Shown: positions 1 through 64,000, counted from the first letter of the stretch. The stretch is DNA of 64,000 nucleotides from Candidatus Latescibacterota bacterium (GCA_965261395.1 OZ253462.1:5120001-5184000); one strand, 5' to 3'. Program-made: numbers and translations. The notes: generated by a model from the sequence alone, not told the origin.

Positions 1-1
1 G

Positions 2-160
2 CGGGGAGGCTTCCAAGGCGCAGTCGAGGGCACGCCGCCGCCAGTACACATCTACGCCGCCGCTGAGCAGGTGGTTGAGCAAGTCGTAGCGCCGGGCAAT
101 GGCGTTAAACATGTCTCGGTTGCGCCTCTTGTGTTCGGCGACGTTTTGCTTATTCTCCAT
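2..160 (-). CDS. ubiE: UbiE/MenG quinone C-methyltransferase, N-terminal part (runs off the window edge)
   Basis: Manual translation [45 protein letters not shown] matches the UbiE/MenG N-terminal signature MFxxIAxxYDxxNxxLSxGxDxxWRR. Not in the ORF track. Confidence 0.85.
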
Positions 161-204
161 GCATGAAAAGCTAGTCCCCTGCCCGTCACTGTCAACAAGA
201 GCTT

Positions 205-1569
205 ATGTCCCCACTCCAGGCCAACATCCTCATCGCCGACCACTCGCTCTTTATCCGCGAAGGACTGCAAGAGGCATTGCAAAAACCCGGCTATGCCATC
301 GAAACCGCTGCGGACGGTGCCCAAACGCGCCGGATGCTGAAAGCCGGCGACTTCCACTTGGCCATTCTCGACTTGCAGATGCCCGGCCCCTCTGGGATGC
401 AACTTTTGCAGGAGGTCGGCCAAGGCCACCCTGACACCCTGTGCATCATACTCACGGCCCATGACAACGTCCACACCGCGGTCGAAGCCATGCGCAAAGG
501 TGCGTATGACGTGGTGACCAAACCCGTCGATCTAGACCATCTGCGCGTCGTAGTCGCCCGTGCACTCGATCGCTTCGAGCTCGTCGTCGAAAACCGCAAG
601 CTCCACCACCGCCTCGAAAAAGAAGCCCCCTTCCGCCGCCTCGTGCGCCGCAGTCCGGCCATGCAAGCCGCCGCGGCCACGATCAAACAAGTGGCCCAAG
701 CGGACGTACCGGTGCTCTTGCGCGGCGAGACCGGCGTCGGCAAGGATCTAGTAGCACGCGCCATCCACGAGCGCAGCAAGCGCCGCGATGCCCCCTTTGT
801 TGCCGTCAACTGTGGCGGCTTCACCGAAGAGCTTTTTACCAGCGAACTGTTCGGCCACAAGCGCGGGGCCTTTACCAGCGCCCACGCCGACCGGCCCGGT
901 CGTTTCACCCTCGCCGAGAGCGGCACCCTCTTCCTCGACGAAATCGGCGAGGTCTCGCACAAAAATCAGGTCGAGCTATTGCGCGTCCTAGAGTCACACG
1001 AGTTCCAACCGCTGGGGGACCCGCAGGTCCACCGCGCCGATGTGCGCATCATCGCCGCCACCAACCGCGACCTCGAAGACGCCGTCGCAACAGGCGCCTT
1101 CCGCGAAGACCTGTACTATCGCCTCAACGTGGTCCCCATCGACATTCCTCCCTTGCGCCAGCGGCGGGAAGACATCCCGGTCTTAGTCGAAATGTGCCTC
1201 GACGAAACTTGCCGTGCTCAAAACAAGCCCCCTAAAAAAATCAGCCCGGAAGCTATGGAGGGCCTCATAGCTTATGATTGGCCGGGCAATGTGCGTCAGT
1301 TGCGCAACCTGCTGCAGCGGCTCGTGGTCACCACCCCGGTTGCGGTCATCCTCCCCGAACACCTGCCCGGTCCGCTCGGCGAGCTAGCCGATGGCCCCGG
1401 GCAGTTCTCAATGGCCCTCGGCTCTTCTCTACAAGAGGTCGAAGCCGAACTCATCCGCCAAACCCTCCAACGCCTCACGGGCAACCGCCGCGCCGCCGCC
1501 GCCATTTTGGGCATTAGCGTCCGCTCCCTCCAGTACAAGATCAAGCGATACAACATCACGACCAAGTAA
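205..1569 (+). CDS. NtrC-family sigma-54-dependent response regulator (receiver-AAA+-Fis HTH)
   Basis: Receiver (ILDLQMPG, KP), Walker A GETGVGKD, ELFGHKRGAFTSA, LFLDEIGE, WPGNVRQL, C-terminal GNRRAAAAILGIS HTH. Confidence 0.93.
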   Translation: MSPLQANILIADHSLFIREGLQEALQKPGYAIETAADGAQTRRMLKAGDFHLAILDLQMPGPSGMQLLQEVGQGHPDTLCIILTAHDNVHTAVEAMRKGAYDVVTKPVDLDHLRVVVARALDRFELVVENRKLHHRLEKEAPFRRLVRRSPAMQAAAATIKQVAQADVPVLLRGETGVGKDLVARAIHERSKRRDAPFVAVNCGGFTEELFTSELFGHKRGAFTSAHADRPGRFTLAESGTLFLDEIGEVSHKNQVELLRVLESHEFQPLGDPQVHRADVRIIAATNRDLEDAVATGAFREDLYYRLNVVPIDIPPLRQRREDIPVLVEMCLDETCRAQNKPPKKISPEAMEGLIAYDWPGNVRQLRNLLQRLVVTTPVAVILPEHLPGPLGELADGPGQFSMALGSSLQEVEAELIRQTLQRLTGNRRAAAAILGISVRSLQYKIKRYNITTK

Positions 1570-1635
1570 CACTCTGTCGGCTGACGGCACACGTGCAACA
1601 AGTCGGCAACCCATGCGCCAACTTTAGGCGACTCC

Positions 1636-1648
1636 TGCATTTTTTGCA
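1636..1648. promoter_or_regulatory. Candidate enhancer (UAS) TGCA-N5-TGCA
   Basis: TGCATTTTTTGCA about 100 bp upstream of the sigma-54 promoter at 1748. Related palindromes occur at 1930-1946 and 2028-2043. Confidence 0.5.
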
Positions 1649-1747
1649 CTTTTGCGCCTGCGCGGCCTCTCGGCCCGCTTCTCGCCCAGCAGTGCTTCTT
1701 TCGTAAGTAAATTATTCACAATGCCTTAACTAGTAAGCAATCAAGTG

Positions 1748-1763
1748 TGGCATTGGATTTGCT
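1748..1763 (+). promoter_or_regulatory. sigma-54 (-24/-12) promoter
   Basis: TGGCATTGGATTTGCT: GG-N10-GC with TGGCA and TTGCT flanks, in an intergenic AT-rich context directly after a sigma-54 activator gene. Confidence 0.75.
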
Positions 1764-1929
1764 TATCTATACGTGAGTCGAATGGAGCGCCGGTCGCCCT
1801 TCGCGCGACCGAAAGAGTTTCACAGCCCGCATCGACCTTAACTATTTGTTAACACAGAGCAAACAATTTTGTCTCACCGGGCATTGAGCAACGCGGGGGC
1901 ACTTTGCAGCCCCCAACTAAAACGGTGAG

Positions 1930-1946
1930 AGTGCAAATTATGCACT
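1930..1946. promoter_or_regulatory. Palindrome AGTGCA-N5-TGCACT (candidate regulator site)
   Basis: Perfect 6-bp inverted repeat, same core as 1636-1648 and 2028-2043. Confidence 0.5.
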
Positions 1947-2027
1947 TTAAGCACATAGAGCCTGACGCTCCTAACTCGCGTAATTCAAGCGCCTTGCGGA
2001 ACGTCGGCCCAAAATTGTTACAACTGA

Positions 2028-2043
2028 GTGCAAAAATTTGCAC
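2028..2043. promoter_or_regulatory. Palindrome GTGCAAA-AA-TTTGCAC (candidate regulator site)
   Basis: Perfect 7-bp inverted repeat about 35 bp upstream of the sigma factor start. Confidence 0.5.
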
Positions 2044-2077
2044 CTGCTGACCCCATTACCCAAGGAAGGTTTCGCAC

Positions 2078-2950
2078 ATGGCTTACGCGATCCAAGAAGC
2101 CCTAAGCGATGAGGACAACACACTGCGCCTCTATTTCGACGACATTGCCGAGTCTCGGCCGCTGAGCCGCCAGCGGGAAGTCGAGCTGTCGGCGCGGATC
2201 CAAGGCGGCGACATGGCCGCCCGCGACGAGTTGGTTCAAGCCAACCTGCGCTTCGTCATTGATGTGGCCAAAAACTACCAGAACCGCGGTCTCTCGCTAG
2301 AGGACCTTATCAGCGCGGGCAATGTGGGCTTGCTGACCGCTGCCGAGCGCTTCGACGGCACCAAGGGGTACAAGTTCATCTCGTACGCCGTGTGGTGGAT
2401 CAAGCAGTCCATCTTACAGACCATCGCCGAGCACGCCCGCACCGTACGCCTGCCGCTGAACAAGCTCAGCCTGCTCAAGGACATTTCGCGGGCCGTGCGC
2501 AAGCTGGGCCAAGGCCGCGAGAGCGAGCCAGAGGTCGAGGAAATCGCCGCTGAGCTGGGCCTGCCAACTGAGGAAGTACTCGACACGATGCTCAGCGCCC
2601 GCTCGGTGCGCTCGCTCGACGAGTCTTTTGAAAACGACGACGATCGCAGCCTGCTCAGCCTGCTCGCCGACGACAATCAGGCGACGCCCGACAGCCACAT
2701 CTTGCAGACCTCGGCCCGCGCCCACTTAGAGGAAGCCCTCTCCAGTCTCGAAGACCGCGAGTTGCGCATCATTCGCCTCTACTTCGGTCTCGATGGCAGC
2801 CAAGCGCTGACCTTGGAGCAGATCGGTGGATTGATGAGCCTAACGCGAGAGCGCGTGCGCCAGCTCAAGGAGCGCGCCCTGGGCAAGCTCCGCCACCCGA
2901 CTCGCTACCAGTCGCTCCTCGCGTTGGTAGATGAGACGGAGTTTTACTAG
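2078..2950 (+). CDS. RNA polymerase sigma-70 factor, RpoD/RpoS family lacking region 1.1
   Basis: LVQANLRFVIDVAKNY, DLISAGNVGL, GYKFISYAVWWIKQSI, region 4 LTLEQIG..LTRERVRQLKERAL. RBS AAGGAAGG. Confidence 0.92.
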   Translation: MAYAIQEALSDEDNTLRLYFDDIAESRPLSRQREVELSARIQGGDMAARDELVQANLRFVIDVAKNYQNRGLSLEDLISAGNVGLLTAAERFDGTKGYKFISYAVWWIKQSILQTIAEHARTVRLPLNKLSLLKDISRAVRKLGQGRESEPEVEEIAAELGLPTEEVLDTMLSARSVRSLDESFENDDDRSLLSLLADDNQATPDSHILQTSARAHLEEALSSLEDRELRIIRLYFGLDGSQALTLEQIGGLMSLTRERVRQLKERALGKLRHPTRYQSLLALVDETEFY

Positions 2951-3034
2951 GATTGCAAGCGAGTCCGCTGCCCTCTTTTAGGTCAGCGGACCGCTAGTTT
3001 GGTAGGGGGTATGGTTGCGGGCGGCACCGGCTGC

Positions 3035-3808
3035 TCAGCCTTCGCCCTCCCGCAATTTTTTGAGTTCGTCGCGCAAGAGCGCGGCTTTTTCAAATTCTTC
3101 GCTATCGACCGCTTCTTGTAGCCAGCGCTCTAGCTGCTCCTTTTGGCTCAGCGGTTTCTTTTGTAAGATTTCCTGCTCCAACTCATCGAGCGCGGCTTCT
3201 GAACGCTCGCGCTCAATGTAGAACTCCTCGGCTTCCACCTCGGGCCACGTACCAATCCGCGCACGGGTCTGCTGCACAATGACCAATGCGCTGTCGCAAT
3301 CTTGGTCGCCGATGGCAATCATGGCCCGGGCCACGCCGTTGATGCGCAAGATATAAGGCCACCATTTCTCTAGATTGTCGCAATCTTCTTCGCGCTCGGC
3401 ATAGCGGTTGACAAACCGAAAGAGTTCCATGTTGCGCTCGGTATCGCGGACGACCCGCCGGTAGTCGTTCAATTGGATCAGAAAGGCGTAGCGCTTGTAC
3501 AACCGGCTCCCCTCGTCAAAAAGCTCGCTGCAAGCTGCTTCGTCGAGCGCGAAGCCCTCGTCGCTGGCCCCGTGCTCGCGGCAGTATTTTTTCAATTCGT
3601 CTCGGTAGTAATCGAGAGCAAAGTCCTGCCCGTGGGGCCGGCGGCCATCGGGCCGGCCGTCGAGGTTTAGCTGCAAAATGCCCTGAAAGGCCCCTTGATC
3701 CACGCGAATCTGGATCTTCGCCTCCCCGTCCCTTCCCGATATTTTCCGCACATTCGCCTCTGGATCGAAGGACCATTCATTTAACAGGTCGGTCATATCT
3801 CGACTCAT
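3035..3808 (-). CDS. Conserved hypothetical protein with C-terminal UVR (UvrB/UvrC) motif
   Basis: C-terminal LQEAVDSEEFEKAALLRDELKKL, plus GILQLNLDGRPDGRRPHG. Start codon uncertain. Confidence 0.75.
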   Translation of the reverse strand: MSRDMTDLLNEWSFDPEANVRKISGRDGEAKIQIRVDQGAFQGILQLNLDGRPDGRRPHGQDFALDYYRDELKKYCREHGASDEGFALDEAACSELFDEGSRLYKRYAFLIQLNDYRRVVRDTERNMELFRFVNRYAEREEDCDNLEKWWPYILRINGVARAMIAIGDQDCDSALVIVQQTRARIGTWPEVEAEEFYIERERSEAALDELEQEILQKKPLSQKEQLERWLQEAVDSEEFEKAALLRDELKKLREGEG

Positions 3809-3972
3809 GCCGACCTCGCACAACGGCTGTTTACTGACATTTCAGGCCTCGCGCCTGCAGGACGGAAATTCTCATAGCAGAATAATAACCGAGTTGATGC
3901 GTTGCGGCAATGTCCCTCCACAGCCTTGGGGATCACACCCTTCCCGCGGACCTTTTGGATCTGAGTCTGCGA

Positions 3973-3988
3973 TGGCATAGTTTATGCT
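3973..3988 (+). promoter_or_regulatory. sigma-54 promoter upstream of the NifA-like regulator
   Basis: TGGCATAGTTTATGCT: GG-N10-GC spacing, intergenic, correct orientation. Confidence 0.65.
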
Positions 3989-4165
3989 ACAACAATGTAC
4001 GACACATTCTCTACATTTACTCGAATGACGCCCTTTTCGGCGTGCGACACTGTATTTTTGGTCGCTTTTTCGCTTTTCACCACGAATATGTGGTCTTTTG
4101 ATATTTACAAAAATGTAGTTTTTGACCACATTAACGACAAAAAAGTCGTAACATAGGATCCGTAC

Positions 4166-5710
4166 ATGTCCACCCTACCGACCGCTGCCCAACAACATAT
4201 CTCCATCCTGCACGAAATCGGGCAAATACTAGGCTCGACAACCAAATTTGAGGAGGCGCTCAACGTCATTCTCAAGCTCATGTGCGACCAACTCAACATG
4301 GGCTTGGGGACCGTCAGCCTCTTGAGCCAAGGAGCCACCGAAGTCTCCATCGACGTGGCTCATGGACTATCGCAATCGGAAATCAAGCGCGGCCGCTACG
4401 ACGTGGGGGAAGGCATCACCGGCAAGGTTGTAGAATCGGGCAAACCCGTGATCGTGCCGCGCATCAGCAGCGAGCCTCTCTTCCTCAACCGCACCGGTGC
4501 CCGCGGCAGCGCGGCCAAGAAGAGCCAGACCTCGTTCATTTGCGTGCCCATCCTACAGCAGCAACAGGTAGTAGGCACCATTAGCGTCGATATTCCTTAT
4601 GAAGACAACGAAAGCCTGCAAGATACCGTGCGCTTGCTGTCTATCATGTCCGCCATGATCGGCCAAGCGGTCGCCGCCCGCCAGCGCGCCCGCGCCGAGC
4701 AAACCCAGCTTCTCGACGAAAACTTGCGCCTGCAAAACGAGCTCCGCGAGCGCTTCCACCCCACCAACCTCATCGGCAACTCCCGCCCCATGCAGGAGGC
4801 TTGCCAGCTCATCGGCCAAGTGGCTCCCAGCGACGCCACGGTCCTATTGCGCGGTGCGAGCGGCACCGGTAAGGAACTTGCCGCAGATGCCATACATTAC
4901 AACAGCTTACGTGCCGATAAACCCTTTGTCAAAGTGCATGTCGCCGCCCTGCCGGAAACCTTGGTCGAATCCGAGCTATTCGGCCACGAACGCGGGGCTT
5001 ATACCGGGGCCTCGACGAGCAAAGCCGGCCGATTTGAACGAGCGAGCGGCGGAACGATTTTCCTCGACGAAATCGGCGAACTCAGCCTAGGCGCGCAGGT
5101 CAAGCTGCTCCGCGTGCTGCAAAACCGCGAAATCGAGCGCCTCGGCGGCCGCGGCCCAATGCCGATTGATGTCCGCGTTGTGGCGGCAACCCACATAGAT
5201 TTGGAAAAAGCCATAGCCGAGGGAACCTTCCGCGAGGATCTCTTCTACCGACTCAATGTCTTTCCCATCTTCATTCCGCCCTTGCGCGAACGCAAATCCG
5301 ACGTCCTCCAGCTCGCCGACCACTTCCTCGAAAAGTACTCCCGTCAGCACGGCGTGGAGATGCACCGTATCTCTACGCCCGCCATTGATATGATGATGAG
5401 CTACCACTGGCCAGGCAACGTGCGCGAGTTGGAAAACTGCATTGAACGGGCGATCATTCTCAGTAACGATGGCGTCATCCATGGCCACCATCTGCCCCCC
5501 TCCCTGCAAACGGCTGACGCTACCGGAACGCCGGTCGCCGGTTCGTTTAATACGATGATGCGGGCCTATGAACGAGAAATCATCATCGAGGCCCTCAAAA
5601 ACGCCCGCGGCAATATGGCCAAAGCCGCCCGCACCCTCGGCACTACGACCCGCATTTTCTCTTATCGCATCGAGAAACTAGACATCTGCCCAAAAAACTA
5701 CAAGAAGTAG
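4166..5710 (+). CDS. NifA-like sigma-54 activator (GAF-AAA+-Fis HTH)
   Basis: GAF region [32 protein letters not shown], Walker [48 protein letters not shown]. Confidence 0.9.
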
Positions 5711-5719
5711 CCACACAAA

Positions 5720-5760
5720 CTACAAAATTGTTATTTTTACTACTATTTTCAATTTTGTAG
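5720..5760. promoter_or_regulatory. Pair of candidate enhancer sites (CTACA-N4-TGTAG-like) upstream of the amtB promoter
   Basis: CTACAAAATTGTTA (5720-5733) and TTTCAATTTTGTAG (5747-5760). The same motif recurs at 3987, 4080, 4105, 4135 and 5821. Confidence 0.55.
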
Positions 5761-5853
5761 TTATGCTGACCTCGTTCCTCTCTTTATTGTTATTTTTTTA
5801 ACTCCCTAATTTACAATAAGCTACAATTCTGGAGTGTCTGCGCCCAATCCACT

Positions 5854-5869
5854 TGGCACATTTCTTGCT
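5854..5869 (+). promoter_or_regulatory. sigma-54 promoter of the amtB-glnK operon
   Basis: TGGCACATTTCTTGCT, a perfect TGGCAC-N5-TTGCT consensus. Confidence 0.9.
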
Positions 5870-5948
5870 TTATAGCAAGTCGACGTTCGTATATACGAGG
5901 CGTCGATCGGATGCCTCCTCATACCTCATACAAGGGAAGGGATTGCCC

Positions 5949-7295
5949 ATGTCTGTTTTTCGCAACCGTCCTTCACTCTTATGGATCAGTGCCGGGGTCC
6001 TCGGAGCGACTACACAGGCTTCAGCGGGGGATTTCACAACCGTAGAAGCCTTCCAGGCCATGCCCTTGGCCTATCCCAAATTCATGGTGGACAACCTGTG
6101 GATTCTCATCGCCGCAGCCTTGGTCTTCGTCATGCACTTGGGCTTTGCCACGCTCGAATCCGGCCTGACCCGGCAGAAGAACACGGTCAACATCCTCTTC
6201 AAGAACCTCTTTGTCCTCTCAGCCGGCATCCTCACTTACGCCTTGTGCGGCTTCAACATCATGTATCCGGGCGACGATTGGCTCATCGCCGATGTGCTGG
6301 CCCTCAAAGGTTGGATCGGCTTTGACGACGATGTGGCCAATCTGACCAATCAGTACGCAAATTACACCTATTGGTCGGACTTCATCTTCCAGGCCATGTT
6401 TGCCGCCACTGCCGCCACCATCGTCTCCGGTGCTGTGGCCGAGCGCGTCAAGCTGTCGGGCTTCATGCTCTACGCCGCGATCTTGGTGGCCTTTGGCTAC
6501 ACCATAGCAGGCTCCTGGAAGTGGGGTGGCGGCTGGCTCGATGACCTGGGTTTCTACGATTTTGCTGGCTCCTCGGTAGTGCACGCCTTTGGCGGCTTTT
6601 CGGCCCTAGCCGCCGTCATGGTGCTGGGGGCGCGCAAGGGCAAGTACCACAACGGGGAAATCAGGCCCATCCTCGGCCACAGCATGCCGCTGTCAACCAT
6701 CGGCGTCTTCATGCTCTGGCTCGGCTGGTTCGGCTTCAACGGCGGCTCGGTGCTCAGCGCCGACCCGGCGGCCATATCGCTGGTCTTCGTCACCACGACC
6801 CTCGCGGCTGCGGCCGGTTGTATGGCCTCGATTTTCACCTCCTATATCTATCTTAAAAAGCCCGACATCACCATGGCACTCAACGGCATCCTCGCCGGCC
6901 TAGTCGGCATCACGGCTGGGGCCGATGTGGTCACTTGGGCCGGGGCCATCTGGATTGGGCTGATCGCCGGAATCATCGTCGTTTTCGCCATTGTCTTTAT
7001 CGACCGCATCAAGATCGACGATCCGGTCGGTGCCATCTCCGTCCACGGTATCTGCGGCATCTGGGGCACGGTCGCGGTCGGGCTGTTCAGCACCAACGCC
7101 GACCACAGCGCGGGTATCCAGCTATTGGGTACCCTGTCTTTTGCCATCTTCGCCTTTGTCTTTTCCTTTATCCTCGCGACCATTGTCAAGGCGACACTCG
7201 GGTTCCGCGTCGATGAGGAGGACGAGGACGAGGGCCTCGACTTAAGTGAGCACGGCCAGCCCGCGTACGCGGATTTCCAGCACATCAACAACTAA
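5949..7295 (+). CDS. amtB: Ammonium transporter
   Basis: FQAMFAATAATIVSGAVAER, DFAGSSVVH, WLGWFGFNGGS, NGILAGLVGITAG, DDPVGAISVHG. ATG 5949 follows RBS AGGGAAGG; the ORF-track start overlaps the promoter. Confidence 0.96.
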   Translation: MSVFRNRPSLLWISAGVLGATTQASAGDFTTVEAFQAMPLAYPKFMVDNLWILIAAALVFVMHLGFATLESGLTRQKNTVNILFKNLFVLSAGILTYALCGFNIMYPGDDWLIADVLALKGWIGFDDDVANLTNQYANYTYWSDFIFQAMFAATAATIVSGAVAERVKLSGFMLYAAILVAFGYTIAGSWKWGGGWLDDLGFYDFAGSSVVHAFGGFSALAAVMVLGARKGKYHNGEIRPILGHSMPLSTIGVFMLWLGWFGFNGGSVLSADPAAISLVFVTTTLAAAAGCMASIFTSYIYLKKPDITMALNGILAGLVGITAGADVVTWAGAIWIGLIAGIIVVFAIVFIDRIKIDDPVGAISVHGICGIWGTVAVGLFSTNADHSAGIQLLGTLSFAIFAFVFSFILATIVKATLGFRVDEEDEDEGLDLSEHGQPAYADFQHINN

Positions 7296-7314
7296 AGCGA
7301 GGGGAGAACTAACG

Positions 7315-7653
7315 ATGTATAAGATTGAAGCATTTCTCCGGCCATCGGCCCTTGAGGACGTGCAGAAGGCCCTGGGCGAACGAGGCATCGCCGGCATGTC
7401 CGTAACCGAAGTGCGGGGCTTTGGCCGCCAGCGCGGCCACCGCGAGGTCTATCGCGGCGCCGAGTACCGCATTGATTTCGTCCCCAAAATCAAAGTCGAG
7501 GTCGTCGTCAAGGACGCGGACCACGAGCTAGCGATCAACACCATCGTCGAGGCGGCCAAGTCCGGCAAAGTCGGCGACGGCAAGGTCTTCGCCTCGCCGA
7601 TCCAAGAAGCCGTGCGCATTCGCACCGGCGAGACGGGCGAAAGCGCCCTGTGA
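7315..7653 (+). CDS. glnK: PII nitrogen regulatory protein (112 aa)
   Basis: GFGRQRGHREVYRGAEY (Tyr51 present), GKVGDGKVF, RIRTGETG. Adjacent to amtB. Confidence 0.93.
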   Translation: MYKIEAFLRPSALEDVQKALGERGIAGMSVTEVRGFGRQRGHREVYRGAEYRIDFVPKIKVEVVVKDADHELAINTIVEAAKSGKVGDGKVFASPIQEAVRIRTGETGESAL

Positions 7654-7659
7654 TATGCA

Positions 7660-7692
7660 AGGGGCCGGCGTGGCCCGTCTGCGCCGGCCCTC
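7660..7692 (+). other. GC-rich intergenic stem-loop after glnK
   Basis: GGGCCGGCG...CGCCGGCCC inverted repeat with no strong U-tract. Confidence 0.45.
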
Positions 7693-7747
7693 TTACACCA
7701 TCAACGCAGCACCTCTCAACCCACCTAACCCACCCAAGGAGAACTTG

Positions 7748-8395
7748 ATGAATCGCTTGCTTTTTGCCGCACCCCTTCTCTTCGCGCTGACCTTAGCCGC
7801 CGTTCCGGCCGATGCCGGGGTTGGCTTTGGTGCCGACGTAGTCAACCGCTACGTGTGGCGCGGCACGGATTTTGGCAATGCCGTCAGCGTCCAGCCGGGC
7901 ATGTCCATCAGCCACGGCAACGTCGAAGTCGGCGCTTGGTCGTCGTGGGCTATCACCGACGGTGGTGCCAACGAGAACGACCTCTACGCCAGCTTCTCCT
8001 CCGGCCCCATCGGCATTACCCTGACCGACTACTACTTCCCGGGCCTGACCGAAGACGACATGTTCTTCAGCTACAGCAACGACGACGCAGTACATATCCT
8101 CGAAATCAGCGCGTCCCTCGCCCCGGACGGCGTGCCCTTGAGCGCCATGGTCGCCTATAACTTCTCCGGCGACGCCGACAAGTCGTTCTGGGCAGAAGCG
8201 ACCTACGACTTGGGCGAGATGGAAGAGACCGCCGTCAGCGTCACCGTCGGCTTCGGCAACGGGTTTTATACTACAACTACCGACCCGGCCTTGGTCAGCG
8301 TCGGCCTCAACATGAGCAAGGGCGATTGCTTCGCTTCGTACATCCTCAACCCAGACAAAGAATCCACCTTCCTCGTCTTCGGTAAGAGCTTCTAA
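7748..8395 (+). CDS. TorF/Gcw_chp-like outer-membrane beta-barrel protein
   Basis: Signal peptide, [17 protein letters not shown]-terminal Phe. This family commonly lies next to amtB/glnK. Confidence 0.75.
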
Positions 8396-8441
8396 ACTTG
8401 GTCGGCATCCCGCGCAATCAACGGCGGGGCCGGATCAGAAG

Positions 8442-8475
8442 CAGGGGGCGCGTGCTGCGGGGAGCGCGCCCCCTG
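8442..8475 (+). other. Strong stem-loop upstream of glnA
   Basis: CAGGGGGCGCG / CGCGCCCCCTG 11-bp perfect stem. Confidence 0.5.
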
Positions 8476-8516
8476 ATCCCATCTCAACTCAACCACTTTT
8501 TGCGAAAGGAATTCTC

Positions 8517-9992
8517 ATGGCTAAAGCCAAGGCTAAAGCCAAAACGAAAGCCAAAGCCAAAACGAAGTCATCCGGGCCCAGCGCGGTCGATGCCGCGCTG
8601 GCCTTAGCACGCAACCAACAAGCGCAGATGGTCGATTTCAAGTTCGTCGATCTGCCCGGCACCTGGCAGCACTTTACCATGCCCATCGCCGGCCTCGAAC
8701 CCGACCTGTTCGACGATGGCCTCGGCTTCGATGGCTCCTCCATCCGCGGATGGAGGGCGATCGACGAATCCGACATGCTCGTCGTGCCCGATCCGACCAC
8801 CGCCGTGATGGATCCGTTCACCCAGGTGCCCACCCTGTCGCTGATCTGCTCGATTGAAGACCCCATCACCCGCCAGCCCTATAACCGCGATCCCCGCGGC
8901 GTTGCCCAGCGCGCTCAAGCCTACTTGCTGCGCACCCAGCTGGCCGACACGGCGTTTTTCGGGCCGGAAGCGGAGTTTTTCATCTTCGACAACATCCAGT
9001 TCGACCAGCAAGCCCATCAGGCTTTCTATGCGATTGACTCGACCGAAGGACGCTGGAACAGCGGCGCCGACGAAGGGCCTAACCTCGGCTACAAGCCCGA
9101 CTACAAGGGCGGCTACTTCCCCGTGCCGCCCACGGACTCCCAGCAAGACATCCGCAGTGAGATGGTGCAGACGATGCTCGACTGCGGCATCGACGTGGAG
9201 ATTCACCACCACGAGGTGGGCACCGCCGGCCAGGGCGAAATCGACATCCGCTTTTGCCCGCTGTTGATCTGCGGCGACCGGATGATGATGTACAAATACA
9301 TCGTCAAGAATGTGGCACGGCAGCACGGCAAGACGGCTACGTTCATGCCCAAGCCGCTGTTTGAGGACAACGGCACCGGCATGCACACCCACCAGAGTCT
9401 GTGGCAGGGCGACCAGCCGCTGTTTGCTGGCAGCGGCTATGCGGGTATCAGCCAGATGGCGCTGCACTACATCGGCGGGTTGTTGCACCACGCACCGGCG
9501 CTGTTGGCGTTTACCAATCCGACGACCAACTCCTACAAGCGGCTGGTGCCCGGCTACGAGGCCCCGGTGAACTTGGCCTACTCGCAGCGCAACCGCAGTG
9601 CGTCGGTGCGCATTCCGATGTATTCGCCTAGTCCCAAGAGCAAGCGGGTGGAGTTCCGTTGTCCGGACCCGTCGTGCAACATTTACTTGGCGCTGTCGGC
9701 GATGCTGATGGCGGGGTTGGACGGGATCGAGCAGCAGATGGATCCGGGGGAACCGCTGGACAAGAATCTGTATGATCTGTCGGCGGAGGAACGGGCGGGG
9801 GTGCCGCAGACGGCCGGCTCATTGGAGGCGTCGTTGGATCACTTGGAGCAGGATCGGGACTTTCTGTTGCAGGGCGATGTGTTCTCCGACGACCTGATCG
9901 ACGCGTGGATCGACTACAAGCGCACCGAAGAGGTCGATGCCCTCCGACTGCGTCCGCATCCCTATGAGTTCTCACTCTACTACGACGTGTAA
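8517..9992 (+). CDS. glnA: Glutamine synthetase type I
   Basis: [50 protein letters not shown], adenylylation motif [12 protein letters not shown]. Confidence 0.97.
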
Positions 9993-10017
9993 ATTCAAAC
10001 TACCTTACAAACGACAC

Positions 10018-10051
10018 AAAAGGGGCGGTGCCAGCTTGGCATCGCCCCTTT
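10018..10051 (+). terminator. Rho-independent terminator after glnA
   Basis: AAAGGGGCGGTGCCA-GCT-TGGCATCGCCCCTTT followed by a T-rich tail. Confidence 0.8.
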
Positions 10052-10111
10052 ACATTTTTGGTAAGCCCGCGCGATTTTCGTATATTCAGCCCACCAAAAT
10101 AAGGAGAACAT

Positions 10112-10906
10112 ATGCACTTCTTGACGATCCTAGTGCTCGCCATCCTCCCACTCGCAACGTACGCCGATGCAGATCCGCAGGCGCAGTACGCAGTCCAACG
10201 CGCGCTCGAACCGGTCGTTGTCGATGGCAAATTGGACGAATTCTCGTGGGAACGGGCGCATCAAATCAACCGCTTCGAGCGCATCCTCAACGACTACGAC
10301 GAGGTGCTCTTTCCCACGCGGGCGAAGATGCTGTGGGATGGCGACTACTTTTACTTTGCCTTCGTCTGTCAAGACGCGGACATGTGGGCCATCTACGAAG
10401 AGGAAGACGATCCGCTGTGGGGAGAGGAAGTCGTGGAGATCTTTATCGACCCCGACGGCGACGGCAAACGCTACCTAGAGCTGGAGGTCAACCCGCGCAA
10501 TGTGGTCGTCGATTTGCTGATCTATTCGGTGTCACCCGAGTGGCACTCGTCCAAAGACTGGGATATCGCCGGGCTTAAAACAGCGGTCCGAGCTTACGGC
10601 ACCGTCAACGACTCGCTCGCGCTCGACTGGGGCTGGACTGCGGAAATCGCCATTCCCTGGGCCGCTCTAGCCGATAGCGTCACCGGTGGCGCGCGCCCGA
10701 CAGCAGGCGATGTCTGGCGACTCAACCTCTACCGCATCGAACGCAAGGGCGGGCGCAATCTAAAAAGCCGCCTAAACGACCTCCAAGACGCAGACGCGCT
10801 CCAGCAGCACTACCACGAGCAGACCGAGTACACGGCCTGGAGCGAAACCTACCAGCGCGGCTTTCACCACCCCGACCGCTTTGGCGCGGTGCAATTTGCG
10901 GAATAA
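10112..10906 (+). CDS. Secreted CBM9-like (DOMON-like) carbohydrate-binding protein
   Basis: Signal peptide, VDGKLDEFSW, EVVEIFIDPDGDG..YLELEVNP, WTAEIAIPW, FHHPDRFG. Confidence 0.8.
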   Translation: MHFLTILVLAILPLATYADADPQAQYAVQRALEPVVVDGKLDEFSWERAHQINRFERILNDYDEVLFPTRAKMLWDGDYFYFAFVCQDADMWAIYEEEDDPLWGEEVVEIFIDPDGDGKRYLELEVNPRNVVVDLLIYSVSPEWHSSKDWDIAGLKTAVRAYGTVNDSLALDWGWTAEIAIPWAALADSVTGGARPTAGDVWRLNLYRIERKGGRNLKSRLNDLQDADALQQHYHEQTEYTAWSETYQRGFHHPDRFGAVQFAE

Positions 10907-10912
10907 GCAGCC

Positions 10913-11500
10913 ATGGATAAGCTCTTAGCCCTCTGCCTGTTACTCGTCCTGCCGGCGCTGGCCGCGGCCGATGTGGAAGGCATGGTATGGATCGGCCCGG
11001 ACTTCTACATCGACATGTACGAGTACCCCAACCAGCGCGGTGCCCTCCCCACAGTCGACGTCACCTGGGGCGAAGCGGAATCGCTCTGTGCAGCGCAAGG
11101 CAAACGGCTGTGTACCGAACAGGAATGGCAGAAAGCCTGCACCGGGCCGCAGAATTTTGCGTATTCCTATGGTGCAGAATTCGAGCCGGGGCGCTGCAAT
11201 ACGCGCTTTGCCGTCGATGGGGTCTGGCAGCGTGGACCGGGCCTAGCGCCCAGCGGTGCGTATGCAGGCTGCACCAATGACTACGGGGCCTACGACATGA
11301 TCGGCAATGCTTGGGAGTGGACCGCATCCTGGTATTCGCGCTCCGACCGCTGGCGGATCGTGCGCGGCGGCTCCTTTTTCCACAGCGTCAACCTAGCCCG
11401 GGCCGACACCCGCTACGGGCGGTTCCTCGACCCCGACTACCGCCTCGATTTAGTGGGCTTCCGCTGTTGTCTCTCGGCTGCTGCTCCTCAAGCGCCGTAA
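10913..11500 (+). CDS. FGE/SUMF1-like domain protein, secreted
   Basis: GKRLCTEQEWQKAC, YDMIGNAWEW, RGGSF, GFRCC. Confidence 0.85.
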   Translation: MDKLLALCLLLVLPALAAADVEGMVWIGPDFYIDMYEYPNQRGALPTVDVTWGEAESLCAAQGKRLCTEQEWQKACTGPQNFAYSYGAEFEPGRCNTRFAVDGVWQRGPGLAPSGAYAGCTNDYGAYDMIGNAWEWTASWYSRSDRWRIVRGGSFFHSVNLARADTRYGRFLDPDYRLDLVGFRCCLSAAAPQAP

Positions 11501-11504
11501 CGCC

Positions 11505-12041
11505 ATGGCCATTCGCAAGGTGTCGCGGATGGGACATCCGGTGCTGCGCCAACGCGCCGTAGAGATCCCCCCTGCCCAGATGCAAAGCCCCCAGATGCAG
11601 CGCTTAATCGACGACATGATCGAGACCATGATCGACTACGAGGGCATTGGCTTGGCCGCGCCGCAAGTCTTTGAACCCTTGCGACTGATCGTCCTCGGCG
11701 ACCCAGAAGCCGACCCCCAAGACGAGACCGCTATCCCGTTGACCGTGCTCTTCAATCCGCAGTTTACCACCCTGTCGCCGGAGCATCTAGACGGCTGGGA
11801 AGGCTGCTTGAGCATCCCCCAATTGCGCGGCGGCGTCCCGCGCTCGGCAGCCGTCGAGGTCCGGGGCTACGACCGCGAGGGTCGAGCGGTGGAGCAGACG
11901 GCAGAGGGGCTTTTTTCCCGCGTCCTCCAGCACGAAATTGACCATCTCGACGGCGTGCTCTTCCCAGACCGCATGGCCGATCTACAGACCCTTACCTTTA
12001 TAGAAGAATATCAACGCTATTGGCTCGATGCCGAAGCGTGA
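11505..12041 (+). CDS. def: Peptide deformylase
   Basis: GIGLAAPQV, EGCLS, QHEIDHLDG. Confidence 0.96.
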   Translation: MAIRKVSRMGHPVLRQRAVEIPPAQMQSPQMQRLIDDMIETMIDYEGIGLAAPQVFEPLRLIVLGDPEADPQDETAIPLTVLFNPQFTTLSPEHLDGWEGCLSIPQLRGGVPRSAAVEVRGYDREGRAVEQTAEGLFSRVLQHEIDHLDGVLFPDRMADLQTLTFIEEYQRYWLDAEA

Positions 12042-12133
12042 GGCCGCCGGGTCGGTGAGAGAGAGCCGACTTGACAACCGCCCCAGACCTCGTACTATGT
12101 TTGCGTTCATTTCCAACCCTATCAGATACGCCC

Positions 12134-15100
12134 ATGGATCCCCGCTTCTCACTTGAACAAGGCACGGGCATTTACACCGGCAACGAGCTGATCGTTAAGG
12201 GTGCCTTAGAAAGCCAAGTCGGCATCATCACCGGGTACCCCGGCTCGCCCTTGGCCGAGCTTTTCGAGACTCTCGAAAACAACAAGGACCTCTTTAACGA
12301 ACACGGCATCGTCGCGCAGATAGCCAACAACGAAGCCCTCGCCGCGGCCCGCCTCAACGGCTCGCAGATGGAGGGCATTCGCGCCTTGGGCGTGATGAAG
12401 AGCGTCGGCCTGCACGTGGCGGCCGACGGGTTGGCCCTTGGCAATATGGTCGGTGCGTCGCCCAGCGGGGGTGTCCTAGTCGCCGTGGGCGATGACACTT
12501 GGTCCGAGGGCACCCAAGTACCGGCTGACTCGCGCTTTCTATCCCAGCATCTCTACATGCCGGTCCTCGAACCCGCGACCTTTCAGGAAATCAAGGACTG
12601 GATCGGGAAGGGCTTTGAGTTGTCGCGGCGCTCGCGCCTCTATCTGACCTATCTGGTCACCTCCAACCAAGCCGACGGCGGCGGCAGCGTCACCGTCTAT
12701 CACAACCGCTTTGCCGCCATCAACCGCAAGCAGCGCATCGCGCTGGACACCAGCACCATTTGCTCTGACGACCGCGTCATTATCCCGCCAGCTACGGCGC
12801 TCAAAGAGAGTGAAGTCGTCCACCAGCGCTACCCCCACCTGTGGCAGTTAGCGCGAGAGGCGGGCATCAACCAAATCCTCTATCCTCCGAGCGCGGCCCC
12901 CAAGCCGCTGGGCTTTATCACCTCTGGCTTGGCGTATAGCTATCTCGAACACGCCCTGCACATCCTCGGGCTGACCGGGCATTTCCCCATCCTCAAGCTG
13001 GGTATTACCTACCCGGTCGATCCCCACATGATCGCGCGCTTTGCCGATTGCGCGCAGACCTTCTGCGTGGTCGAGGAAAAGCGGCCCTTTATCGAGCCGC
13101 AGATCGCCGCCGAGTTGGCGCGGCAACAAGACCTCGCCCCCGCGCTGTGGGGCAAGCGCTTCCCGGGCAATGTCCCAGGCTTTCCCGATGTCCAGGGCCT
13201 GCACCCCTCGCTCATCGTCCAAGACCTATCTCGCCTCTTTACCGCGCTGGACGCCGAGCTGCCCATCGACCGCGAGAAACTACAGGCCGAACTCGACGCC
13301 TTGGCACCCGTGCCCTCCACCACGACCGTTCCACCGCGCGCTCCCTCTTTCTGCCCGGGGTGTCCACACCGCGACTCGGCCAGCGTGCTCAAGAAAGCCG
13401 CGGCCGACTTGGCTGCGCCGCCCGAGGGCCAAGCCCCCGTAGATTTGGTCTTCCACGGCGACATCGGCTGCTACTCCATGCTCAAATACGCGCCGTTTTC
13501 CGAGCTGATGCACAATCTTTCCGGCATGGGCTTGGGCGGCGGCACCGGCGCGGGCATCGACCCCTTCATCGATAACAAACAGGTCGTCTTCATGGGGGAT
13601 TCGACCTTTTTCCACACCGGTATGATCGCCATCTCCGACTCGATCAAAAACGGCCAGGACATCACCTACATCATCCTCGACAACAAGACCACGGCCATGA
13701 CCGGGCACCAGCCCACCCCAGGCGTGGACGTCGACGTCTTGGGCAAACCGACCTTTGCCCAAGACATCGAAAAGACCGTCGCTGGCCTAGCGGGCGACTC
13801 GTCGGCCTTTATCGCCCGCATGGACCCATCCCAACGCCAGGACTACGACGCCCTCGTCCGCAAGACCTTGCTCCGCGACGGGGTCAAAATCATCATCGCC
13901 GACAAGGAATGCGGCATCACCTACCACCGCCGCGAGCGGGCGCGCCAAAGCGCGATCGCCAAAGAACAGGGCTTCCTGCCGGTCGAAAAGCACATCAACA
14001 TCAGCGAAGACGTCTGCGAGTACTGCCTCGAATGCACCCAGGCTACCGGGTGCAGCGGCCTGACGGTCGCGGCCGCCACCGAGTACGGCCCCAAGATCGC
14101 CATCGACCCTTCCTCCTGCGTTGCCGACGGGGCCTGCACCCGGGTCGAAGTCGGCGATGGCGACAAAACCTGTCCCTCGTTTGAGGAGGTCACGGTCCAG
14201 CGCAAAGCCCCACCCACCGTCTCGACCCCTCCCATTGACGTCGGCCAGTTGCCCACGCCCGCACACCGACCCCTCTCCGACATCTGGTACACCTACATAG
14301 CCGGGGTCGGCGGCATGGGCGTCAACGTAGTGGCCTCGGTGCTGGCTCAAGCCGGGGTGCGGCAGGGCTACGAGGTGCGGCTGACCAACAAGAAGGGGCT
14401 GGCCATCCGCAACGGCTCGGTCTATTCGCATTTGAGCTACGCGCCCAAGGGAACTCCGGTCTCCCCGCTGATTCCCTGTGGCAAGGCCGACTTGCTCTTC
14501 GGGCTCGACGTACTCGAAGCGGCGCGGGGCCTCGAACCCCAAGGCCGCTACCGCATCGCCCACCCGGAGCGCACCGCAGCCATCGTCAATACCGCCAAGA
14601 CCCCCACGATCGACACCCTCATCGGCCAAGAGGACTTCTCGGCCGAAGTCCAAGCCGACCTAATCCGCCAACACACCCGCCAAGACGCGTACTTCGGCAC
14701 GGATCTCTTCCGCATCTGCGAGCACTACTTGGGCAATAAGCTCTACGCCAACATCATGATGCTCGGCGTGGCCTTCCAACGCGGGTTGCTCTCCCTAGAG
14801 CTAGATACTTTGCTCTGGGCCATAGGCCGGGCCGTGCGCCGCGACCTAGAGACCAACCTAAAAGCCTTTAACATGGGACGGTACCTAGCGCTCGATCCGA
14901 ACCATTTTCCACTCGAAGAAAAACCACTTAGCTACGCCGAACTCGTCGCCGACAAAACTGCGCTACTGACTCGGACGCGGGGCAAGCGCGTCGCCGAGGC
15001 CTACCGCGACCGCATCCGCGATACGCCCATCGCCGTAGCGCGACGGCACTTCGCGCTGCGGGTGTACGACCTGATCCAGTACGAAAACCTCGCGTACGCC

Positions 15101-15688
15101 GACCGCTATATCCACCAAGTGCTCGCCGTGCAGGCCAAAGACGGGCCCGAGCGCAATTTCGCAGCCACCCGCACGGTCATCCACCAGCTCGCCAAGGTCC
15201 TCGCCATCAAGGACGAAATCTACGTGGCCTATCTACTCACCTGCGAGGAGAAGTACCGCCGCGACCGCCGCCGCTACAACATCGACCCGAGCCGCGGCGA
15301 CCGCATCCGCTACCGCCACCTGAACCGGCCGAACCTGCGCCTGTTTGGCCGCGACTTCCGCCCGGATATCAAGCTAGGCGATAGGCCGCTGAAGTTGATC
15401 GCCCGCATGAAGTTCCTCCGCCGGCTCTGCTCCTCGTGGTGGCACCTCGAAGAGCGCGACTTCGTCGCTTGGTACGAAGGCCTAATCGCCGACTTTTCTC
15501 CTCATTCCGCCGCCGAGTACGACATTTGGGTGCAAGTCCTGTCGCTGCCCGAGGAGGTGCGCGGCTACCGCGGCGTCCGGCAGCCCAAGATGGAGGCGGC
15601 CAAGGTGCGGGCCGCCGAACTGCTAGCCGGACGCGAGCCCACCCCAGACCCAGCGCTGTTGCAGATCTCCGTATCCATTGTAAGCTAA
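12134..15688 (+). CDS. Fused indolepyruvate ferredoxin oxidoreductase (alpha+beta) family protein
   Basis: GYPGSP, FCPGCPH, GDIGCY, TPP motif GDSTFFH..N, ferredoxin-like Cys cluster, GVGGMG beta domain. Confidence 0.88.
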   Translation: MDPRFSLEQGTGIYTGNELIVKGALESQVGIITGYPGSPLAELFETLENNKDLFNEHGIVAQIANNEALAAARLNGSQMEGIRALGVMKSVGLHVAADGLALGNMVGASPSGGVLVAVGDDTWSEGTQVPADSRFLSQHLYMPVLEPATFQEIKDWIGKGFELSRRSRLYLTYLVTSNQADGGGSVTVYHNRFAAINRKQRIALDTSTICSDDRVIIPPATALKESEVVHQRYPHLWQLAREAGINQILYPPSAAPKPLGFITSGLAYSYLEHALHILGLTGHFPILKLGITYPVDPHMIARFADCAQTFCVVEEKRPFIEPQIAAELARQQDLAPALWGKRFPGNVPGFPDVQGLHPSLIVQDLSRLFTALDAELPIDREKLQAELDALAPVPSTTTVPPRAPSFCPGCPHRDSASVLKKAAADLAAPPEGQAPVDLVFHGDIGCYSMLKYAPFSELMHNLSGMGLGGGTGAGIDPFIDNKQVVFMGDSTFFHTGMIAISDSIKNGQDITYIILDNKTTAMTGHQPTPGVDVDVLGKPTFAQDIEKTVAGLAGDSSAFIARMDPSQRQDYDALVRKTLLRDGVKIIIADKECGITYHRRERARQSAIAKEQGFLPVEKHINISEDVCEYCLECTQATGCSGLTVAAATEYGPKIAIDPSSCVADGACTRVEVGDGDKTCPSFEEVTVQRKAPPTVSTPPIDVGQLPTPAHRPLSDIWYTYIAGVGGMGVNVVASVLAQAGVRQGYEVRLTNKKGLAIRNGSVYSHLSYAPKGTPVSPLIPCGKADLLFGLDVLEAARGLEPQGRYRIAHPERTAAIVNTAKTPTIDTLIGQEDFSAEVQADLIRQHTRQDAYFGTDLFRICEHYLGNKLYANIMMLGVAFQRGLLSLELDTLLWAIGRAVRRDLETNLKAFNMGRYLALDPNHFPLEEKPLSYAELVADKTALLTRTRGKRVAEAYRDRIRDTPIAVARRHFALRVYDLIQYENLAYADRYIHQVLAVQAKDGPERNFAATRTVIHQLAKVLAIKDEIYVAYLLTCEEKYRRDRRRYNIDPSRGDRIRYRHLNRPNLRLFGRDFRPDIKLGDRPLKLIARMKFLRRLCSSWWHLEERDFVAWYEGLIADFSPHSAAEYDIWVQVLSLPEEVRGYRGVRQPKMEAAKVRAAELLAGREPTPDPALLQISVSIVS

Positions 15689-15692
15689 CCTC

Positions 15693-16160
15693 GTGATTCG
15701 ACCCTATCGCCCAGAGGACTTGGCCGCGCTCAAGCGCATTACGGCCGTCTGCTTCCCCGGGGTATCCATCGACCACAACATCGAGCAGCGCTTCGGGCTA
15801 ATCGGCGGCCGCGACTGGCAATTTCGCAAGCTGCGCCACATCGACGACGACGTGGTCGGCGAGCGGGCGAGCGGCGTCTTTGTATGGGAGTCAGACGGCG
15901 AGGTCGTCGGCTACATCACCACCCGCATCGACCACGAGAGTAAAATCGGCGGGATTCCCAACATCGCCGTCCTGCCGCACTGCCAAGGCGAGGGCGTGGG
16001 CCGCCAGCTCTTAGAGCACGCCCTCGCGCACCTGCGCGCCGCCGGTATGGAGTACGCCAAAATCGAGACGCTGGCGCAAAACCCCATCGGTGCGCACTTG
16101 TATCCCAGCCTCGGCTTTGAGGAAGTCGCCCGCCAGATCCACTATTGCACGCGCCTGTGA
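15693..16160 (+). CDS. GNAT N-acetyltransferase
   Basis: IAVLPHCQGEGVGRQLL acetyl-CoA motif, LYPSLGF. Confidence 0.85.
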   Translation: MIRPYRPEDLAALKRITAVCFPGVSIDHNIEQRFGLIGGRDWQFRKLRHIDDDVVGERASGVFVWESDGEVVGYITTRIDHESKIGGIPNIAVLPHCQGEGVGRQLLEHALAHLRAAGMEYAKIETLAQNPIGAHLYPSLGFEEVARQIHYCTRL

Positions 16161-16171
16161 TTGGTAGAGAT

Positions 16172-16852
16172 ATGACGCCGAAAGAAGCCGCAGGCCGCCG
16201 CGCCGCCGAGTACATTGAAGCCGGTATGATCGTGGGGTTGGGCACTGGCTCGACCGTCGAATGGACCATCCGCGCCCTTGGAGAGCGAGTCGCGGCCGGG
16301 CTGGCGGTTACGGCCATCCCCACCTCAGAAGCCACGACCGCCTTGGCCCGCGCCCTCGGCATTGAGCTGATGACGCTCGCCGAGGTAGCCAGCGTCGATT
16401 TGACCATCGACGGGGCCGACGAGGTCGATCCCAGCCTCGACTTAATCAAGGGCCTCGGCGGCGCGCTCCTGCGCGAGAAAGTCGTCGCCTCCATCACCAC
16501 GCGCCAAATCATTGTCGCCGATCCATCCAAGCTAGTCGATCGGCTCGGCACCAAGGCCCCGCTGCCGATCGAGGTCGTCCCCTGGTCCCATCCCCTCATC
16601 GCGCGGGGTCTCGAAGAACGGAGCCTCGAACCAGCCTTGCGCTTGCGCGCACCGAACATCCCTTTTGTCACCGACAACGGCAACTACGTCATCGACGCTC
16701 GCTTTCCCGAGGGGATCGACGACGCCCGCGCAACCGAGCGCTGGCTCAACACCCTGCCCGGGGTCGTGGAAAACGGACTTTTTATCGGCATGACCCATCT
16801 CGTGATCGTCGGCCAAGACGACGGCTCCTGCCACCTGATCAACAAAAGCTGA
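16172..16852 (+). CDS. rpiA: Ribose-5-phosphate isomerase A
   Basis: GLGTGST, IDGADEVD, IKGLGGALLREK, PGVVENGLF. Confidence 0.96.
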   Translation: MTPKEAAGRRAAEYIEAGMIVGLGTGSTVEWTIRALGERVAAGLAVTAIPTSEATTALARALGIELMTLAEVASVDLTIDGADEVDPSLDLIKGLGGALLREKVVASITTRQIIVADPSKLVDRLGTKAPLPIEVVPWSHPLIARGLEERSLEPALRLRAPNIPFVTDNGNYVIDARFPEGIDDARATERWLNTLPGVVENGLFIGMTHLVIVGQDDGSCHLINKS

Positions 16853-16859
16853 GATTCCC

Positions 16860-17987
16860 ATGCACGATTCTGCACCGCGCTCGCGCCGCTCCTTTCTGCA
16901 AAGCGCCCCGCTGCTAGCGGCTGGCACCTTGGCCGCCTGTGGCGAGAGCCAGCAACAGCAAGCGGCCCCGGCCGTCCAATCCCAACAGCACTTCAAGTGG
17001 AAGATGGTCACCACCTGGCCTAAGAACTTTCCGGCCTTGGGCACCGGGGCCAACAACCTCGCCCACAGCATTGCGGCTCTCTCCGGGGGACGCCTGCAAG
17101 TCAAGGTGTACGGCGCGGGGGAGTTGGTGCCGGCCTCGGGCGTATTCGACGCGGTCTCCGGCGGCACCGCCGAGATGGGCCACGGAGCCGCTTACTACTG
17201 GAAGGGCAAGCACGAGGCGACCCAATTTTTCTCGGCCGTCCCCTTTGGGCTAAACGCGGCCGAGATCAACGGCTGGCTGCGCTATGGTGGCGGCCAGAGC
17301 CTGTGGGACGAACTCTACGCCCCCTTCAACCTCCGAGCCTTTCCCGTCGGCAACACCGGCGTGCAGATGGGCGGTTGGTTCAACAGGGAAATCAATACCC
17401 TGACCGACTTCTCCGGCTTGGTCATGCGGATGCCGGGCTTGGGCGGCGAGGTCCTGCGCCGCCTAGAAGTCACGGTCAAAGCCCTGCCCGGCGGCGAAAT
17501 CTTCCAAGCCCTCAGGACCGGTGCCATCGACGCCACCGAATGGGTTGGCCCGTACAACGATCTCGCCTTTGGACTGCACCAAGCCGCCAAATACTACTAT
17601 TGGCCGGGCTGGCACGAGCCGGGAACCGCGCTAGAGTGCATGGTCAACAAGCAAGCCTTGGAAGCCCTCCCCGCAGACCTCCAAGCCGTCGTCGCATACG
17701 CCTGCCAAGCGGCCAACGACGACATGTTCAGCGAGTTCACCGCGCGCAACAGCCAAGCCCTCAAGACCTTGGTCGACGAACACGGCGTCCAGCTCAGGCG
17801 CTTTCCCGACGAGCTCTTGGCGCAAATCGGCAAAGTGGCCGCCGAAGTCGTCGCCGAGATCGCGGGCCAAGACCCCTTTTCCAGCCGGGTCTATAGCTCG
17901 TTTGACGCCTTCCGCAAAAACTCCATCGCATACACGCGCATCTCCGAGGAAGCTTATACCCAGGCCCGCGCCCTGACCTTTGGCTGA
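16860..17987 (+). CDS. dctP: TRAP transporter solute-binding protein (TakP-like, Tat signal)
   Basis: SRRSFL Tat motif, WKMVTTWP, GNTGVQMGGWFNREI, EWVGPYND. Confidence 0.9.
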   Translation: MHDSAPRSRRSFLQSAPLLAAGTLAACGESQQQQAAPAVQSQQHFKWKMVTTWPKNFPALGTGANNLAHSIAALSGGRLQVKVYGAGELVPASGVFDAVSGGTAEMGHGAAYYWKGKHEATQFFSAVPFGLNAAEINGWLRYGGGQSLWDELYAPFNLRAFPVGNTGVQMGGWFNREINTLTDFSGLVMRMPGLGGEVLRRLEVTVKALPGGEIFQALRTGAIDATEWVGPYNDLAFGLHQAAKYYYWPGWHEPGTALECMVNKQALEALPADLQAVVAYACQAANDDMFSEFTARNSQALKTLVDEHGVQLRRFPDELLAQIGKVAAEVVAEIAGQDPFSSRVYSSFDAFRKNSIAYTRISEEAYTQARALTFG

Positions 17988-17994
17988 CGCCCGC

Positions 17995-18471
17995 ATGGAA
18001 CGCCTCAACCGCTTCATCGTCCACACCGTACCTTGGCTGACGCTGGGCATGGTCTTGGTGACCTTTGTCATTGTGATCTTGCGCTACCTCTTTGGACGCG
18101 GCTGGGTCTGGATGCAGGAAATAGCCCTGTACATGCACGCCTTTACCTTCCTCCTCGCGGCCGGCTACACCCTCTCGCGCGACGCGCACGTCCGCGTCGA
18201 TATCCTCTACCGACCCTTGGACGTCCGCCGCAAGGCCCTAGTCAATCTCTTGGGCAGCGCGCTGCTGCTGATTCCCTGCTGCACGGTGCTGATCTACCAG
18301 TCGCTGCCCTTTGTCGCCGACTCCTGGGCCGTGTTCGAAGGCTCCCAAGACGGCGGCGGCTTGGAGGCGGTCTATCTGCTCAAAACCGCCATTCCCCTGT
18401 GCTTCGTGCTGCTGTTTTTGCAAGCCCTAGCCATCATTCACCACAGCGTGCAAACCCTCCGCACCCAATGA
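17995..18471 (+). CDS. dctQ: TRAP transporter small permease
   Basis: Four TM segments, HVRVDILY motif. Confidence 0.88.
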   Translation: MERLNRFIVHTVPWLTLGMVLVTFVIVILRYLFGRGWVWMQEIALYMHAFTFLLAAGYTLSRDAHVRVDILYRPLDVRRKALVNLLGSALLLIPCCTVLIYQSLPFVADSWAVFEGSQDGGGLEAVYLLKTAIPLCFVLLFLQALAIIHHSVQTLRTQ

Positions 18472-19862
18472 GCGAACTCGCGCCGCTGGCCATGTTCCTC
18501 TGCACCTTCGCGGTACTGCTATCCGGCTTCCCGGTGGCCTTTTGCCTCGCGGGTACGGCCCTTGGCTTCGCCGGCCTCGGCGTCCTCACCGGCCACTTTG
18601 ACGCGGCCTTTCTCTCGGCTTTGCCGTCCCGCATCTACGGCATCATGTCCAACGAGACCCTGATGGCCGTGCCGCTCTTCGTCTTTATGGGGGTCGTGCT
18701 AGAGCGCTCAAAAATTGCCGAGGACCTGCTCGAAACCATGACCCAGCTCTGCGGCAGCTTGTGCGGCGGGCTGGGGATTTCGGTCTGCCTCGTCGGGGGC
18801 CTGTTGGCAGCCTCCACCGGCATCGTCGGCGCGACGGTCGTCACCATGGGCCTCATTTCGCTGCCGGCCATGCTCAAACGCGCGTACTCCCCAGCGGTTG
18901 CCACCGGCATCATCTGCGCTTCGGGGACGCTCGGCCAGATCATTCCACCCAGCATTGTGCTAGTCATCCTCGGCGACGTCGTCTCCTCGGCCTACCAACA
19001 GGCCCAGCTCAAAATGGGCAATTTCGCCCCGGTCTCCGTGTCGGTCGGCGACCTCTTTATGGGCGCACTCATACCTGGCCTCGTGCTGATGGGCCTCTAT
19101 ATCCTCTATATAGTCGTCCTTGGCCTCATCAAGCCGGCCGCCGTGCCGGCTGTGCCGGCGGAGGAACGCGCGCAAATCCTCAGCGCGGCCTTCTTCCGCC
19201 GCCTCGGCGCGGCCCTCGTGCCGCCTCTAGTCCTCATCAGCGGGGTGCTCGGTTCCATCCTCTTCGGGGTGGCCACCCCGACCGAGGCGGCTTCGGTCGG
19301 CGCAGTTGGTGCCATGCTCTTGGCGCTGGTCAAAGGGCACTTCAACCGCGCCGCGCTCAAAGAAGTCCTGCGCACCACCACTGAGATCAACGCCATGGTC
19401 TTTATCATCCTCATCGGCGCGAGCGTGTTTTCGCTGGTCTTTCGCGGCTACGGGGGCGACGAAGCGGTCGAGAGCTTTCTGACCCATGGGGCGACCGGCG
19501 GCGTGGTCGGCTCTTTCGCGCTGGTGATGGCGGTGATGTTTTTGCTCGGCTTCTTTCTCGACTTCTTCGAGATCATCTTCGTCGTCGTCCCCATCGTCGG
19601 CCCGATCCTCTTGGCGATGGGCTTAGATCCAGTGTGGTTCGGCGTGATGATCGCCTTGAATTTGCAGACTTCTTTTCTCACGCCCCCGTTTGGCTTCTCG
19701 CTCTTTTATCTGCGCGGCGTCGCCCCCCCTGAGATCAGCACGCCGCAGATCTACCGGGGGGTCGTGCCCTTTATCGCGATTCAGGTGCTGCTGTTAGTGG
19801 GGCTGTGGTTCGTGCCGGAGCTGGCTACGTATCTGCCGGCGAAGGTGTTCGGACGCGGGTAA
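18468..19862 (+). CDS. dctM: TRAP transporter large permease
   Basis: AVPLFVFMG, ASGTLGQIIPPS, NLQTSFLTPPFG. ATGA overlap with dctQ. Confidence 0.92.
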   Translation: MSELAPLAMFLCTFAVLLSGFPVAFCLAGTALGFAGLGVLTGHFDAAFLSALPSRIYGIMSNETLMAVPLFVFMGVVLERSKIAEDLLETMTQLCGSLCGGLGISVCLVGGLLAASTGIVGATVVTMGLISLPAMLKRAYSPAVATGIICASGTLGQIIPPSIVLVILGDVVSSAYQQAQLKMGNFAPVSVSVGDLFMGALIPGLVLMGLYILYIVVLGLIKPAAVPAVPAEERAQILSAAFFRRLGAALVPPLVLISGVLGSILFGVATPTEAASVGAVGAMLLALVKGHFNRAALKEVLRTTTEINAMVFIILIGASVFSLVFRGYGGDEAVESFLTHGATGGVVGSFALVMAVMFLLGFFLDFFEIIFVVVPIVGPILLAMGLDPVWFGVMIALNLQTSFLTPPFGFSLFYLRGVAPPEISTPQIYRGVVPFIAIQVLLLVGLWFVPELATYLPAKVFGRG

Positions 19863-19987
19863 AGTTGGGTGGAATTCGCGTCGCCGGCGACCATTCGGTC
19901 GAATTTTTGGCTTTGGCCGAACGCTTTATAGATCGAACAGATCCGCAGTGAACGCCGACGCTTCTTACCATCTGTGAGGCCAAGTGC

Positions 19988-22102
19988 TCAGAGGCGCTCT
20001 TGGTCAGATTCCCTCACCATAGTCAGAATCCCGACATAGGCGTCGTAGAAATTCTGAATGTTGCCCACGTAATGCACGGGCTGGCCGCAACGACAGAAGC
20101 CGTAGCGAGCTCGTTCGTGATACGCCGGCTTGGCAAGCAGCCGCATCGCCTGTTCCACGTGGCCAAACCACTTATCGGGATTCAACCCTTTCTCGCGGGC
20201 CAAGCGACGCGCGTCGAGCACGTGCCCGTAGCCGACATTGTAGGCGGCCAGCGCAAGACGCATCCGTTCCTCTATGGGGATTTGCGGATCGAAGCGGTTG
20301 ACCAGTTGAGACAGGTACTTTACCCCCGCGTGGATATTCTCTTCGGGGTCGTGCAGATCGGTAAATCCCAACTCGTGCCCGGTGACCGGCATGATCTGCA
20401 TCAGCCCGCGAGCGCCGACCCAGCTAGTGGCCTGAGGATCGAATTTGGATTCCTGGTACATCTGCGCGGTAATCAAGCGCCAGTCCTGGCCGTACTGGCG
20501 GGCGTATTTTTTCACCAACTCATCATAGGGCGACAGGCGGCCGCTCAAATCGACCCGCAGCGAATCCTTTGCCTTGGCGATGGTGCGCTTGTTTTTGAAG
20601 TATCGCTTCTTCATCATGTTAAAAAACAAGCCGCTTTTTTCTTCTTTTACGTACTGGTTGAGCGCTGCCAGCAAGGCCGGATTGTCCTCGCGCACCGCCC
20701 ACCCCAAAGGCGTCGGCTTGATGCTGAAGGCCGCCTTGAGCTGGCGCCCGTAGGCGAGTTCCACGTCGAGCAGATTGGAGTCGCACAGGGTAATGTCGTA
20801 GCGACCCTCTTCGACGCCGGCCAAGATGTCTTCGGTTTCGAGGGAGTCGGGCAGGGACGCGACCTGCAAACCCTCTATGGAATCCTGGAGGGCCATCAGG
20901 GTGGTGAAAAAAGAAGAGCTTCCGCGCACGTGGATCGTGCGCCCGGCCAAGTCCTGCAGGCTGGTAATCGAATCCTCCTCTGCGCGCACTACCACGAGTT
21001 CGTCCACCTCGTTATAAGGCAAGGTGAACGCCGCCTGCGCCCGTCGCTCCTCGGTAATGGTCATCGCCGCGGCCACGATGTCGCCTTTGCCTTCGTGCAA
21101 ATACGCCAGCAGGTCGGCGTGACTTTCTGGGATGACGATATCGAGCCGCAGGTCGTGCCGGTCGGCAAATTCCTTTATAAGCTCGTATTCAAAGCCCACC
21201 TGTCGGCCGCGATGGATAAAATAGGTCAGCGCATTATTGCGGGTGATCATGCGCAACCGCCGACGCTCCTTTAAGCCGGGCAGATCGTCGGTGAAGGCCT
21301 GCTGGGACTGGCGCGTAAACTGCTGGGCAAGCAGATATTCATCGACCTTGGTCTTGAACTGCACATCGTCGGGCCGCATCATCAGGGCAATCGGGCGGTT
21401 TTCGGCCACCATGAGCGGCGTAACCATGTTGTCGTAGTATCTTTTCACCGCCCGCCACAAGTGCTCATCGGCTACGGTCGCCGTGTATTCGCCGCGGACG
21501 ATGCCTTCTATAAGGTGTTCGAGGCCAAGCTGTTCCGGCGCGGCGTGAATGCGCAACGACGGCACCTGTTGCTGAATGTCCAACAGGGTCTGGTAGTGCG
21601 AGCTGGAGCGCCGGACGCCGATTTTCATCCCGGCCAAGTCCTCAATCGTCGTCGGCAGGCTATCGCTGGCCGCGGTAATCAGGTACTCGTCCACGTAGAG
21701 ATACGGCACGGAAAACGCCGCTTGCTCCTGCCGCGCTAGCGTAACCGTCAGACTAGCGGCGACGATATCGCCTTCGCCTCCCAGCAGCTTCTGGACCATC
21801 TGGGCATAATTTTCGGCCTTTACCAGCATCAGCTCTAGATTGAGCTCCTCGGCCAAGTCGCGGGCGAGGTCGTAGTCAATCGTCACCGGTTCCGCGTGCT
21901 TGGGCATGTGGTCAAGCGGCTCCGGCGGAACGATGACGCGCAGCTTGCCGTGGGATTGCAATACCGATAGATCGCCGGTGTACTTGGGCAGCGGCGGAGC
22001 AGGGGTTGCCGGCTGGCTGCATTGAACAAATGTAGAAAGGGCAATAAGCCCTGCAGGAAGAAGCGTTCGAGTGCGAAATAACACGACGCACCTCCTTTCC
22101 AA
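19988..22102 (-). CDS. mltF: MltF-like lytic transglycosylase with two PBP3 domains plus an SLT domain
   Basis: Two solute-binding repeats, then QESKFDP, GARGLMQIMP, AAYNVGYGH. Start uncertain. Confidence 0.8.
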   Translation of the reverse strand: MERRCVVLFRTRTLLPAGLIALSTFVQCSQPATPAPPLPKYTGDLSVLQSHGKLRVIVPPEPLDHMPKHAEPVTIDYDLARDLAEELNLELMLVKAENYAQMVQKLLGGEGDIVAASLTVTLARQEQAAFSVPYLYVDEYLITAASDSLPTTIEDLAGMKIGVRRSSSHYQTLLDIQQQVPSLRIHAAPEQLGLEHLIEGIVRGEYTATVADEHLWRAVKRYYDNMVTPLMVAENRPIALMMRPDDVQFKTKVDEYLLAQQFTRQSQQAFTDDLPGLKERRRLRMITRNNALTYFIHRGRQVGFEYELIKEFADRHDLRLDIVIPESHADLLAYLHEGKGDIVAAAMTITEERRAQAAFTLPYNEVDELVVVRAEEDSITSLQDLAGRTIHVRGSSSFFTTLMALQDSIEGLQVASLPDSLETEDILAGVEEGRYDITLCDSNLLDVELAYGRQLKAAFSIKPTPLGWAVREDNPALLAALNQYVKEEKSGLFFNMMKKRYFKNKRTIAKAKDSLRVDLSGRLSPYDELVKKYARQYGQDWRLITAQMYQESKFDPQATSWVGARGLMQIMPVTGHELGFTDLHDPEENIHAGVKYLSQLVNRFDPQIPIEERMRLALAAYNVGYGHVLDARRLAREKGLNPDKWFGHVEQAMRLLAKPAYHERARYGFCRCGQPVHYVGNIQNFYDAYVGILTMVRESDQERL

Positions 22103-22725
22103 ATCGGCCCGTTCGACGGGCCTCCGTAGTGTTTTAGTCTGGGATAAAAAACGGCGCTTATGGGTTAAATATTGCGCCGTAGAGGTTTTTGGTAGGTTGT
22201 CAGCTCACTGGGCAATATCATCAAAAAGTAGCTACTCCTTTACATCTTCCGTTTGTGCCTAGCGATTGAGTACAAGCGCCTACACTCGCTAGCTCTTCAG
22301 ATGTAATTTTGCTACTGCCCATAAAGTCATCTTCTCAGTTGATGATTTAATCTACCATATCTTGTAGAACAAATTTGCTCATATCCCAAAGTGTAGTATC
22401 ATTTAATTTTTAATACCATCCATGATATTCCCTACACCAATATGTATTAAACCAGATGCCTTTTACTCGTACCTTATACCACCATTTACAAAGTCTGTCT
22501 ATGTAAATTCACTTGTCCTGATTCACGGCGACTAAATCCCCGTTAATTTCCACCGCCTCCTCGGGCGCAATAAACCCCTTGTGCCCGCGAGCACGTCCGC
22601 CAATGATAGAATGGTCGGCATCTTTCGTCAAGCAGTTTTATTCCCTTTGTACGGCTTGACGCCACTCCCCTAAAGGGCCTTTATATTTTCTGTACTTGCT
22701 GCCAATACAGCCCATTTAAGGAGGA

Positions 22726-23754
22726 TTGACCGCCGTGCGAACCCATGGACTCACCGTCGTCAAGCCGGGGCGGATTGAGGTTGCAGAGACCGATCTCGAC
22801 GACCACCTGCACCCCCATGAAGTACTAATAGAGACCGAATACTCCATCATCAGCGCCGGCACCGAAGGCGCGGGATTTACCGGCCTCGTCAAGCAGATGC
22901 CTTTCGGCGACGCCGGCCAGTACCCCCGCGACACCGGCTACGGCAACCTCGGCCAAGTGCTGAAGGTCGGCGACGCAGTCTCCGGCGTACAACCGGGCGA
23001 CCGCGTATTGTCCTTTACCCGCCACGCTTCTATCGTCAAAGCGGATGCGCAGCGCATGGCGCTGCCCGTCTCGCGCGAGGCCCCCGGCCAGCACCTCGTG
23101 TTTACGCGCATGGCCGGCGTCAGCATCTCCGCTTTGCGCTCTTCTAGCGTCCAGCCCGGAGACACAGTGCTGGTGGTCGGCGGCGGTCTCGTGGGCAATT
23201 TCGCCGCCCAGCTCTTCCGCCTAGCTGGTGCCGATGTCATGCTCGCGGATTTATCCGAACTGCGCCTGCGCCAAGCGCGTGCCTGCGGCATCAAGCACAC
23301 GGTCAATCCCGGCCGCGACGATCTGGAAGAAGTGGTGCGCGACTGGACCGGCGGCGCTGGTGCTCGCATCGGCGTCGAGGCCATTGGCATCAGCGAAGTT
23401 ATCGCCCAGACCGCGATGTGCATTGCCCGCCACGGCGAACTCATCCTACTCGGCAGCCCGCGGGCCCCGGCCCACTTCGATGTCACGCCCATGCTGCTGC
23501 GCATCCATCTAGAGGCGATTCGCATGATCGGCGCCCTCGAGTGGCGCTGGCCGCAGCACGAGACTGAGCGCTGCCGCGATCTCGACGCCAATTATCGCCA
23601 AATCGCCGTGTGGATCGCCGGCGGCCAGCTCGTCGTCGAACCTCTGCTCTCCCACCTAGGCTCTCCAGCAGACTGCCAGCAGATGTACGAAGGGCTTACC
23701 GCCAATAAAGAGGAATACCTCGGCGTGGTCTTCGACTGGTCGCTCCTGAGTTAG
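22726..23754 (+). CDS. MDR-family (zinc-binding-like) dehydrogenase
   Basis: SIISAGTE, YPRDTGY..GQV, Rossmann GGGLVG. TTG start after AAGGAGG. Confidence 0.82.
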   Translation: MTAVRTHGLTVVKPGRIEVAETDLDDHLHPHEVLIETEYSIISAGTEGAGFTGLVKQMPFGDAGQYPRDTGYGNLGQVLKVGDAVSGVQPGDRVLSFTRHASIVKADAQRMALPVSREAPGQHLVFTRMAGVSISALRSSSVQPGDTVLVVGGGLVGNFAAQLFRLAGADVMLADLSELRLRQARACGIKHTVNPGRDDLEEVVRDWTGGAGARIGVEAIGISEVIAQTAMCIARHGELILLGSPRAPAHFDVTPMLLRIHLEAIRMIGALEWRWPQHETERCRDLDANYRQIAVWIAGGQLVVEPLLSHLGSPADCQQMYEGLTANKEEYLGVVFDWSLLS

Positions 23755-23758
23755 TTCC

Positions 23759-25228
23759 ATGTCAACGCATTACCTCGCGCTAGACATCGGCTCGACGACC
23801 GTCGTCGCCATCGTCATTGACCTCGACACCAACGCCGTCGTCGGCGCAGCCAGCACGGCCAATCTGTCCGAAGTGACCTCCCCGGCGGACAAGCGAATCA
23901 GCCGCTCGGAGTGGAACCTCGACGCGATGACCGAGCTGGCCATCGGCAACGCCGCCGCGCTCGTAGCCCGCATCAACGCCCGGCCAGCAGCCATCGGCAT
24001 CACCGGGCAGCAACAGGGCCTTCAGCTTCTCGACGCCGCGCTCAATGCCGTAGGCCCTTTCTTCTCCTGGCAGGACCAGCGCGCCCAAGAACCCCTACCT
24101 GACCAGCAACACACCTACCTAGACGCTATAGCCCAGCGCGGGGGTGCCACCGCCGCCGAAGACGAGCAGCCCGCCTTTGCCCATACCGGCTGCCCTCTCG
24201 TGGCCGGCCACGCTGCGCCGCACCTGTTTTGGCTGCAAGCCAACGATCAGCTTCCCAGCGGCGTCAGCGGCACCACGGCCCCTGAGTTTGTGGTATCGCG
24301 CTTGGTGGGCAAACAGCCCGTTGTCGATCCCACGGACGCGCACGGCTGGGGCGTCTATGACGTGGCCAAACGCGGCTGGGCGGACGAGCTTATCGCCGCC
24401 CTTGGCCTAGGCCAGTCGCTGTTTCCCGATCTCGCCGAATCGTGTACCATGGCCGGTCCCCTGACCACAGCAATGGCCCACAAGCTCGGCGTACCAACGG
24501 GCTTGCCCGTCGCCGTGGCGTCCGGCGATCACCAGTGCAGCTTTGCCGGCACGGTCGCCGATTACGCCAACACCGTGGCGGTCAATGTCGGCACTGGCGG
24601 GCAAGCCGCACTGTATATCGAAACCCCACTGCCGCGCGGCTGGCTCGAATTGCGTCCCTATATGCAGCGCGGCTATCTGCTGGCCGGCGTGGGGGCCGTT
24701 GGCGGGCGGACGTTCAGGACGCTGCGCGACTTCTTCGCCGACGCCATCTATGCCCTCGCTGATGTCCAACCCGACCGCGAGGCCCTCTACGAGCGGCTCG
24801 TCGCATTGGCAGCCGACGTACCGACCGGTGCCGAGGGCGTGCGCGCCGATCCGCTGTTTTCCGGGTCGCGCAGCAGTCCACACGCCAAAGCCACTTTCCG
24901 CGAGCTGACCGCGGCGACGCTGACTGCCGGACATCTGACGCGCGCGCTATTGGAAGGCATGGCCGTCGAATTGGCCGACTCATACCGCGAGGCCATCCGC
25001 CTGGGCAGCGGCACGCGCTCCAAGCTGGTTGGCGCGGGCAACGGCATCAAGCTAAATCCCGTGCTGCGGGCGGCGCTAGAAGCTGAGTTCGCTATGCCGC
25101 TGCACGTGGGATCGCACGGCGAAGAGGCGGCCGTCGGTGCCGCGCTGTGCGCCGCCGTGGCCGACGGCGCGTTTGGCTCTATTGCCGAAGCGAGCGCGGT
25201 GTTTGCTAGAGACCCTCCTTCCAAATGA
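23759..25228 (+). CDS. FGGY carbohydrate kinase (sedoheptulokinase/xylulokinase-like)
   Basis: ALDIGSTT, GITGQQQG, WQDQR, GDHQCSF, VNVGTGGQ. Confidence 0.85.
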   Translation: MSTHYLALDIGSTTVVAIVIDLDTNAVVGAASTANLSEVTSPADKRISRSEWNLDAMTELAIGNAAALVARINARPAAIGITGQQQGLQLLDAALNAVGPFFSWQDQRAQEPLPDQQHTYLDAIAQRGGATAAEDEQPAFAHTGCPLVAGHAAPHLFWLQANDQLPSGVSGTTAPEFVVSRLVGKQPVVDPTDAHGWGVYDVAKRGWADELIAALGLGQSLFPDLAESCTMAGPLTTAMAHKLGVPTGLPVAVASGDHQCSFAGTVADYANTVAVNVGTGGQAALYIETPLPRGWLELRPYMQRGYLLAGVGAVGGRTFRTLRDFFADAIYALADVQPDREALYERLVALAADVPTGAEGVRADPLFSGSRSSPHAKATFRELTAATLTAGHLTRALLEGMAVELADSYREAIRLGSGTRSKLVGAGNGIKLNPVLRAALEAEFAMPLHVGSHGEEAAVGAALCAAVADGAFGSIAEASAVFARDPPSK

Positions 25229-25319
25229 AAAAACCGAGGGTAACATGAAACATATCGAGATTGTCGATGGTGTTGAAATGGATAAGTCGACTATTAACCA
25301 CTTAAAACAGGAGTCTTAG

Positions 25320-28169
25320 ATGAGACGAGTTTTGATACTGTTCGTTGTGTTTCCACTGCTGCTGTGCGCCTGCGCCAGCACGTCGCCAACGCCCGTGCAA
25401 CAGGCCGCGATGGAAGAGACGACCGAGGAGAAGCTGCCCATTGATTCGCTGGTGACCGTCGGCCAGCTAGACAACGGCCTGCGCTATGTCATCCGCAAAA
25501 ACCAGAAACCCGAGAACCGAGTCGAGCTGCGGCTAGTGGTCGATGTAGGCTCAGTGCTGGAGGACGAAGAGCAGCAAGGGCTGGCGCACTTTGCCGAGCA
25601 CATGGCCTTCAACGGCACCAAAAACTTTGCCAAGCAGGAGTTGGTGGACTATCTGGAGCTAATCGGCATGCGCTTTGGGCCGGATCTCAATGCCTATACC
25701 AGCTTCGACGAAACCGTGTACATGCTGACGGTACCTACCGACAGCACCGAGGTGGTGCACACAGCCTTCCAAATCTTGGAGGACTGGGCGCACCAGATCA
25801 GCTTTGAGACCGAGGAGATCGACAAGGAACGGGGCGTAGTCGTCGAAGAGTGGCGGCTGGGGCGCGGCGCACAGCGGCGCATGTTCGACAAGCAATTGCC
25901 CATCCTCCTAAAAGATTCGCGCTACGCCGTGCGCCTGCCTATCGGCCAGAAGGCCGTGCTCGACACCTTTCAGCACGAGGCCCTGCGCCGCTTTTACCAA
26001 ACCTGGTACCGGCCCGATCTGATGGGTTTTGTGGCCGTCGGCGACATTGAGCCAGCGGCAATAGAGGCACTAGTGCAGGAGTATTTTGCGCGCATCCCCT
26101 CGGCAGAAGGCCCCAGCGAACGCACGGTGTTCCCCGTGCCCGACCACGAGGAGACGCTGTTCTCCATTGCCACCGACCCAGAAGCCACCTACAACAACGT
26201 CAGCATCTACTACAAAATGGACGTGCGGCCCCAGGGGACGGTGAGCACCTACCGCCGCTCGCTCATTGAGGCCCTATATCACCAGATGTTAAACCAGCGC
26301 CTGCACGAACTGACCAAGCTACCCGAGCCGCCTTTTTTAGGGGCCTATTCGGGCCAAGGGCGCTGGCTGCGCTCCAAGGAGTTTTTCATCCTCGGCGCTG
26401 CGGTGCAAAACAACGGTTTCGACGCGGGGCTTGAGGCTCTGTTGATTGAAGCGGCTAGAGTGCGGGAATTCGGCTTTACCGCCTCCGAGCTGGAGCGCGA
26501 GAAAAAGGAAATGCTGCGCGGCATGGAGCAGTCCTACCGCGAGCGCGATAAGCAGCAGTCGAGCGGTTTTGCCTCCGAATACGTGCGCCACCTGCTGACC
26601 GACGAGGCCATCCCCGGCATTGCCAAGGAGTACGAACTCTATCAGGAACTGGTACCCGGCATTGCGCTGGCAGAGGTCAATGCGCTGGCCAGCGAGTGGA
26701 CGAGCGGAAAAAACCGAGTGATCACCGTGGAGGCTCCCGAGCAAGAGGGTATTGCCGTGCCCAACGAGCAGGATCTGCTGGCGATCTTCGCCGAGGCGGC
26801 GCAGCAGGAGATCGAGCCGTACGCCGAAGAGGTGTCCGACGAGCCGCTGGTGGCCCAGGTGCCAGCTCCGGCTGAAATCGTCGAACGCAGCCAAATCCCC
26901 GAGATCGGCGTGACTTGGTGGACCCTCGCCAACGGCATCCGGGTCTGCCTGAAGCCGACGGACTTCAAAAACGATGAGATCCTCTTCCGGGCCTATAGCC
27001 CCGGCGGGCACTCGCTGGTCCCCGACGCCGACTACGTGGCGGCTTCGACGGCGACCTCGGTGGTAAGCGAAGGCGGCGTGGGGCCGTTTAACAAGATCTC
27101 ACTGGAGAAGAAACTGGCCGGCAAAGTGGTGCGGGTATCGCCGTGGATCAGCAGCTTGCGGGAGGGCATTTCTGGCTCGGCCTCGCCCGAAGATATTCAG
27201 ACCATGTTCGAGCTGATCTACGCCTTCTTCACCGCGCCACGCCAAGACAGCACAGCTTTCCAAGCCTACCAGACGCTCATGCGAGGCTCCATCCAAAACC
27301 GCAGTGCGCGCCCAGAGACAGCTTTCGGCGACACCATTGCGGTCACCATGGCGCAGTATCACCACCGGGCGCGCCCCTGGTCGCTGGAGTTGCTCGACGA
27401 GATGGACTTGGCCACGTCGATGGCCGTGTATCAAGATCGCTTTGCCGACGCCGGCGACTTCTCGTTTTTCTTTGTCGGCAACTTCACCCTCGAAGACATG
27501 GAGCCACTGGTGCGCACTTATTTGGGCGGCTTGCCGGCCACGGGACGGGAGGAGACTTGGCGCGATGTCGGCATTGAGGCCCCAGAGGGTGTGATCGACA
27601 AAGCGGTCTATCGCGGCATCGAACCCAAAAGCCAATCGCGGATGATTTTCACCGGCCCCTTTGAATACGACGGCTGGAAAAACAACCTCGAACTCAGGGC
27701 TATGACCTCCGCGCTGCAGATCAAGCTGCGCGAGGTGTTGCGCGAGGACTTGGGCGGCACCTATGGGGTATGGGTCAGCAGCAGCGGCTCGCAGTACCCG
27801 GACGAGAAGTACAGCATCTCCATCTCTTTCGGCAGCGACCCCGAGCGCGTCGAGGAGCTGACGCAGGTGATCTTCGAGCAGATCGACAGCCTAAAAACCG
27901 TCGGTACCACCGACCTCTACGTCGATAAGGTCAAGGAAATGCGCAAGCGCCAGCGCGAGACCGACCTTAAGGAAAACAGCTTCTGGGTCGGGTCTCTGGA
28001 GTCGCTCGACTTCAACGGGGTCGATCCACGGCTGCTGATTCAGTATCCAGCGTTGGTCGATTCGCTGACTGTGGAGGCGGTGCAGCAATCGGCGCAGAAG
28101 TATTTCAATATGGACCGCTATGTGCGGGTGGTGCTCTATCCAGAGGAGGGTGAGTCGGAGGAAGAGTAG
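25320..28169 (+). CDS. pqqL: M16 zinc peptidase lipoprotein (PqqL-like)
   Basis: Lipobox-like signal, GLAHFAEHMAFNGT (HxxEH), NAYTSFDETVY, LREDLGGTY. Confidence 0.88.
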   Translation: MRRVLILFVVFPLLLCACASTSPTPVQQAAMEETTEEKLPIDSLVTVGQLDNGLRYVIRKNQKPENRVELRLVVDVGSVLEDEEQQGLAHFAEHMAFNGTKNFAKQELVDYLELIGMRFGPDLNAYTSFDETVYMLTVPTDSTEVVHTAFQILEDWAHQISFETEEIDKERGVVVEEWRLGRGAQRRMFDKQLPILLKDSRYAVRLPIGQKAVLDTFQHEALRRFYQTWYRPDLMGFVAVGDIEPAAIEALVQEYFARIPSAEGPSERTVFPVPDHEETLFSIATDPEATYNNVSIYYKMDVRPQGTVSTYRRSLIEALYHQMLNQRLHELTKLPEPPFLGAYSGQGRWLRSKEFFILGAAVQNNGFDAGLEALLIEAARVREFGFTASELEREKKEMLRGMEQSYRERDKQQSSGFASEYVRHLLTDEAIPGIAKEYELYQELVPGIALAEVNALASEWTSGKNRVITVEAPEQEGIAVPNEQDLLAIFAEAAQQEIEPYAEEVSDEPLVAQVPAPAEIVERSQIPEIGVTWWTLANGIRVCLKPTDFKNDEILFRAYSPGGHSLVPDADYVAASTATSVVSEGGVGPFNKISLEKKLAGKVVRVSPWISSLREGISGSASPEDIQTMFELIYAFFTAPRQDSTAFQAYQTLMRGSIQNRSARPETAFGDTIAVTMAQYHHRARPWSLELLDEMDLATSMAVYQDRFADAGDFSFFFVGNFTLEDMEPLVRTYLGGLPATGREETWRDVGIEAPEGVIDKAVYRGIEPKSQSRMIFTGPFEYDGWKNNLELRAMTSALQIKLREVLREDLGGTYGVWVSSSGSQYPDEKYSISISFGSDPERVEELTQVIFEQIDSLKTVGTTDLYVDKVKEMRKRQRETDLKENSFWVGSLESLDFNGVDPRLLIQYPALVDSLTVEAVQQSAQKYFNMDRYVRVVLYPEEGESEEE

Positions 28170-28295
28170 CGCTACGAGGAATCGTATATTTTTCTCGCCA
28201 CTACGTCGCCGTCGGCCCGAGCTGTTTTGGTTGGGTCGGCGGCGACTTTATCACCGTGGCCGAAGCAAGAGAATGCAGCAGACTCTCGCCCCCAA

Positions 28296-29075
28296 CTACA
28301 ACTGCCACATAATGCTACCATCGTTTCGCGTGGTGAGTACCTTTCGCCACTCCTGTCCGCGCGGACCATTGAACCATCCACCTGTGGCGTGTTGTCCGTA
28401 TATGCCAGCCATTTCCTGCGTGTCGTACTGAATTGGCCCATCGGACATGACCACCAGCGATGGACTACAGTAATCGAAAACCTCTCTACAATAGCCGCTC
28501 TCTCGACCGTGATGCGAAGCAACAAAAATGTTGACACGTCCAAGTAATGTACAGACATAAGGATTCTTGAGTAGTTCAATCCAGCCCGGCTGTTCAAGAT
28601 CACCTGGAAGAACAAAGGAAAGATTGCCAATATCCAAAAATATGAGCAGACTCAGATTGTTGGTATCTGTGAACGATGGATAATTGTTATGGAACGTCTG
28701 CACTCGGATCCCCGGCGGCTCAAGCTGATCGTTGGAGACTACTCCTGTATAATTGTCAATCATTTCGAGTAGTTTATCCATAGCAGGGCTGATAGGCGGT
28801 GTCTTCAGGTTACGCAGTTGAGTAGAATTAATACTGGAATTACGAGTTAGTATCTCGATCTTGAAATACTGCTGTAACATCGGCAAGTCTGCAATATGGT
28901 CTTCGTCGTAATTTGTCACAAATAGCCAACGTATAACTCTTATACCTTGTGTCCAAAGGTATTGAGAGGGCTGGCATGTCGATGAATAACCACAGTCAAA
29001 AAGAAAAACGCTACCGTCTTCCGCTATAGAGTAAGCGGCAAATCCATGTTCTACATTTAGAATCTCGAACTTCAT
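28296..29075 (-). CDS. ComEC/Rec2-like MBL-fold hydrolase with variant metal motif
   Basis: ILNVEHG, DCG, TNYDEDH (His to Asn in HxDxDH), NNLS, PGDLE, ASHHGRESG. TGATG-coupled to the upstream gene. Confidence 0.8.
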   Translation of the reverse strand: MKFEILNVEHGFAAYSIAEDGSVFLFDCGYSSTCQPSQYLWTQGIRVIRWLFVTNYDEDHIADLPMLQQYFKIEILTRNSSINSTQLRNLKTPPISPAMDKLLEMIDNYTGVVSNDQLEPPGIRVQTFHNNYPSFTDTNNLSLLIFLDIGNLSFVLPGDLEQPGWIELLKNPYVCTLLGRVNIFVASHHGRESGYCREVFDYCSPSLVVMSDGPIQYDTQEMAGIYGQHATGGWFNGPRGQEWRKVLTTRNDGSIMWQL

Positions 29076-30085
29076 CAGATCAAATTCTCTGTAATAGAGC
29101 CGACATACCAAGCCTTGAAGGTATTGCTGTAAAAGGTGTCCGAATTTACCCGCTTGGCGAAGTTCTTGTGCGTCACGTAGAGTACCATCGGTGTTGTGCT
29201 CGTATCAACAACCATACAATTCGCCTGGTTGTTGGTTATATAGGAGAGTTCTCGATGCCGCCATGCAGAGTAAGCTAGATGCTCAGAACGTGCATTCCCG
29301 AAGAATGTCAGGGTTGGATTGAGTGTATCAAGGAACTCATACGAACGTCCAGAATCACGGCCATGGTGAGGCGCAATTAGCAGATCGATATTATTCACGT
29401 AGTTCCGATAATTTTCAAGAATGTGTGCCCATGTGTCGTCGTGCGAGTCTCCACCGAAGACAATACGGTTATCTCCTATTCGATAAAGAAGCACGTAAGA
29501 GCAATCGTTGTAATCCTGGTCCGTCTTGTTCGCAGAATCTATAAGTTCCTCAGTTGGAGCAAGGATGTGAAGGCCATCGCCCCCAGAAGAGCCGTCGTCT
29601 CCAATGTTCCAATATTGTCCTTCTGCGCTAGCTAATAATGCTAGTCGCTTCGGGTCGTCGTCTGGTTTCGTATCCCGCAACTCCTTGTAGAACTTCCAGT
29701 CATCCTCGTTATATGGCGAGTTCTCCCATGACGACTTATCCATCTCTTTCTTGTTATCTGTATCCCAAAAATTGACAGGTCTAAACTCGTCAAATAAAGC
29801 CTTGATCCCATCCATGTGATCCATATCGGGGTGTGTCTGAATGTACCGGAAAATGCTGGTGATACTATGGTCCTGTAAGTAACTGATGGGATTAACCGGA
29901 TGTTTTTTCTGTTGAAAATTTCCACGGACACCCATCTCAAGCTGCGCCGTTTTGGCGGTCGATTCTTCAGTCAGTACGTCCGGTGGTTTTGCATTACAGA
30001 CATCGATCACCGTTATATGCCCAGAATTGTGGTTAATAACTGAACAGTCGCCTTGCTTAACGTTTAGGAAGTGAATTATCGCCAT
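29075..30085 (-). CDS. ComEC/Rec2-like MBL-fold metallo-hydrolase
   Basis: IHFLNVKQGDC, THPDMDHMDG, NDCSYVL, GGDS, APHHGRDSG. Confidence 0.85.
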   Translation of the reverse strand: MAIIHFLNVKQGDCSVINHNSGHITVIDVCNAKPPDVLTEESTAKTAQLEMGVRGNFQQKKHPVNPISYLQDHSITSIFRYIQTHPDMDHMDGIKALFDEFRPVNFWDTDNKKEMDKSSWENSPYNEDDWKFYKELRDTKPDDDPKRLALLASAEGQYWNIGDDGSSGGDGLHILAPTEELIDSANKTDQDYNDCSYVLLYRIGDNRIVFGGDSHDDTWAHILENYRNYVNNIDLLIAPHHGRDSGRSYEFLDTLNPTLTFFGNARSEHLAYSAWRHRELSYITNNQANCMVVDTSTTPMVLYVTHKNFAKRVNSDTFYSNTFKAWYVGSITENLI

Positions 30086-30803
30086 CCTCTACCTCCAAAT
30101 CTAGAGAAGCTTCTAAGAGGAAGTGAGCATAACGATCAGCAGTTATCCTAACTGCTCCCTCTGTAAACCACCGAATCCAGACTAACGTTAATCCAAAATT
30201 AATAGATCCGGGGACGATAGTTAGACCCGATAGATTTTCTGTTTTCCAATCGTCAAAGCCCATTATTAGACAGACTGAGAAAGATAAAGCAGCAATCGTT
30301 AGACCGTAAGGTTTCAAGGCGAATATGTTGCGCCGGAACCCATAGTCCCTTAGTTCTTCAAAAATTCGTGGGAAACGTTCTCTATCGCGTGTTCGGCGGC
30401 GGAGTTCATAGACGCAAGATTCATAATAGTCGTCTGCCGCCTGCGGATTCTGTTCCTGTTCTTCCCGAGAAGGAATGTAAAATCCAAGACTACGAAGCTT
30501 GTCGTGGATGCGGTTACGGGTAATCTGGTTGAATTCTGTATTGCCATGCCTAAGGAGACGCGTTGTTGGTGGCCCATCCCATTTATCCCATAGAGCACTT
30601 TCGCGCTTTTTCCCTAAGTCTCCACCTATTTGCTTGCATAGATAGGAAAGAGGTAAAAGAACGAAGGAAGCTAATCCCCCAAGTTGCCAATCAATCCCTT
30701 CCGGTAGAATAGAAAACAGAACCAACGCAACCGGCACAATAGTTATGTAGACTGGAAAAGCCCGTGCGTAAGCGAAGTAAGGATTTAATCTAAGTCCTTT
30801 CAT
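30057..30803 (-). CDS. Hypothetical 4-TM membrane protein (2TM-soluble domain-2TM)
   Basis: Two hydrophobic hairpins flanking a soluble region with WDGPPTTRLLR and DYGFRRN. RBS GGAGGA; overlaps the next gene by 29 nt. Confidence 0.75.
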   Translation of the reverse strand: MKGLRLNPYFAYARAFPVYITIVPVALVLFSILPEGIDWQLGGLASFVLLPLSYLCKQIGGDLGKKRESALWDKWDGPPTTRLLRHGNTEFNQITRNRIHDKLRSLGFYIPSREEQEQNPQAADDYYESCVYELRRRTRDRERFPRIFEELRDYGFRRNIFALKPYGLTIAALSFSVCLIMGFDDWKTENLSGLTIVPGSINFGLTLVWIRWFTEGAVRITADRYAHFLLEASLDLEVEDGDNSLPKR

Positions 30804-30854
30804 ACCATCCTCCTGATGGTTAGCGGATTTACTGTGCATAAGTGATTTTCATAC

Positions 30855-30927
30855 CATCGGCATCTTCACTATCGACCAATCATTCCTCCCGATCCGTATC
30901 TTCAAACACGTCTCAGGTTTCCTCATT
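30855..30927 (-). pseudogene. Decayed RelB/DinJ antitoxin C-terminal remnant (copy 2)
   Basis: Translates NEET*DVFEDTDREE*LVDSEDAD; 60/73 nt identical, ungapped, to 31963-32035. Confidence 0.65.
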
Positions 30928-30950
30928 GAGCGGCTTCCACGGCAAACTTC

Positions 30951-31057
30951 TCCCACACCTCAACATCCAACCCAACCCGTTTGCGCCCGGTCGGCGGCGA
31001 CCCGCTGGCTTAAGGTGGTGCTGCAAAGAAAGCCCGCCGCAGTCAGGGCGGTGGCTT
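30951..31057 (-). repeat. Diverged duplicate of the 3' end of the GNAT gene (32454-32559)
   Basis: Direct repeat of about 106 bp with 6 substitutions and a 1-nt insertion. Confidence 0.9.
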
Positions 31058-31187
31058 TGATTTCCGTAGCGCCACCTTTTCAGCCATCGTGCTCCCTTTA
31101 CGCGTCGAGATCGGTCATCGCTCCTAGGGTGCGTCTGGGAAATCCAATCTGGCGCGACCGCAAGCCGCGATCACCCCACGAGCCTAA

Positions 31188-31250
31188 ACCAGTGCGAACC
31201 AGATGCAATTCGGCTCCTTGGACGCGGTAAATCAAGAGCCAGTCCGGCTC
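31188..31250 (-). pseudogene. YafQ toxin C-terminal fragment
   Basis: EPDWLLIYRVQGAELHLVRTG is the YafQ signature. The terminal SHSxLF and the gene's middle are missing. Confidence 0.75.
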
Positions 31251-31258
31251 GGTCGCAG

Positions 31259-31291
31259 GCTCAACGTTCGGCTTGGACCAAACTTGCATCA
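31259..31291 (+). repeat. hicB 3' remnant (copy of 31788-31820)
   Basis: 30/33 nt identical; LNVRLGPNLH versus LNVRLGTNLH. Confidence 0.8.
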
Positions 31292-31312
31292 TGGTACTTC
31301 TTTTAGTACCGT
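31284..31312 (+). promoter_or_regulatory. hicAB promoter/operator
   Basis: TTGCAT-17bp-TACCGT overlapped by the palindrome GGTACT-N6-AGTACC (31293-31310), 10 nt before the hicA ATG. Confidence 0.6.
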
Positions 31313-31321
31313 TAAATCGTC

Positions 31322-31576
31322 ATGCGAGCGAAGCATCAGCGCACGCTGGAGAGTGTGCTCAAGACGCCGACGCCAGCAGCCATCCGGTGGACTGACATCG
31401 TCGCCATGCTGAAGGCAGCAGGCGTGGAGGTGTCTCAGCGTTCGGGGTCGCGCATTCTGCTGAAGAAGGGAGCAGAACGGATGGTAGTTCACCGACCCCA
31501 TCCAGAGCCAGAGACTGGTAGAGCGACGGTGCGCGACATCGTCGTGTTCCTCAAAGCCGTAGGAGTCAAGCCATGA
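31322..31576 (+). CDS. hicA: HicA toxin
   Basis: IRWTDIVAML..SGSR..HRPHP; ATGA overlap with hicB. Confidence 0.9.
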   Translation: MRAKHQRTLESVLKTPTPAAIRWTDIVAMLKAAGVEVSQRSGSRILLKKGAERMVVHRPHPEPETGRATVRDIVVFLKAVGVKP

Positions 31577-31905
31577 TTCAGTACAAAGGATACGCTGCCG
31601 AGGTCGAATTCGACGATTCCGTGGGATGTCTTCACGGACGGGTCGTCAACAGCGGTGCTTATTCGATTGCCACCTTTGAGGCAACTGACGTCGAGGGGAT
31701 TCGGCGCGAGTTCCATCGCTCCATCGACGAGTATCTCAAGTCCTGTGAGGAAGACGGCATTGAGCCGCGAAGGCCTTTCTCAGGCAAGCTCAACGTTCGG
31801 CTCGGGACAAACTTGCATCAGCGCGTTGCGCGCTCGGCGGCAGAGAGCGGTCTGAGCTTGAATAGCTGGATCACGCAAGCACTGGAGAAGAGCGTGTCCG
31901 AGTAA
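31573..31905 (+). CDS. hicB: HicB antitoxin
   Basis: YKGY..VEFD, FHRSIDEYL, PRRPFSGKLNVR, SLNSWI. Confidence 0.92.
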   Translation: MIQYKGYAAEVEFDDSVGCLHGRVVNSGAYSIATFEATDVEGIRREFHRSIDEYLKSCEEDGIEPRRPFSGKLNVRLGTNLHQRVARSAAESGLSLNSWITQALEKSVSE

Positions 31906-31922
31906 CCCTGTCAACAACCACC

Positions 31923-32035
31923 AGAGGGACGCCGCATCAAATATTGAGCTTCTGAAACATGTCATCGGCGTCTTCACATTCGACCAATTCTTCCCCTCGA
32001 TCCGTCTTTGCAAAAACGTCGCGGGTTTCCTCATT
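31923..32035 (-). pseudogene. RelB/DinJ antitoxin C-terminal remnant plus a 5-codon yafQ start stub
   Basis: NEETRDVFAKTDRGEELVECEDADDMFQKLNI* (32035-31937), then a TGATG-coupled MRRPS stub cut off by hicB. Confidence 0.7.
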
Positions 32036-32072
32036 CGTTCGTTATTCGCCGCAGGCGAAATAGGAGCCCATC

Positions 32073-32411
32073 CTACATTAACCGATCAGCCAACGCCTTT
32101 AATTGCCCCTCGTCAGCACTCGGCCCGGCCAACGCGATCTCCGCATTCCCCTCGCCTTTTATTACAACCGCAACCTGCTTCGACCGCACGCCCTCAACTA
32201 CGATCTCCCGCGCCGCCGCTCGCGCCTTTGCCCCGACGCCGCTGCCGAGAAAAACCTTCGCCGAAACCTCGCCCATCGAATCCTTGCGCGCCCCCTTTTC
32301 AAAATACTTTCGCTTCTTTCGCTCGGCGCTCCGCTTGACCACCACGTCCGCCACCCCTTCCAACACCATCAGCAAATCATCCGTATCCCGACCCGACAAA
32401 TAGAGTATCAT
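32073..32411 (-). CDS. Hypothetical protein (112 aa)
   Basis: ATG coupled (TGATG) to the GNAT stop. No family recognised. Confidence 0.5.
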   Translation of the reverse strand: MILYLSGRDTDDLLMVLEGVADVVVKRSAERKKRKYFEKGARKDSMGEVSAKVFLGSGVGAKARAAAREIVVEGVRSKQVAVVIKGEGNAEIALAGPSADEGQLKALADRLM

Positions 32412-33445
32412 CAGTGCGCCACCGATCCGTCGACGTGAAAACTCCCCTTGTTTTCCCACACCTCAACATCCACCCAACCCGTCTGCGCCCGGTCGGCGGC
32501 GACCCGCTGGTTTAAAGTGGCGCTGCAACGGAAGCCCGCCGCAGTCAGGGCGGTGGCTTGGGGATGCAAGCCAGCGTCGCAATAAGCCAAGCAGGTGTGG
32601 CTCGCTGGTATCTCTAGGGTCTGAAGCAAGGCGGCTCCCTCCTCCCAAAAAGCCGGGTGGCAATACAGGTCAACCAAGCAGGCATCGGGCCACAAAGGAT
32701 GCTCGGACCACATTGCCCATCCCACCACGGCGCGAGTCTCTTGTTGCACCAGAGCCAACGCGCGGGGCGGAAGGCCGCTTGCGCCGCGCTCCAAGCCGTC
32801 CTGCAACAACGGCAGTAAAGGCCCTTCGGTCGAGCGGCGGCCCCACACACCCAAGCCAGCGCCGCGCACGACGCCGGGAAAAGCACCCAAAAAGAGGGGA
32901 ATCGAAACGGGCCAGTGGAGCCAACCGACCGGCTCTATAGCCGTGGAACCTGGGGCGAAATACGCTCTATCGAATTCGTCTTGCGAGGCGCTGTAATACT
33001 CCATATAACCGCTTTCTAACTCGACCCCAGCAAAGCCGTTGACCTGATAAATGTGATAGGGCGGCGTATCGTAGCCCGTGCCCAAAAAGAGGGCTTGGCC
33101 GCCGCGCTGCCTAAAGTGGTCCATAAGGCAGGCCATTAGCTGCATGGCAGCGCCTTGGCGGCGGTCTTCGGGGCGGGTGTACACGTGGCCGAGCAGCCCC
33201 ACGCCGCGGTATTCGATGGTCATTATATTGGCAAAGGGATCGCCATCACGATGCAGCAGGTAAAAGAAGACGTCGAGGCCGGTCTGAGTGCGCAGCACCT
33301 GTTCGTTGCCCCAGCGCCAAGACGGGCCTTTGTGGCCCAAGAGGGTTTCGACGCGCTCGGCCCAGTCGAGATTAGGGCCTTGCACGACGCCGGCTTGTAT
33401 AGCTTCACCGGATTTGAGCGTGATGCGGTCTAATTGTTGGTACAT
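32411..33445 (-). CDS. GNAT-family acetyltransferase (two-domain)
   Basis: GHVYTRPEDRRQGAA, HIYQVNGF. Confidence 0.8.
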   Translation of the reverse strand: MYQQLDRITLKSGEAIQAGVVQGPNLDWAERVETLLGHKGPSWRWGNEQVLRTQTGLDVFFYLLHRDGDPFANIMTIEYRGVGLLGHVYTRPEDRRQGAAMQLMACLMDHFRQRGGQALFLGTGYDTPPYHIYQVNGFAGVELESGYMEYYSASQDEFDRAYFAPGSTAIEPVGWLHWPVSIPLFLGAFPGVVRGAGLGVWGRRSTEGPLLPLLQDGLERGASGLPPRALALVQQETRAVVGWAMWSEHPLWPDACLVDLYCHPAFWEEGAALLQTLEIPASHTCLAYCDAGLHPQATALTAAGFRCSATLNQRVAADRAQTGWVDVEVWENKGSFHVDGSVAH

Positions 33446-33475
33446 AGTTCGCCTTTGCGTAACGACGCTTGCGGC

Positions 33476-33500
33476 CTGATTTATTCCTTGAATAAATCAG
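33476..33500. terminator. Perfect 11-bp hairpin at the vapC stop
   Basis: CTGATTTATTC-CTT-GAATAAATCAG. Function (terminator or repeat element) is uncertain. Confidence 0.4.
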
Positions 33501-33943
33501 CTCCCCGTTTGTTCGTCCGATTCTCCGTTCTCCCCTTGCAGCACGGACGCCTCTGGTGAGAGCAGCAGCAATCCCGCCACGGATGCGAAGTGGCGATCCA
33601 TCGAGACCAGTCGCAAACCGTGCTCCATAGCCAGCGCCGCAATCCAGATGTCGTTCGTCGGGATCGGGGTTCCAGATCTCCTCAAGCCGTCGAGGATCTC
33701 GGCATAGAACTCGGCTGTATCCTCGCTGACGCCGCATATAGACACGCGCCGTGTATCGAGGAACTCGGCCAGTTCCTCGCGGTTTTTGCGTTCCTGTGTC
33801 CCGCCCTTGAAACCTGATAGCAGCTCCCCGATGCTGATCGAACTCAGCACGATTCGCGAGGCTCGCCGGAGCAGGGAGACGACCGCCGGATCTGCGCGCA
33901 TCGCGTGCGAGTAGATGTTGGTATCGATCAGAAATTCGTTCAC
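33497..33943 (-). CDS. vapC: VapC PIN-domain toxin
   Basis: LIDTNIYS, GEL..GF, PIPTNDIWIAA, DRHF. GTGA overlap with the antitoxin. Confidence 0.92.
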   Translation of the reverse strand: MNEFLIDTNIYSHAMRADPAVVSLLRRASRIVLSSISIGELLSGFKGGTQERKNREELAEFLDTRRVSICGVSEDTAEFYAEILDGLRRSGTPIPTNDIWIAALAMEHGLRLVSMDRHFASVAGLLLLSPEASVLQGENGESDEQTGS

Positions 33944-34212
33944 TGCCACAATTCCGAATCAATGCGCCGCTCGGAATCGATCTTCTGCTGAATCTGGGTG
34001 AACTCATCCTCGTCCCAGCGTCCGAACAGGTGATCCAAGTCGTGATGGACCTCGGTGAACCGACGGGATTTGTCCAATCCAAACTGCTTGCGGAGGGCGT
34101 CCAGCGCCGTCTGGTTCACGCTCTTTCCTTCCCGCTCGGCCACCTCCCTCAACTTGGCGGCAAGCTGGGGATCTAGTCCACGTAGGGTCATGCTTTTCAG
34201 AACATCGGCCAA
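33940..34212 (-). CDS. vapB: RHH antitoxin (VapB/FitA-like)
   Basis: MTLRGLDPQLAAKLREVAEREGKSVNQ..DLDHLFGRW..IDSELW. TTG start after AAGGAGGT. Confidence 0.82.
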   Translation of the reverse strand: MADVLKSMTLRGLDPQLAAKLREVAEREGKSVNQTALDALRKQFGLDKSRRFTEVHHDLDHLFGRWDEDEFTQIQQKIDSERRIDSELWQ

Positions 34213-34251
34213 GGCGTACCTCCTTGAAATGCAACGAATATGTGATGGCGA

Positions 34252-34276
34252 TATGATTTCATTATATGAGATCATA
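34252..34276. promoter_or_regulatory. vapBC operator palindrome
   Basis: TATGATTTCA-N5-TGAGATCATA (one mismatch) just upstream of the antitoxin RBS. Confidence 0.6.
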
Positions 34277-34374
34277 CTTTACTAATCAAGGGATAGACCG
34301 ACAGTCTCAGCTTCCCGAGTAGATATCGGGCCTAATGAGCGTTCCTTCTTTCGCGACCGATTGAGATCGGCTCG

Positions 34375-35334
34375 CTAGCCTCCGACCCGCCCGCCATACA
34401 GATCCCGCACCCGACTCACCACCACGGCCAACAAGATGATCGACCCCAAAAACGCCTGCTCGTAATAGATGTTGGCCTCCAGCATCACCAAGCCGTTCTT
34501 GATGAGGACGATGATGACCGCCCCCAGTAAAAGGCCCAGCGCCGAGATGCGCCCGCCAGCCAACCCAGTCCCGCCGACAATAGCCACCGCAAAGCTGGTG
34601 ATCAGCCAGTCCTTACCCGTCGCCGGTTGCGCCGAGCCCATCCGCGAGACCCACAACACCGCGGCTAGCGCACCCACTCCGCCCGACAGCACGTGCGACA
34701 ACAAAATCATCCGATCGGTATTGATCCCCGCCAGCCGCGCCGCCTCCTGATTCCCCCCGGTCGCCAACAACCGCCGCCCAAAGACCGTATGCCGGAATGC
34801 GTAGTGCGTCGCCAGCAGCACCAGCCCCATCGCCCAGAACAAATTCGACAGTCCCAAAAACTTCTGCCGTCCCAAGAAAGTGAACTCCCGGGGAATGTCC
34901 GTGTAGGCGTAGCCTTCGGAAAACCCATGCACCAGCCCTGTAAAGACAAAAAGCGTCGCCAGCGTGGCGATAAAGGAATTGATCTGCAACCGCGTGATGA
35001 TGATCCCATTGACCCACCCAGCCACGCCGCCGATCCCCAGCGCCACCAGCGCCGCCAACCACCCCGGCAACCCCAACACCTGGATGCAGTACCCAGTGGT
35101 GATGGTCGCCAAGCCGCCGACGGCCCCCACGGATAGATTCATCCCCCCGGCGACCAGCACCACCGCCTGAGCCAGCGCCACCAACACCGAAAAAGCGACG
35201 ATCCGGGAGACGTTGAAGAGGTTGTACGCCGACAGAAAGCTCTCCGAGCTAAGCGCACATCCCACAAACAGCAACCCCGCCGACAAGGCAATTCCGGCAT
35301 CGTTGTGCCGCATGAGTTTGCGTAGATATTCCAT
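34375..35334 (-). CDS. CUT2 sugar ABC transporter permease (RbsC-like)
   Basis: GGMNLSVG, INSFIATLAT, GGNQEAARLAGI, VGGTGLAGGR. Confidence 0.92.
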   Translation of the reverse strand: MEYLRKLMRHNDAGIALSAGLLFVGCALSSESFLSAYNLFNVSRIVAFSVLVALAQAVVLVAGGMNLSVGAVGGLATITTGYCIQVLGLPGWLAALVALGIGGVAGWVNGIIITRLQINSFIATLATLFVFTGLVHGFSEGYAYTDIPREFTFLGRQKFLGLSNLFWAMGLVLLATHYAFRHTVFGRRLLATGGNQEAARLAGINTDRMILLSHVLSGGVGALAAVLWVSRMGSAQPATGKDWLITSFAVAIVGGTGLAGGRISALGLLLGAVIIVLIKNGLVMLEANIYYEQAFLGSIILLAVVVSRVRDLYGGRVGG

Positions 35335-35336
35335 AG

Positions 35337-35415
35337 TCAGTTTAGATGGTGGCCGATGGAGCGGCTTATCTCGTCGTAGCTCAATCCCCGCTCGTGGATC
35401 TCGGCGACTTCGTGG
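35337..35415 (-). repeat. 79-bp duplicate of the ABC ATPase 3' end (copy of 42198-42276)
   Basis: 76/79 identical including the stop codon; encodes HEVAEIHERGLSYDEISRSIGHHLN*. Confidence 0.95.
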
Positions 35416-35466
35416 GATAAGAGGAAAATTCGGCCTCAATTATCGAAGGAAGTAGGGCGAACAAGG

Positions 35467-36768
35467 CTACCCAATCACAAAGCTGTCATCAGCATACCGT
35501 GATAGCTGCTCTACTTCGTCGCAAAACTTTTCGTAGTCTCTCAGGGCTATAGGCCGGTAGTGAGCTAGTTCAGTACGGATCCGCCACGAACAATTCACTA
35601 AGCGTTGCCATCTTCGCTCTGTACTCAACTCTCGGCGCTGCAGTAAAGATTTCAGATGCCCCCACTGACAGGCAAAAGGCGTATTGATTACTTCCTGAAG
35701 CTCTCTATCTGTTTCCGGTTTTTGCCACCTATGAGGCCAATCCTGTCCATAAGACCGGTTTAGGTGGTCACACAAAGCCAACCGTGTTTCGTCAATTTGG
35801 GGTAGGAGAAATCCAGCCTGACCTCGCCACAAGCGGTGGTCTAAGGCTTCTTGTCGATTCAACAGAGCCAAGACCGCGCTGTGGCATTCCAAACCGTATT
35901 CCGGAGTCCAATGCACCATCCCCTGGGCCCAGGCCTGGTACAAAGTAGCTGACAACGGCCAGCTCTCCAGCCAAGATGTCGCGTCCTGGGGAAGGTTATG
36001 CACTGGCCAAGCCTCCAACTCGGCCTGATTCCAGCCGCGGTCCTGAGCAAAGGCCCGCAGCACGCACGCCAATTCGGCTCCAGTATGATGCACCTTAGCC
36101 CACAGATAATCGCCCAAGTCCAAGTCAGAACCCGCAATGGCCGGAATCGTATGCTCTTTCCAGCGGCTCAAGGGAGCAGCATCCTGCTCGGAGGCCAATT
36201 GACACAACAGCCGCATTTCCAAGGTCGTGGGGATGCCCCGCCAGACCTGGATAGACAGAAACACATCAGTTAGGGGAGGTGGATGAGGGACCTTCGATGC
36301 TTGGGCCAGCAGACACAGCGCCGGGGGGATCTCGGGGCCATCTTCGTCAGTGGAGTGCCTGCTATGGCATACCTGAGCCCACTGCACCATAAATTGCAGC
36401 CATTGAACTCGGGCTTCTTCAGCCAGTCTATCAAAACCATCGAGAAACAGAACTTCAGGCAAGCCTGCTTGTTTTAAGAGATTCCCCACCGTGCGTGGTG
36501 TAGTGGAAGCACCCCAATCCACTCCCAGAGCTTGGCCTAAAGCCGCCGCTGGAGTTTCGGCGTCTAACTGGGATATGAAGATCTCGTGGATATGCAAGTG
36601 CAAGTGTCCGAGACCATCCCACAAAGCCGACCGTAGCAGGCTTGGATCAACTCCTTCGGGCAGCAAGCCCAACACACTGTGGCCGCGCCGCAATTCCTCC
36701 AGTAGCCGGTTCAGTAGCTGCTGGGCAGTGGGCATCTGCATGAGGGAGGTAGCCAGTCCCAAGCTCAT
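35467..36768 (-). CDS. Hypothetical protein: degenerate P-loop-like N-terminus and C-terminal HEPN-like Rx4H motif
   Basis: ATGA-coupled to the giant ATPase. Contains RGHSVLGLLP, VLFLDGFD and C-terminal RIRTELAH. Confidence 0.65.
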   Translation of the reverse strand: MSLGLATSLMQMPTAQQLLNRLLEELRRGHSVLGLLPEGVDPSLLRSALWDGLGHLHLHIHEIFISQLDAETPAAALGQALGVDWGASTTPRTVGNLLKQAGLPEVLFLDGFDRLAEEARVQWLQFMVQWAQVCHSRHSTDEDGPEIPPALCLLAQASKVPHPPPLTDVFLSIQVWRGIPTTLEMRLLCQLASEQDAAPLSRWKEHTIPAIAGSDLDLGDYLWAKVHHTGAELACVLRAFAQDRGWNQAELEAWPVHNLPQDATSWLESWPLSATLYQAWAQGMVHWTPEYGLECHSAVLALLNRQEALDHRLWRGQAGFLLPQIDETRLALCDHLNRSYGQDWPHRWQKPETDRELQEVINTPFACQWGHLKSLLQRRELSTERRWQRLVNCSWRIRTELAHYRPIALRDYEKFCDEVEQLSRYADDSFVIG

Positions 36769-39700
36769 AGAAGGCCAGCGACTCGACCCAAGACGGGCTC
36801 GGCGCTATACTCCCCGTCCCTATTTCCAATACACCCCAGTCGGCGCAAAAATTCCACAGCCGCCTTGCAGCCCTCTGGAGTGAGAGGCGGATCCCCTTCA
36901 ATCAAATCCCCCAAAGTCTCTAAATCCGCATCTGAGACTTTGTCGCACTCAACTAGCGTCTTTAATACTCGGAAAGGCTCCGCCTGAGCATCCAGCCCGA
37001 CCTGCTGTAACAACTTATAACCTAACTCCGACCTTGGCTGGTCCATCTCCTCGACCAGCATTTCTGCATAAGATCGAGGATCATCATCGACGGCGCACCG
37101 GCGTAAAAGGTCGTCCAGCAAGAAAGGCCATCCCCCAGTAGCTTTCAGCACCTTCTGGCAGACCTCGGACGAATCCAGCTTACCGGCTTGGTTCAACCGC
37201 TGCTGAATTCCCACTTCGTCCCAGCGACGCAGATAAATTGGGTCAGCCCGGTTTTCCAGATCGGTCCGCCGGTCCGCAGGCAACTTCAGCCAAGCCCAAA
37301 CAGCCTCTGGATTGAGAAAGAAAACCACCTGCAGGGGCCGTCTTCGCCTTTGGTTAAAGTCTTTGCACTTCTCCAATACTTTCCAGACGCATTGGGCCAT
37401 ATCGCCCCCTGTGCCCCTGAGCCGGCCATAGGCCAATACCTGCTCGATCCCTTGTTGCTTTTGGGCGTGGGAATCCAACCACGCACAGGTCCGATTGGCT
37501 TGGGTCAATTCTTGGGCAGGGATCTCACTTCCCCGCTTTAAGGCTTGGTCTAGCAACTCCAGCCCCAATGCTTGGGAGCCAAAGATTAAACTCACGCCGG
37601 ACGACCGAGTTTGTTGCAAACGGCCTTCCTGCACTAGCGTTAAGGGGCTGTACAGACGGTTCTCGGCATCTAGCAACAAATGCTGACTGTCGGATTGGGA
37701 TTGGGTCGGCTGAGATTTATCAGACAGCTCTAGCAAACGGTTCTCTATATCCTTCTCGGTACCCATGAGACGGACCAGATTGGGACTGCGCAACAGGTAC
37801 CGGTTTTCTAAATTGCGTACCAATATGCCCAGACCAACCATTTCTCCCAGCAACCCTCTCAAACTTTCGGTATCGACTTCTTTGAAGCCTTGAGACCACC
37901 ACTCTTGCGCTAGTTTGAGGAGTTCGGCCACGCTAAATGGGCGGACATAGCTATCGCGCGTCTCTTTTTGCTCACAGATCATGGCCCAAGCGATGCACTG
38001 ATACCGGGGGTCCAGTGCCAAGGTCCAGTCGAGCCGTTCCCGAATGACCTGCCGAGCTGATGGGGAGCGATATACCGCCTCCACATCATCCGATCTCACT
38101 TCATAGGGCGGTCCCGACGAGGGCCTTTTGGCTTGGAGCCGACGCACGAGTTCATGGCAGAAGTACTGTATCAAACCCGGATGGTAATTGGTGTAGGACA
38201 GGACTTTGAGCACCGTGGTCTCATCGACGAACCGATAGCCCAATGCCCTTAGGGGATCCCGCACCAACTGCCGGGCCGGCCTAGCTTCGAGGGGCCCCAC
38301 CAGTAGGTTCTGGCCGAAATGGGCCAGAGGCTGGTTCGCGATATTGTTAAAACGCTGAACGTCGTGCAGACCAGTAAAGACCACCTTGAAGCGCGATTGA
38401 GTATCCTGCATCAAGGTTCGCAAGCCGTTGACCACTTGGAAACCTTCCCGAGCATCGGCGTTGAGAAAGTGGTCGGCTTCGTCAAACATTACTAGAACTT
38501 TCCGTTGGGGAGACTCAGTGATCGCGTTCTTGATGTGTTTGATGATATTGTCAGGTTGAGTCGCCTTTATACTGTCTTTTATCAGCGAGAGTTTCTTAAA
38601 ACCATCGCGCAACTTGATCCACAACTGAACGGGCTGTTCGCCTGTAAGGGGATCTCCCACTAGCTTGATGTCCTCAACCCAAGCGAATTGCTCGCTGTCG
38701 GGCTGGTGAAATTCGCGCTCCACTTGGCGCAACAGTGCGGATTTTCCCAACTGTCGCCCGCCGAATACGATGCAGCTACCCTCGTTTTGTAGTTGACGGA
38801 CCATCGCGTCGCGGCCGTAGTATATTTCAGGCGGTACATTTCCCGCTTGGAACGGCGTATAGGGATTGAGGGCAGAATAGGGCAAGCTACAACGCAGGAA
38901 AGCTGGAAGGCGGGTGTCGTCAGACTTGGCCAAAAATACCAGCAGGATTTCGTCTAGTACCACTATAGCCAATTCCCGTTCTCTGGCCTGGGCGGCTATG
39001 TCGCGTCGCCGCCGGTCGGTCAATCGCCCAAGAAAAAAAATAATAACCGTCTTAGTATCTAGTCCTAAGTCGTGCAAAAACGCTCCGATGGAGGCAGCTC
39101 CAGGTTGTTCCCATAAACACACCACATTGTAGCAGCCGCTGGCTTGCGAGCCCAACTGCGGGATGGGCCGAGCCAAGTCGCTGGCCGAGGCATCCACCTG
39201 ACAGTAGAGCCCATCTTGGCCGGACCTCTTGAGGCGCACGACTGATTCTCCCTCCGGCAGATGAAAACCGAGGTAAGCCAGCAGGACTGGGATATGCCGA
39301 TGGGCTGCCTTTGACTGGCCCTGTTGGCGTTTGAGTTGGTGCCAAGCTTTAAGTGCCTTGGCTGCCTCGTCCCGGCGTGCTTGGGGCAATGTGCCAAACG
39401 GCACACCTTCCCACGTTTGGCCTTGCTCAATCATACCGGCCAATTGATTGACATTCCCCAAGCTGCTAAGCCCCGATTCGATGCTAGGAAAAGCCTCTTG
39501 GAACTCCTTAAAGATGTCTCGCTCGTCAGGTGGGACAAACCACTCGCTCTCGCCTCGGAGGATTTCCCGCAAACGGACCAAGCCTTCTTCCACTACCATA
39601 GTATCGCGCTGATCGAAAGCTCTTTGAATAAAGGCTTCCACGGCGTCAAGTTGATCCGCTTGGGACGATTGCGCTAGATCTTGCCGCATATCCGTCCATT

Positions 39701-42050
39701 GATCCTCCAACTCTTGCAGTCGGTCTGCGAGCTTTTGTTCCAATTGCTGTCCAATATCATTTAACCGCCCGAACAGAGGTCCGAAGCACAAAGGATCTTC
39801 AACAGCCACTAGTTCCAATTCAGTAGTGAGACCGGCGCGCTCTTCTTCAAAGAGCAACCCATCCACCACCCTCTGTTCGATAGCCCCCTTCACTTCGTTG
39901 ACTCGGTCCGCTAGCGCCGCCCGGACACCCTTGAGATTATCGTCGTTTAGGTCTTCGATCTCTCGGCGATCTTCATCGTTCTCCAACGCATTCCACAATA
40001 CGTCGGTGAAGCGAAAATCCTGGCTTTCAATCCGCAGGATGCAAGCCTCGCGGGGAGAGCGTCCCACAGCCAGAGATTGACGCAAGGCCTCAGCAATATT
40101 GGCCCTATAGGCCTCTTCAGGATGGCCCTCTTCGTCGAGGGGGATTTCGGGCATCCACAACAGGCGGCGGGCTAAAGCCTCCTCCAGTGAGCCATTTTCG
40201 CGCTTCATCCATACCTCGAGGTCTTCAATATCGGGCTGCTCCTCTATGCCTAGCATACCTGTTACTTGGCCTATGGCCCGCTGCAGAACACGGCCCAAAG
40301 CGGCTTTTTCCTGGGGTTGGTCCTGCGCCTGCATTTGCTCGAGTTCGGCATTGACGGCGGGGAGGACATCCTGTACTTGGCGGCGCAAATCCTTTACATG
40401 ATCGCTCCACCAGTCGCCCTTGTAATGGGGGTCCTGTTTCTGCGCAATCAGGGAACACCAGCGGTGGGCCAGACCGACGGCCTCTTCGACACTGCGCACC
40501 AATTGATCACGAGGAACCCCTGTGATTGGTCTGGATGGGCGGGCAGATGTCCGCTCTTGGTCAATCTGGCGGATGAGTTCTACAATCTGCTTGCGCTCCT
40601 TGAAACCGCTCATGCACTGCCGGACCTGATCGACTTGGTCGGCCTGATTTTCAATTACCGGAGTGAGTAGGCGGGTCAAGTCGCCATCTTGGTCCACCAA
40701 GCGGTGCAGTACGTTTGTCGCCCTTAGCATTTTTAGCTTACGGTCCTGATTATTCTTTAAGAGGCGGAGGGCTTGCTCAATGGTTTCTTCGATGCCCTTC
40801 TCGCGAGTTTCCATGCCTTCGGCCCCCTTTAGATCTTCGGCCCGCAAGGGATAGCCCGCTGACGCAAAGGTGCGGACGGCATCGGCAAGCGTACCCAGCG
40901 CGGGATTGATTTCATCCCTTTGAGGGAGCCAGCCGACCAAACCGGTGCACTGCGGGGCAACCAAACTAGGGCGTAGGGCCGCAGCCAACCCCAGCAACCG
41001 CTCGGAAGTAGTATTTTGGGGAGCCCACTCCGAAGCAATTTGCAGGATATCGAAGACCAAACTGTCGGTATCGTTTTTCAACCAGCGCGACCCCTGAAGC
41101 ACGGCAAGCAATTCGGGGGCGACCAGTACGTCGCGGCCCGCTACTTTCAAGGAGCTAGCTAGCCAGTAGGCTCCGGCCCAATCCCCTTCGGCCAAGAGGC
41201 TCCACCCCAACGATACCCAGTGTTCATCGGAATCGTCTTCTTGCAACAGGAGTGCCACATCCCGGACCGAGCGCAAGGGCAGCGGCTTTCCGTCAGGGAG
41301 CTGAGGTTCAGGTGGGGTAGTCTGGATGTGCGTTGGCTCGTGCTCTTCAGACTGGGGTAAGGGTTCAGGCTTGGCTTCTTCCTCGGGAGAGCTGGACTCC
41401 TCTTGGGGAACCTCTGCAGATGGGCTGACGTCTTCTTCGGCTTTTTGCTCTTGATCGGAATCAGGGGAATCACTAGAAGGGCCTTGTCCGGGACTAGTCG
41501 GTTCCGGGGAAGGTTGATCACCCTCTTCGGTATCTTCATCCAAAATCTGTGGAGGCTCCGGGGTGGTCGCGGAAAAATCTTGGTCGAGTTGTTTCAACAG
41601 TGCGCTGATCTCAGCTTCCACGGCATCCAAGTCCGTTCGATGCTTTCTGGCTTCCTGGTAATTTTGGGGGTGTTGCTGGGTCAAAGTTTGGCGTTGGTCC
41701 AGTTGTGCCAGCAGGTTCTCCACCGTCTTCGTCCGCTCGGGAACCCACTTGATGGGACAGCGGGTCGCTTGCCAGTGAGCTAGATCAGAGTTATCGAAAT
41801 TAAAAAACGCGAGAGTTTCCTCGTGATTTTTCCGCAATTGATCGAGGGTCTGCTGGAGTTGGAACCGCCCGGCCTCTTCTCGTTCTTGGCATTTCTGCTC
41901 AGCTATGAGCTGGACTTGGTCGATAAACCCTTGGACTTGAACTCCTTCCCATTCTGGAGCATCGGAAGGCCACTGACTCAATTCCTCAATCAAACTAGTC
42001 CACTGAGTATCTTGGAGGCTCTCCGTACTCTGTGTCTTTTCGTCGGACAT
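36765..42050 (-). CDS. Giant STAND-like P-loop ATPase (1761 aa)
   Basis: NPY..YYGR, Walker A GGRQLGKS, Walker B VLVMFDEAD, YHPGLIQ helical motif. Long helical/coiled-coil N-terminus. RBS GGAGGA. Confidence 0.8.
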   Translation of the reverse strand: MSDEKTQSTESLQDTQWTSLIEELSQWPSDAPEWEGVQVQGFIDQVQLIAEQKCQEREEAGRFQLQQTLDQLRKNHEETLAFFNFDNSDLAHWQATRCPIKWVPERTKTVENLLAQLDQRQTLTQQHPQNYQEARKHRTDLDAVEAEISALLKQLDQDFSATTPEPPQILDEDTEEGDQPSPEPTSPGQGPSSDSPDSDQEQKAEEDVSPSAEVPQEESSSPEEEAKPEPLPQSEEHEPTHIQTTPPEPQLPDGKPLPLRSVRDVALLLQEDDSDEHWVSLGWSLLAEGDWAGAYWLASSLKVAGRDVLVAPELLAVLQGSRWLKNDTDSLVFDILQIASEWAPQNTTSERLLGLAAALRPSLVAPQCTGLVGWLPQRDEINPALGTLADAVRTFASAGYPLRAEDLKGAEGMETREKGIEETIEQALRLLKNNQDRKLKMLRATNVLHRLVDQDGDLTRLLTPVIENQADQVDQVRQCMSGFKERKQIVELIRQIDQERTSARPSRPITGVPRDQLVRSVEEAVGLAHRWCSLIAQKQDPHYKGDWWSDHVKDLRRQVQDVLPAVNAELEQMQAQDQPQEKAALGRVLQRAIGQVTGMLGIEEQPDIEDLEVWMKRENGSLEEALARRLLWMPEIPLDEEGHPEEAYRANIAEALRQSLAVGRSPREACILRIESQDFRFTDVLWNALENDEDRREIEDLNDDNLKGVRAALADRVNEVKGAIEQRVVDGLLFEEERAGLTTELELVAVEDPLCFGPLFGRLNDIGQQLEQKLADRLQELEDQWTDMRQDLAQSSQADQLDAVEAFIQRAFDQRDTMVVEEGLVRLREILRGESEWFVPPDERDIFKEFQEAFPSIESGLSSLGNVNQLAGMIEQGQTWEGVPFGTLPQARRDEAAKALKAWHQLKRQQGQSKAAHRHIPVLLAYLGFHLPEGESVVRLKRSGQDGLYCQVDASASDLARPIPQLGSQASGCYNVVCLWEQPGAASIGAFLHDLGLDTKTVIIFFLGRLTDRRRRDIAAQARERELAIVVLDEILLVFLAKSDDTRLPAFLRCSLPYSALNPYTPFQAGNVPPEIYYGRDAMVRQLQNEGSCIVFGGRQLGKSALLRQVEREFHQPDSEQFAWVEDIKLVGDPLTGEQPVQLWIKLRDGFKKLSLIKDSIKATQPDNIIKHIKNAITESPQRKVLVMFDEADHFLNADAREGFQVVNGLRTLMQDTQSRFKVVFTGLHDVQRFNNIANQPLAHFGQNLLVGPLEARPARQLVRDPLRALGYRFVDETTVLKVLSYTNYHPGLIQYFCHELVRRLQAKRPSSGPPYEVRSDDVEAVYRSPSARQVIRERLDWTLALDPRYQCIAWAMICEQKETRDSYVRPFSVAELLKLAQEWWSQGFKEVDTESLRGLLGEMVGLGILVRNLENRYLLRSPNLVRLMGTEKDIENRLLELSDKSQPTQSQSDSQHLLLDAENRLYSPLTLVQEGRLQQTRSSGVSLIFGSQALGLELLDQALKRGSEIPAQELTQANRTCAWLDSHAQKQQGIEQVLAYGRLRGTGGDMAQCVWKVLEKCKDFNQRRRRPLQVVFFLNPEAVWAWLKLPADRRTDLENRADPIYLRRWDEVGIQQRLNQAGKLDSSEVCQKVLKATGGWPFLLDDLLRRCAVDDDPRSYAEMLVEEMDQPRSELGYKLLQQVGLDAQAEPFRVLKTLVECDKVSDADLETLGDLIEGDPPLTPEGCKAAVEFLRRLGCIGNRDGEYSAEPVLGRVAGLL

Positions 42051-42197
42051 ATCATATCCTCAATTCTATGTCTATTTGGTTTTCGGGTTGGAGTATAAAA
42101 AGAAATGGTATTTGCCCGTAAGATAGTCTGTCTGGTTTCGGGGATGTTCCCTCGACCCGGAGAGCTTCCTGCGGGTATACAATCTCTTCCATTTGGC

Positions 42198-43706
42198 TCA
42201 ATTCAGATGGTGGCCGATGGAGCGGCTTATCTCGTCGTAGCTCAACCCCCGCTCGTGGATCTCGGCGACTTCGTGGACGATCTGCTTTTCCTTAAAGACG
42301 AGGATCCTTCCCGCCAAGCCGATGATCTCCGGCATGTCCGACGAGATCAAAATGATGGCCTTGCCTTCTTTGGCCGCCAAATCCCACAGCAAGTGGTGGA
42401 TCTGTGCCTTGGCTTGGATATCCACCCCGACGGTCGGCTCATCGACGATCAGGATATCGCACTCGGCCGCCAGCCACTTGCCCAAGCTAACTTTCTGCTG
42501 ATTGCCGCCGCTGAGGTGGTTTACCTCCTGCTCTAGGCCGGTGGTGCGAATATCCAGCGCCGCGACCAACTCCTGCGCGGCTTTGGTCTCCGCCCGGGCG
42601 TCGATCCGGCGGGTGAACTTGCCGACGATCCGCTCCCATATCGTAATGCCGAGATTGGTCCGCACGGCTGAGTCCAGCAGCAGGCCCTCTTCTTTGCGGT
42701 TTTCGGTTACGTAACCCATGCTGTATTTGTACAGGCTGTCGGCCACCGAGCCGATCCGCGCTTTGGCTCCGTTGATATAGACGGCCCCGCGCTCGGCCTG
42801 CTCAGCCCCCACCAGCAGCCGCGCCAGCTCGGTGCGCCCGGCCCCCACCAAGCCGTACAAGCCCAAAATCTCGCCAGCGTAGAGCGAAAAGCTCACGTCG
42901 TGTGCTCGGTCCGCTGCGTACAGCCCCTCGACCCTGAGCACCTCCCGCTCCCGATCCACTGCTGGCCTGCCAAACGAAGTCGTCTCCGCGCGACGGCCGA
43001 TCATCATCTCAATAAGCTCGGCGCGCGGCAGCCCAGCCAATTCCCTCGTGCCCACGTGTCGCCCGTCCCGCAATACGCTGACTTGGTCGGCGATCTGATA
43101 GACCTCGTCGAACTTGTGCGAGACAAAGACGATGGCCACGCCCGTCTCCTGCAACTGACGCAAAATGCCAAAGAGGCGGGCCGCTTCGTGCTCAGTAAGC
43201 GACGACGTCGGCTCGTCTAACAGCAGAACCCGTGCCTCGGCCGACAGCACCCGAGCGATCTGCACGAGCTGTTTGTGGGCCGCGCTTAAATCGCCAATGG
43301 GCGCTTGCGGGTCAACGTCCAGCCCGATCCGCGCCATCGCGGCCCGCGCTTGGTCGCCGAGCCGTGGCCAGTCGAGGCGGCCCCACCGGCTGAAGGCGTC
43401 TAGCTTGTCGAGCATGATATTCTCGGCGACGCTGGCCTCAGCCACTACTTGGATCTCCTGATGGACGAGGCCAATGCCTTGGTCGAGGCAGTCGCGACAG
43501 TTGCGCACGCGCAGCGACGCGCCGTTGAAGAGCATCCGCCCGGCGTCGGGCTGGTATATTCCGGTGACAATTTTGAGCAGGGTGCTCTTGCCAGCGCCGT
43601 TTTCGCCAACTAGGGCGTGGATCTGGCCCGGCTGGAACGAGAGCGACACGTCGTCCAGTGCTCGGACGCCGGGGAAACGCTTGCTGATGGATTGCAGTTC
43701 GAGCAC
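42198..43706 (-). CDS. CUT2 sugar ABC transporter ATP-binding protein (RbsA-like)
   Basis: GENGAGKST, LLLDEPT, LSGGNQQKV, DEPTVGVD. Confidence 0.95.
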   Translation of the reverse strand: MLELQSISKRFPGVRALDDVSLSFQPGQIHALVGENGAGKSTLLKIVTGIYQPDAGRMLFNGASLRVRNCRDCLDQGIGLVHQEIQVVAEASVAENIMLDKLDAFSRWGRLDWPRLGDQARAAMARIGLDVDPQAPIGDLSAAHKQLVQIARVLSAEARVLLLDEPTSSLTEHEAARLFGILRQLQETGVAIVFVSHKFDEVYQIADQVSVLRDGRHVGTRELAGLPRAELIEMMIGRRAETTSFGRPAVDREREVLRVEGLYAADRAHDVSFSLYAGEILGLYGLVGAGRTELARLLVGAEQAERGAVYINGAKARIGSVADSLYKYSMGYVTENRKEEGLLLDSAVRTNLGITIWERIVGKFTRRIDARAETKAAQELVAALDIRTTGLEQEVNHLSGGNQQKVSLGKWLAAECDILIVDEPTVGVDIQAKAQIHHLLWDLAAKEGKAIILISSDMPEIIGLAGRILVFKEKQIVHEVAEIHERGLSYDEISRSIGHHLN

Positions 43707-43709
43707 GGA

Positions 43710-44723
43710 TCAGCGCGGCGGGCTAAGATATTTAGTCTCTAACTCGCCCATAATCCGCGTGGTGATGGCCATGATTTCGTCCTCGAAGGTATCGACGTTA
43801 TCCTTGGTCACCAGCACTGTGCCCGAGTTGACGAAGTAGTGGTCGGGATTGGCCTGCCAGCCGTCGAGCAAGTAGCTCAACAGCGCGCACGTGATGTAGC
43901 CGTGGCCATAGGGGTTTTGCGAGATAGTCGCGTCGATGGCCCCCTCGCCGATCGCGTCGAGTACCACCGGGTCCGTGTCGATGCCGACGAAGTGGATGCG
44001 CTTGTTATCCGGGGTTTGGTTCCACTCCGACAGAATGGTCGCCGCGGCCACGGTCGGCGTGTACCCCGTGCAAATCACGCCGTCGATCTCCTCGATCCGT
44101 GCCGAGAGCGCGCCCTGGATTTTGGCGGTGCTGGTCTCAATCGACTCCATGCCGGCAATTTCCTGGATGATCTGGACCGCTGGGTATTTGGCCACCGCCG
44201 CCTCGACGCCTTCTTTGCGCAGGATGGTGTTGGGGTCTTCGACCAATTCGAGCACGTTGAGGATGCTGCCTTTGCCGCCCATAAAGCCGATCAGCGCCTC
44301 GGTGGCCTCCATCGCCGCCTGTTTTACATCGGTCGCCACGCAAAATGAAGCGGGCGTCGGCAGCGTCGTCGGCGCTCCATAGCTGACGACATAGGCCCCG
44401 TGTTGCACCAATTCCTCGTAGAGTCCGTTGGCGGCGCTGGCGTCGGCTGGGTAGAGCGAGAAGGCTTTGTAGCCTTGGGCGGCCAGTGGCTCGACATTGG
44501 CGTTTTCGTTGTCCTGGGTCCAAGTCTGGCCGATCTGGCGCTTGATCTTGGTGCCGGTGTCGCGCTCGTAGCCGATCACCCCTTTTTGTACCTGTTCGAC
44601 ATAGGGATGCACCATCAGGGCATACCAGACGATTTTTTTCTCCGTGGGCTTGTCGCCAGATTCGCCAGACCCGCCGCACCCGACGGCAACGAGCGCGGCG
44701 ATCCAAATTAGTAGCAAACGCAT
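43710..44723 (-). CDS. Sugar ABC transporter substrate-binding lipoprotein
   Basis: Lipobox AVGC, ATISQNPYGHGY, VTKDNVD. Confidence 0.9.
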   Translation of the reverse strand: MRLLLIWIAALVAVGCGGSGESGDKPTEKKIVWYALMVHPYVEQVQKGVIGYERDTGTKIKRQIGQTWTQDNENANVEPLAAQGYKAFSLYPADASAANGLYEELVQHGAYVVSYGAPTTLPTPASFCVATDVKQAAMEATEALIGFMGGKGSILNVLELVEDPNTILRKEGVEAAVAKYPAVQIIQEIAGMESIETSTAKIQGALSARIEEIDGVICTGYTPTVAAATILSEWNQTPDNKRIHFVGIDTDPVVLDAIGEGAIDATISQNPYGHGYITCALLSYLLDGWQANPDHYFVNSGTVLVTKDNVDTFEDEIMAITTRIMGELETKYLSPPR

Positions 44724-44738
44724 GCAGGCTGTCTCCTT

Positions 44739-46430
44739 TTAAGGTTTCTCAATATAACCAGATAACCATCCCTGCGCCCCTTGAGCCAATACCCGCTTTG
44801 GCCTGCCTTGCCGTCCGACCCCCAAAGCCACAAGAGACGCCGCCCAGCGCGTCTCGCAGTCGGCAATTTGGTCGGCTGAGCGCGCGCGGGGGAACACTTT
44901 AACTTGCCCGGGGGCGACGAGGCGGACATTGGGCTGGAAGCACTCTACATAACCGGCCGGCGGCGTGCGCTCGTGGGCCATCATGCGCTTGGCTGCCGGC
45001 TCGGGGGGCGTGCGGGCGATGACGTAGTCGTTGAGGCCGTGGATGTCGAGGATGTTGATGTGGGGCAGGTGCCAGGCCGGGATGCCGATGGCGGGAAAGA
45101 AAAAAACCGGATGGTCGGCCGAAGGCAGAAACTGACCCTGAGCACGCGGCGGGAACATCCCGGTGAGGAACTGCGCATTGGCTTTGTGTTCTTGGTGGCG
45201 GATGCAGACAAAGCGGTCGATGAGCCAGTATTGCAGATCGTCAAAAGCAGCGGCGTACCAGCGGATTGGAGCGGGAAAGTGAGGGGCCACAGGCACTTTG
45301 AGTTGCAAGGTCTGGCCGCGGCTGGTGATGTCGCGAGTCTGGGACCAATGGATCCAAGGAATCGGCCAGGAGAGCACCACCGCGAGGCCGAGGGCAGCAA
45401 GCGCTTTTTTTGGTTGGACTCCCACGGCGTTTAAGCACCACGCAAAGGCGAGGTAGCACAAAGGCACCAAGTGCGCGTAGATCCGGTACTCAAAGTGGTC
45501 GCCGCCGTGAACGAACGTGTAGTACGCAGCGTGTCCGCACAGTGTAAGCGCGGCCAGCAGCCCATGCCAAGACGGCCTGAGCACCTCCTTCTTTTTCCAT
45601 AGCACATAGACCAAAAGCAGACCCCACGTCCACAAGGCGTATTCGAGGGCAAAAGAGAGCGCGTAGCGGAGGCCGCTGGCCGGCCAAGCTCCGACAGCTT
45701 TGGCGTAGTAGGTATTGGGCAGCCATTCGCCGTAGAAGCTCTGACGCCAGATCAGATGCAGTGGCGCGACCAGCAGGGGCAGAGCTTGGGTGAGCCGCCC
45801 AGCGGGATAGCAGCCGGTGCGCCAAGCCCACAAGAGCGCGACAGCCGTGGCACCGAGGAAGAGCAGACCATCGGGCCGCGTCAGATAGATACCAGCGGCA
45901 GCGGCGGAAATGGCTAAAGGCCATCTTTGGTGGCTAGGAGCAACAAAAGCGCAAGCGTAGGTCCAAGCGAGCACCAAGCAACCAAACAGCGCCGTTTCCA
46001 AGCCCGAACTGCTCCAAGCCAAAAAGGTGCGGTTGGTAGTCACCGCGAGCAGCAAGAGGGAGAGGAAGACCAAGCGATAGGGGCGCAGCCCAGGCGACCA
46101 AGGCAAGCGCAGCAGCATCTGTGAAGCGATGTACAGCGAGCACAGCGCAAAGCACAGGGCGAGATAGTTGGCCGCCTCGGGAGGGTCAACGCCCAAGATC
46201 TGCCAAACCCCATAGAGCAGGGCGATCCACAGAAAATTGGTGTAGCCTTCAACCGGACGAAACGGGGGCGGGTTCCACACCGGGCCGTAGCCCAAAGCCC
46301 AGTTGCTTATGTAGCGGAAGGAAATGTAGGCATCGTCGGTGAGGAACCAGTACAGTTTCCAGCCATAGCAGAGCACGGCACCAGCTAACAGCAGGAGCAA
46401 AGCGTAGAGCAGGCGTTGGCGCTGGTTCAT
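44739..46430 (-). CDS. GT-C membrane glycosyltransferase (arabinofuranosyltransferase-like)
   Basis: DDAYISFRY..GPVWN..VEGYTNFLW, SGLET, TRPDG, PNTYYAK, many TM segments. ATGA-coupled start. Confidence 0.75.
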   Translation of the reverse strand: MNQRQRLLYALLLLLAGAVLCYGWKLYWFLTDDAYISFRYISNWALGYGPVWNPPPFRPVEGYTNFLWIALLYGVWQILGVDPPEAANYLALCFALCSLYIASQMLLRLPWSPGLRPYRLVFLSLLLLAVTTNRTFLAWSSSGLETALFGCLVLAWTYACAFVAPSHQRWPLAISAAAAGIYLTRPDGLLFLGATAVALLWAWRTGCYPAGRLTQALPLLVAPLHLIWRQSFYGEWLPNTYYAKAVGAWPASGLRYALSFALEYALWTWGLLLVYVLWKKKEVLRPSWHGLLAALTLCGHAAYYTFVHGGDHFEYRIYAHLVPLCYLAFAWCLNAVGVQPKKALAALGLAVVLSWPIPWIHWSQTRDITSRGQTLQLKVPVAPHFPAPIRWYAAAFDDLQYWLIDRFVCIRHQEHKANAQFLTGMFPPRAQGQFLPSADHPVFFFPAIGIPAWHLPHINILDIHGLNDYVIARTPPEPAAKRMMAHERTPPAGYVECFQPNVRLVAPGQVKVFPRARSADQIADCETRWAASLVALGVGRQGRPKRVLAQGAQGWLSGYIEKP

Positions 46431-48202
46431 CGTCCGCTGCGGAATACTTGGTCGGCGGCCAAGTCGTAGTAGTCGGCCCGAGTACCATCCGGCCAGCGGA
46501 TTTCGAGATGCTCTACGCGGGCGCAAGTCCCCAAGCCAAAGTGGAGGCGCGGATCGCTGGCCGACAGATAGCTGCCACCAGCGGCAACGGTCCGCATCTG
46601 CTGGTGGCCATCGCATAGCAGGCGGACGCGGGCACCGGCCATTAGCCCCTCCACCAAGAGCCAATGGGAACGAGGTGGCAGGTCGTTGCGGTAGAGAGCC
46701 ACCGGACCGCTGGCGTGGGTGACCAACAAGTCGAGGTCGCCATCGGCGTCGTAGTCGCCATACGCTGCGCCACGCGAGACCGCGGCCTGAGCAAAGGCCG
46801 GGCCAGCCGCCGCCGACACATCGCGGAACCGGCCGCCGCTATTGGCGAAAAGCTGGTCGGGTTGGGCGTAGCGGAGGTCTTCTTCGAGAAGCTGAATCCG
46901 GTCCATGACATGGCCGTTGGCGACGAAGAGGTCCAAGTCGGCGTCGTTGTCCGCATCGAAAAACAAGGTTCCAAAGCCCAGGGGGCGCAGGCTCGGATCG
47001 GCGAGGCCGCTAGCGGCTCCGCTATCGGTGAAGCGGTGAGCACCGTCGTTGCGATAGAGCGTATTGCTCTCGCGCGAGAAGTTGGTGACAAAAAGGTCCG
47101 GGTCGCCGTCCGCGTCAACGTCGCCGGCGGCCACGCCCATGCCGGCCTCAGCTTGGCCGTTGCTGTTGTACGCAGCCCCAGCGGCGAGCGCGATATCGAC
47201 GAAGATGCCGCCGTCGTTGCGGTAGAGCGCATTGCGCACTCCGTCGTTGGCCACGTAGAGGTCCATATCGCCATCGGCGTCAAAGTCGCTGGCCAGCGCC
47301 CCCAAGCCCTTGCCAAAGCGGTTGAAGACCCCCGCCTGTTCAGTGACATCGACAAAGGTGCCGCCGTCGTTGCGGTAGAGCACATCAGGGACGCCATTGT
47401 AGCGGCGCGGGCTGCAATAAGTGCGGAGTGCGAAGGGAATTTTCAGCAGCTCTTTACGCCGGCGCTTGGGGGTGATGGTGCCGCCGCAAACGCGGTTGTT
47501 GGCTGGGTAGAAGTCGAGGTAATTGGCCGCGTAGAGGTCGAGGTCGCCATCGTTATCGCAGTCGAAGAACAGGGCACTGGTGCTCCAGCGCGGATCCCCC
47601 ACACCGGCTTTTTCGGTAACATCGACAAACGCGCCACCATCGTTGCGATAGAGGACGTTGGGGCCGTAGTTGGTGACGTAGAGGTCTGGGTCGCCATCCG
47701 CGTCAAAGTCGCCGACGGCCACGCCCATGCCATAGCCGGTATCGCCCGCCCCGGCTGCACCTTCTACCGCGCAGAATGTCCCGTCTCCCTCGTTGCGGTA
47801 GAGTCTATTTCCCTTGGATGGATGGGTGGTGGCCGAGGCAACTTGGTAGGCACTCTCATCAACTAGCCCCTTGAAGCTCAGACTGGGCCGGTAGTCCTTT
47901 TCTACCCAGTAGTGGGTCTCATCGCGGTAGCTGAGGTTGATCGGCGGATACTGGCCGCGCAGATGCGACAAGTCGAATCCATCCACCAAGTAGATGTCGA
48001 GCCAGCCATCTTGGTCGTAGTCGAGAAAAGCCCCGCCAGCGCCCATGGTCTCAATGAGAAAGTAATCGCCCGCCGCGCCGTTGGTGTAGGTAAAATCGAG
48101 ACCAGTATCCTCGACCACCTGGAACGGACCAGGAAGGGCGGGTGGAGCAGGCTCGCAGGCGGCGCAGATCACCACTAGCAGCAACAAGCGAGTCATTATC
48201 AT
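46427..48202 (-). CDS. CRTAC1-like FG-GAP repeat + ASPIC/UnbV lipoprotein
   Basis: Repeated DxDxDGDxDL(Y/F)V motifs, GSYLSASDPRLHFGLG..IRWPDG. Confidence 0.88.
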   Translation of the reverse strand: MIMTRLLLLVVICAACEPAPPALPGPFQVVEDTGLDFTYTNGAAGDYFLIETMGAGGAFLDYDQDGWLDIYLVDGFDLSHLRGQYPPINLSYRDETHYWVEKDYRPSLSFKGLVDESAYQVASATTHPSKGNRLYRNEGDGTFCAVEGAAGAGDTGYGMGVAVGDFDADGDPDLYVTNYGPNVLYRNDGGAFVDVTEKAGVGDPRWSTSALFFDCDNDGDLDLYAANYLDFYPANNRVCGGTITPKRRRKELLKIPFALRTYCSPRRYNGVPDVLYRNDGGTFVDVTEQAGVFNRFGKGLGALASDFDADGDMDLYVANDGVRNALYRNDGGIFVDIALAAGAAYNSNGQAEAGMGVAAGDVDADGDPDLFVTNFSRESNTLYRNDGAHRFTDSGAASGLADPSLRPLGFGTLFFDADNDADLDLFVANGHVMDRIQLLEEDLRYAQPDQLFANSGGRFRDVSAAAGPAFAQAAVSRGAAYGDYDADGDLDLLVTHASGPVALYRNDLPPRSHWLLVEGLMAGARVRLLCDGHQQMRTVAAGGSYLSASDPRLHFGLGTCARVEHLEIRWPDGTRADYYDLAADQVFRSGR

Positions 48203-49392
48203 TAGCGCAGCTCTCGCCGCAGGGCCAAGCCGTAGAGTGAACACAACAAGGCCGCATCGGCCACCCACAACGCGCCCACTCCATTATACAACCGCCAGCT
48301 TGGCAACAAGGCAAAGCAGTACCCACTCGCCAGCACCGCCGAGCACACAATCGGCACTCGCCACAGCCAATGCGCCCGGGCGTCACCGAGCACCACCCAC
48401 AACGCCGCTTGGCAAAAGGGCAAGAAGACGAAGTAGTGAGGCCACGAGGTCGGCACCACAAACGGCAAGGCGATAAAGAGCGCCACCGCGGATAGGGCCA
48501 TCCGCTGCGCGATTTTTCGCTTGTGCAACCACCACACCACGACGCTGTTGGCGCAAAAGACCAGCACCCCTGCAAACCGCAGCGCATCGAGCGTCGATTC
48601 TAAAAGGCGATATCCCAGCGGCTGCCCCCAGCGGTTGAGTACATGGACAAAATACTGGGTATTAAAATCGCGCAGGAGCCGTGCCGCCTCCGGCAGCGAT
48701 TGTGCGGATGCGCGCTCGAAATACCACCAATCCACAGGCCCCAACAACGCGGCTGGCAGCAGACCGTAAAACCCTAATAAGCCAGCCCCGTAAGCCGCGA
48801 GAAAGCGCCCGTCGCGGCGGACGAAAAAATAGATGACAAATGCGCCGGGATAGTACTTGATGCAGGTGACCAGCGCCAACGCGATCCCTCCCAGCGCGCT
48901 CCGACCCTGCTGGTGCAGCGCCAACGCCGATACAATGCCAAGCGTCACTAACACACTGACCTGCCCCCATTTGAAATTGTGCAACAAGGGGAAGGAAGCC
49001 AGCAGCAACAACAAATAAACCAGCATGCCCCGAGCGGAGAGTCCGAGCAGATAGCGGCCCGATACATAGTAGAACACGGCCGCCCACCCCACCTGCAAAA
49101 ACCCCCACAAAACAGTCGCCGCCGCCAGCGGCAAGAGTGCCACAAGGCTCAGCCCCAACGCAAAAAACGAGGTATAGTAGTACCCCCGGACGGGCCATTT
49201 GTCGGCAAAAAGCACCTCGCCCATCGGATAATAGAAGCGCTGAAAATCGCCAAAGAGCTGCTCGCCGTGGTCAATGGCGTTGACAAACCCATCAACCGAT
49301 CCCCACAGCAGCCAATAGCTGCCAAGCACCAACCCCGCCCCCAGCAGGCCCAACCCACAACTCCGTTGCGGTTCTTTGTCAAAACCAAGCAA
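48202..49392 (-). CDS. GT87-like (DUF2029) membrane glycosyltransferase
   Basis: DF..Y, GQVS, IKYYP, SWPHY; polytopic. Confidence 0.75.
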   Translation of the reverse strand: MLGFDKEPQRSCGLGLLGAGLVLGSYWLLWGSVDGFVNAIDHGEQLFGDFQRFYYPMGEVLFADKWPVRGYYYTSFFALGLSLVALLPLAAATVLWGFLQVGWAAVFYYVSGRYLLGLSARGMLVYLLLLLASFPLLHNFKWGQVSVLVTLGIVSALALHQQGRSALGGIALALVTCIKYYPGAFVIYFFVRRDGRFLAAYGAGLLGFYGLLPAALLGPVDWWYFERASAQSLPEAARLLRDFNTQYFVHVLNRWGQPLGYRLLESTLDALRFAGVLVFCANSVVVWWLHKRKIAQRMALSAVALFIALPFVVPTSWPHYFVFLPFCQAALWVVLGDARAHWLWRVPIVCSAVLASGYCFALLPSWRLYNGVGALWVADAALLCSLYGLALRRELR

Positions 49393-49520
49393 AATGTCCC
49401 CTTTTCTAGCGCGTCTTAGTCCGCCTTTGCCACCCGAACCGCGCCCTCAACTGACTGGCGGCTCCCAGCGGATATAGGTATTTTGAGACACAAACCACGA
49501 AGATATAAGATACCAATAAA

Positions 49521-51206
49521 TTGTCCGAACATCCCTTCTCGGCATGGCGCATCGGCCTCGCCAGCCTTCTGGCTGCCTGTACCCCAGCGGAGCAAAACCT
49601 GCCCCGCGTTCACTTCGTGGAAGTAGCCCAACCAGCCGGTCTGACCCTGCGCAACATCTGCGGCAACCCAGACAAGCGCTACATCGTCGAGGCCAAGGGC
49701 GGCAGCCTCGCCGCCTTTGACTACGACCAAGACGGCGACCTCGACCTCTATATCGTCAACGGCTCGACCCTCGAAGGCTTTCCGCCCGAGACCGCCCCCC
49801 GCAACGCCCTCTACCAAAATGCAGGTAATGCGACCTTCCAAGACGTCGCCGCGACCACGGGTGTCGATGACGCACGCTGGGGCATGGGCGCGGTGGCCGC
49901 CGACTACGACAACGACGGCGACCCCGATCTCTACGTCACCAACTACGGCCCCAATCGCTTCTATCAGAACACCGGCAACGGAACCTTCTCCGATCAGGCC
50001 CCGTTAGCTGGCGTCGCCGATACCCGCTGGAGTACCGGTGCCGCGTGGAGCGACTACGACAACGACGGCGACCTCGACCTCTACGTGGCGAACTACATCG
50101 ACTTTGATGTCAATTTCATCCCCAAGGGAGCCGACGCGGGGATGTGGCGCGGCCTGAACGTCATGTATGGACCCCGTGGTCTGGTCGGCGCAGCAGATGC
50201 GCTCTATCGCAATGAAGACGACGGCATCTTCACCGATGTCACCCAAGCAGTCGGCGTCACCGATCCCTATAAGCGCTATGGCTTTACCCCGCTCTTTAGC
50301 GACTTCGACCGCGACGGCGACCAAGATCTCTTCGTCGCCAACGATGCAGGTCCCAACATGTTCTACCGCAATCAGGGCAATGGCACCTTCGCGGCAGAAG
50401 CACTGGAGGCAGCCGTGGCCTTGCTCGAAAGCGGCGATGCCCAGGCATGTATGGGCGCGGCATCGGCCGATTACGACAACGATGGCGACTTCGACCTCTA
50501 CGTCACCAACTTCGCCCTCGACTACAATACCCTCTACCAGAACGATGGCCGCGGCTTCTTCAAGGACGTCTCCGCCACCGCCGGCCTCATCTACCCCACC
50601 TGGCCCTTCGTCGGCTGGGGCACGGGCTTTGCCGACTTTGACAACGACGGCTGGCAAGACCTATTCGTGGCCAATGGCCACGTCTATCCCCAAGTCGAGC
50701 AATTCGAGCGCGGGGCCTCCTACCGGCAAAAAAATCAACTCTTTCTCAGCGCGGGCGACGGACGCTTCAAGGAAGCCACTGCAATGGCCGGGCCGGGTTT
50801 TGCCATTGAGGAATCGAGCCGCGGCGCGGTCCTGGCCGACTTCGACAACGACGGCGATATCGACATTGCCGTCCACAACCTCGACTCGACGCCCTCGTTT
50901 CTGCGCAACGATTCACCGACCAGCAACCACTGGCTTATCGTCCGCGTCCAAGGCGTGGAAAGCAACCGCGACGGGATCGGTGCCATCGTCGTAGTCGAAA
51001 CCAGCGCCGGCACTCAGCTCCGCGAAATCCGCGCTGGCAGCAGTTTTCTGGCTCAGGATGACATCCGCGCCCACTTCGGCTTGGGCGGAGAACGCGTGGT
51101 GCAACGGCTCGAAGTACATTGGCCTAGCGGTCAGGTTGACCGCTTCGCCGCAATCCAAGCGGACCGCATCCTCACGGTGCGCGAGGGGCAGGGCCTTTTC
51201 CCCTGA
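49521..51206 (+). CDS. CRTAC1-like FG-GAP repeat + ASPIC/UnbV lipoprotein
   Basis: Lipobox LAAC, DYDNDGD repeats, SNRDGIGA, HFGLG..VHWPSG. Confidence 0.88.
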   Translation: MSEHPFSAWRIGLASLLAACTPAEQNLPRVHFVEVAQPAGLTLRNICGNPDKRYIVEAKGGSLAAFDYDQDGDLDLYIVNGSTLEGFPPETAPRNALYQNAGNATFQDVAATTGVDDARWGMGAVAADYDNDGDPDLYVTNYGPNRFYQNTGNGTFSDQAPLAGVADTRWSTGAAWSDYDNDGDLDLYVANYIDFDVNFIPKGADAGMWRGLNVMYGPRGLVGAADALYRNEDDGIFTDVTQAVGVTDPYKRYGFTPLFSDFDRDGDQDLFVANDAGPNMFYRNQGNGTFAAEALEAAVALLESGDAQACMGAASADYDNDGDFDLYVTNFALDYNTLYQNDGRGFFKDVSATAGLIYPTWPFVGWGTGFADFDNDGWQDLFVANGHVYPQVEQFERGASYRQKNQLFLSAGDGRFKEATAMAGPGFAIEESSRGAVLADFDNDGDIDIAVHNLDSTPSFLRNDSPTSNHWLIVRVQGVESNRDGIGAIVVVETSAGTQLREIRAGSSFLAQDDIRAHFGLGGERVVQRLEVHWPSGQVDRFAAIQADRILTVREGQGLFP

Positions 51207-51245
51207 CCCTTGCTAGGAATCTTCCCGCCAATTTATTTCGAGCCT

Positions 51246-52046
51246 ATGTTCCGCGCCCTACTTATCCTTTCTCTAGCCCTGCCCGCCTGTAGCCGCGTCC
51301 CCGAGTCGCTGACGGTCGAACTAGCCCCTGGTGTAGCGATGGAGTTCGCCTACATTCCACCCGGTGCCTTCGCCAGGGGCGCAGCCCCGGGCGAGGAGGG
51401 ACCGCTCGACGACAGCGAGGAACCCCAACACCACGTCGAACTGTCGCGCGGATTCTACCTCGCCAAATACGAGCTTACTCAGGCCCAATGGCGCGCCGTC
51501 GTTGGCACCCAGCCGTGGCGGCGGCGTCAGTACGTCAAAGAAGGGGCGCAATACCCGGCCACCTACATTTCGTGGATCGAAGCCGAACACTTCATCCAGC
51601 GGCTCAATAAAAAGGCCGGCCAAACGCTCTACCGCTTCCCCACCGAAGCCGAATGGGAATACGCCTGCCGCGCCGCTACCACCACGCGCTGGTTCTCCGG
51701 CGACGACGAACAAACACTGGCCGACTATGCCTGGATCAGCGGTAACGCCTGGGCAGTCGGCGAGAAATACCCCCACGCCGTCGGCCAGAAGGCACCCAAC
51801 GCTTGGGGCCTCTACGATATGCACGGCAATGTCTGGGAGTGGGTCGCCGACTGGGAAGGGCCATACGGTGCGGATAAACAAATTGATCCCCAAGGCCCGG
51901 CCGCAGGCGAGCGCCGCGTCGGCCGTGGTGGCTCCTTTGGCACCCTGGGGCTGGGCGGGCGTTCGGCGTCGCGCTTTTTCAGCCCGCCCGACGCCCGCAG
52001 TCCCGATGTAGGGGTCCGCATTGCCCGCGAAGTTGCAGCCGATTAA
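51246..52046 (+). CDS. FGE/SUMF1-like domain lipoprotein
   Basis: RFPTEAEWEYACRA, NAWGLYDMHGNVWEW, RGGSF. Confidence 0.88.
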   Translation: MFRALLILSLALPACSRVPESLTVELAPGVAMEFAYIPPGAFARGAAPGEEGPLDDSEEPQHHVELSRGFYLAKYELTQAQWRAVVGTQPWRRRQYVKEGAQYPATYISWIEAEHFIQRLNKKAGQTLYRFPTEAEWEYACRAATTTRWFSGDDEQTLADYAWISGNAWAVGEKYPHAVGQKAPNAWGLYDMHGNVWEWVADWEGPYGADKQIDPQGPAAGERRVGRGGSFGTLGLGGRSASRFFSPPDARSPDVGVRIAREVAAD

Positions 52047-53629
52047 TAGCGTCGATTTTTGAGAATCAATACCGACGGCCCCCGCCGCCAACGCGCTTCT
52101 AGCTCGGCCGACACATTGGACCAGCCCATGGCGAAGGAGCCGAGGACGATATCTTCGTCGCCGTCGAGGTCAATGTCGCCCACATCCATCGTTAGCCAGC
52201 GGCCCGCCAACACTTCGTCGAACGTCGAGGGTGCAAACTGCATTCCGCCCTCGTTGCGCAAGTACACGAAGGCTTCTGCGGGCGCACCGGCGTAGTCGGC
52301 GAAAAAGCCGATCGCGGCTATATCGAAATCCCCATCCCCGTCGAAGTCAGCAGCCTGCGCCTTGTAGGCACCGTTGAGCGGAAAGAAATAGGCCTCTGCG
52401 AAGCGATTGCGACCGTCGTTGAGATAGAGCCGGACCCCGTGGTACGGTTTGAGTAGCAGCGCGTAGTCGGCGTTGTCACCGTTGGCTGTGAGTAGATCGA
52501 GGTCCCCATCCCCATCGAAATCGACCAAGCTCAGATGCGCAGCCCCGTACGAAGGCGGCCACTGCACCACGTAGGACTCCTCAAAGGTGCCGTCGCCGCG
52601 ATTGTAATAAATAAACACCCCCTCACGAGCTTGCCCCATCAAAGCGACGATGTCCGGGCGGCCGTCGCCGTTGAAGTCGCGCACGTAGTGGCTAATGGCC
52701 CCTGGGTACTGGTTGAGCCAGCGCTCCTCGTAGCTCCCGTCTTCCTTGGCAATAAAATAGGACAGCTGCCCCAGCCGGTTGCCGAACTCGGAGACGACGA
52801 TCTCCTCTGCCCCGTCGCCGTCCAGATCGGCAAACGAAGTGGCAACCGGCCGCGACAACTCCCTCAGCACCCGTCTGCCGACCGACAGCAAGGTATCGCC
52901 TTCCTTGGCTACTGCCATCAACAGGCCCTGTGGATCGTCTGACGGGAACGGCGAGCCGATTGAGGTGACCCAGATAGTTCCCTCGCGCCAGTCGATATCA
53001 GTCGGGGTTAGATTGAGTCTCAGCTTCTGCGCGAGCTGCCCCTGACCGTCGAGGATTGCCAACGAGCGCTCGCGCGAGTCCCCTGCGTAAATTCGCCCCT
53101 CATTGATCGCCACCAGCGTCGTAAAGGGATTTTCGACGCGATACTCCGGTGTCAAGACGTCAAATTGCCCCAAGTCGCGACTGATCGCTGTCCGCGGCCC
53201 CTGGGGCAAGAGCTGTTCCGGCGCGGCCTGTAGATAGTATTCGACAATCGGCACCCAGACCTCCACGGGGATCAACGGCTCTTGGGGATAGATGCCCGGT
53301 TGCTCGTCCTCCCGCTGATGCTTCTTAGGCGGCAAGCCCGCCAGTTCCGGCGGCAAACCGAGGATTTTGGCCAATGTCGGCAGGACCCACTCGCGCAGCG
53401 TCGTTCGGTCCAGCAGATCAGGCTCGGCGAAGACGTGGCAACTCTGGCAGTACAACTTGGCCAGACGGCGTCCTTCGCTATCGGTGGAATCGGGTGGCTG
53501 GAAGTGCAGGGTGCGGATCAGCGCAGGATCGATGGCAGCAGATGGCCGTGTGGGGTCTGTGTCCGACCCTTGGCAGCCACACAGCACCAAGACCAGGCAG
53601 ATCGTCCGCGTCCAAGCCATGCTCGTCAT
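52043..53629 (-). CDS. Lipoprotein with a c-type haem motif and FG-GAP/VCBS repeats
   Basis: Lipobox LCGC, CQSCH, repeated D(F/L)DGDG motifs. Confidence 0.8.
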   Translation of the reverse strand: MTSMAWTRTICLVLVLCGCQGSDTDPTRPSAAIDPALIRTLHFQPPDSTDSEGRRLAKLYCQSCHVFAEPDLLDRTTLREWVLPTLAKILGLPPELAGLPPKKHQREDEQPGIYPQEPLIPVEVWVPIVEYYLQAAPEQLLPQGPRTAISRDLGQFDVLTPEYRVENPFTTLVAINEGRIYAGDSRERSLAILDGQGQLAQKLRLNLTPTDIDWREGTIWVTSIGSPFPSDDPQGLLMAVAKEGDTLLSVGRRVLRELSRPVATSFADLDGDGAEEIVVSEFGNRLGQLSYFIAKEDGSYEERWLNQYPGAISHYVRDFNGDGRPDIVALMGQAREGVFIYYNRGDGTFEESYVVQWPPSYGAAHLSLVDFDGDGDLDLLTANGDNADYALLLKPYHGVRLYLNDGRNRFAEAYFFPLNGAYKAQAADFDGDGDFDIAAIGFFADYAGAPAEAFVYLRNEGGMQFAPSTFDEVLAGRWLTMDVGDIDLDGDEDIVLGSFAMGWSNVSAELEARWRRGPSVLILKNRRY

Positions 53630-53631
53630 CG

Positions 53632-56235
53632 TTAGTAGGCGACGGCAATAGTATGCAAGACCTCCCCGGCCCCAACCCGTGCCCCTTGGGTATCGGTATC
53701 CACCCGCAGGCGCACCACATACACTCCTGGTGCAACCACCAACCCCGACTCATCCCGACCATCCCACACCACTCCGTACTCTCCCGTACTCACTCCGCGC
53801 TGCTCGACCAACTGCCGCACTAGCCGACCGCTCAAATCGTAGATCAGCACCTCCACCGGACTGTCGTCGCCTACCTTGATTACCTTGAAGTGGAACGACA
53901 CCCAGTCGTTGACCCCATCCCCATTGGGGGTGAGGACCTCCGGCACCACCACGTCCTCCAGCAATGATCGGCTCTGCACGGCACCCCTCAAGGTCGTGGT
54001 GTTGCTGACTACCGCCCCTACTGCATCGCCCGGATCCACCCGCTGCCAATCCCATTCCTCCGAGGTGCTGTTCTGCAGCGACACCTGCAACACCGCTCCG
54101 GCCGAAAAAAGCGCCGTGGTGAAATCCAGCCGCAACACCTCCATCCCCGACTCCGGGTTGATCAGCGGAAAGGCCAACCGCAGGCTGTCGCCGCCCGTAC
54201 CTACAACCTCGACATCGGCCACCGCCAGCCCGTCCAGATCGCGGCCGGCCAGCACCTCGCCCGCACCGGCATACAGACCGTCGAACCCAAGCATCATGTC
54301 CGCCGGTACCACCAGCAGGAGCTCGTCGAAGCCGGGATCGCGGGGGGCAAAGGTCGGCCGCACGAAGAGCGAAAAGCGCTGCTCTTTCCCCAGCGTCTCT
54401 ACTATCGCCGGTGCCACCTCTCCCTTCAGGCTCTGCGCCACCGGATGAGTGAAGTTGAGGTGGATCGAACGCAAGGTCGCGCTCACTGCAGGAGCGTCCG
54501 ACAACAGGGTCGCGCGGATTTCTAGGAACTCGCGCGGCGACGGCGAAGTAATCGGACTGCCGCTGGGATCTTCGCTAGGCTGGCTCCAGTCGCTCCAATC
54601 CCCGCCCACTGCTTCCTCGGCGACGATATCCCCCTTGAATATCGAAAGCAGCTTGTCGTACTGGTCTTTGCTCACTTCAGTGCCGTCTTTTTTGAAATAG
54701 CGCAGATTCTCGGCTAGCTCATTGCCGGTGCGCGTCTGCACCAGCACACTCGTGCCCGGCGGCACATCCGCGTCCCATTCGATTGAGACTAAATTGCGGC
54801 TACCGCCCAGCCGCACCAGCCCCGAAGTCAGGCTTACCTCCGACATAAACCCTTCCCCGTAGAGCTGCAACTCGGACGGATCGGCCAGAATGGCCGCACC
54901 GCTATTGCCTACCCCGCGCACAATCTGATTCCACACGAAGCGGAAAAAACGCGCCCTTAGGGGGCTAAAGTCGCTGCCCATTACGCTTTGGGTACCAATC
55001 GCGCTTTCTCGGAGGACTTCCGCACCGCGCCCTGCGGCCGCGGAAGTCCACTTGAGACTGCCGTCCGCTTCGCGCTCGCCATTGGAAAAATCCAGTCTAT
55101 AACCCTCAAAATTCCGCTGGCGCGCTCCCAAGGCCATGCGGAAAGCGTCGATCCAGAACGAGGCCCCCATATCGAAAAATATCTCACCCTCTGGTTCCTT
55201 CAATTGCCCGGGAGAGAAGATGAAAATCACCTCGCTGAAGCTGAGCACATCGCCGTCGAACAGGCTGGCAAGCGCCAGCGATTGGGTCGAGGTAACCATG
55301 CCTCCGCGCTCGACCGTATTGATCAGGATCTCGTCGCCCTCGGTCCACACTTCCAACTCGGCTAGGCGCGGCCTTTCGCGCACGAAATAGCGCACCGGGC
55401 CTTGCCGCGATGATTCGAGCCGGTCATAGACCCCCTTTTTGACCACGGCCTCATTGCCATTCGGCAGCCGCTTGTGGTAGAGAATCGCTCCTCGGTCTGC
55501 CTCTGGTAGGGCCTCGTACTCGTCGCGGCTGATCTCTCGACCTTGGGCAAAGTCGCTGCCGGTCACGATCACCTGTACGAAGCGCAGGCCCATGCCCGCA
55601 AATTCTTCTGTGGACTTCAGTTCGATCTCAAAGAGCCGCTGTTGCTTGTTGGGTACCAAGGTGCGCGCCACCCGTCTGAATTCCGGCGTCTGGGAACGGC
55701 TATTGCCTTTGGGCTGGCGACCTTCCGAGACCAACACATCAAACTGCAGGAAGGGGTCGCCGAGTGCTTCATCGACAAACTTGAGCACGATCTTGCGGGC
55801 CATGACGAAGCGGCCCAGATCGACGATAAACCACCACTGCGTCGCCAAGTCGATACCTGGGTTGAGTGCGTCAGGTTCCCAATAGGTCTCCATATCGCCG
55901 TCAAAGAGGTCCAGTACGCCCCGTGCGTTGGAGCCGGCGCGGATTCCATCGCTGAATTCGATATCGGCCGCGTCTTTTTTGATGTAATTGGGAGGATTCA
56001 GGCGCAAGAATTCGCGGGCATTCTCCACGGCATTGATATTTTTGCGCAGCCGCCGTGGTCGGACTTCACCGTCAGCCCCGATGTCTAGGGTGCCCGCCCC
56101 GAAGGACCAGTTCTGCCAGTGCTGTTGACTGTTGACTACGACTTGGTCGGCGGTGACGCGATGGCCTGCTCCCTGAGCGCTGGCACACACCGTACCCAAC
56201 AACAAGGCGCAGGCAACAGTCCAAATGGTCTTCAT
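53632..56235 (-). CDS. Large secreted protein with C-terminal FlgD Ig-like domain (type A paralog)
   Basis: Signal peptide, discoidin-like FDGDMETYW..VDLG, TPNGDGVND..IYDLSGRLVR..WDGRD tail. Confidence 0.82.
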   Translation of the reverse strand: MKTIWTVACALLLGTVCASAQGAGHRVTADQVVVNSQQHWQNWSFGAGTLDIGADGEVRPRRLRKNINAVENAREFLRLNPPNYIKKDAADIEFSDGIRAGSNARGVLDLFDGDMETYWEPDALNPGIDLATQWWFIVDLGRFVMARKIVLKFVDEALGDPFLQFDVLVSEGRQPKGNSRSQTPEFRRVARTLVPNKQQRLFEIELKSTEEFAGMGLRFVQVIVTGSDFAQGREISRDEYEALPEADRGAILYHKRLPNGNEAVVKKGVYDRLESSRQGPVRYFVRERPRLAELEVWTEGDEILINTVERGGMVTSTQSLALASLFDGDVLSFSEVIFIFSPGQLKEPEGEIFFDMGASFWIDAFRMALGARQRNFEGYRLDFSNGEREADGSLKWTSAAAGRGAEVLRESAIGTQSVMGSDFSPLRARFFRFVWNQIVRGVGNSGAAILADPSELQLYGEGFMSEVSLTSGLVRLGGSRNLVSIEWDADVPPGTSVLVQTRTGNELAENLRYFKKDGTEVSKDQYDKLLSIFKGDIVAEEAVGGDWSDWSQPSEDPSGSPITSPSPREFLEIRATLLSDAPAVSATLRSIHLNFTHPVAQSLKGEVAPAIVETLGKEQRFSLFVRPTFAPRDPGFDELLLVVPADMMLGFDGLYAGAGEVLAGRDLDGLAVADVEVVGTGGDSLRLAFPLINPESGMEVLRLDFTTALFSAGAVLQVSLQNSTSEEWDWQRVDPGDAVGAVVSNTTTLRGAVQSRSLLEDVVVPEVLTPNGDGVNDWVSFHFKVIKVGDDSPVEVLIYDLSGRLVRQLVEQRGVSTGEYGVVWDGRDESGLVVAPGVYVVRLRVDTDTQGARVGAGEVLHTIAVAY

Positions 56236-56249
56236 GGTACTCTCGGCCT

Positions 56250-58181
56250 TTAATAAGCCAGCGCAATGACGCGCTGGAGGATTTCTCTACCTTGGTCGCT
56301 GGTCACCTTTAGGCGCAACAGGTAGCACCCCGGCCCTACCCGCTCCCCACTCGCCAACATCCCATCCCACACCAAGCCAAAGCGGCCGCTCTGGGCCGTG
56401 CCGCGATACACCGCTCCCAAGCGACGGCCCGACAAATCGTACAGATCCAATGCGACTGGCACCGCTCCCAAGAGATTCAACAGTTCGTATTCAATCTGCA
56501 GCTCGTCGTTGACTCCGTCGCCATTGGGCGTAAACACGGGCGAGACTAGCTTGAGCGCGTTGACCGCCTTGTGTTTCACTTCGACCAAACCCACGCTCAG
56601 CGTATTGCTTTCGACCAGTGGATCGGCGTCGCCCGCGGTGAGCTGCTGCCGCACCTCAAAGGGCCTTTGGCTGTCCGACACCCGGCCGGTGAACATCGTG
56701 CCGAACTTGAACACTTCCACCTGAAAGTCCACCTCAACCAATTCTTCGGTGCGCTGCAAGTCCATGCGCGGGATGCGCAGCGCAAAGCCCTCCGCGTTCG
56801 AGCTCAGGACGTCAAAGCCGACCTCCATCCCGCTAATACGCACCGCGTCAACACCCGTCACCTGCACAGGCGTCTCAATCTCAATGGTGTCAAATCCCAG
56901 ATCGTCCTCTTCAAATTGGGGCAATACCGCATAGGTAAAGGATGTCACCTCTCCCGCTTTTACCTGCGCCGGAACGATCTCGGCCAGTACTTGGGTGGCC
57001 ACCGGCGGGTCCGAAACGCTGAACTGTACATAGTCCAGCCGCCCACCGGCCTCCTTGAGCGATTCAAAGTCGGCGCGCAGTTGCACGTAGCGCCTGGGCC
57101 GATCCGCCTGCATCGCCCCCGTGCTGGCCACAAAATCGTACGCCTGACTCCAAGGTTCCCATTGCTGAGTATCGGGCGTGATCCCGGCCCGCTCGCCCTT
57201 GTTGAGCTTGTTATAGGCTTGGCGCGTCAGCGCCCGACCCTCGGTGTCGAAGCGACTCTGCTCATCGCCGCGAAAGGTGAAGCGCCAGTAGATGTTGGGA
57301 GTCGGCGTGTCGCCGCTGCGCATAGTCAAAGCAACGCGGGCACCCGGCTCGACCACCCCCGACCAGTTCAGATCGCCCAAAGACACCGCTCGGCCCAGAT
57401 CAATGACATTACTCCGATAGCCGGCAAAGGGGGCAAAACCCGCGCCATAGAGCTCAAGTTCGGCCAGCTCCCAGATGCCCCGCGTGTTCTCCGGTGCCCG
57501 GAAGAGCACCTTCTGCACGGGTTCTGCGGGCAGTGCTAGCTCAATGATGGGATCGGTATTTTCCCTGATGTCGTGCAGCACGTCAAAGGCGACGACAGAC
57601 CCCCTGCCGAACCCACCCACGCCGGCCTGCAACTCTCGATGGGGATCTTTGAGCGGATCGCCATCGCTGATACCGATGGTAAAGCTCTCCACGAAGCGGT
57701 CGTGCAGGTGTCTTTCGCGGGGATAAAACTTGATTCGCTCGAGGAAAAACAGCCCGCCGAGATCAAAAATTAGACTTTTGTGTTTGGGGCCATGCTGAGC
57801 AAAGTGCCCATCGCCCAAATAGGCCGTAGTGGGGTCCTCATCCCAAATGAACCAATCATCCACGTCGGGACCACCCCAGCCGATCCAAGTCAGGTAGAGG
57901 ATATCGCCGAGGAACTCGGACTGAGGCAAGAGCGGCGTCAGGTTGACCGCCGGATCGAGTTGGCGCGGTGCGATGTGATTGGGAGTTACTTCGATTAGGT
58001 TGGTCTGGCCGTACCGATCTTCGGCGATGTCGGCCCACGCTAGCTGCACGAACTCTACTCCTTCAACTGCCGCCAACTCCGGGGCCGGCAGATCACTACC
58101 CCCCAGTCGGTAGATCGTCAGCGCGTCAAGCGGGCCGCTAATGAACAGCCACAATCCAAGCCACACCACTACGTGCCTCAT
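56250..58181 (-). CDS. Secreted protein with C-terminal FlgD Ig-like domain (type B paralog)
   Basis: Start MRHVVVWLG after RBS; FTPNGDGVND..YDLSGR..WDG tail. Confidence 0.82.
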   Translation of the reverse strand: MRHVVVWLGLWLFISGPLDALTIYRLGGSDLPAPELAAVEGVEFVQLAWADIAEDRYGQTNLIEVTPNHIAPRQLDPAVNLTPLLPQSEFLGDILYLTWIGWGGPDVDDWFIWDEDPTTAYLGDGHFAQHGPKHKSLIFDLGGLFFLERIKFYPRERHLHDRFVESFTIGISDGDPLKDPHRELQAGVGGFGRGSVVAFDVLHDIRENTDPIIELALPAEPVQKVLFRAPENTRGIWELAELELYGAGFAPFAGYRSNVIDLGRAVSLGDLNWSGVVEPGARVALTMRSGDTPTPNIYWRFTFRGDEQSRFDTEGRALTRQAYNKLNKGERAGITPDTQQWEPWSQAYDFVASTGAMQADRPRRYVQLRADFESLKEAGGRLDYVQFSVSDPPVATQVLAEIVPAQVKAGEVTSFTYAVLPQFEEDDLGFDTIEIETPVQVTGVDAVRISGMEVGFDVLSSNAEGFALRIPRMDLQRTEELVEVDFQVEVFKFGTMFTGRVSDSQRPFEVRQQLTAGDADPLVESNTLSVGLVEVKHKAVNALKLVSPVFTPNGDGVNDELQIEYELLNLLGAVPVALDLYDLSGRRLGAVYRGTAQSGRFGLVWDGMLASGERVGPGCYLLRLKVTSDQGREILQRVIALAY

Positions 58182-58191
58182 CCCATCTTCC

Positions 58192-60153
58192 TTAATAGGC
58201 CATGCCGACGACCCGTTGTGCCCGATCAACTCCTTCGTCCGCTTCCACAGTAAGCCGCAGCAGGTACGTCCCCGGCGGCGCGAGTCGCCCATCGACATCG
58301 CGCCCGTCCCACTCCGCCGTGAACCGGCCGCTGACCTGTTCGCCGCCGTCGATCTGGCCGATCTCGCGCCCTGCCAAATCAAATATCTGGATCGCCACGG
58401 GCGCGGCTTCTACGTTCAGCAAGTCGCACTCGATCTCGACCACGTCGTTAATCCCATCGCCGTTGGGGGTAAAAACGCCGGCCTGCACGCGCAGCCCTTT
58501 GATGCTCTTTTGGGCCAAATCCAGAATATCTACGCTCAAGCGATCGCCCTCTATGAGCGGGTCCGCATCACCGGCCGTCAGCGCCTGCCGCACCTCATGT
58601 GGTTTCTCGCTGTCGAAGACCCGCCCGGCAAAAAGCGTCCCAAATTGGAAGACCTCGGCGCGGAAATCAACCTCGATCCGCTCGCCGGTCCGCGCCGCGT
58701 CGATCCGGGGAATCCCCAATTCAAAGCCTCGCTCGTCCAGCCGCCGGATCTCAAAGTCCACCTCCTCGCCGCTGATCCGCACTGCGTCCACCCCGCCGGG
58801 CAGGCTCGGGGTATCGATTTCAATCGAATCGAAGCCCAAATCCCGGGAATTAAACACTGGGGTCAACACATAGGTAAACGCCGCCGGCTCACCCGCCCGC
58901 ACTGCGCCCGGCGTGATTTCCGCTAGGACTTGGGTCGCAATTGGCGGATCCGACACCGCAAACTGCACGTAGTCGAGTTGACTGCTCCGGTCGCGGATCG
59001 AGTGGAAGTCGGCGCTGAACTGCACGTAGCGACGCGGTTTGTTCGCCTGTATATCTCCCACCCCGGCACTGAAGTCGTAGGCCGGACTCCACGAATCCCA
59101 GTTGCGGGTATCATAAGTAATCCCCGCCTTCTCCCCCTTGTTCAGTTTGGCGTAGCTCTGCCGGGTAAGAGGCCTCCCTTGCTGGTCGAAGGGCGACTTT
59201 TCGTCGCCGCGGAACGTGAAGCGCCAGTAGTTGTTTGGGTCGGGGCTGTCGCCGCTGCGCGTCCGCAGCTCGACGGTGGCCTCTGGATCCTGCCGTCCCG
59301 ACCAAGTCACGGTACCCAGTGCGACCGCCTCTCCTAGGTCAATGATGCTCGAGCGGTAAGTGGCTTCATTGGCGAAGCCGAAGCCGTATATTTCAAACTC
59401 TGCCAGTTCCCAGATCCCGCTCGTATTTTCCGGGGCGTCAAAGAGTAGGCGCTGGACCGGCTCAGAGGGCATGGCCAGCTCCACCACCCCGCTCGAGTTT
59501 TCCTTGATGTCATAGGCGATATCGAAGTCGAAAAAAAAGCCCCGGTGCACGATCGCGTGCTCGCGGGTGCCGTCCTTGAGGGGGTCGCCATCGCTGGTGC
59601 CGACTTTGAATCGCTGGACAAAGCGCTCATTGACGAACTTTTCGCGCGGGAAGAAGCGAATGCGCTGAAGGGTGAATAGGCCGCCGAGGTCGAAGATCCA
59701 GACCTTGGTGTAGATCCATCGTCCCTTGCCCCAGCTCTCATCGAGAGAGCGTCCGCCAAAGAAAATGGATCCCCAAGGCCAGTGGCCGTCGCCTAGATAG
59801 ACGGTTTCGGGGTTGCCGTCGAAGATGAAGCCGTCGTCTTCCTCTAGGTTCTCAGTCCAGCCAGTGTGCGAATGCATGACGAATACGGTGCCGCCGTCCA
59901 ATTCGTAAATTTGCGGTGCGATGTTGACGGCGGGGTCTAGGCGCTGCGGATGGATGAAGTCGGCTTCTACTTCGACCAACTTGATTTGGCCATCGCGGGC
60001 TTCGTCGGCATCGTCCCAAGCCAACGACACGAATTCGTAGGGCGCGTCCAATTCGGGCGGCGGCAGGTTCTGGCCACCGATCCGATAAATCGTCAGCGCC
60101 GGCGCTTGGCTCCAGAAGAAACCGAGGGCCAGCAGAACCAGCGATACCCGCAT
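58192..60153 (-). CDS. Secreted protein with C-terminal FlgD Ig-like domain (type B paralog)
   Basis: Signal peptide; colinear with 56250-58181 (LTIYRxGG, SDGDPLKD, YWRFTFRGDE). Confidence 0.82.
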   Translation of the reverse strand: MRVSLVLLALGFFWSQAPALTIYRIGGQNLPPPELDAPYEFVSLAWDDADEARDGQIKLVEVEADFIHPQRLDPAVNIAPQIYELDGGTVFVMHSHTGWTENLEEDDGFIFDGNPETVYLGDGHWPWGSIFFGGRSLDESWGKGRWIYTKVWIFDLGGLFTLQRIRFFPREKFVNERFVQRFKVGTSDGDPLKDGTREHAIVHRGFFFDFDIAYDIKENSSGVVELAMPSEPVQRLLFDAPENTSGIWELAEFEIYGFGFANEATYRSSIIDLGEAVALGTVTWSGRQDPEATVELRTRSGDSPDPNNYWRFTFRGDEKSPFDQQGRPLTRQSYAKLNKGEKAGITYDTRNWDSWSPAYDFSAGVGDIQANKPRRYVQFSADFHSIRDRSSQLDYVQFAVSDPPIATQVLAEITPGAVRAGEPAAFTYVLTPVFNSRDLGFDSIEIDTPSLPGGVDAVRISGEEVDFEIRRLDERGFELGIPRIDAARTGERIEVDFRAEVFQFGTLFAGRVFDSEKPHEVRQALTAGDADPLIEGDRLSVDILDLAQKSIKGLRVQAGVFTPNGDGINDVVEIECDLLNVEAAPVAIQIFDLAGREIGQIDGGEQVSGRFTAEWDGRDVDGRLAPPGTYLLRLTVEADEGVDRAQRVVGMAY

Positions 60154-60180
60154 AGTACTTCCTCCGCTGAGAGGAGAATC

Positions 60181-62793
60181 CTAATAAGCAACGGCGATGG
60201 TGCGTAGGATTTCGGTGCGGCCAATGCGGGCACCCTCGGTGTCGGTATCGACTCGCACCCGTGCCAGATAGACTCCCGGGGGCACCACCGCCCCCTGCTC
60301 ATCCCGGCCGTCCCACTCCATGCCGTAGATCCCCGTGCTCGTCGGACGATGCTCGGTCAAGCGCCGCACTAGCCGCCCCCGCATGTCGTGGATCAACACT
60401 TCCACCGGACTAGCCCCACCCACCTTGACTACCTGAAAGTGAAACCCCAGCTCGTCGTTGATCCCGTCGCCATTGGGCGTAACCACTCGCGGATCCACTT
60501 CCACCGCCTGCACCAAAGCACCCTCCTGCACCGCCCCCACCAGCGTCGTCGTATTGCTGGCAATGGCTTCCACTGCCTCGCCCGGATCCACCCGTTGCCA
60601 GCCCCCCTCTCCCTCAACACTGTGCTGTAACGATGCCTGCAATACCGCCCCGGTCGAAAACAAGGCCGTTGAAAAATCCAGCCGCACCACCTCCACCTCC
60701 GAAGATGGGCCTATCTCCGAAAACGCCACTTGCAAACTATCGCCGGCGGTGGGGACGACTTCCGCTCCGTCCAAGGCCCAATCGGCTCCCACGTCGGTGG
60801 CCAGTGCCGCCGCCGGACCGCCATATACCCCTTCAAACGCCAAGCGCATATCCGACGGTGCTACTACTAACAACTGATCAAACCCCGGATCGCCGCCGGC
60901 AAACTCTGGGCGCACGTAGAGCGAAAATCGCTGCGGCTGCCCCAACTGCTCCACCGCAAAGGGGGTCACTTCGCCCGACAGCCCCTGCGCGACCGGGTTG
61001 GTAAAATCCAACCGAATCGACCGCAGCGTCGCGCTGTAATCGGGTGCGTCTGACCGTAGCACCGCCCGCACCTCCAAGTACGCCCGCGGCGATGGTGAGG
61101 TAATAGGGCTGCCCTCAGCCACTTCGTAGGGCGCACTCCAGTCGCTCCAGTCCCCACCGGCGACCTCCTCGCCGACAGTGTCGCCGCGAAAAATCGACAG
61201 CAGCTTGTTGTACTCAGCCTCGGAGACTTCGGTGCCGTCTTTTTTGAAATAGCGCAGCACTTCGTCGAGTTGGTTGCCGGTGCGAGTCTGCAAAACTACG
61301 CTAGTCCCCGGCGGCGTATCGGCGTCCCAGGCAATCGACAGCAGATTGCGGCTGTCCCCCAAGCGGATCAAATTGGAAGTCAACACCACCTCCGGGTGAT
61401 ACCCCCGCCCGTAAAGCTGGATCTCCGCTGGCTGGCCGGTGGCTCCGCCGCGGGCCGTGGCACTTTCGACCTGCTCCCAAACCAAGCGAAAGAAGCGCGC
61501 TTTTATCCGCTCGAAATCGTTACCCTCGTAGGCTCCGAATCTGAGATTAGTCTCGCTTTCCCACTTCGACCCCACCGCGGTAGGGGAGGAGGTCTGGCGC
61601 GTCCCCCCAGTGACCCACTTGAGGCTGCCATCCGCTTCGAGACTACCGTCGGAAAAGTCGAGCCGGTAGTCCTTAAATGTCGAGCCACCGTAGGCCATGC
61701 GAAAGGCGTCGATCCAGTAAAAGGCCCCCAAGTCAAAAAAGACGATACCCTCTGGATCTTTGAACGAACCGCGGCCGAAAGAATACAGAAACTGGACCTT
61801 GCTCTCGATCTGGCCGTCAATCAGGTTGTTGATCGCCGCCGTTTGCGTCGCAGTGCCAAACCCACCGCGGGCCAAAGTCCCGGTGAGAATCTCGTCGCCT
61901 TCGGCCCAGACCTCTAATTCGGCCAACCGCGGACGCTCCCGCTGGAAGTAGCGGATCGGCCCCTGCTGCGCGGCGGTTAGCAACTCGTAAATCTCCGACG
62001 GCACCACCGTCTCGCTGCCGTCGGCCTGCTTTTTGTAAAACTCAACGGCCCCCTGATCGCTCGCCGGCAAGGCCTCGTATCGCTCCAAGCTCACCTCCCG
62101 CCCGCGATCAAAGTCACTGCCGGTAATGATGATCTGCAAGAAGCGCATCCCAGTGCCGGCAAAGGTCGGCCCCGAGTTGGTGACTAGCTCAAAAACCCGC
62201 TGTTCCTTGTTGGGCTTTAACGTGCGGAGGATGGTGGTAAACTCGGGCGTGGGCGAACGCTGGTTGCCCTTGGGAATATTGCCCTGTGAGGCCAAGAGGT
62301 CGAACTGGAGGAAGGGATCGCCCAACTCCTCGGCGACGAACTTGAGCACGAGCTTCTTGGCCATCACCAAGCGCCCCAGATCGACGATAAACCACCACTG
62401 AGTGCTCAGATCCAGCTCCTCGGTCGGCGGGTCAGGCTCCCAATAGGTAGTCATATCACCGTCGAAAAGATTTTCCACGCCAGCTACATTGGAGCGGGCA
62501 CCGCCTAGTAGGGCGTCGGCGAGGACGATGTCTTCTGGATCTTTCTTGAGGCCCTTAGGCGGACGCGCCTGCAAGTTGGCGACGATGTCGCCGACGGCAT
62601 TGATATCGCGCCGCAGACTCCGGGGTTGTACCGTCCCGCTGCTCCCTAGTTCCAGCACCCCCGGCGGAAAGTTCCAGTTTTGCCAGTGAGCGCGCCTGTC
62701 AACCACCACTTGATCCGCGGTTATCCGGTATCCCGATTGGGCGAACGCAGTGCCGGCGATCAGCATGGCTAGGACCAAAGAGCGATTCATCAT
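60181..62793 (-). CDS. Large secreted protein with C-terminal FlgD Ig-like domain (type A paralog)
   Basis: Start MMNRSLV; colinear with 53632-56235. Confidence 0.82.
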   Translation of the reverse strand: MMNRSLVLAMLIAGTAFAQSGYRITADQVVVDRRAHWQNWNFPPGVLELGSSGTVQPRSLRRDINAVGDIVANLQARPPKGLKKDPEDIVLADALLGGARSNVAGVENLFDGDMTTYWEPDPPTEELDLSTQWWFIVDLGRLVMAKKLVLKFVAEELGDPFLQFDLLASQGNIPKGNQRSPTPEFTTILRTLKPNKEQRVFELVTNSGPTFAGTGMRFLQIIITGSDFDRGREVSLERYEALPASDQGAVEFYKKQADGSETVVPSEIYELLTAAQQGPIRYFQRERPRLAELEVWAEGDEILTGTLARGGFGTATQTAAINNLIDGQIESKVQFLYSFGRGSFKDPEGIVFFDLGAFYWIDAFRMAYGGSTFKDYRLDFSDGSLEADGSLKWVTGGTRQTSSPTAVGSKWESETNLRFGAYEGNDFERIKARFFRLVWEQVESATARGGATGQPAEIQLYGRGYHPEVVLTSNLIRLGDSRNLLSIAWDADTPPGTSVVLQTRTGNQLDEVLRYFKKDGTEVSEAEYNKLLSIFRGDTVGEEVAGGDWSDWSAPYEVAEGSPITSPSPRAYLEVRAVLRSDAPDYSATLRSIRLDFTNPVAQGLSGEVTPFAVEQLGQPQRFSLYVRPEFAGGDPGFDQLLVVAPSDMRLAFEGVYGGPAAALATDVGADWALDGAEVVPTAGDSLQVAFSEIGPSSEVEVVRLDFSTALFSTGAVLQASLQHSVEGEGGWQRVDPGEAVEAIASNTTTLVGAVQEGALVQAVEVDPRVVTPNGDGINDELGFHFQVVKVGGASPVEVLIHDMRGRLVRRLTEHRPTSTGIYGMEWDGRDEQGAVVPPGVYLARVRVDTDTEGARIGRTEILRTIAVAY

Positions 62794-62803
62794 TATGCTC
62801 CCT

Positions 62804-64000
62804 CTAGTAGGCAACGGCGATGGTGCGGAAAATTTCGGCATTGCCCACCTGGGATCCCTCGGTATCGGTGTCCACGCGCAGTCGCGCTAGATAGACCCCT
62901 GGTGGAACGACTTTGTCCTGTCCGTCGCGGCCATCCCAAGCGATCCAGTACGACCCCGTGCTCAACTCCCGCTGCTCGACCAGCCGCCGCACCAGCCGCC
63001 CTTGCAGATCGTAAATGAGCACCTCCACCGGACTATCATCGCCCACCTTGACCACCGCAAAGCGGAACGACGTCTCGTCGTTGATTCCATCGCTGTTGGG
63101 CGAAAACGCCGCTGGCACCACTGACACCGCTTGTACCAAAGGCCCAGACTCGACTTTTCCCACTAGGGTTGTCGTATTGCTGACGACCTCCGCGACTGCC
63201 TCACCCGGATCTACCCGCTGCCAGCTTCCAACTCCCAATTCGCTGTGCTGCAACGACGCCTGCATCACCGCCCCGGTCGAAAACAGCGCGGTCGAAAAGT
63301 CCAACCGCATCACCTCAACCCCCGAATCAGGCCCCAGCGGCGAAAACGCTACCTGCAAACTGTCGCTTGAAGTAGGCACGACGTCAGCAGCGAGAGCCGT
63401 CCCAGCCGTCTCCCCGGCCGCTAGCTCGGCCGCTGTACCACTATAAAGTCCCTCAAAGCGCAGATTCATGTCGGCGGGAGCGATCAAAAGCAACTGATCG
63501 AAGCCGGGGTCGCCGCGGGCGAAGTCCGGGCGTACGTAAAAGGAAAAACGCTGTTTTTCGCCGAGGTTCTCGACCTCGAAAGGAACAACTTCGCCGACGA
63601 GCTCTTGCGCGACCGGATTGGTAAAGTTGAGCCGGATCGAGCGCAGCGTCGCACTGACTTCTGGATCGTCCGATAGCAGGACCGCGCGGATCTCGAGAAA
63701 TTCGCGCGGACTAGGCGAAGTAATCGGGCTGCCACTGGCGTCTTCGTAGGGCGCACTCCAGTCGCTCCAATCTGCGCCAGCCACCTCCTCGCCGACAGTG
63801 TCGCCACGAAAGATCGACAGCAGCTTGTTGTATTCGGCCTCGGTGACTTCGGTGCCGTCCTTTTTGAAGTAGCGCAGCACTTCGTCGAGTTCGTTGCCGG
63901 TGCGGGTCTGCAAAACTACGCTGGTGCCAGGAGGCACGTCGGCGTCCCACTCGATGGAGGACAAGTTGCGGCTGCCGCCCAAGCGCACCAAGTCGGACGT
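62804..64000 (-). CDS. FlgD-tailed secreted protein (type A paralog), C-terminal part; 5' end outside the window
   Basis: Shares GSPITSPSPRE, WQRVDPGEAV and RTIAVAY with the other type A genes. Confidence 0.8.
   Translation of the reverse strand, partial: TSDLVRLGGSRNLSSIEWDADVPPGTSVVLQTRTGNELDEVLRYFKKDGTEVTEAEYNKLLSIFRGDTVGEEVAGADWSDWSAPYEDASGSPITSPSPREFLEIRAVLLSDDPEVSATLRSIRLNFTNPVAQELVGEVVPFEVENLGEKQRFSFYVRPDFARGDPGFDQLLLIAPADMNLRFEGLYSGTAAELAAGETAGTALAADVVPTSSDSLQVAFSPLGPDSGVEVMRLDFSTALFSTGAVMQASLQHSELGVGSWQRVDPGEAVAEVVSNTTTLVGKVESGPLVQAVSVVPAAFSPNSDGINDETSFRFAVVKVGDDSPVEVLIYDLQGRLVRRLVEQRELSTGSYWIAWDGRDGQDKVVPPGVYLARLRVDTDTEGSQVGNAEIFRTIAVAY

Follow-up and report, generated by a model that had tools for sequence, protein, structure and literature searches.

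Two adjacent genes were analyzed in a window of 64,000 nucleotides from a Candidatus Latescibacterota bacterium (GCA_965261395.1 OZ253462.1:5120001-5184000). As read from the open reading frames and their translations, P0001 encodes a giant ATPase of 1761 amino acids and P0002 encodes a partner of 433 amino acids; both lie on the minus strand, and the start of P0002 overlaps the stop of P0001 by 4 nt (ATGA). Positions, lengths, and coupling are exactly those given in a preliminary description of this DNA. The features of the locus are as follows.

36765..42050, minus: P0001, giant ATPase (ORF, translation; more than 722 homologues)
41271..42050, minus: P0001 N-terminal region (residues 1-150) and acidic Pro/Ser/Glu-rich linker (~151-260) (translation)
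39270..41270, minus: P0001 long helical region, residues ~261-927 (candidate sensor)
38955..39269, minus: P0001 alpha/beta domain, residues ~928-1032 (AF2 secondary structure)
37758..38858, minus: P0001 active AAA+ module, residues 1065-1431, including helical lid and winged helix
38739..38762, minus: P0001 Walker A GGRQLGKS, residues 1097-1104 (invariant in 30/30 aligned)
38472..38486, minus: P0001 Walker B FDEAD, residues 1189-1193 (invariant in 30/30 aligned)
36768..37682, minus: P0001 second, eroded AAA-like module and C-terminal helical/winged-helix-like end, residues ~1457-1761 (Foldseek, hhalign, AF2)
35467..36768, minus: P0002, partner (ORF; 88 homologues)
35851..36768, minus: P0002 inactive AAA+/STAND-like domain, residues 1-306, lacking Walker A
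35470..35850, minus: P0002 HEPN-like helical domain, residues 307-433 (AF2 helices, sub-threshold Pfam, Atlas, hhalign)
35560..35577, minus: P0002 R398-T-E-L-A-H403 (Rx4H) (R and H invariant in 214/214)
35337..35415, unstranded: right direct repeat, copy of the 3'-terminal 79 nt of the ABC ATPase gene
42198..42276, unstranded: left direct repeat, authentic 3' end of the gene for the ABC ATPase
42198..43706, minus: flanking sugar-type ABC ATPase (Pfam ABC_tran)
43710..44723, minus: flanking periplasmic binding protein (Pfam Peripla_BP_4)
34375..35334, minus: flanking ABC permease, native ATG 35332-35334 (Pfam BPD_transp_2)

As had been proposed, the two genes make up the whole cargo of their island, a 6.86-kb insert within a sugar-transporter operon, and they lie between two 79-nt direct repeats (96% identical, spacing 6861). 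The repeats match the 3' end of the ABC-transporter ATPase gene, and the right copy restores the TGA/ATG junction with the permease, whose orthologues align from residue ~34 of the longer open reading frame. Empty sites with an uninterrupted operon are found in three genomes of the same genus (G091, G081, and G085), and in G083 the same site is occupied by a pair that is only 65 to 70% identical, between flanks that are 92 to 94% identical. The flanking ABC ATPase and periplasmic binding protein are 91 to 94% identical to their same-genus orthologues, and the GC content is 0.54 to 0.58 inside the insert and approximately 0.60 to 0.62 outside. The pair is mobile and shows presence/absence polymorphism. 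A scan for promoters and terminators gave no signal above that of shuffled sequences. The variable region adjoining the insert in the window carries a PDC-M48B pair and HicAB.

Domain architecture of P0001

P0001 holds two modules in tandem: an intact AAA+ module of ORC/Cdc6-STAND-like type that includes a winged helix, and behind it an AAA-like module that is eroded. A fold search with the AF2 model finds NLRs and proteins that combine AAA+ with a winged helix; behind the NTPase core come a helical lid and a winged-helix domain, in the order seen in STAND and ORC/Cdc6-like proteins. The Walker A and Walker B motifs, previously read as intact, are both invariant among the 30 aligned relatives. 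A motif of the hhGRExE type is said to lie upstream of the P-loop in STAND NTPases; in P0001, the sequence YYGRDAM at residues 1077 to 1083 has an invariant Gly and Arg, and the second acidic position of the motif is not kept. The degenerate second module that had been suspected is borne out by three results: approximately 680 columns of the model align in Foldseek to the tandem-AAA+ proteins p97 and NSF (E ~1e-7), the segment GVSLIFGSQALGLELL aligns to the Walker A strand and loop of the active module (hhalign E 0.059, 25 columns), and TGGW at residues 1638 to 1641 is invariant or nearly so in the aligned relatives. A beta-alpha-beta pattern is also observed for this module in the AF2 model.

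The acidic linker (residues ~150-260, rich in Pro, Ser, and Glu) and the NPY motif (residues 1062-1064) that had been described are both present in the translation, and the predicted alpha/beta domain appears in the AF2 model at residues ~928 to 1032. Among six Latescibacterota orthologues, conservation is lowest in the linker (mean identity, 0.42 to 0.53), residues 400 to 950 are more variable (0.55 to 0.68) than the ATPase core, and the alpha/beta domain is well conserved (0.77 to 0.84), with a conserved PIPQxGSQ loop in the alignment of relatives. No family match was obtained for the N-terminal region and linker, no Pfam or Atlas match for the helical region at ~261 to 927, and no domain-level fold match for the alpha/beta domain. 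The variable helical region is a candidate sensor. No TPR, WD40, LRR, or other repeat family was detected in P0001, in agreement with the earlier remark that no C-terminal TPR sensor is evident.

The C-terminal 862 residues of P0001 have more than 722 homologues, all unnamed or "hypothetical." Pfam nSTAND1 (PF20703) matches an 861-residue fragment with 29.7 bits (E 6.9e-7; gathering threshold, 27.1 bits) and is absent at E ≤ 1 when full-length P0001 is searched. The same model matches only 4 of 30 relatives at E ≤ 0.01, and another 4 of the 30 match nSTAND6 instead.

The inactive NTPase-like and HEPN-like parts of P0002

Residues 1 to 306 of P0002 take an AAA+/STAND-like fold that lacks a P-loop, according to the AF2 model, the alignment, and whole-protein fold searches, in which the matches are filled by AAA+ proteins spanning these residues. 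The Walker-B-like VLFLDGFD noted earlier does lie on a strand of the AAA+-like fold, but its conservation is only moderate. Of the two genes, only P0001 carries intact ATPase motifs. P0002 has 88 homologues and 1445 cluster representatives at E ≤ 0.001; the family comprises about 1,400 clusters at 50% identity.

The C-terminus of P0002 is probably a HEPN RNase domain, judging from its motif and predicted helices, and its links to Swt1-like HEPN domains are weak but consistent. In the RTELAH motif singled out in the preliminary description, Arg398 and His403 are invariant in all 214 relatives, and the consensus is RNxLAH, the form for which a check of homologues had been suggested. Position 399 is Asn in 189 relatives, Thr in 21, Ser in 2, and Arg in 1; P0002 of the window has Thr after the Arg, where Asn is usual. 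The AF2 model places helices at residues 306-340, 354-362, 379-402, and 409-425, with pLDDT mostly ~94 to 97 and a value of 67 for residues 421 to 430. Arg398 falls in the final turn of helix 379-402 and His403 in the loop preceding helix 409-425. The motif spans the junction of the third helix with the loop after it, in agreement with Anantharaman et al. 2013 (PMC3710099), who place the HEPN motif where helix 3 ends.

The Atlas top match for P0002 is "Swt1-like HEPN" (0.93, 191 shared features), and hhalign aligned the C-terminus to 19 genuine HEPN_Swt1 domains with E 1.5e-4, a probability of 52%, and 97 columns with the motifs in register; 20 column-shuffled templates gave E 0.057 to 0.74. 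Pfam HEPN_Swt1 is found below threshold in 6 of 34 P0002 relatives (best E, 0.013), and none reaches 27.5 bits. A profile search of PDB sequences with the P0002 family gave 0 matches. Like the Swt1/Abi2 clade as described in PMC3710099, the P0002 family has the RNxxAH form of Rx4-6H where helix 3 ends, and both are associated with AAA+/STAND ATPases and RM loci. Unlike that clade, all members of the P0002 family fall below the Pfam HEPN_Swt1 threshold, and the position of the HEPN-like domain C-terminal to an inactive AAA+ fold is not among the arrangements in the part of PMC3710099 considered here.

Pairing, neighborhood, and relation to known systems

The pairing of P0001 and P0002 is obligate. 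The partner lies directly downstream of the large gene, usually overlapping it, in 5 of 5 Latescibacterota loci and in 73 of 80 distant metagenome loci (31 to 54% identity); six of the seven loci lacking it have at most 407 nt of sequence beyond the large gene. Distant plasmid-borne relatives from Thiodictyon (E 2.6e-15), Azospirillum (E 1.8e-8), and Agrobacterium (E 2.5e-4) have it as well. The distribution is patchy: of 151 genomes sampled from the phylum, the partner was detected in 9. The neighborhoods show no conserved third gene; the most recurrent neighbor family occurs in 7 loci.

The pair usually resides among known defense genes. Among the genes near it elsewhere are type I RM, GmrSD/HEC-06, HEC-01, a DRT gene, a DndH-like gene, an LmuB-like gene, PglZ, a PLD-SNF2 helicase, and TIR-NB-ARC. 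Of 33 metagenome loci with ample flanks, 10 have methylase, helicase, PglZ, or type I RM genes beside the pair, so the pair may sometimes act within a larger RM-like system, and a minority of relatives are located inside BREX-related operons, with a DUF1156 methylase on one side and a PLD-SNF2 helicase or PglZ on the other. No RM- or BREX-type neighbor is present in 23 of the 33 loci (at least 3 kb of downstream sequence); the pair is autonomous in most of them and is not a truncated piece of a larger system, which had been raised as an objection. Neither PADLOC nor NCBIfam has a model that matches the pair, and Pfam yields no more than generic AAA-type domains and the borderline nSTAND1. Because no PADLOC model matches, a defense role is argued from association only.

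The two-gene theme, an active STAND protein with an inactive STAND-HEPN partner, has already been predicted computationally for nSTAND2 operons by Kaur, Iyer, Burroughs, and Aravind (eLife 2021, PMC8195603), together with an nSTAND2 hetero-multimer; the large P0001/P0002 family itself has no defense-database annotation. As described there, the nSTAND2 operon is likewise mobile and consists of two genes with STAND-type modules in both, one of them active, and the eroded one carries a fused effector, in most cases a HEPN RNase or GT4. Adjacent STAND-type modules, one with eroded NTP-binding motifs, are present in our pair too. The nSTAND2 partners of that description have 530 to 768 residues arranged as nSTAND2, wHTH, and TPRs with HEPN or GT4, whereas P0002 has 433 residues; no TPR family was found in P0002 or in 34 relatives, and P0002 does not show the wHTH, TPR, and HEPN (or GT4) series; a HEPN-like end is present. 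The P0001-family ATPase has ~1760 to 2100 residues, and the likeness of the pair to nSTAND2 is one of architecture. The nSTAND2 entries listed in PMC8195603 at places 3 to 62 of 104 are all from Proteobacteria, and five accessions of our plasmid relatives were not found in its supplements.

An ORC/Cdc6-STAND-like ATPase with a Walker-less iSTAND protein is also the combination described for BrxC/BrxB of BREX and DUF499/iSTAND of BREX-related systems ("Hma") in the relevant part of bioRxiv 10.1101/2025.10.09.681413, and Swt1-type HEPN domains often occur on DUF499 ATPases. In the BREX-related DUF499 systems so described, the ATPase itself bears the HEPN domain at its N-terminus, and no effector is attached to the iSTAND protein; here, the effector is on the iSTAND-like partner. 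Those systems are methylation-based and comprise three to six genes, whereas the P0001/P0002 pair is usually alone: the island in the window has two genes between repeats, with no methylase and no PglZ or helicase-nuclease in an operon with them. Neither protein matches a DUF499, BrxC, or BrxB family.

Avs proteins were considered as well. Avs is a single polypeptide with an N-terminal effector and a C-terminal TPR-type sensor, whereas in the pair a second protein, the inactive STAND, bears the effector and there is no repeat sensor. Membership in Avs was rejected on these two grounds and because the PADLOC Avs models were unmatched.

Proposed function and alternatives

The best explanation, which we regard as rather likely, is that the pair is a small mobile two-gene anti-invader module, in which P0001 is the sensor and switch, a giant ORC/Cdc6-STAND-like AAA+ ATPase, and P0002 is the effector, in which an inactive AAA+/STAND-like domain is joined to a Swt1/Abi2-type HEPN RNase at the C-terminus. 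The two proteins would assemble via their AAA+-like modules, of which one is active and two are eroded, in the manner of ORC or clamp-loader-type hetero-oligomers or of BrxC and BrxB. Either the variable helical N-terminal region or the inactive modules would detect an invader cue, from a phage or a mobile element, which would lead to an ATP-dependent conformational change or oligomerization. This change may join two HEPN domains into a composite RNase site, and the resulting RNA cleavage would arrest the infected cell or remove the invader transcripts. The earlier reading of a sensor ATPase with an RNase effector is supported; within it, we infer the binding of P0001 to P0002 in a hetero-oligomer, the RNase activity, and the role in defense.

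It is unlikely that the pair is instead the ATPase-plus-iSTAND core of a BREX-related, methylation-based restriction system (cf. BrxC/BrxB and DUF499/iSTAND), with the copy in the window an orphan that lacks the methylase, helicase, and PglZ. The 23 of 33 loci without these genes and the absence of a DUF499 or BrxC family match argue against it, as does the repeat-bounded island of the window, whose two genes are both intact and conserved.

A selfish addiction module of the toxin-antitoxin type, in which a HEPN toxin is curbed by the giant ATPase and the pair is kept chiefly by post-segregational killing rather than by invader sensing, is improbable. HEPN toxins are common in toxin-antitoxin modules, as far as the literature considered here goes, P0001 and P0002 are tightly coupled, relatives occur on plasmids beside RelE/RelB and zeta-toxin genes, and HicAB lies in the same region as the island; however, a multi-domain ATPase of 1761 residues with invariant catalytic motifs far exceeds what neutralizing a toxin needs, and both the order of the genes and the AAA+-like domain by which the "toxin" would dock are consistent with recruitment of an effector. 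Addiction and defense roles are not mutually exclusive.

There is equally little probability that the C-terminus of P0002 is not a nuclease, its R/H patch binding RNA or a nucleotide as a sensor in a pair with another output or a housekeeping role: the HEPN evidence is sub-threshold in Pfam and gave no match in the PDB profile search, inactive RNA-binding HEPN versions are described for eukaryotic Swt1 in the part of PMC3710099 considered, no other effector domain is recognizable, and the alpha/beta domain of P0001 has no assigned fold, but the absolute invariance of Arg and His in 214 sequences is what a catalytic dyad predicts, and the presence/absence polymorphism inside an operon and the patchiness speak against housekeeping.

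Returning to the anti-invader module, we give some, though limited, credence to the idea that the pair family is a free-living form of the BREX/BREX-related ATPase-iSTAND sensor core, wired to a HEPN RNase instead of methylation and restriction. If so, the family would bridge RM-like BREX and NLR/Avs-type abortive-infection systems both evolutionarily and mechanistically, and its occasional insertion into DUF1156-methylase, PLD-helicase, or PglZ operons would represent a core swapped between both modes.

A two-gene island in a transporter operon

The two reading frames coincide in coordinates, length and 4-nt overlap with those of the preliminary description, and they lie among three transporter genes assigned by Pfam.

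43710-44723, minus strand: periplasmic sugar-binding protein
42198-43706, minus strand: two-domain ABC ATPase
36765-42050, minus strand: giant ATPase (P0001), 1761 aa
35467-36768, minus strand: partner protein (P0002), 433 aa; start overlaps the P0001 stop by 4 nt
34375-35334, minus strand: ABC permease

Because the genes for the binding protein, ABC ATPase, P0001/P0002 pair and permease all run on the same strand, the pair is placed inside the transporter operon. Two copies of a 79-nt direct repeat (96% identity), spaced 6861 nt apart, occupy 35337-35415 and 42198-42276; the repeat consists of the 79 nt that end the ABC ATPase gene. Between the TGA that closes the right-hand copy and the native ATG of the permease (35332-35334) there are two bases. 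Since the repeat restores the 3' end of the ABC ATPase gene and the native permease start is kept, both transporter genes are intact; i.e., duplication of the target 3' end on insertion preserved both flanking genes. Comparison within the genus revealed empty sites in three genomes (G091, G081, and G085), in which the binding protein, ATPase, and permease genes are contiguous. A fourth genome (G083) carries a pair at the identical site with a 22-nt flanking repeat, and its two proteins are 65% and 70% identical to those of the window, compared with 92-94% for the flanking proteins. A third version of the pair, 64% and 68% identical to that of the window, occurs in a Latescibacterota MAG (L004, 3750-11973). 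The GC content is 0.54-0.58 within the island versus approximately 0.60-0.62 in the surroundings. The pair is a real, well-delimited, mobile two-gene module, and the locus offers a clean natural example of a putative defence "islet" that enters an operon while duplicating the 3' end of its target.

Movement by a transposon or integrase found no support: neither an integrase nor a transposase gene is present between the repeats, and the window is devoid of tRNA genes. A scan of promoters and terminators gave no signal exceeding that of shuffled sequences. An imperfect inverted repeat of 55 nt (75% complementary; 35215-35269 and 42135-42189) has one arm in the 5' part of the permease coding sequence and the other in the outermost bases of the island at its left end, just past the direct repeat, and may be an insertion footprint or a chance occurrence. 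In L004, the pair is located elsewhere in this operon, with the binding-protein gene on one side and, on the other, an ABC ATPase gene truncated to residues 268-502; the permease gene is gone. A second variable region of the window (28172-34300), located between the permease gene and an M16 peptidase gene (25320-28169), has a low GC content at 28-31 kb (0.46-0.49) and contains two ORFs of the MBL fold with matches to the PADLOC candidate PDC-M48B (E = 3e-48 and 1e-36), together with HicA/HicB, an RHH antitoxin-like ORF, and a GNAT protein of 344 aa. At the same position, G091 and G083 contain just one or two small ORFs.

Domain structures of the giant ATPase and its partner

Pfam assigns AAA_22 to residues 1088-1232 of P0001, in which Walker A (GGRQLGKS, 1097-1104) and Walker B (FDEAD, 1189-1193) are invariant in an alignment of 30 sequences. 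The AlphaFold2 (AF2) model of residues 901-1761 (pLDDT 78.8) consists of an α/β domain (approximately 928-1032), an AAA+ core with a lid and winged helix, a second β-α-β module (approximately 1457-1620), and a helical C-terminal end. In a VIA-align comparison of residues 1065-1431, the closest structures were the archaeal Walker ATPase 2qen (score 19.2, 320 aligned residues, RMSD 4.5) and the archaeal AAA+ ATPase 2fna (17.0), followed by plant NLRs (14.7-15.8), ORC/Cdc6 (14-15), TnsC and MuB (13-14), and BrxC (13.2). The second, degenerate NTPase module that had been proposed for P0001 is real, because approximately 680 columns of the model align in Foldseek with tandem-AAA+ proteins such as p97 and NSF, and because the degenerate GVSLIFGSQALGLELL aligns with the active Walker A segment (E = 0.059). 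The 861-aa fragment of P0001 is narrowly above the threshold of Pfam nSTAND1 (29.7 bits against 27.1), a model that just 4 of 30 relatives match.

For both proteins, scans against PADLOC and NCBIfam returned noise only (best E = 0.031 and 1.4e-4, respectively, the latter far below the cut-off of its model), and a profile search of PDB sequences with P0001 gave a single match at chance level. More than 722 homologues of the C-terminal 862 aa were retrieved, each either unnamed or labelled "hypothetical", and the majority are 1,700-2,100 aa long. The N-terminal 900 residues have no match in the family scans or in the protein-language-model Atlas search, in which the best score for residues 255-1070 is 0.80, too low to be informative. 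Among six orthologues, the identity is 0.8-0.9 in the ATPase core, 0.55-0.68 at residues 400-950, and 0.42-0.53 in the acidic linker. Residues 928-1064 (window 38955-39269) contain two strongly conserved stretches, ARPIPQxGSQA and, just ahead of the AAA+ core, LPYxALNPYTPFQAGxVPPE, which have pLDDT values below 50 in the model and may be interface or ligand-binding loops.

P0002 has no family match in Pfam, PADLOC, or NCBIfam and no match in a profile search of PDB sequences. A word search retrieved 88 homologues, and its profile matched 1445 cluster representatives at E ≤ 0.001 (920 of them at E ≤ 1e-10); the best 150 of the 1445 are mostly approximately 405-445 aa long. In the AF2 model (pLDDT 89.1), residues 1-306 take an AAA+/STAND-like fold, with matches to Cdc6 (7jgr_G; score 11.7, 223 aligned residues), 2qen (11.4), TnsC (11.0), Avs5 (10.4), and NLRs (about 10). 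The P-loop position is occupied by LLPEGV, and therefore the module is predicted to be unable to bind NTP in the usual way. An origin of P0002 as a recent duplicate of the P0001 C-terminal module is unsupported, as hhalign against both P0001 AAA modules gave E = 0.17-0.26.

Residues 307-433 of P0002 are helical in the AF2 model and carry the Rx4H motif that had been taken as HEPN-like. The suggested check for an RNxxAH motif in homologues came out positive: Arg398 and His403 are invariant in 34 of 34 sequences and in 214 of 214 members of the family, a set confined to lengths of 380-470 aa, and the consensus is IRNELAHYRP, with the arginine followed by Asn in 189, Thr in 21 (including P0002 of the window), Ser in 2, and Arg in 1. 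Arg398 falls in the final turn of helix 379-402, and His403 opens the loop leading to helix 409-425, which is exactly the position of the HEPN Rx4-6H motif in the relevant part of Anantharaman et al. 2013 (PMC3710099). The Atlas search with residues 300-433 placed a "Swt1-like HEPN" cluster at the top (0.93, 191 of 256 features). When the C-terminal profile of the family was compared by hhalign with 19 genuine HEPN_Swt1 domains from Latescibacterota genomes, all above the Pfam threshold, an E value of 1.5e-4 (probability 52%, 97 columns) was obtained with the RNxxAH motifs in register; the controls were clean, with E = 0.057-0.74 for 20 column-shuffled templates and E = 0.65 for the N-terminal half. 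Pfam HEPN_Swt1 also matches 6 of 34 relatives below its threshold (E = 0.013 at best). Speaking against a HEPN domain, no family sequence reaches that threshold, and the profile search of PDB sequences gave no match. Taken together, the C-terminal domain of P0002 is likely a HEPN domain, a reading we hold with fairly good confidence.

Pairing, neighbors and distribution

A P0002-type gene lies directly downstream of the ATPase gene at all five loci in Latescibacterota genomes and at 73 of 80 metagenome loci, where the ATPases are 31-54% identical. Six of the seven exceptions have at most 407 nt after the ATPase gene, and in the seventh (L088) the ATPase gene is truncated. The partner is also directly downstream in three distant plasmid relatives, which tblastn of P0002 against plasmids did not match; these partners were reached only via the ATPase and then by hhalign, and all three keep the Rx4H motif.

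Plasmid relatives of the pair (E, hhalign of the partner to the P0002 family)
Thiodictyon plasmid: ATPase 2038 aa; partner 384 aa; E = 2.6e-15
Azospirillum plasmid: ATPase >3150 aa, "RNaseH domain"; partner 525 aa; E = 1.8e-8
Agrobacterium pTi: ATPase 1970 aa; partner 529 aa; E = 2.5e-4

In the Azospirillum oryzae plasmid (L122:1-11142) and Agrobacterium pTi (L124:1518-9971), the N-terminal region of the ATPase is exchanged; one of these ATPases, exceeding 3150 aa, is annotated "RNaseH domain-containing", and for another the upstream neighbor is a WYL-domain gene and the downstream neighbors are ThiF and patatin genes. The partners of these ATPases (525-529 aa) have approximately 150-180 additional residues past the Rx4H motif. 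At a further locus (L005:3480-10004), the giant ATPase gene is broken into ORFs of 876 aa and 892 aa by a segment of approximately 1.2 kb, which contains a 297-aa ORF without a Pfam match and may be an insertion element.

Clustering of 293 neighboring ORFs gave no universal third gene. The most common neighbor family is a PLD-SNF2 helicase (7 loci); PglZ occurs at 4 loci and a DUF1156 methylase at 3. Among the neighbors, Pfam and PADLOC identified type I RM, GmrSD/HEC-06, HEC-01A/B, a DRT-associated gene, TerY, DndH-like, LmuB-like, PDC-M33A, TIR-NB-ARC, CHAT, and Fic. Among the 33 loci with at least 3 kb of downstream sequence, neighbors of the methylase, helicase, PglZ, or type I RM kinds occur at 10 and are absent from 23. 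The two genes form an obligate unit that is autonomous at most loci and occurs in defence contexts.

Of the 151 genomes sampled from the phylum, 9 have the partner, as do 3 of 21 additional genomes from the genus to which the window belongs. The names of relatives include Latescibacterota, Gemmatimonadetes, Acidobacteria, Armatimonadetes, Chloroflexi, and NC10, and relatives are also found on plasmids of Proteobacteria and Actinomycetota; on viral contigs, 5 loci match at 23-30% identity in the ATPase part only. Judged from these matches, the family is large and spans many phyla. It has no PADLOC or NCBIfam annotation, and Pfam gives generic AAA-type domains and borderline nSTAND1 only; therefore, current defence finders would miss it.

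Proposed mechanism and related systems

P0001 and P0002 together have a single competent ATPase site, alongside two AAA-like modules that are eroded, and the invariant Rx4H motif is located on P0002, the protein with the inactive module. HEPN RNases generally require two motifs in one composite site. The two proteins would assemble via their AAA+-like modules, and a cue, which may be sensed by the variable helical N-terminus of P0001 or by the inactive modules, would trigger an ATP-dependent rearrangement or oligomerization that pairs the HEPN domains into an active RNase, leading to RNA cleavage. Two runs of complex prediction (P0001 1075-1761 with P0002 1-310) scored 0.00, which is counted neither for nor against binding. 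Our reading, held with moderate confidence, is that the pair most probably serves defence and combines an ATPase switch with an inactive-STAND-HEPN effector.

The pair is not an Avs system, as it lacks both a fused effector and a repeat sensor and gives no match in PADLOC. The closest description, in the portions of Kaur et al. 2021 (PMC8195603) that concern it, is the nSTAND2 operon, a mobile two-gene unit with two STAND modules, one of which is eroded and fused to HEPN or GT4, for which a hetero-multimer is predicted. Unlike the P0001/P0002 family, the nSTAND2 examples at places 3-62 of 104 in that source are proteobacterial and have partners of 530-768 aa with TPRs, and five accessions of plasmid relatives of the family are absent from its supplements. 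The second parallel is BrxC/BrxB of BREX and DUF499/inactive STAND (iSTAND) of BREX-related ("Hma") systems, and a minority of the relatives of the pair take the ATPase position in operons of this type. According to the relevant parts of PMC3710099 and bioRxiv 10.1101/2025.10.09.681413, the DUF499 ATPase often has an N-terminal Swt1-type HEPN. The literature searched contained no experimental study of such a pair. This kind of system has already been predicted, and the large P0001/P0002 family lies outside current defence databases; as a minimal two-gene version with an easily assayed putative RNase output, the pair would be a tractable model for invader sensing by BREX-type ATPase/iSTAND cores.

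Outside the window, the same genome encodes two ORFs of approximately 1113-1116 aa with N-terminal HEPN_Swt1 domains (C1:5677699-5678040 and 3906066-3906407) over the Pfam threshold (E of approximately 2e-36), which resemble, by length and HEPN position alone, the Ava_2192-type HEPN and DUF499-ATPase of BREX-related systems.
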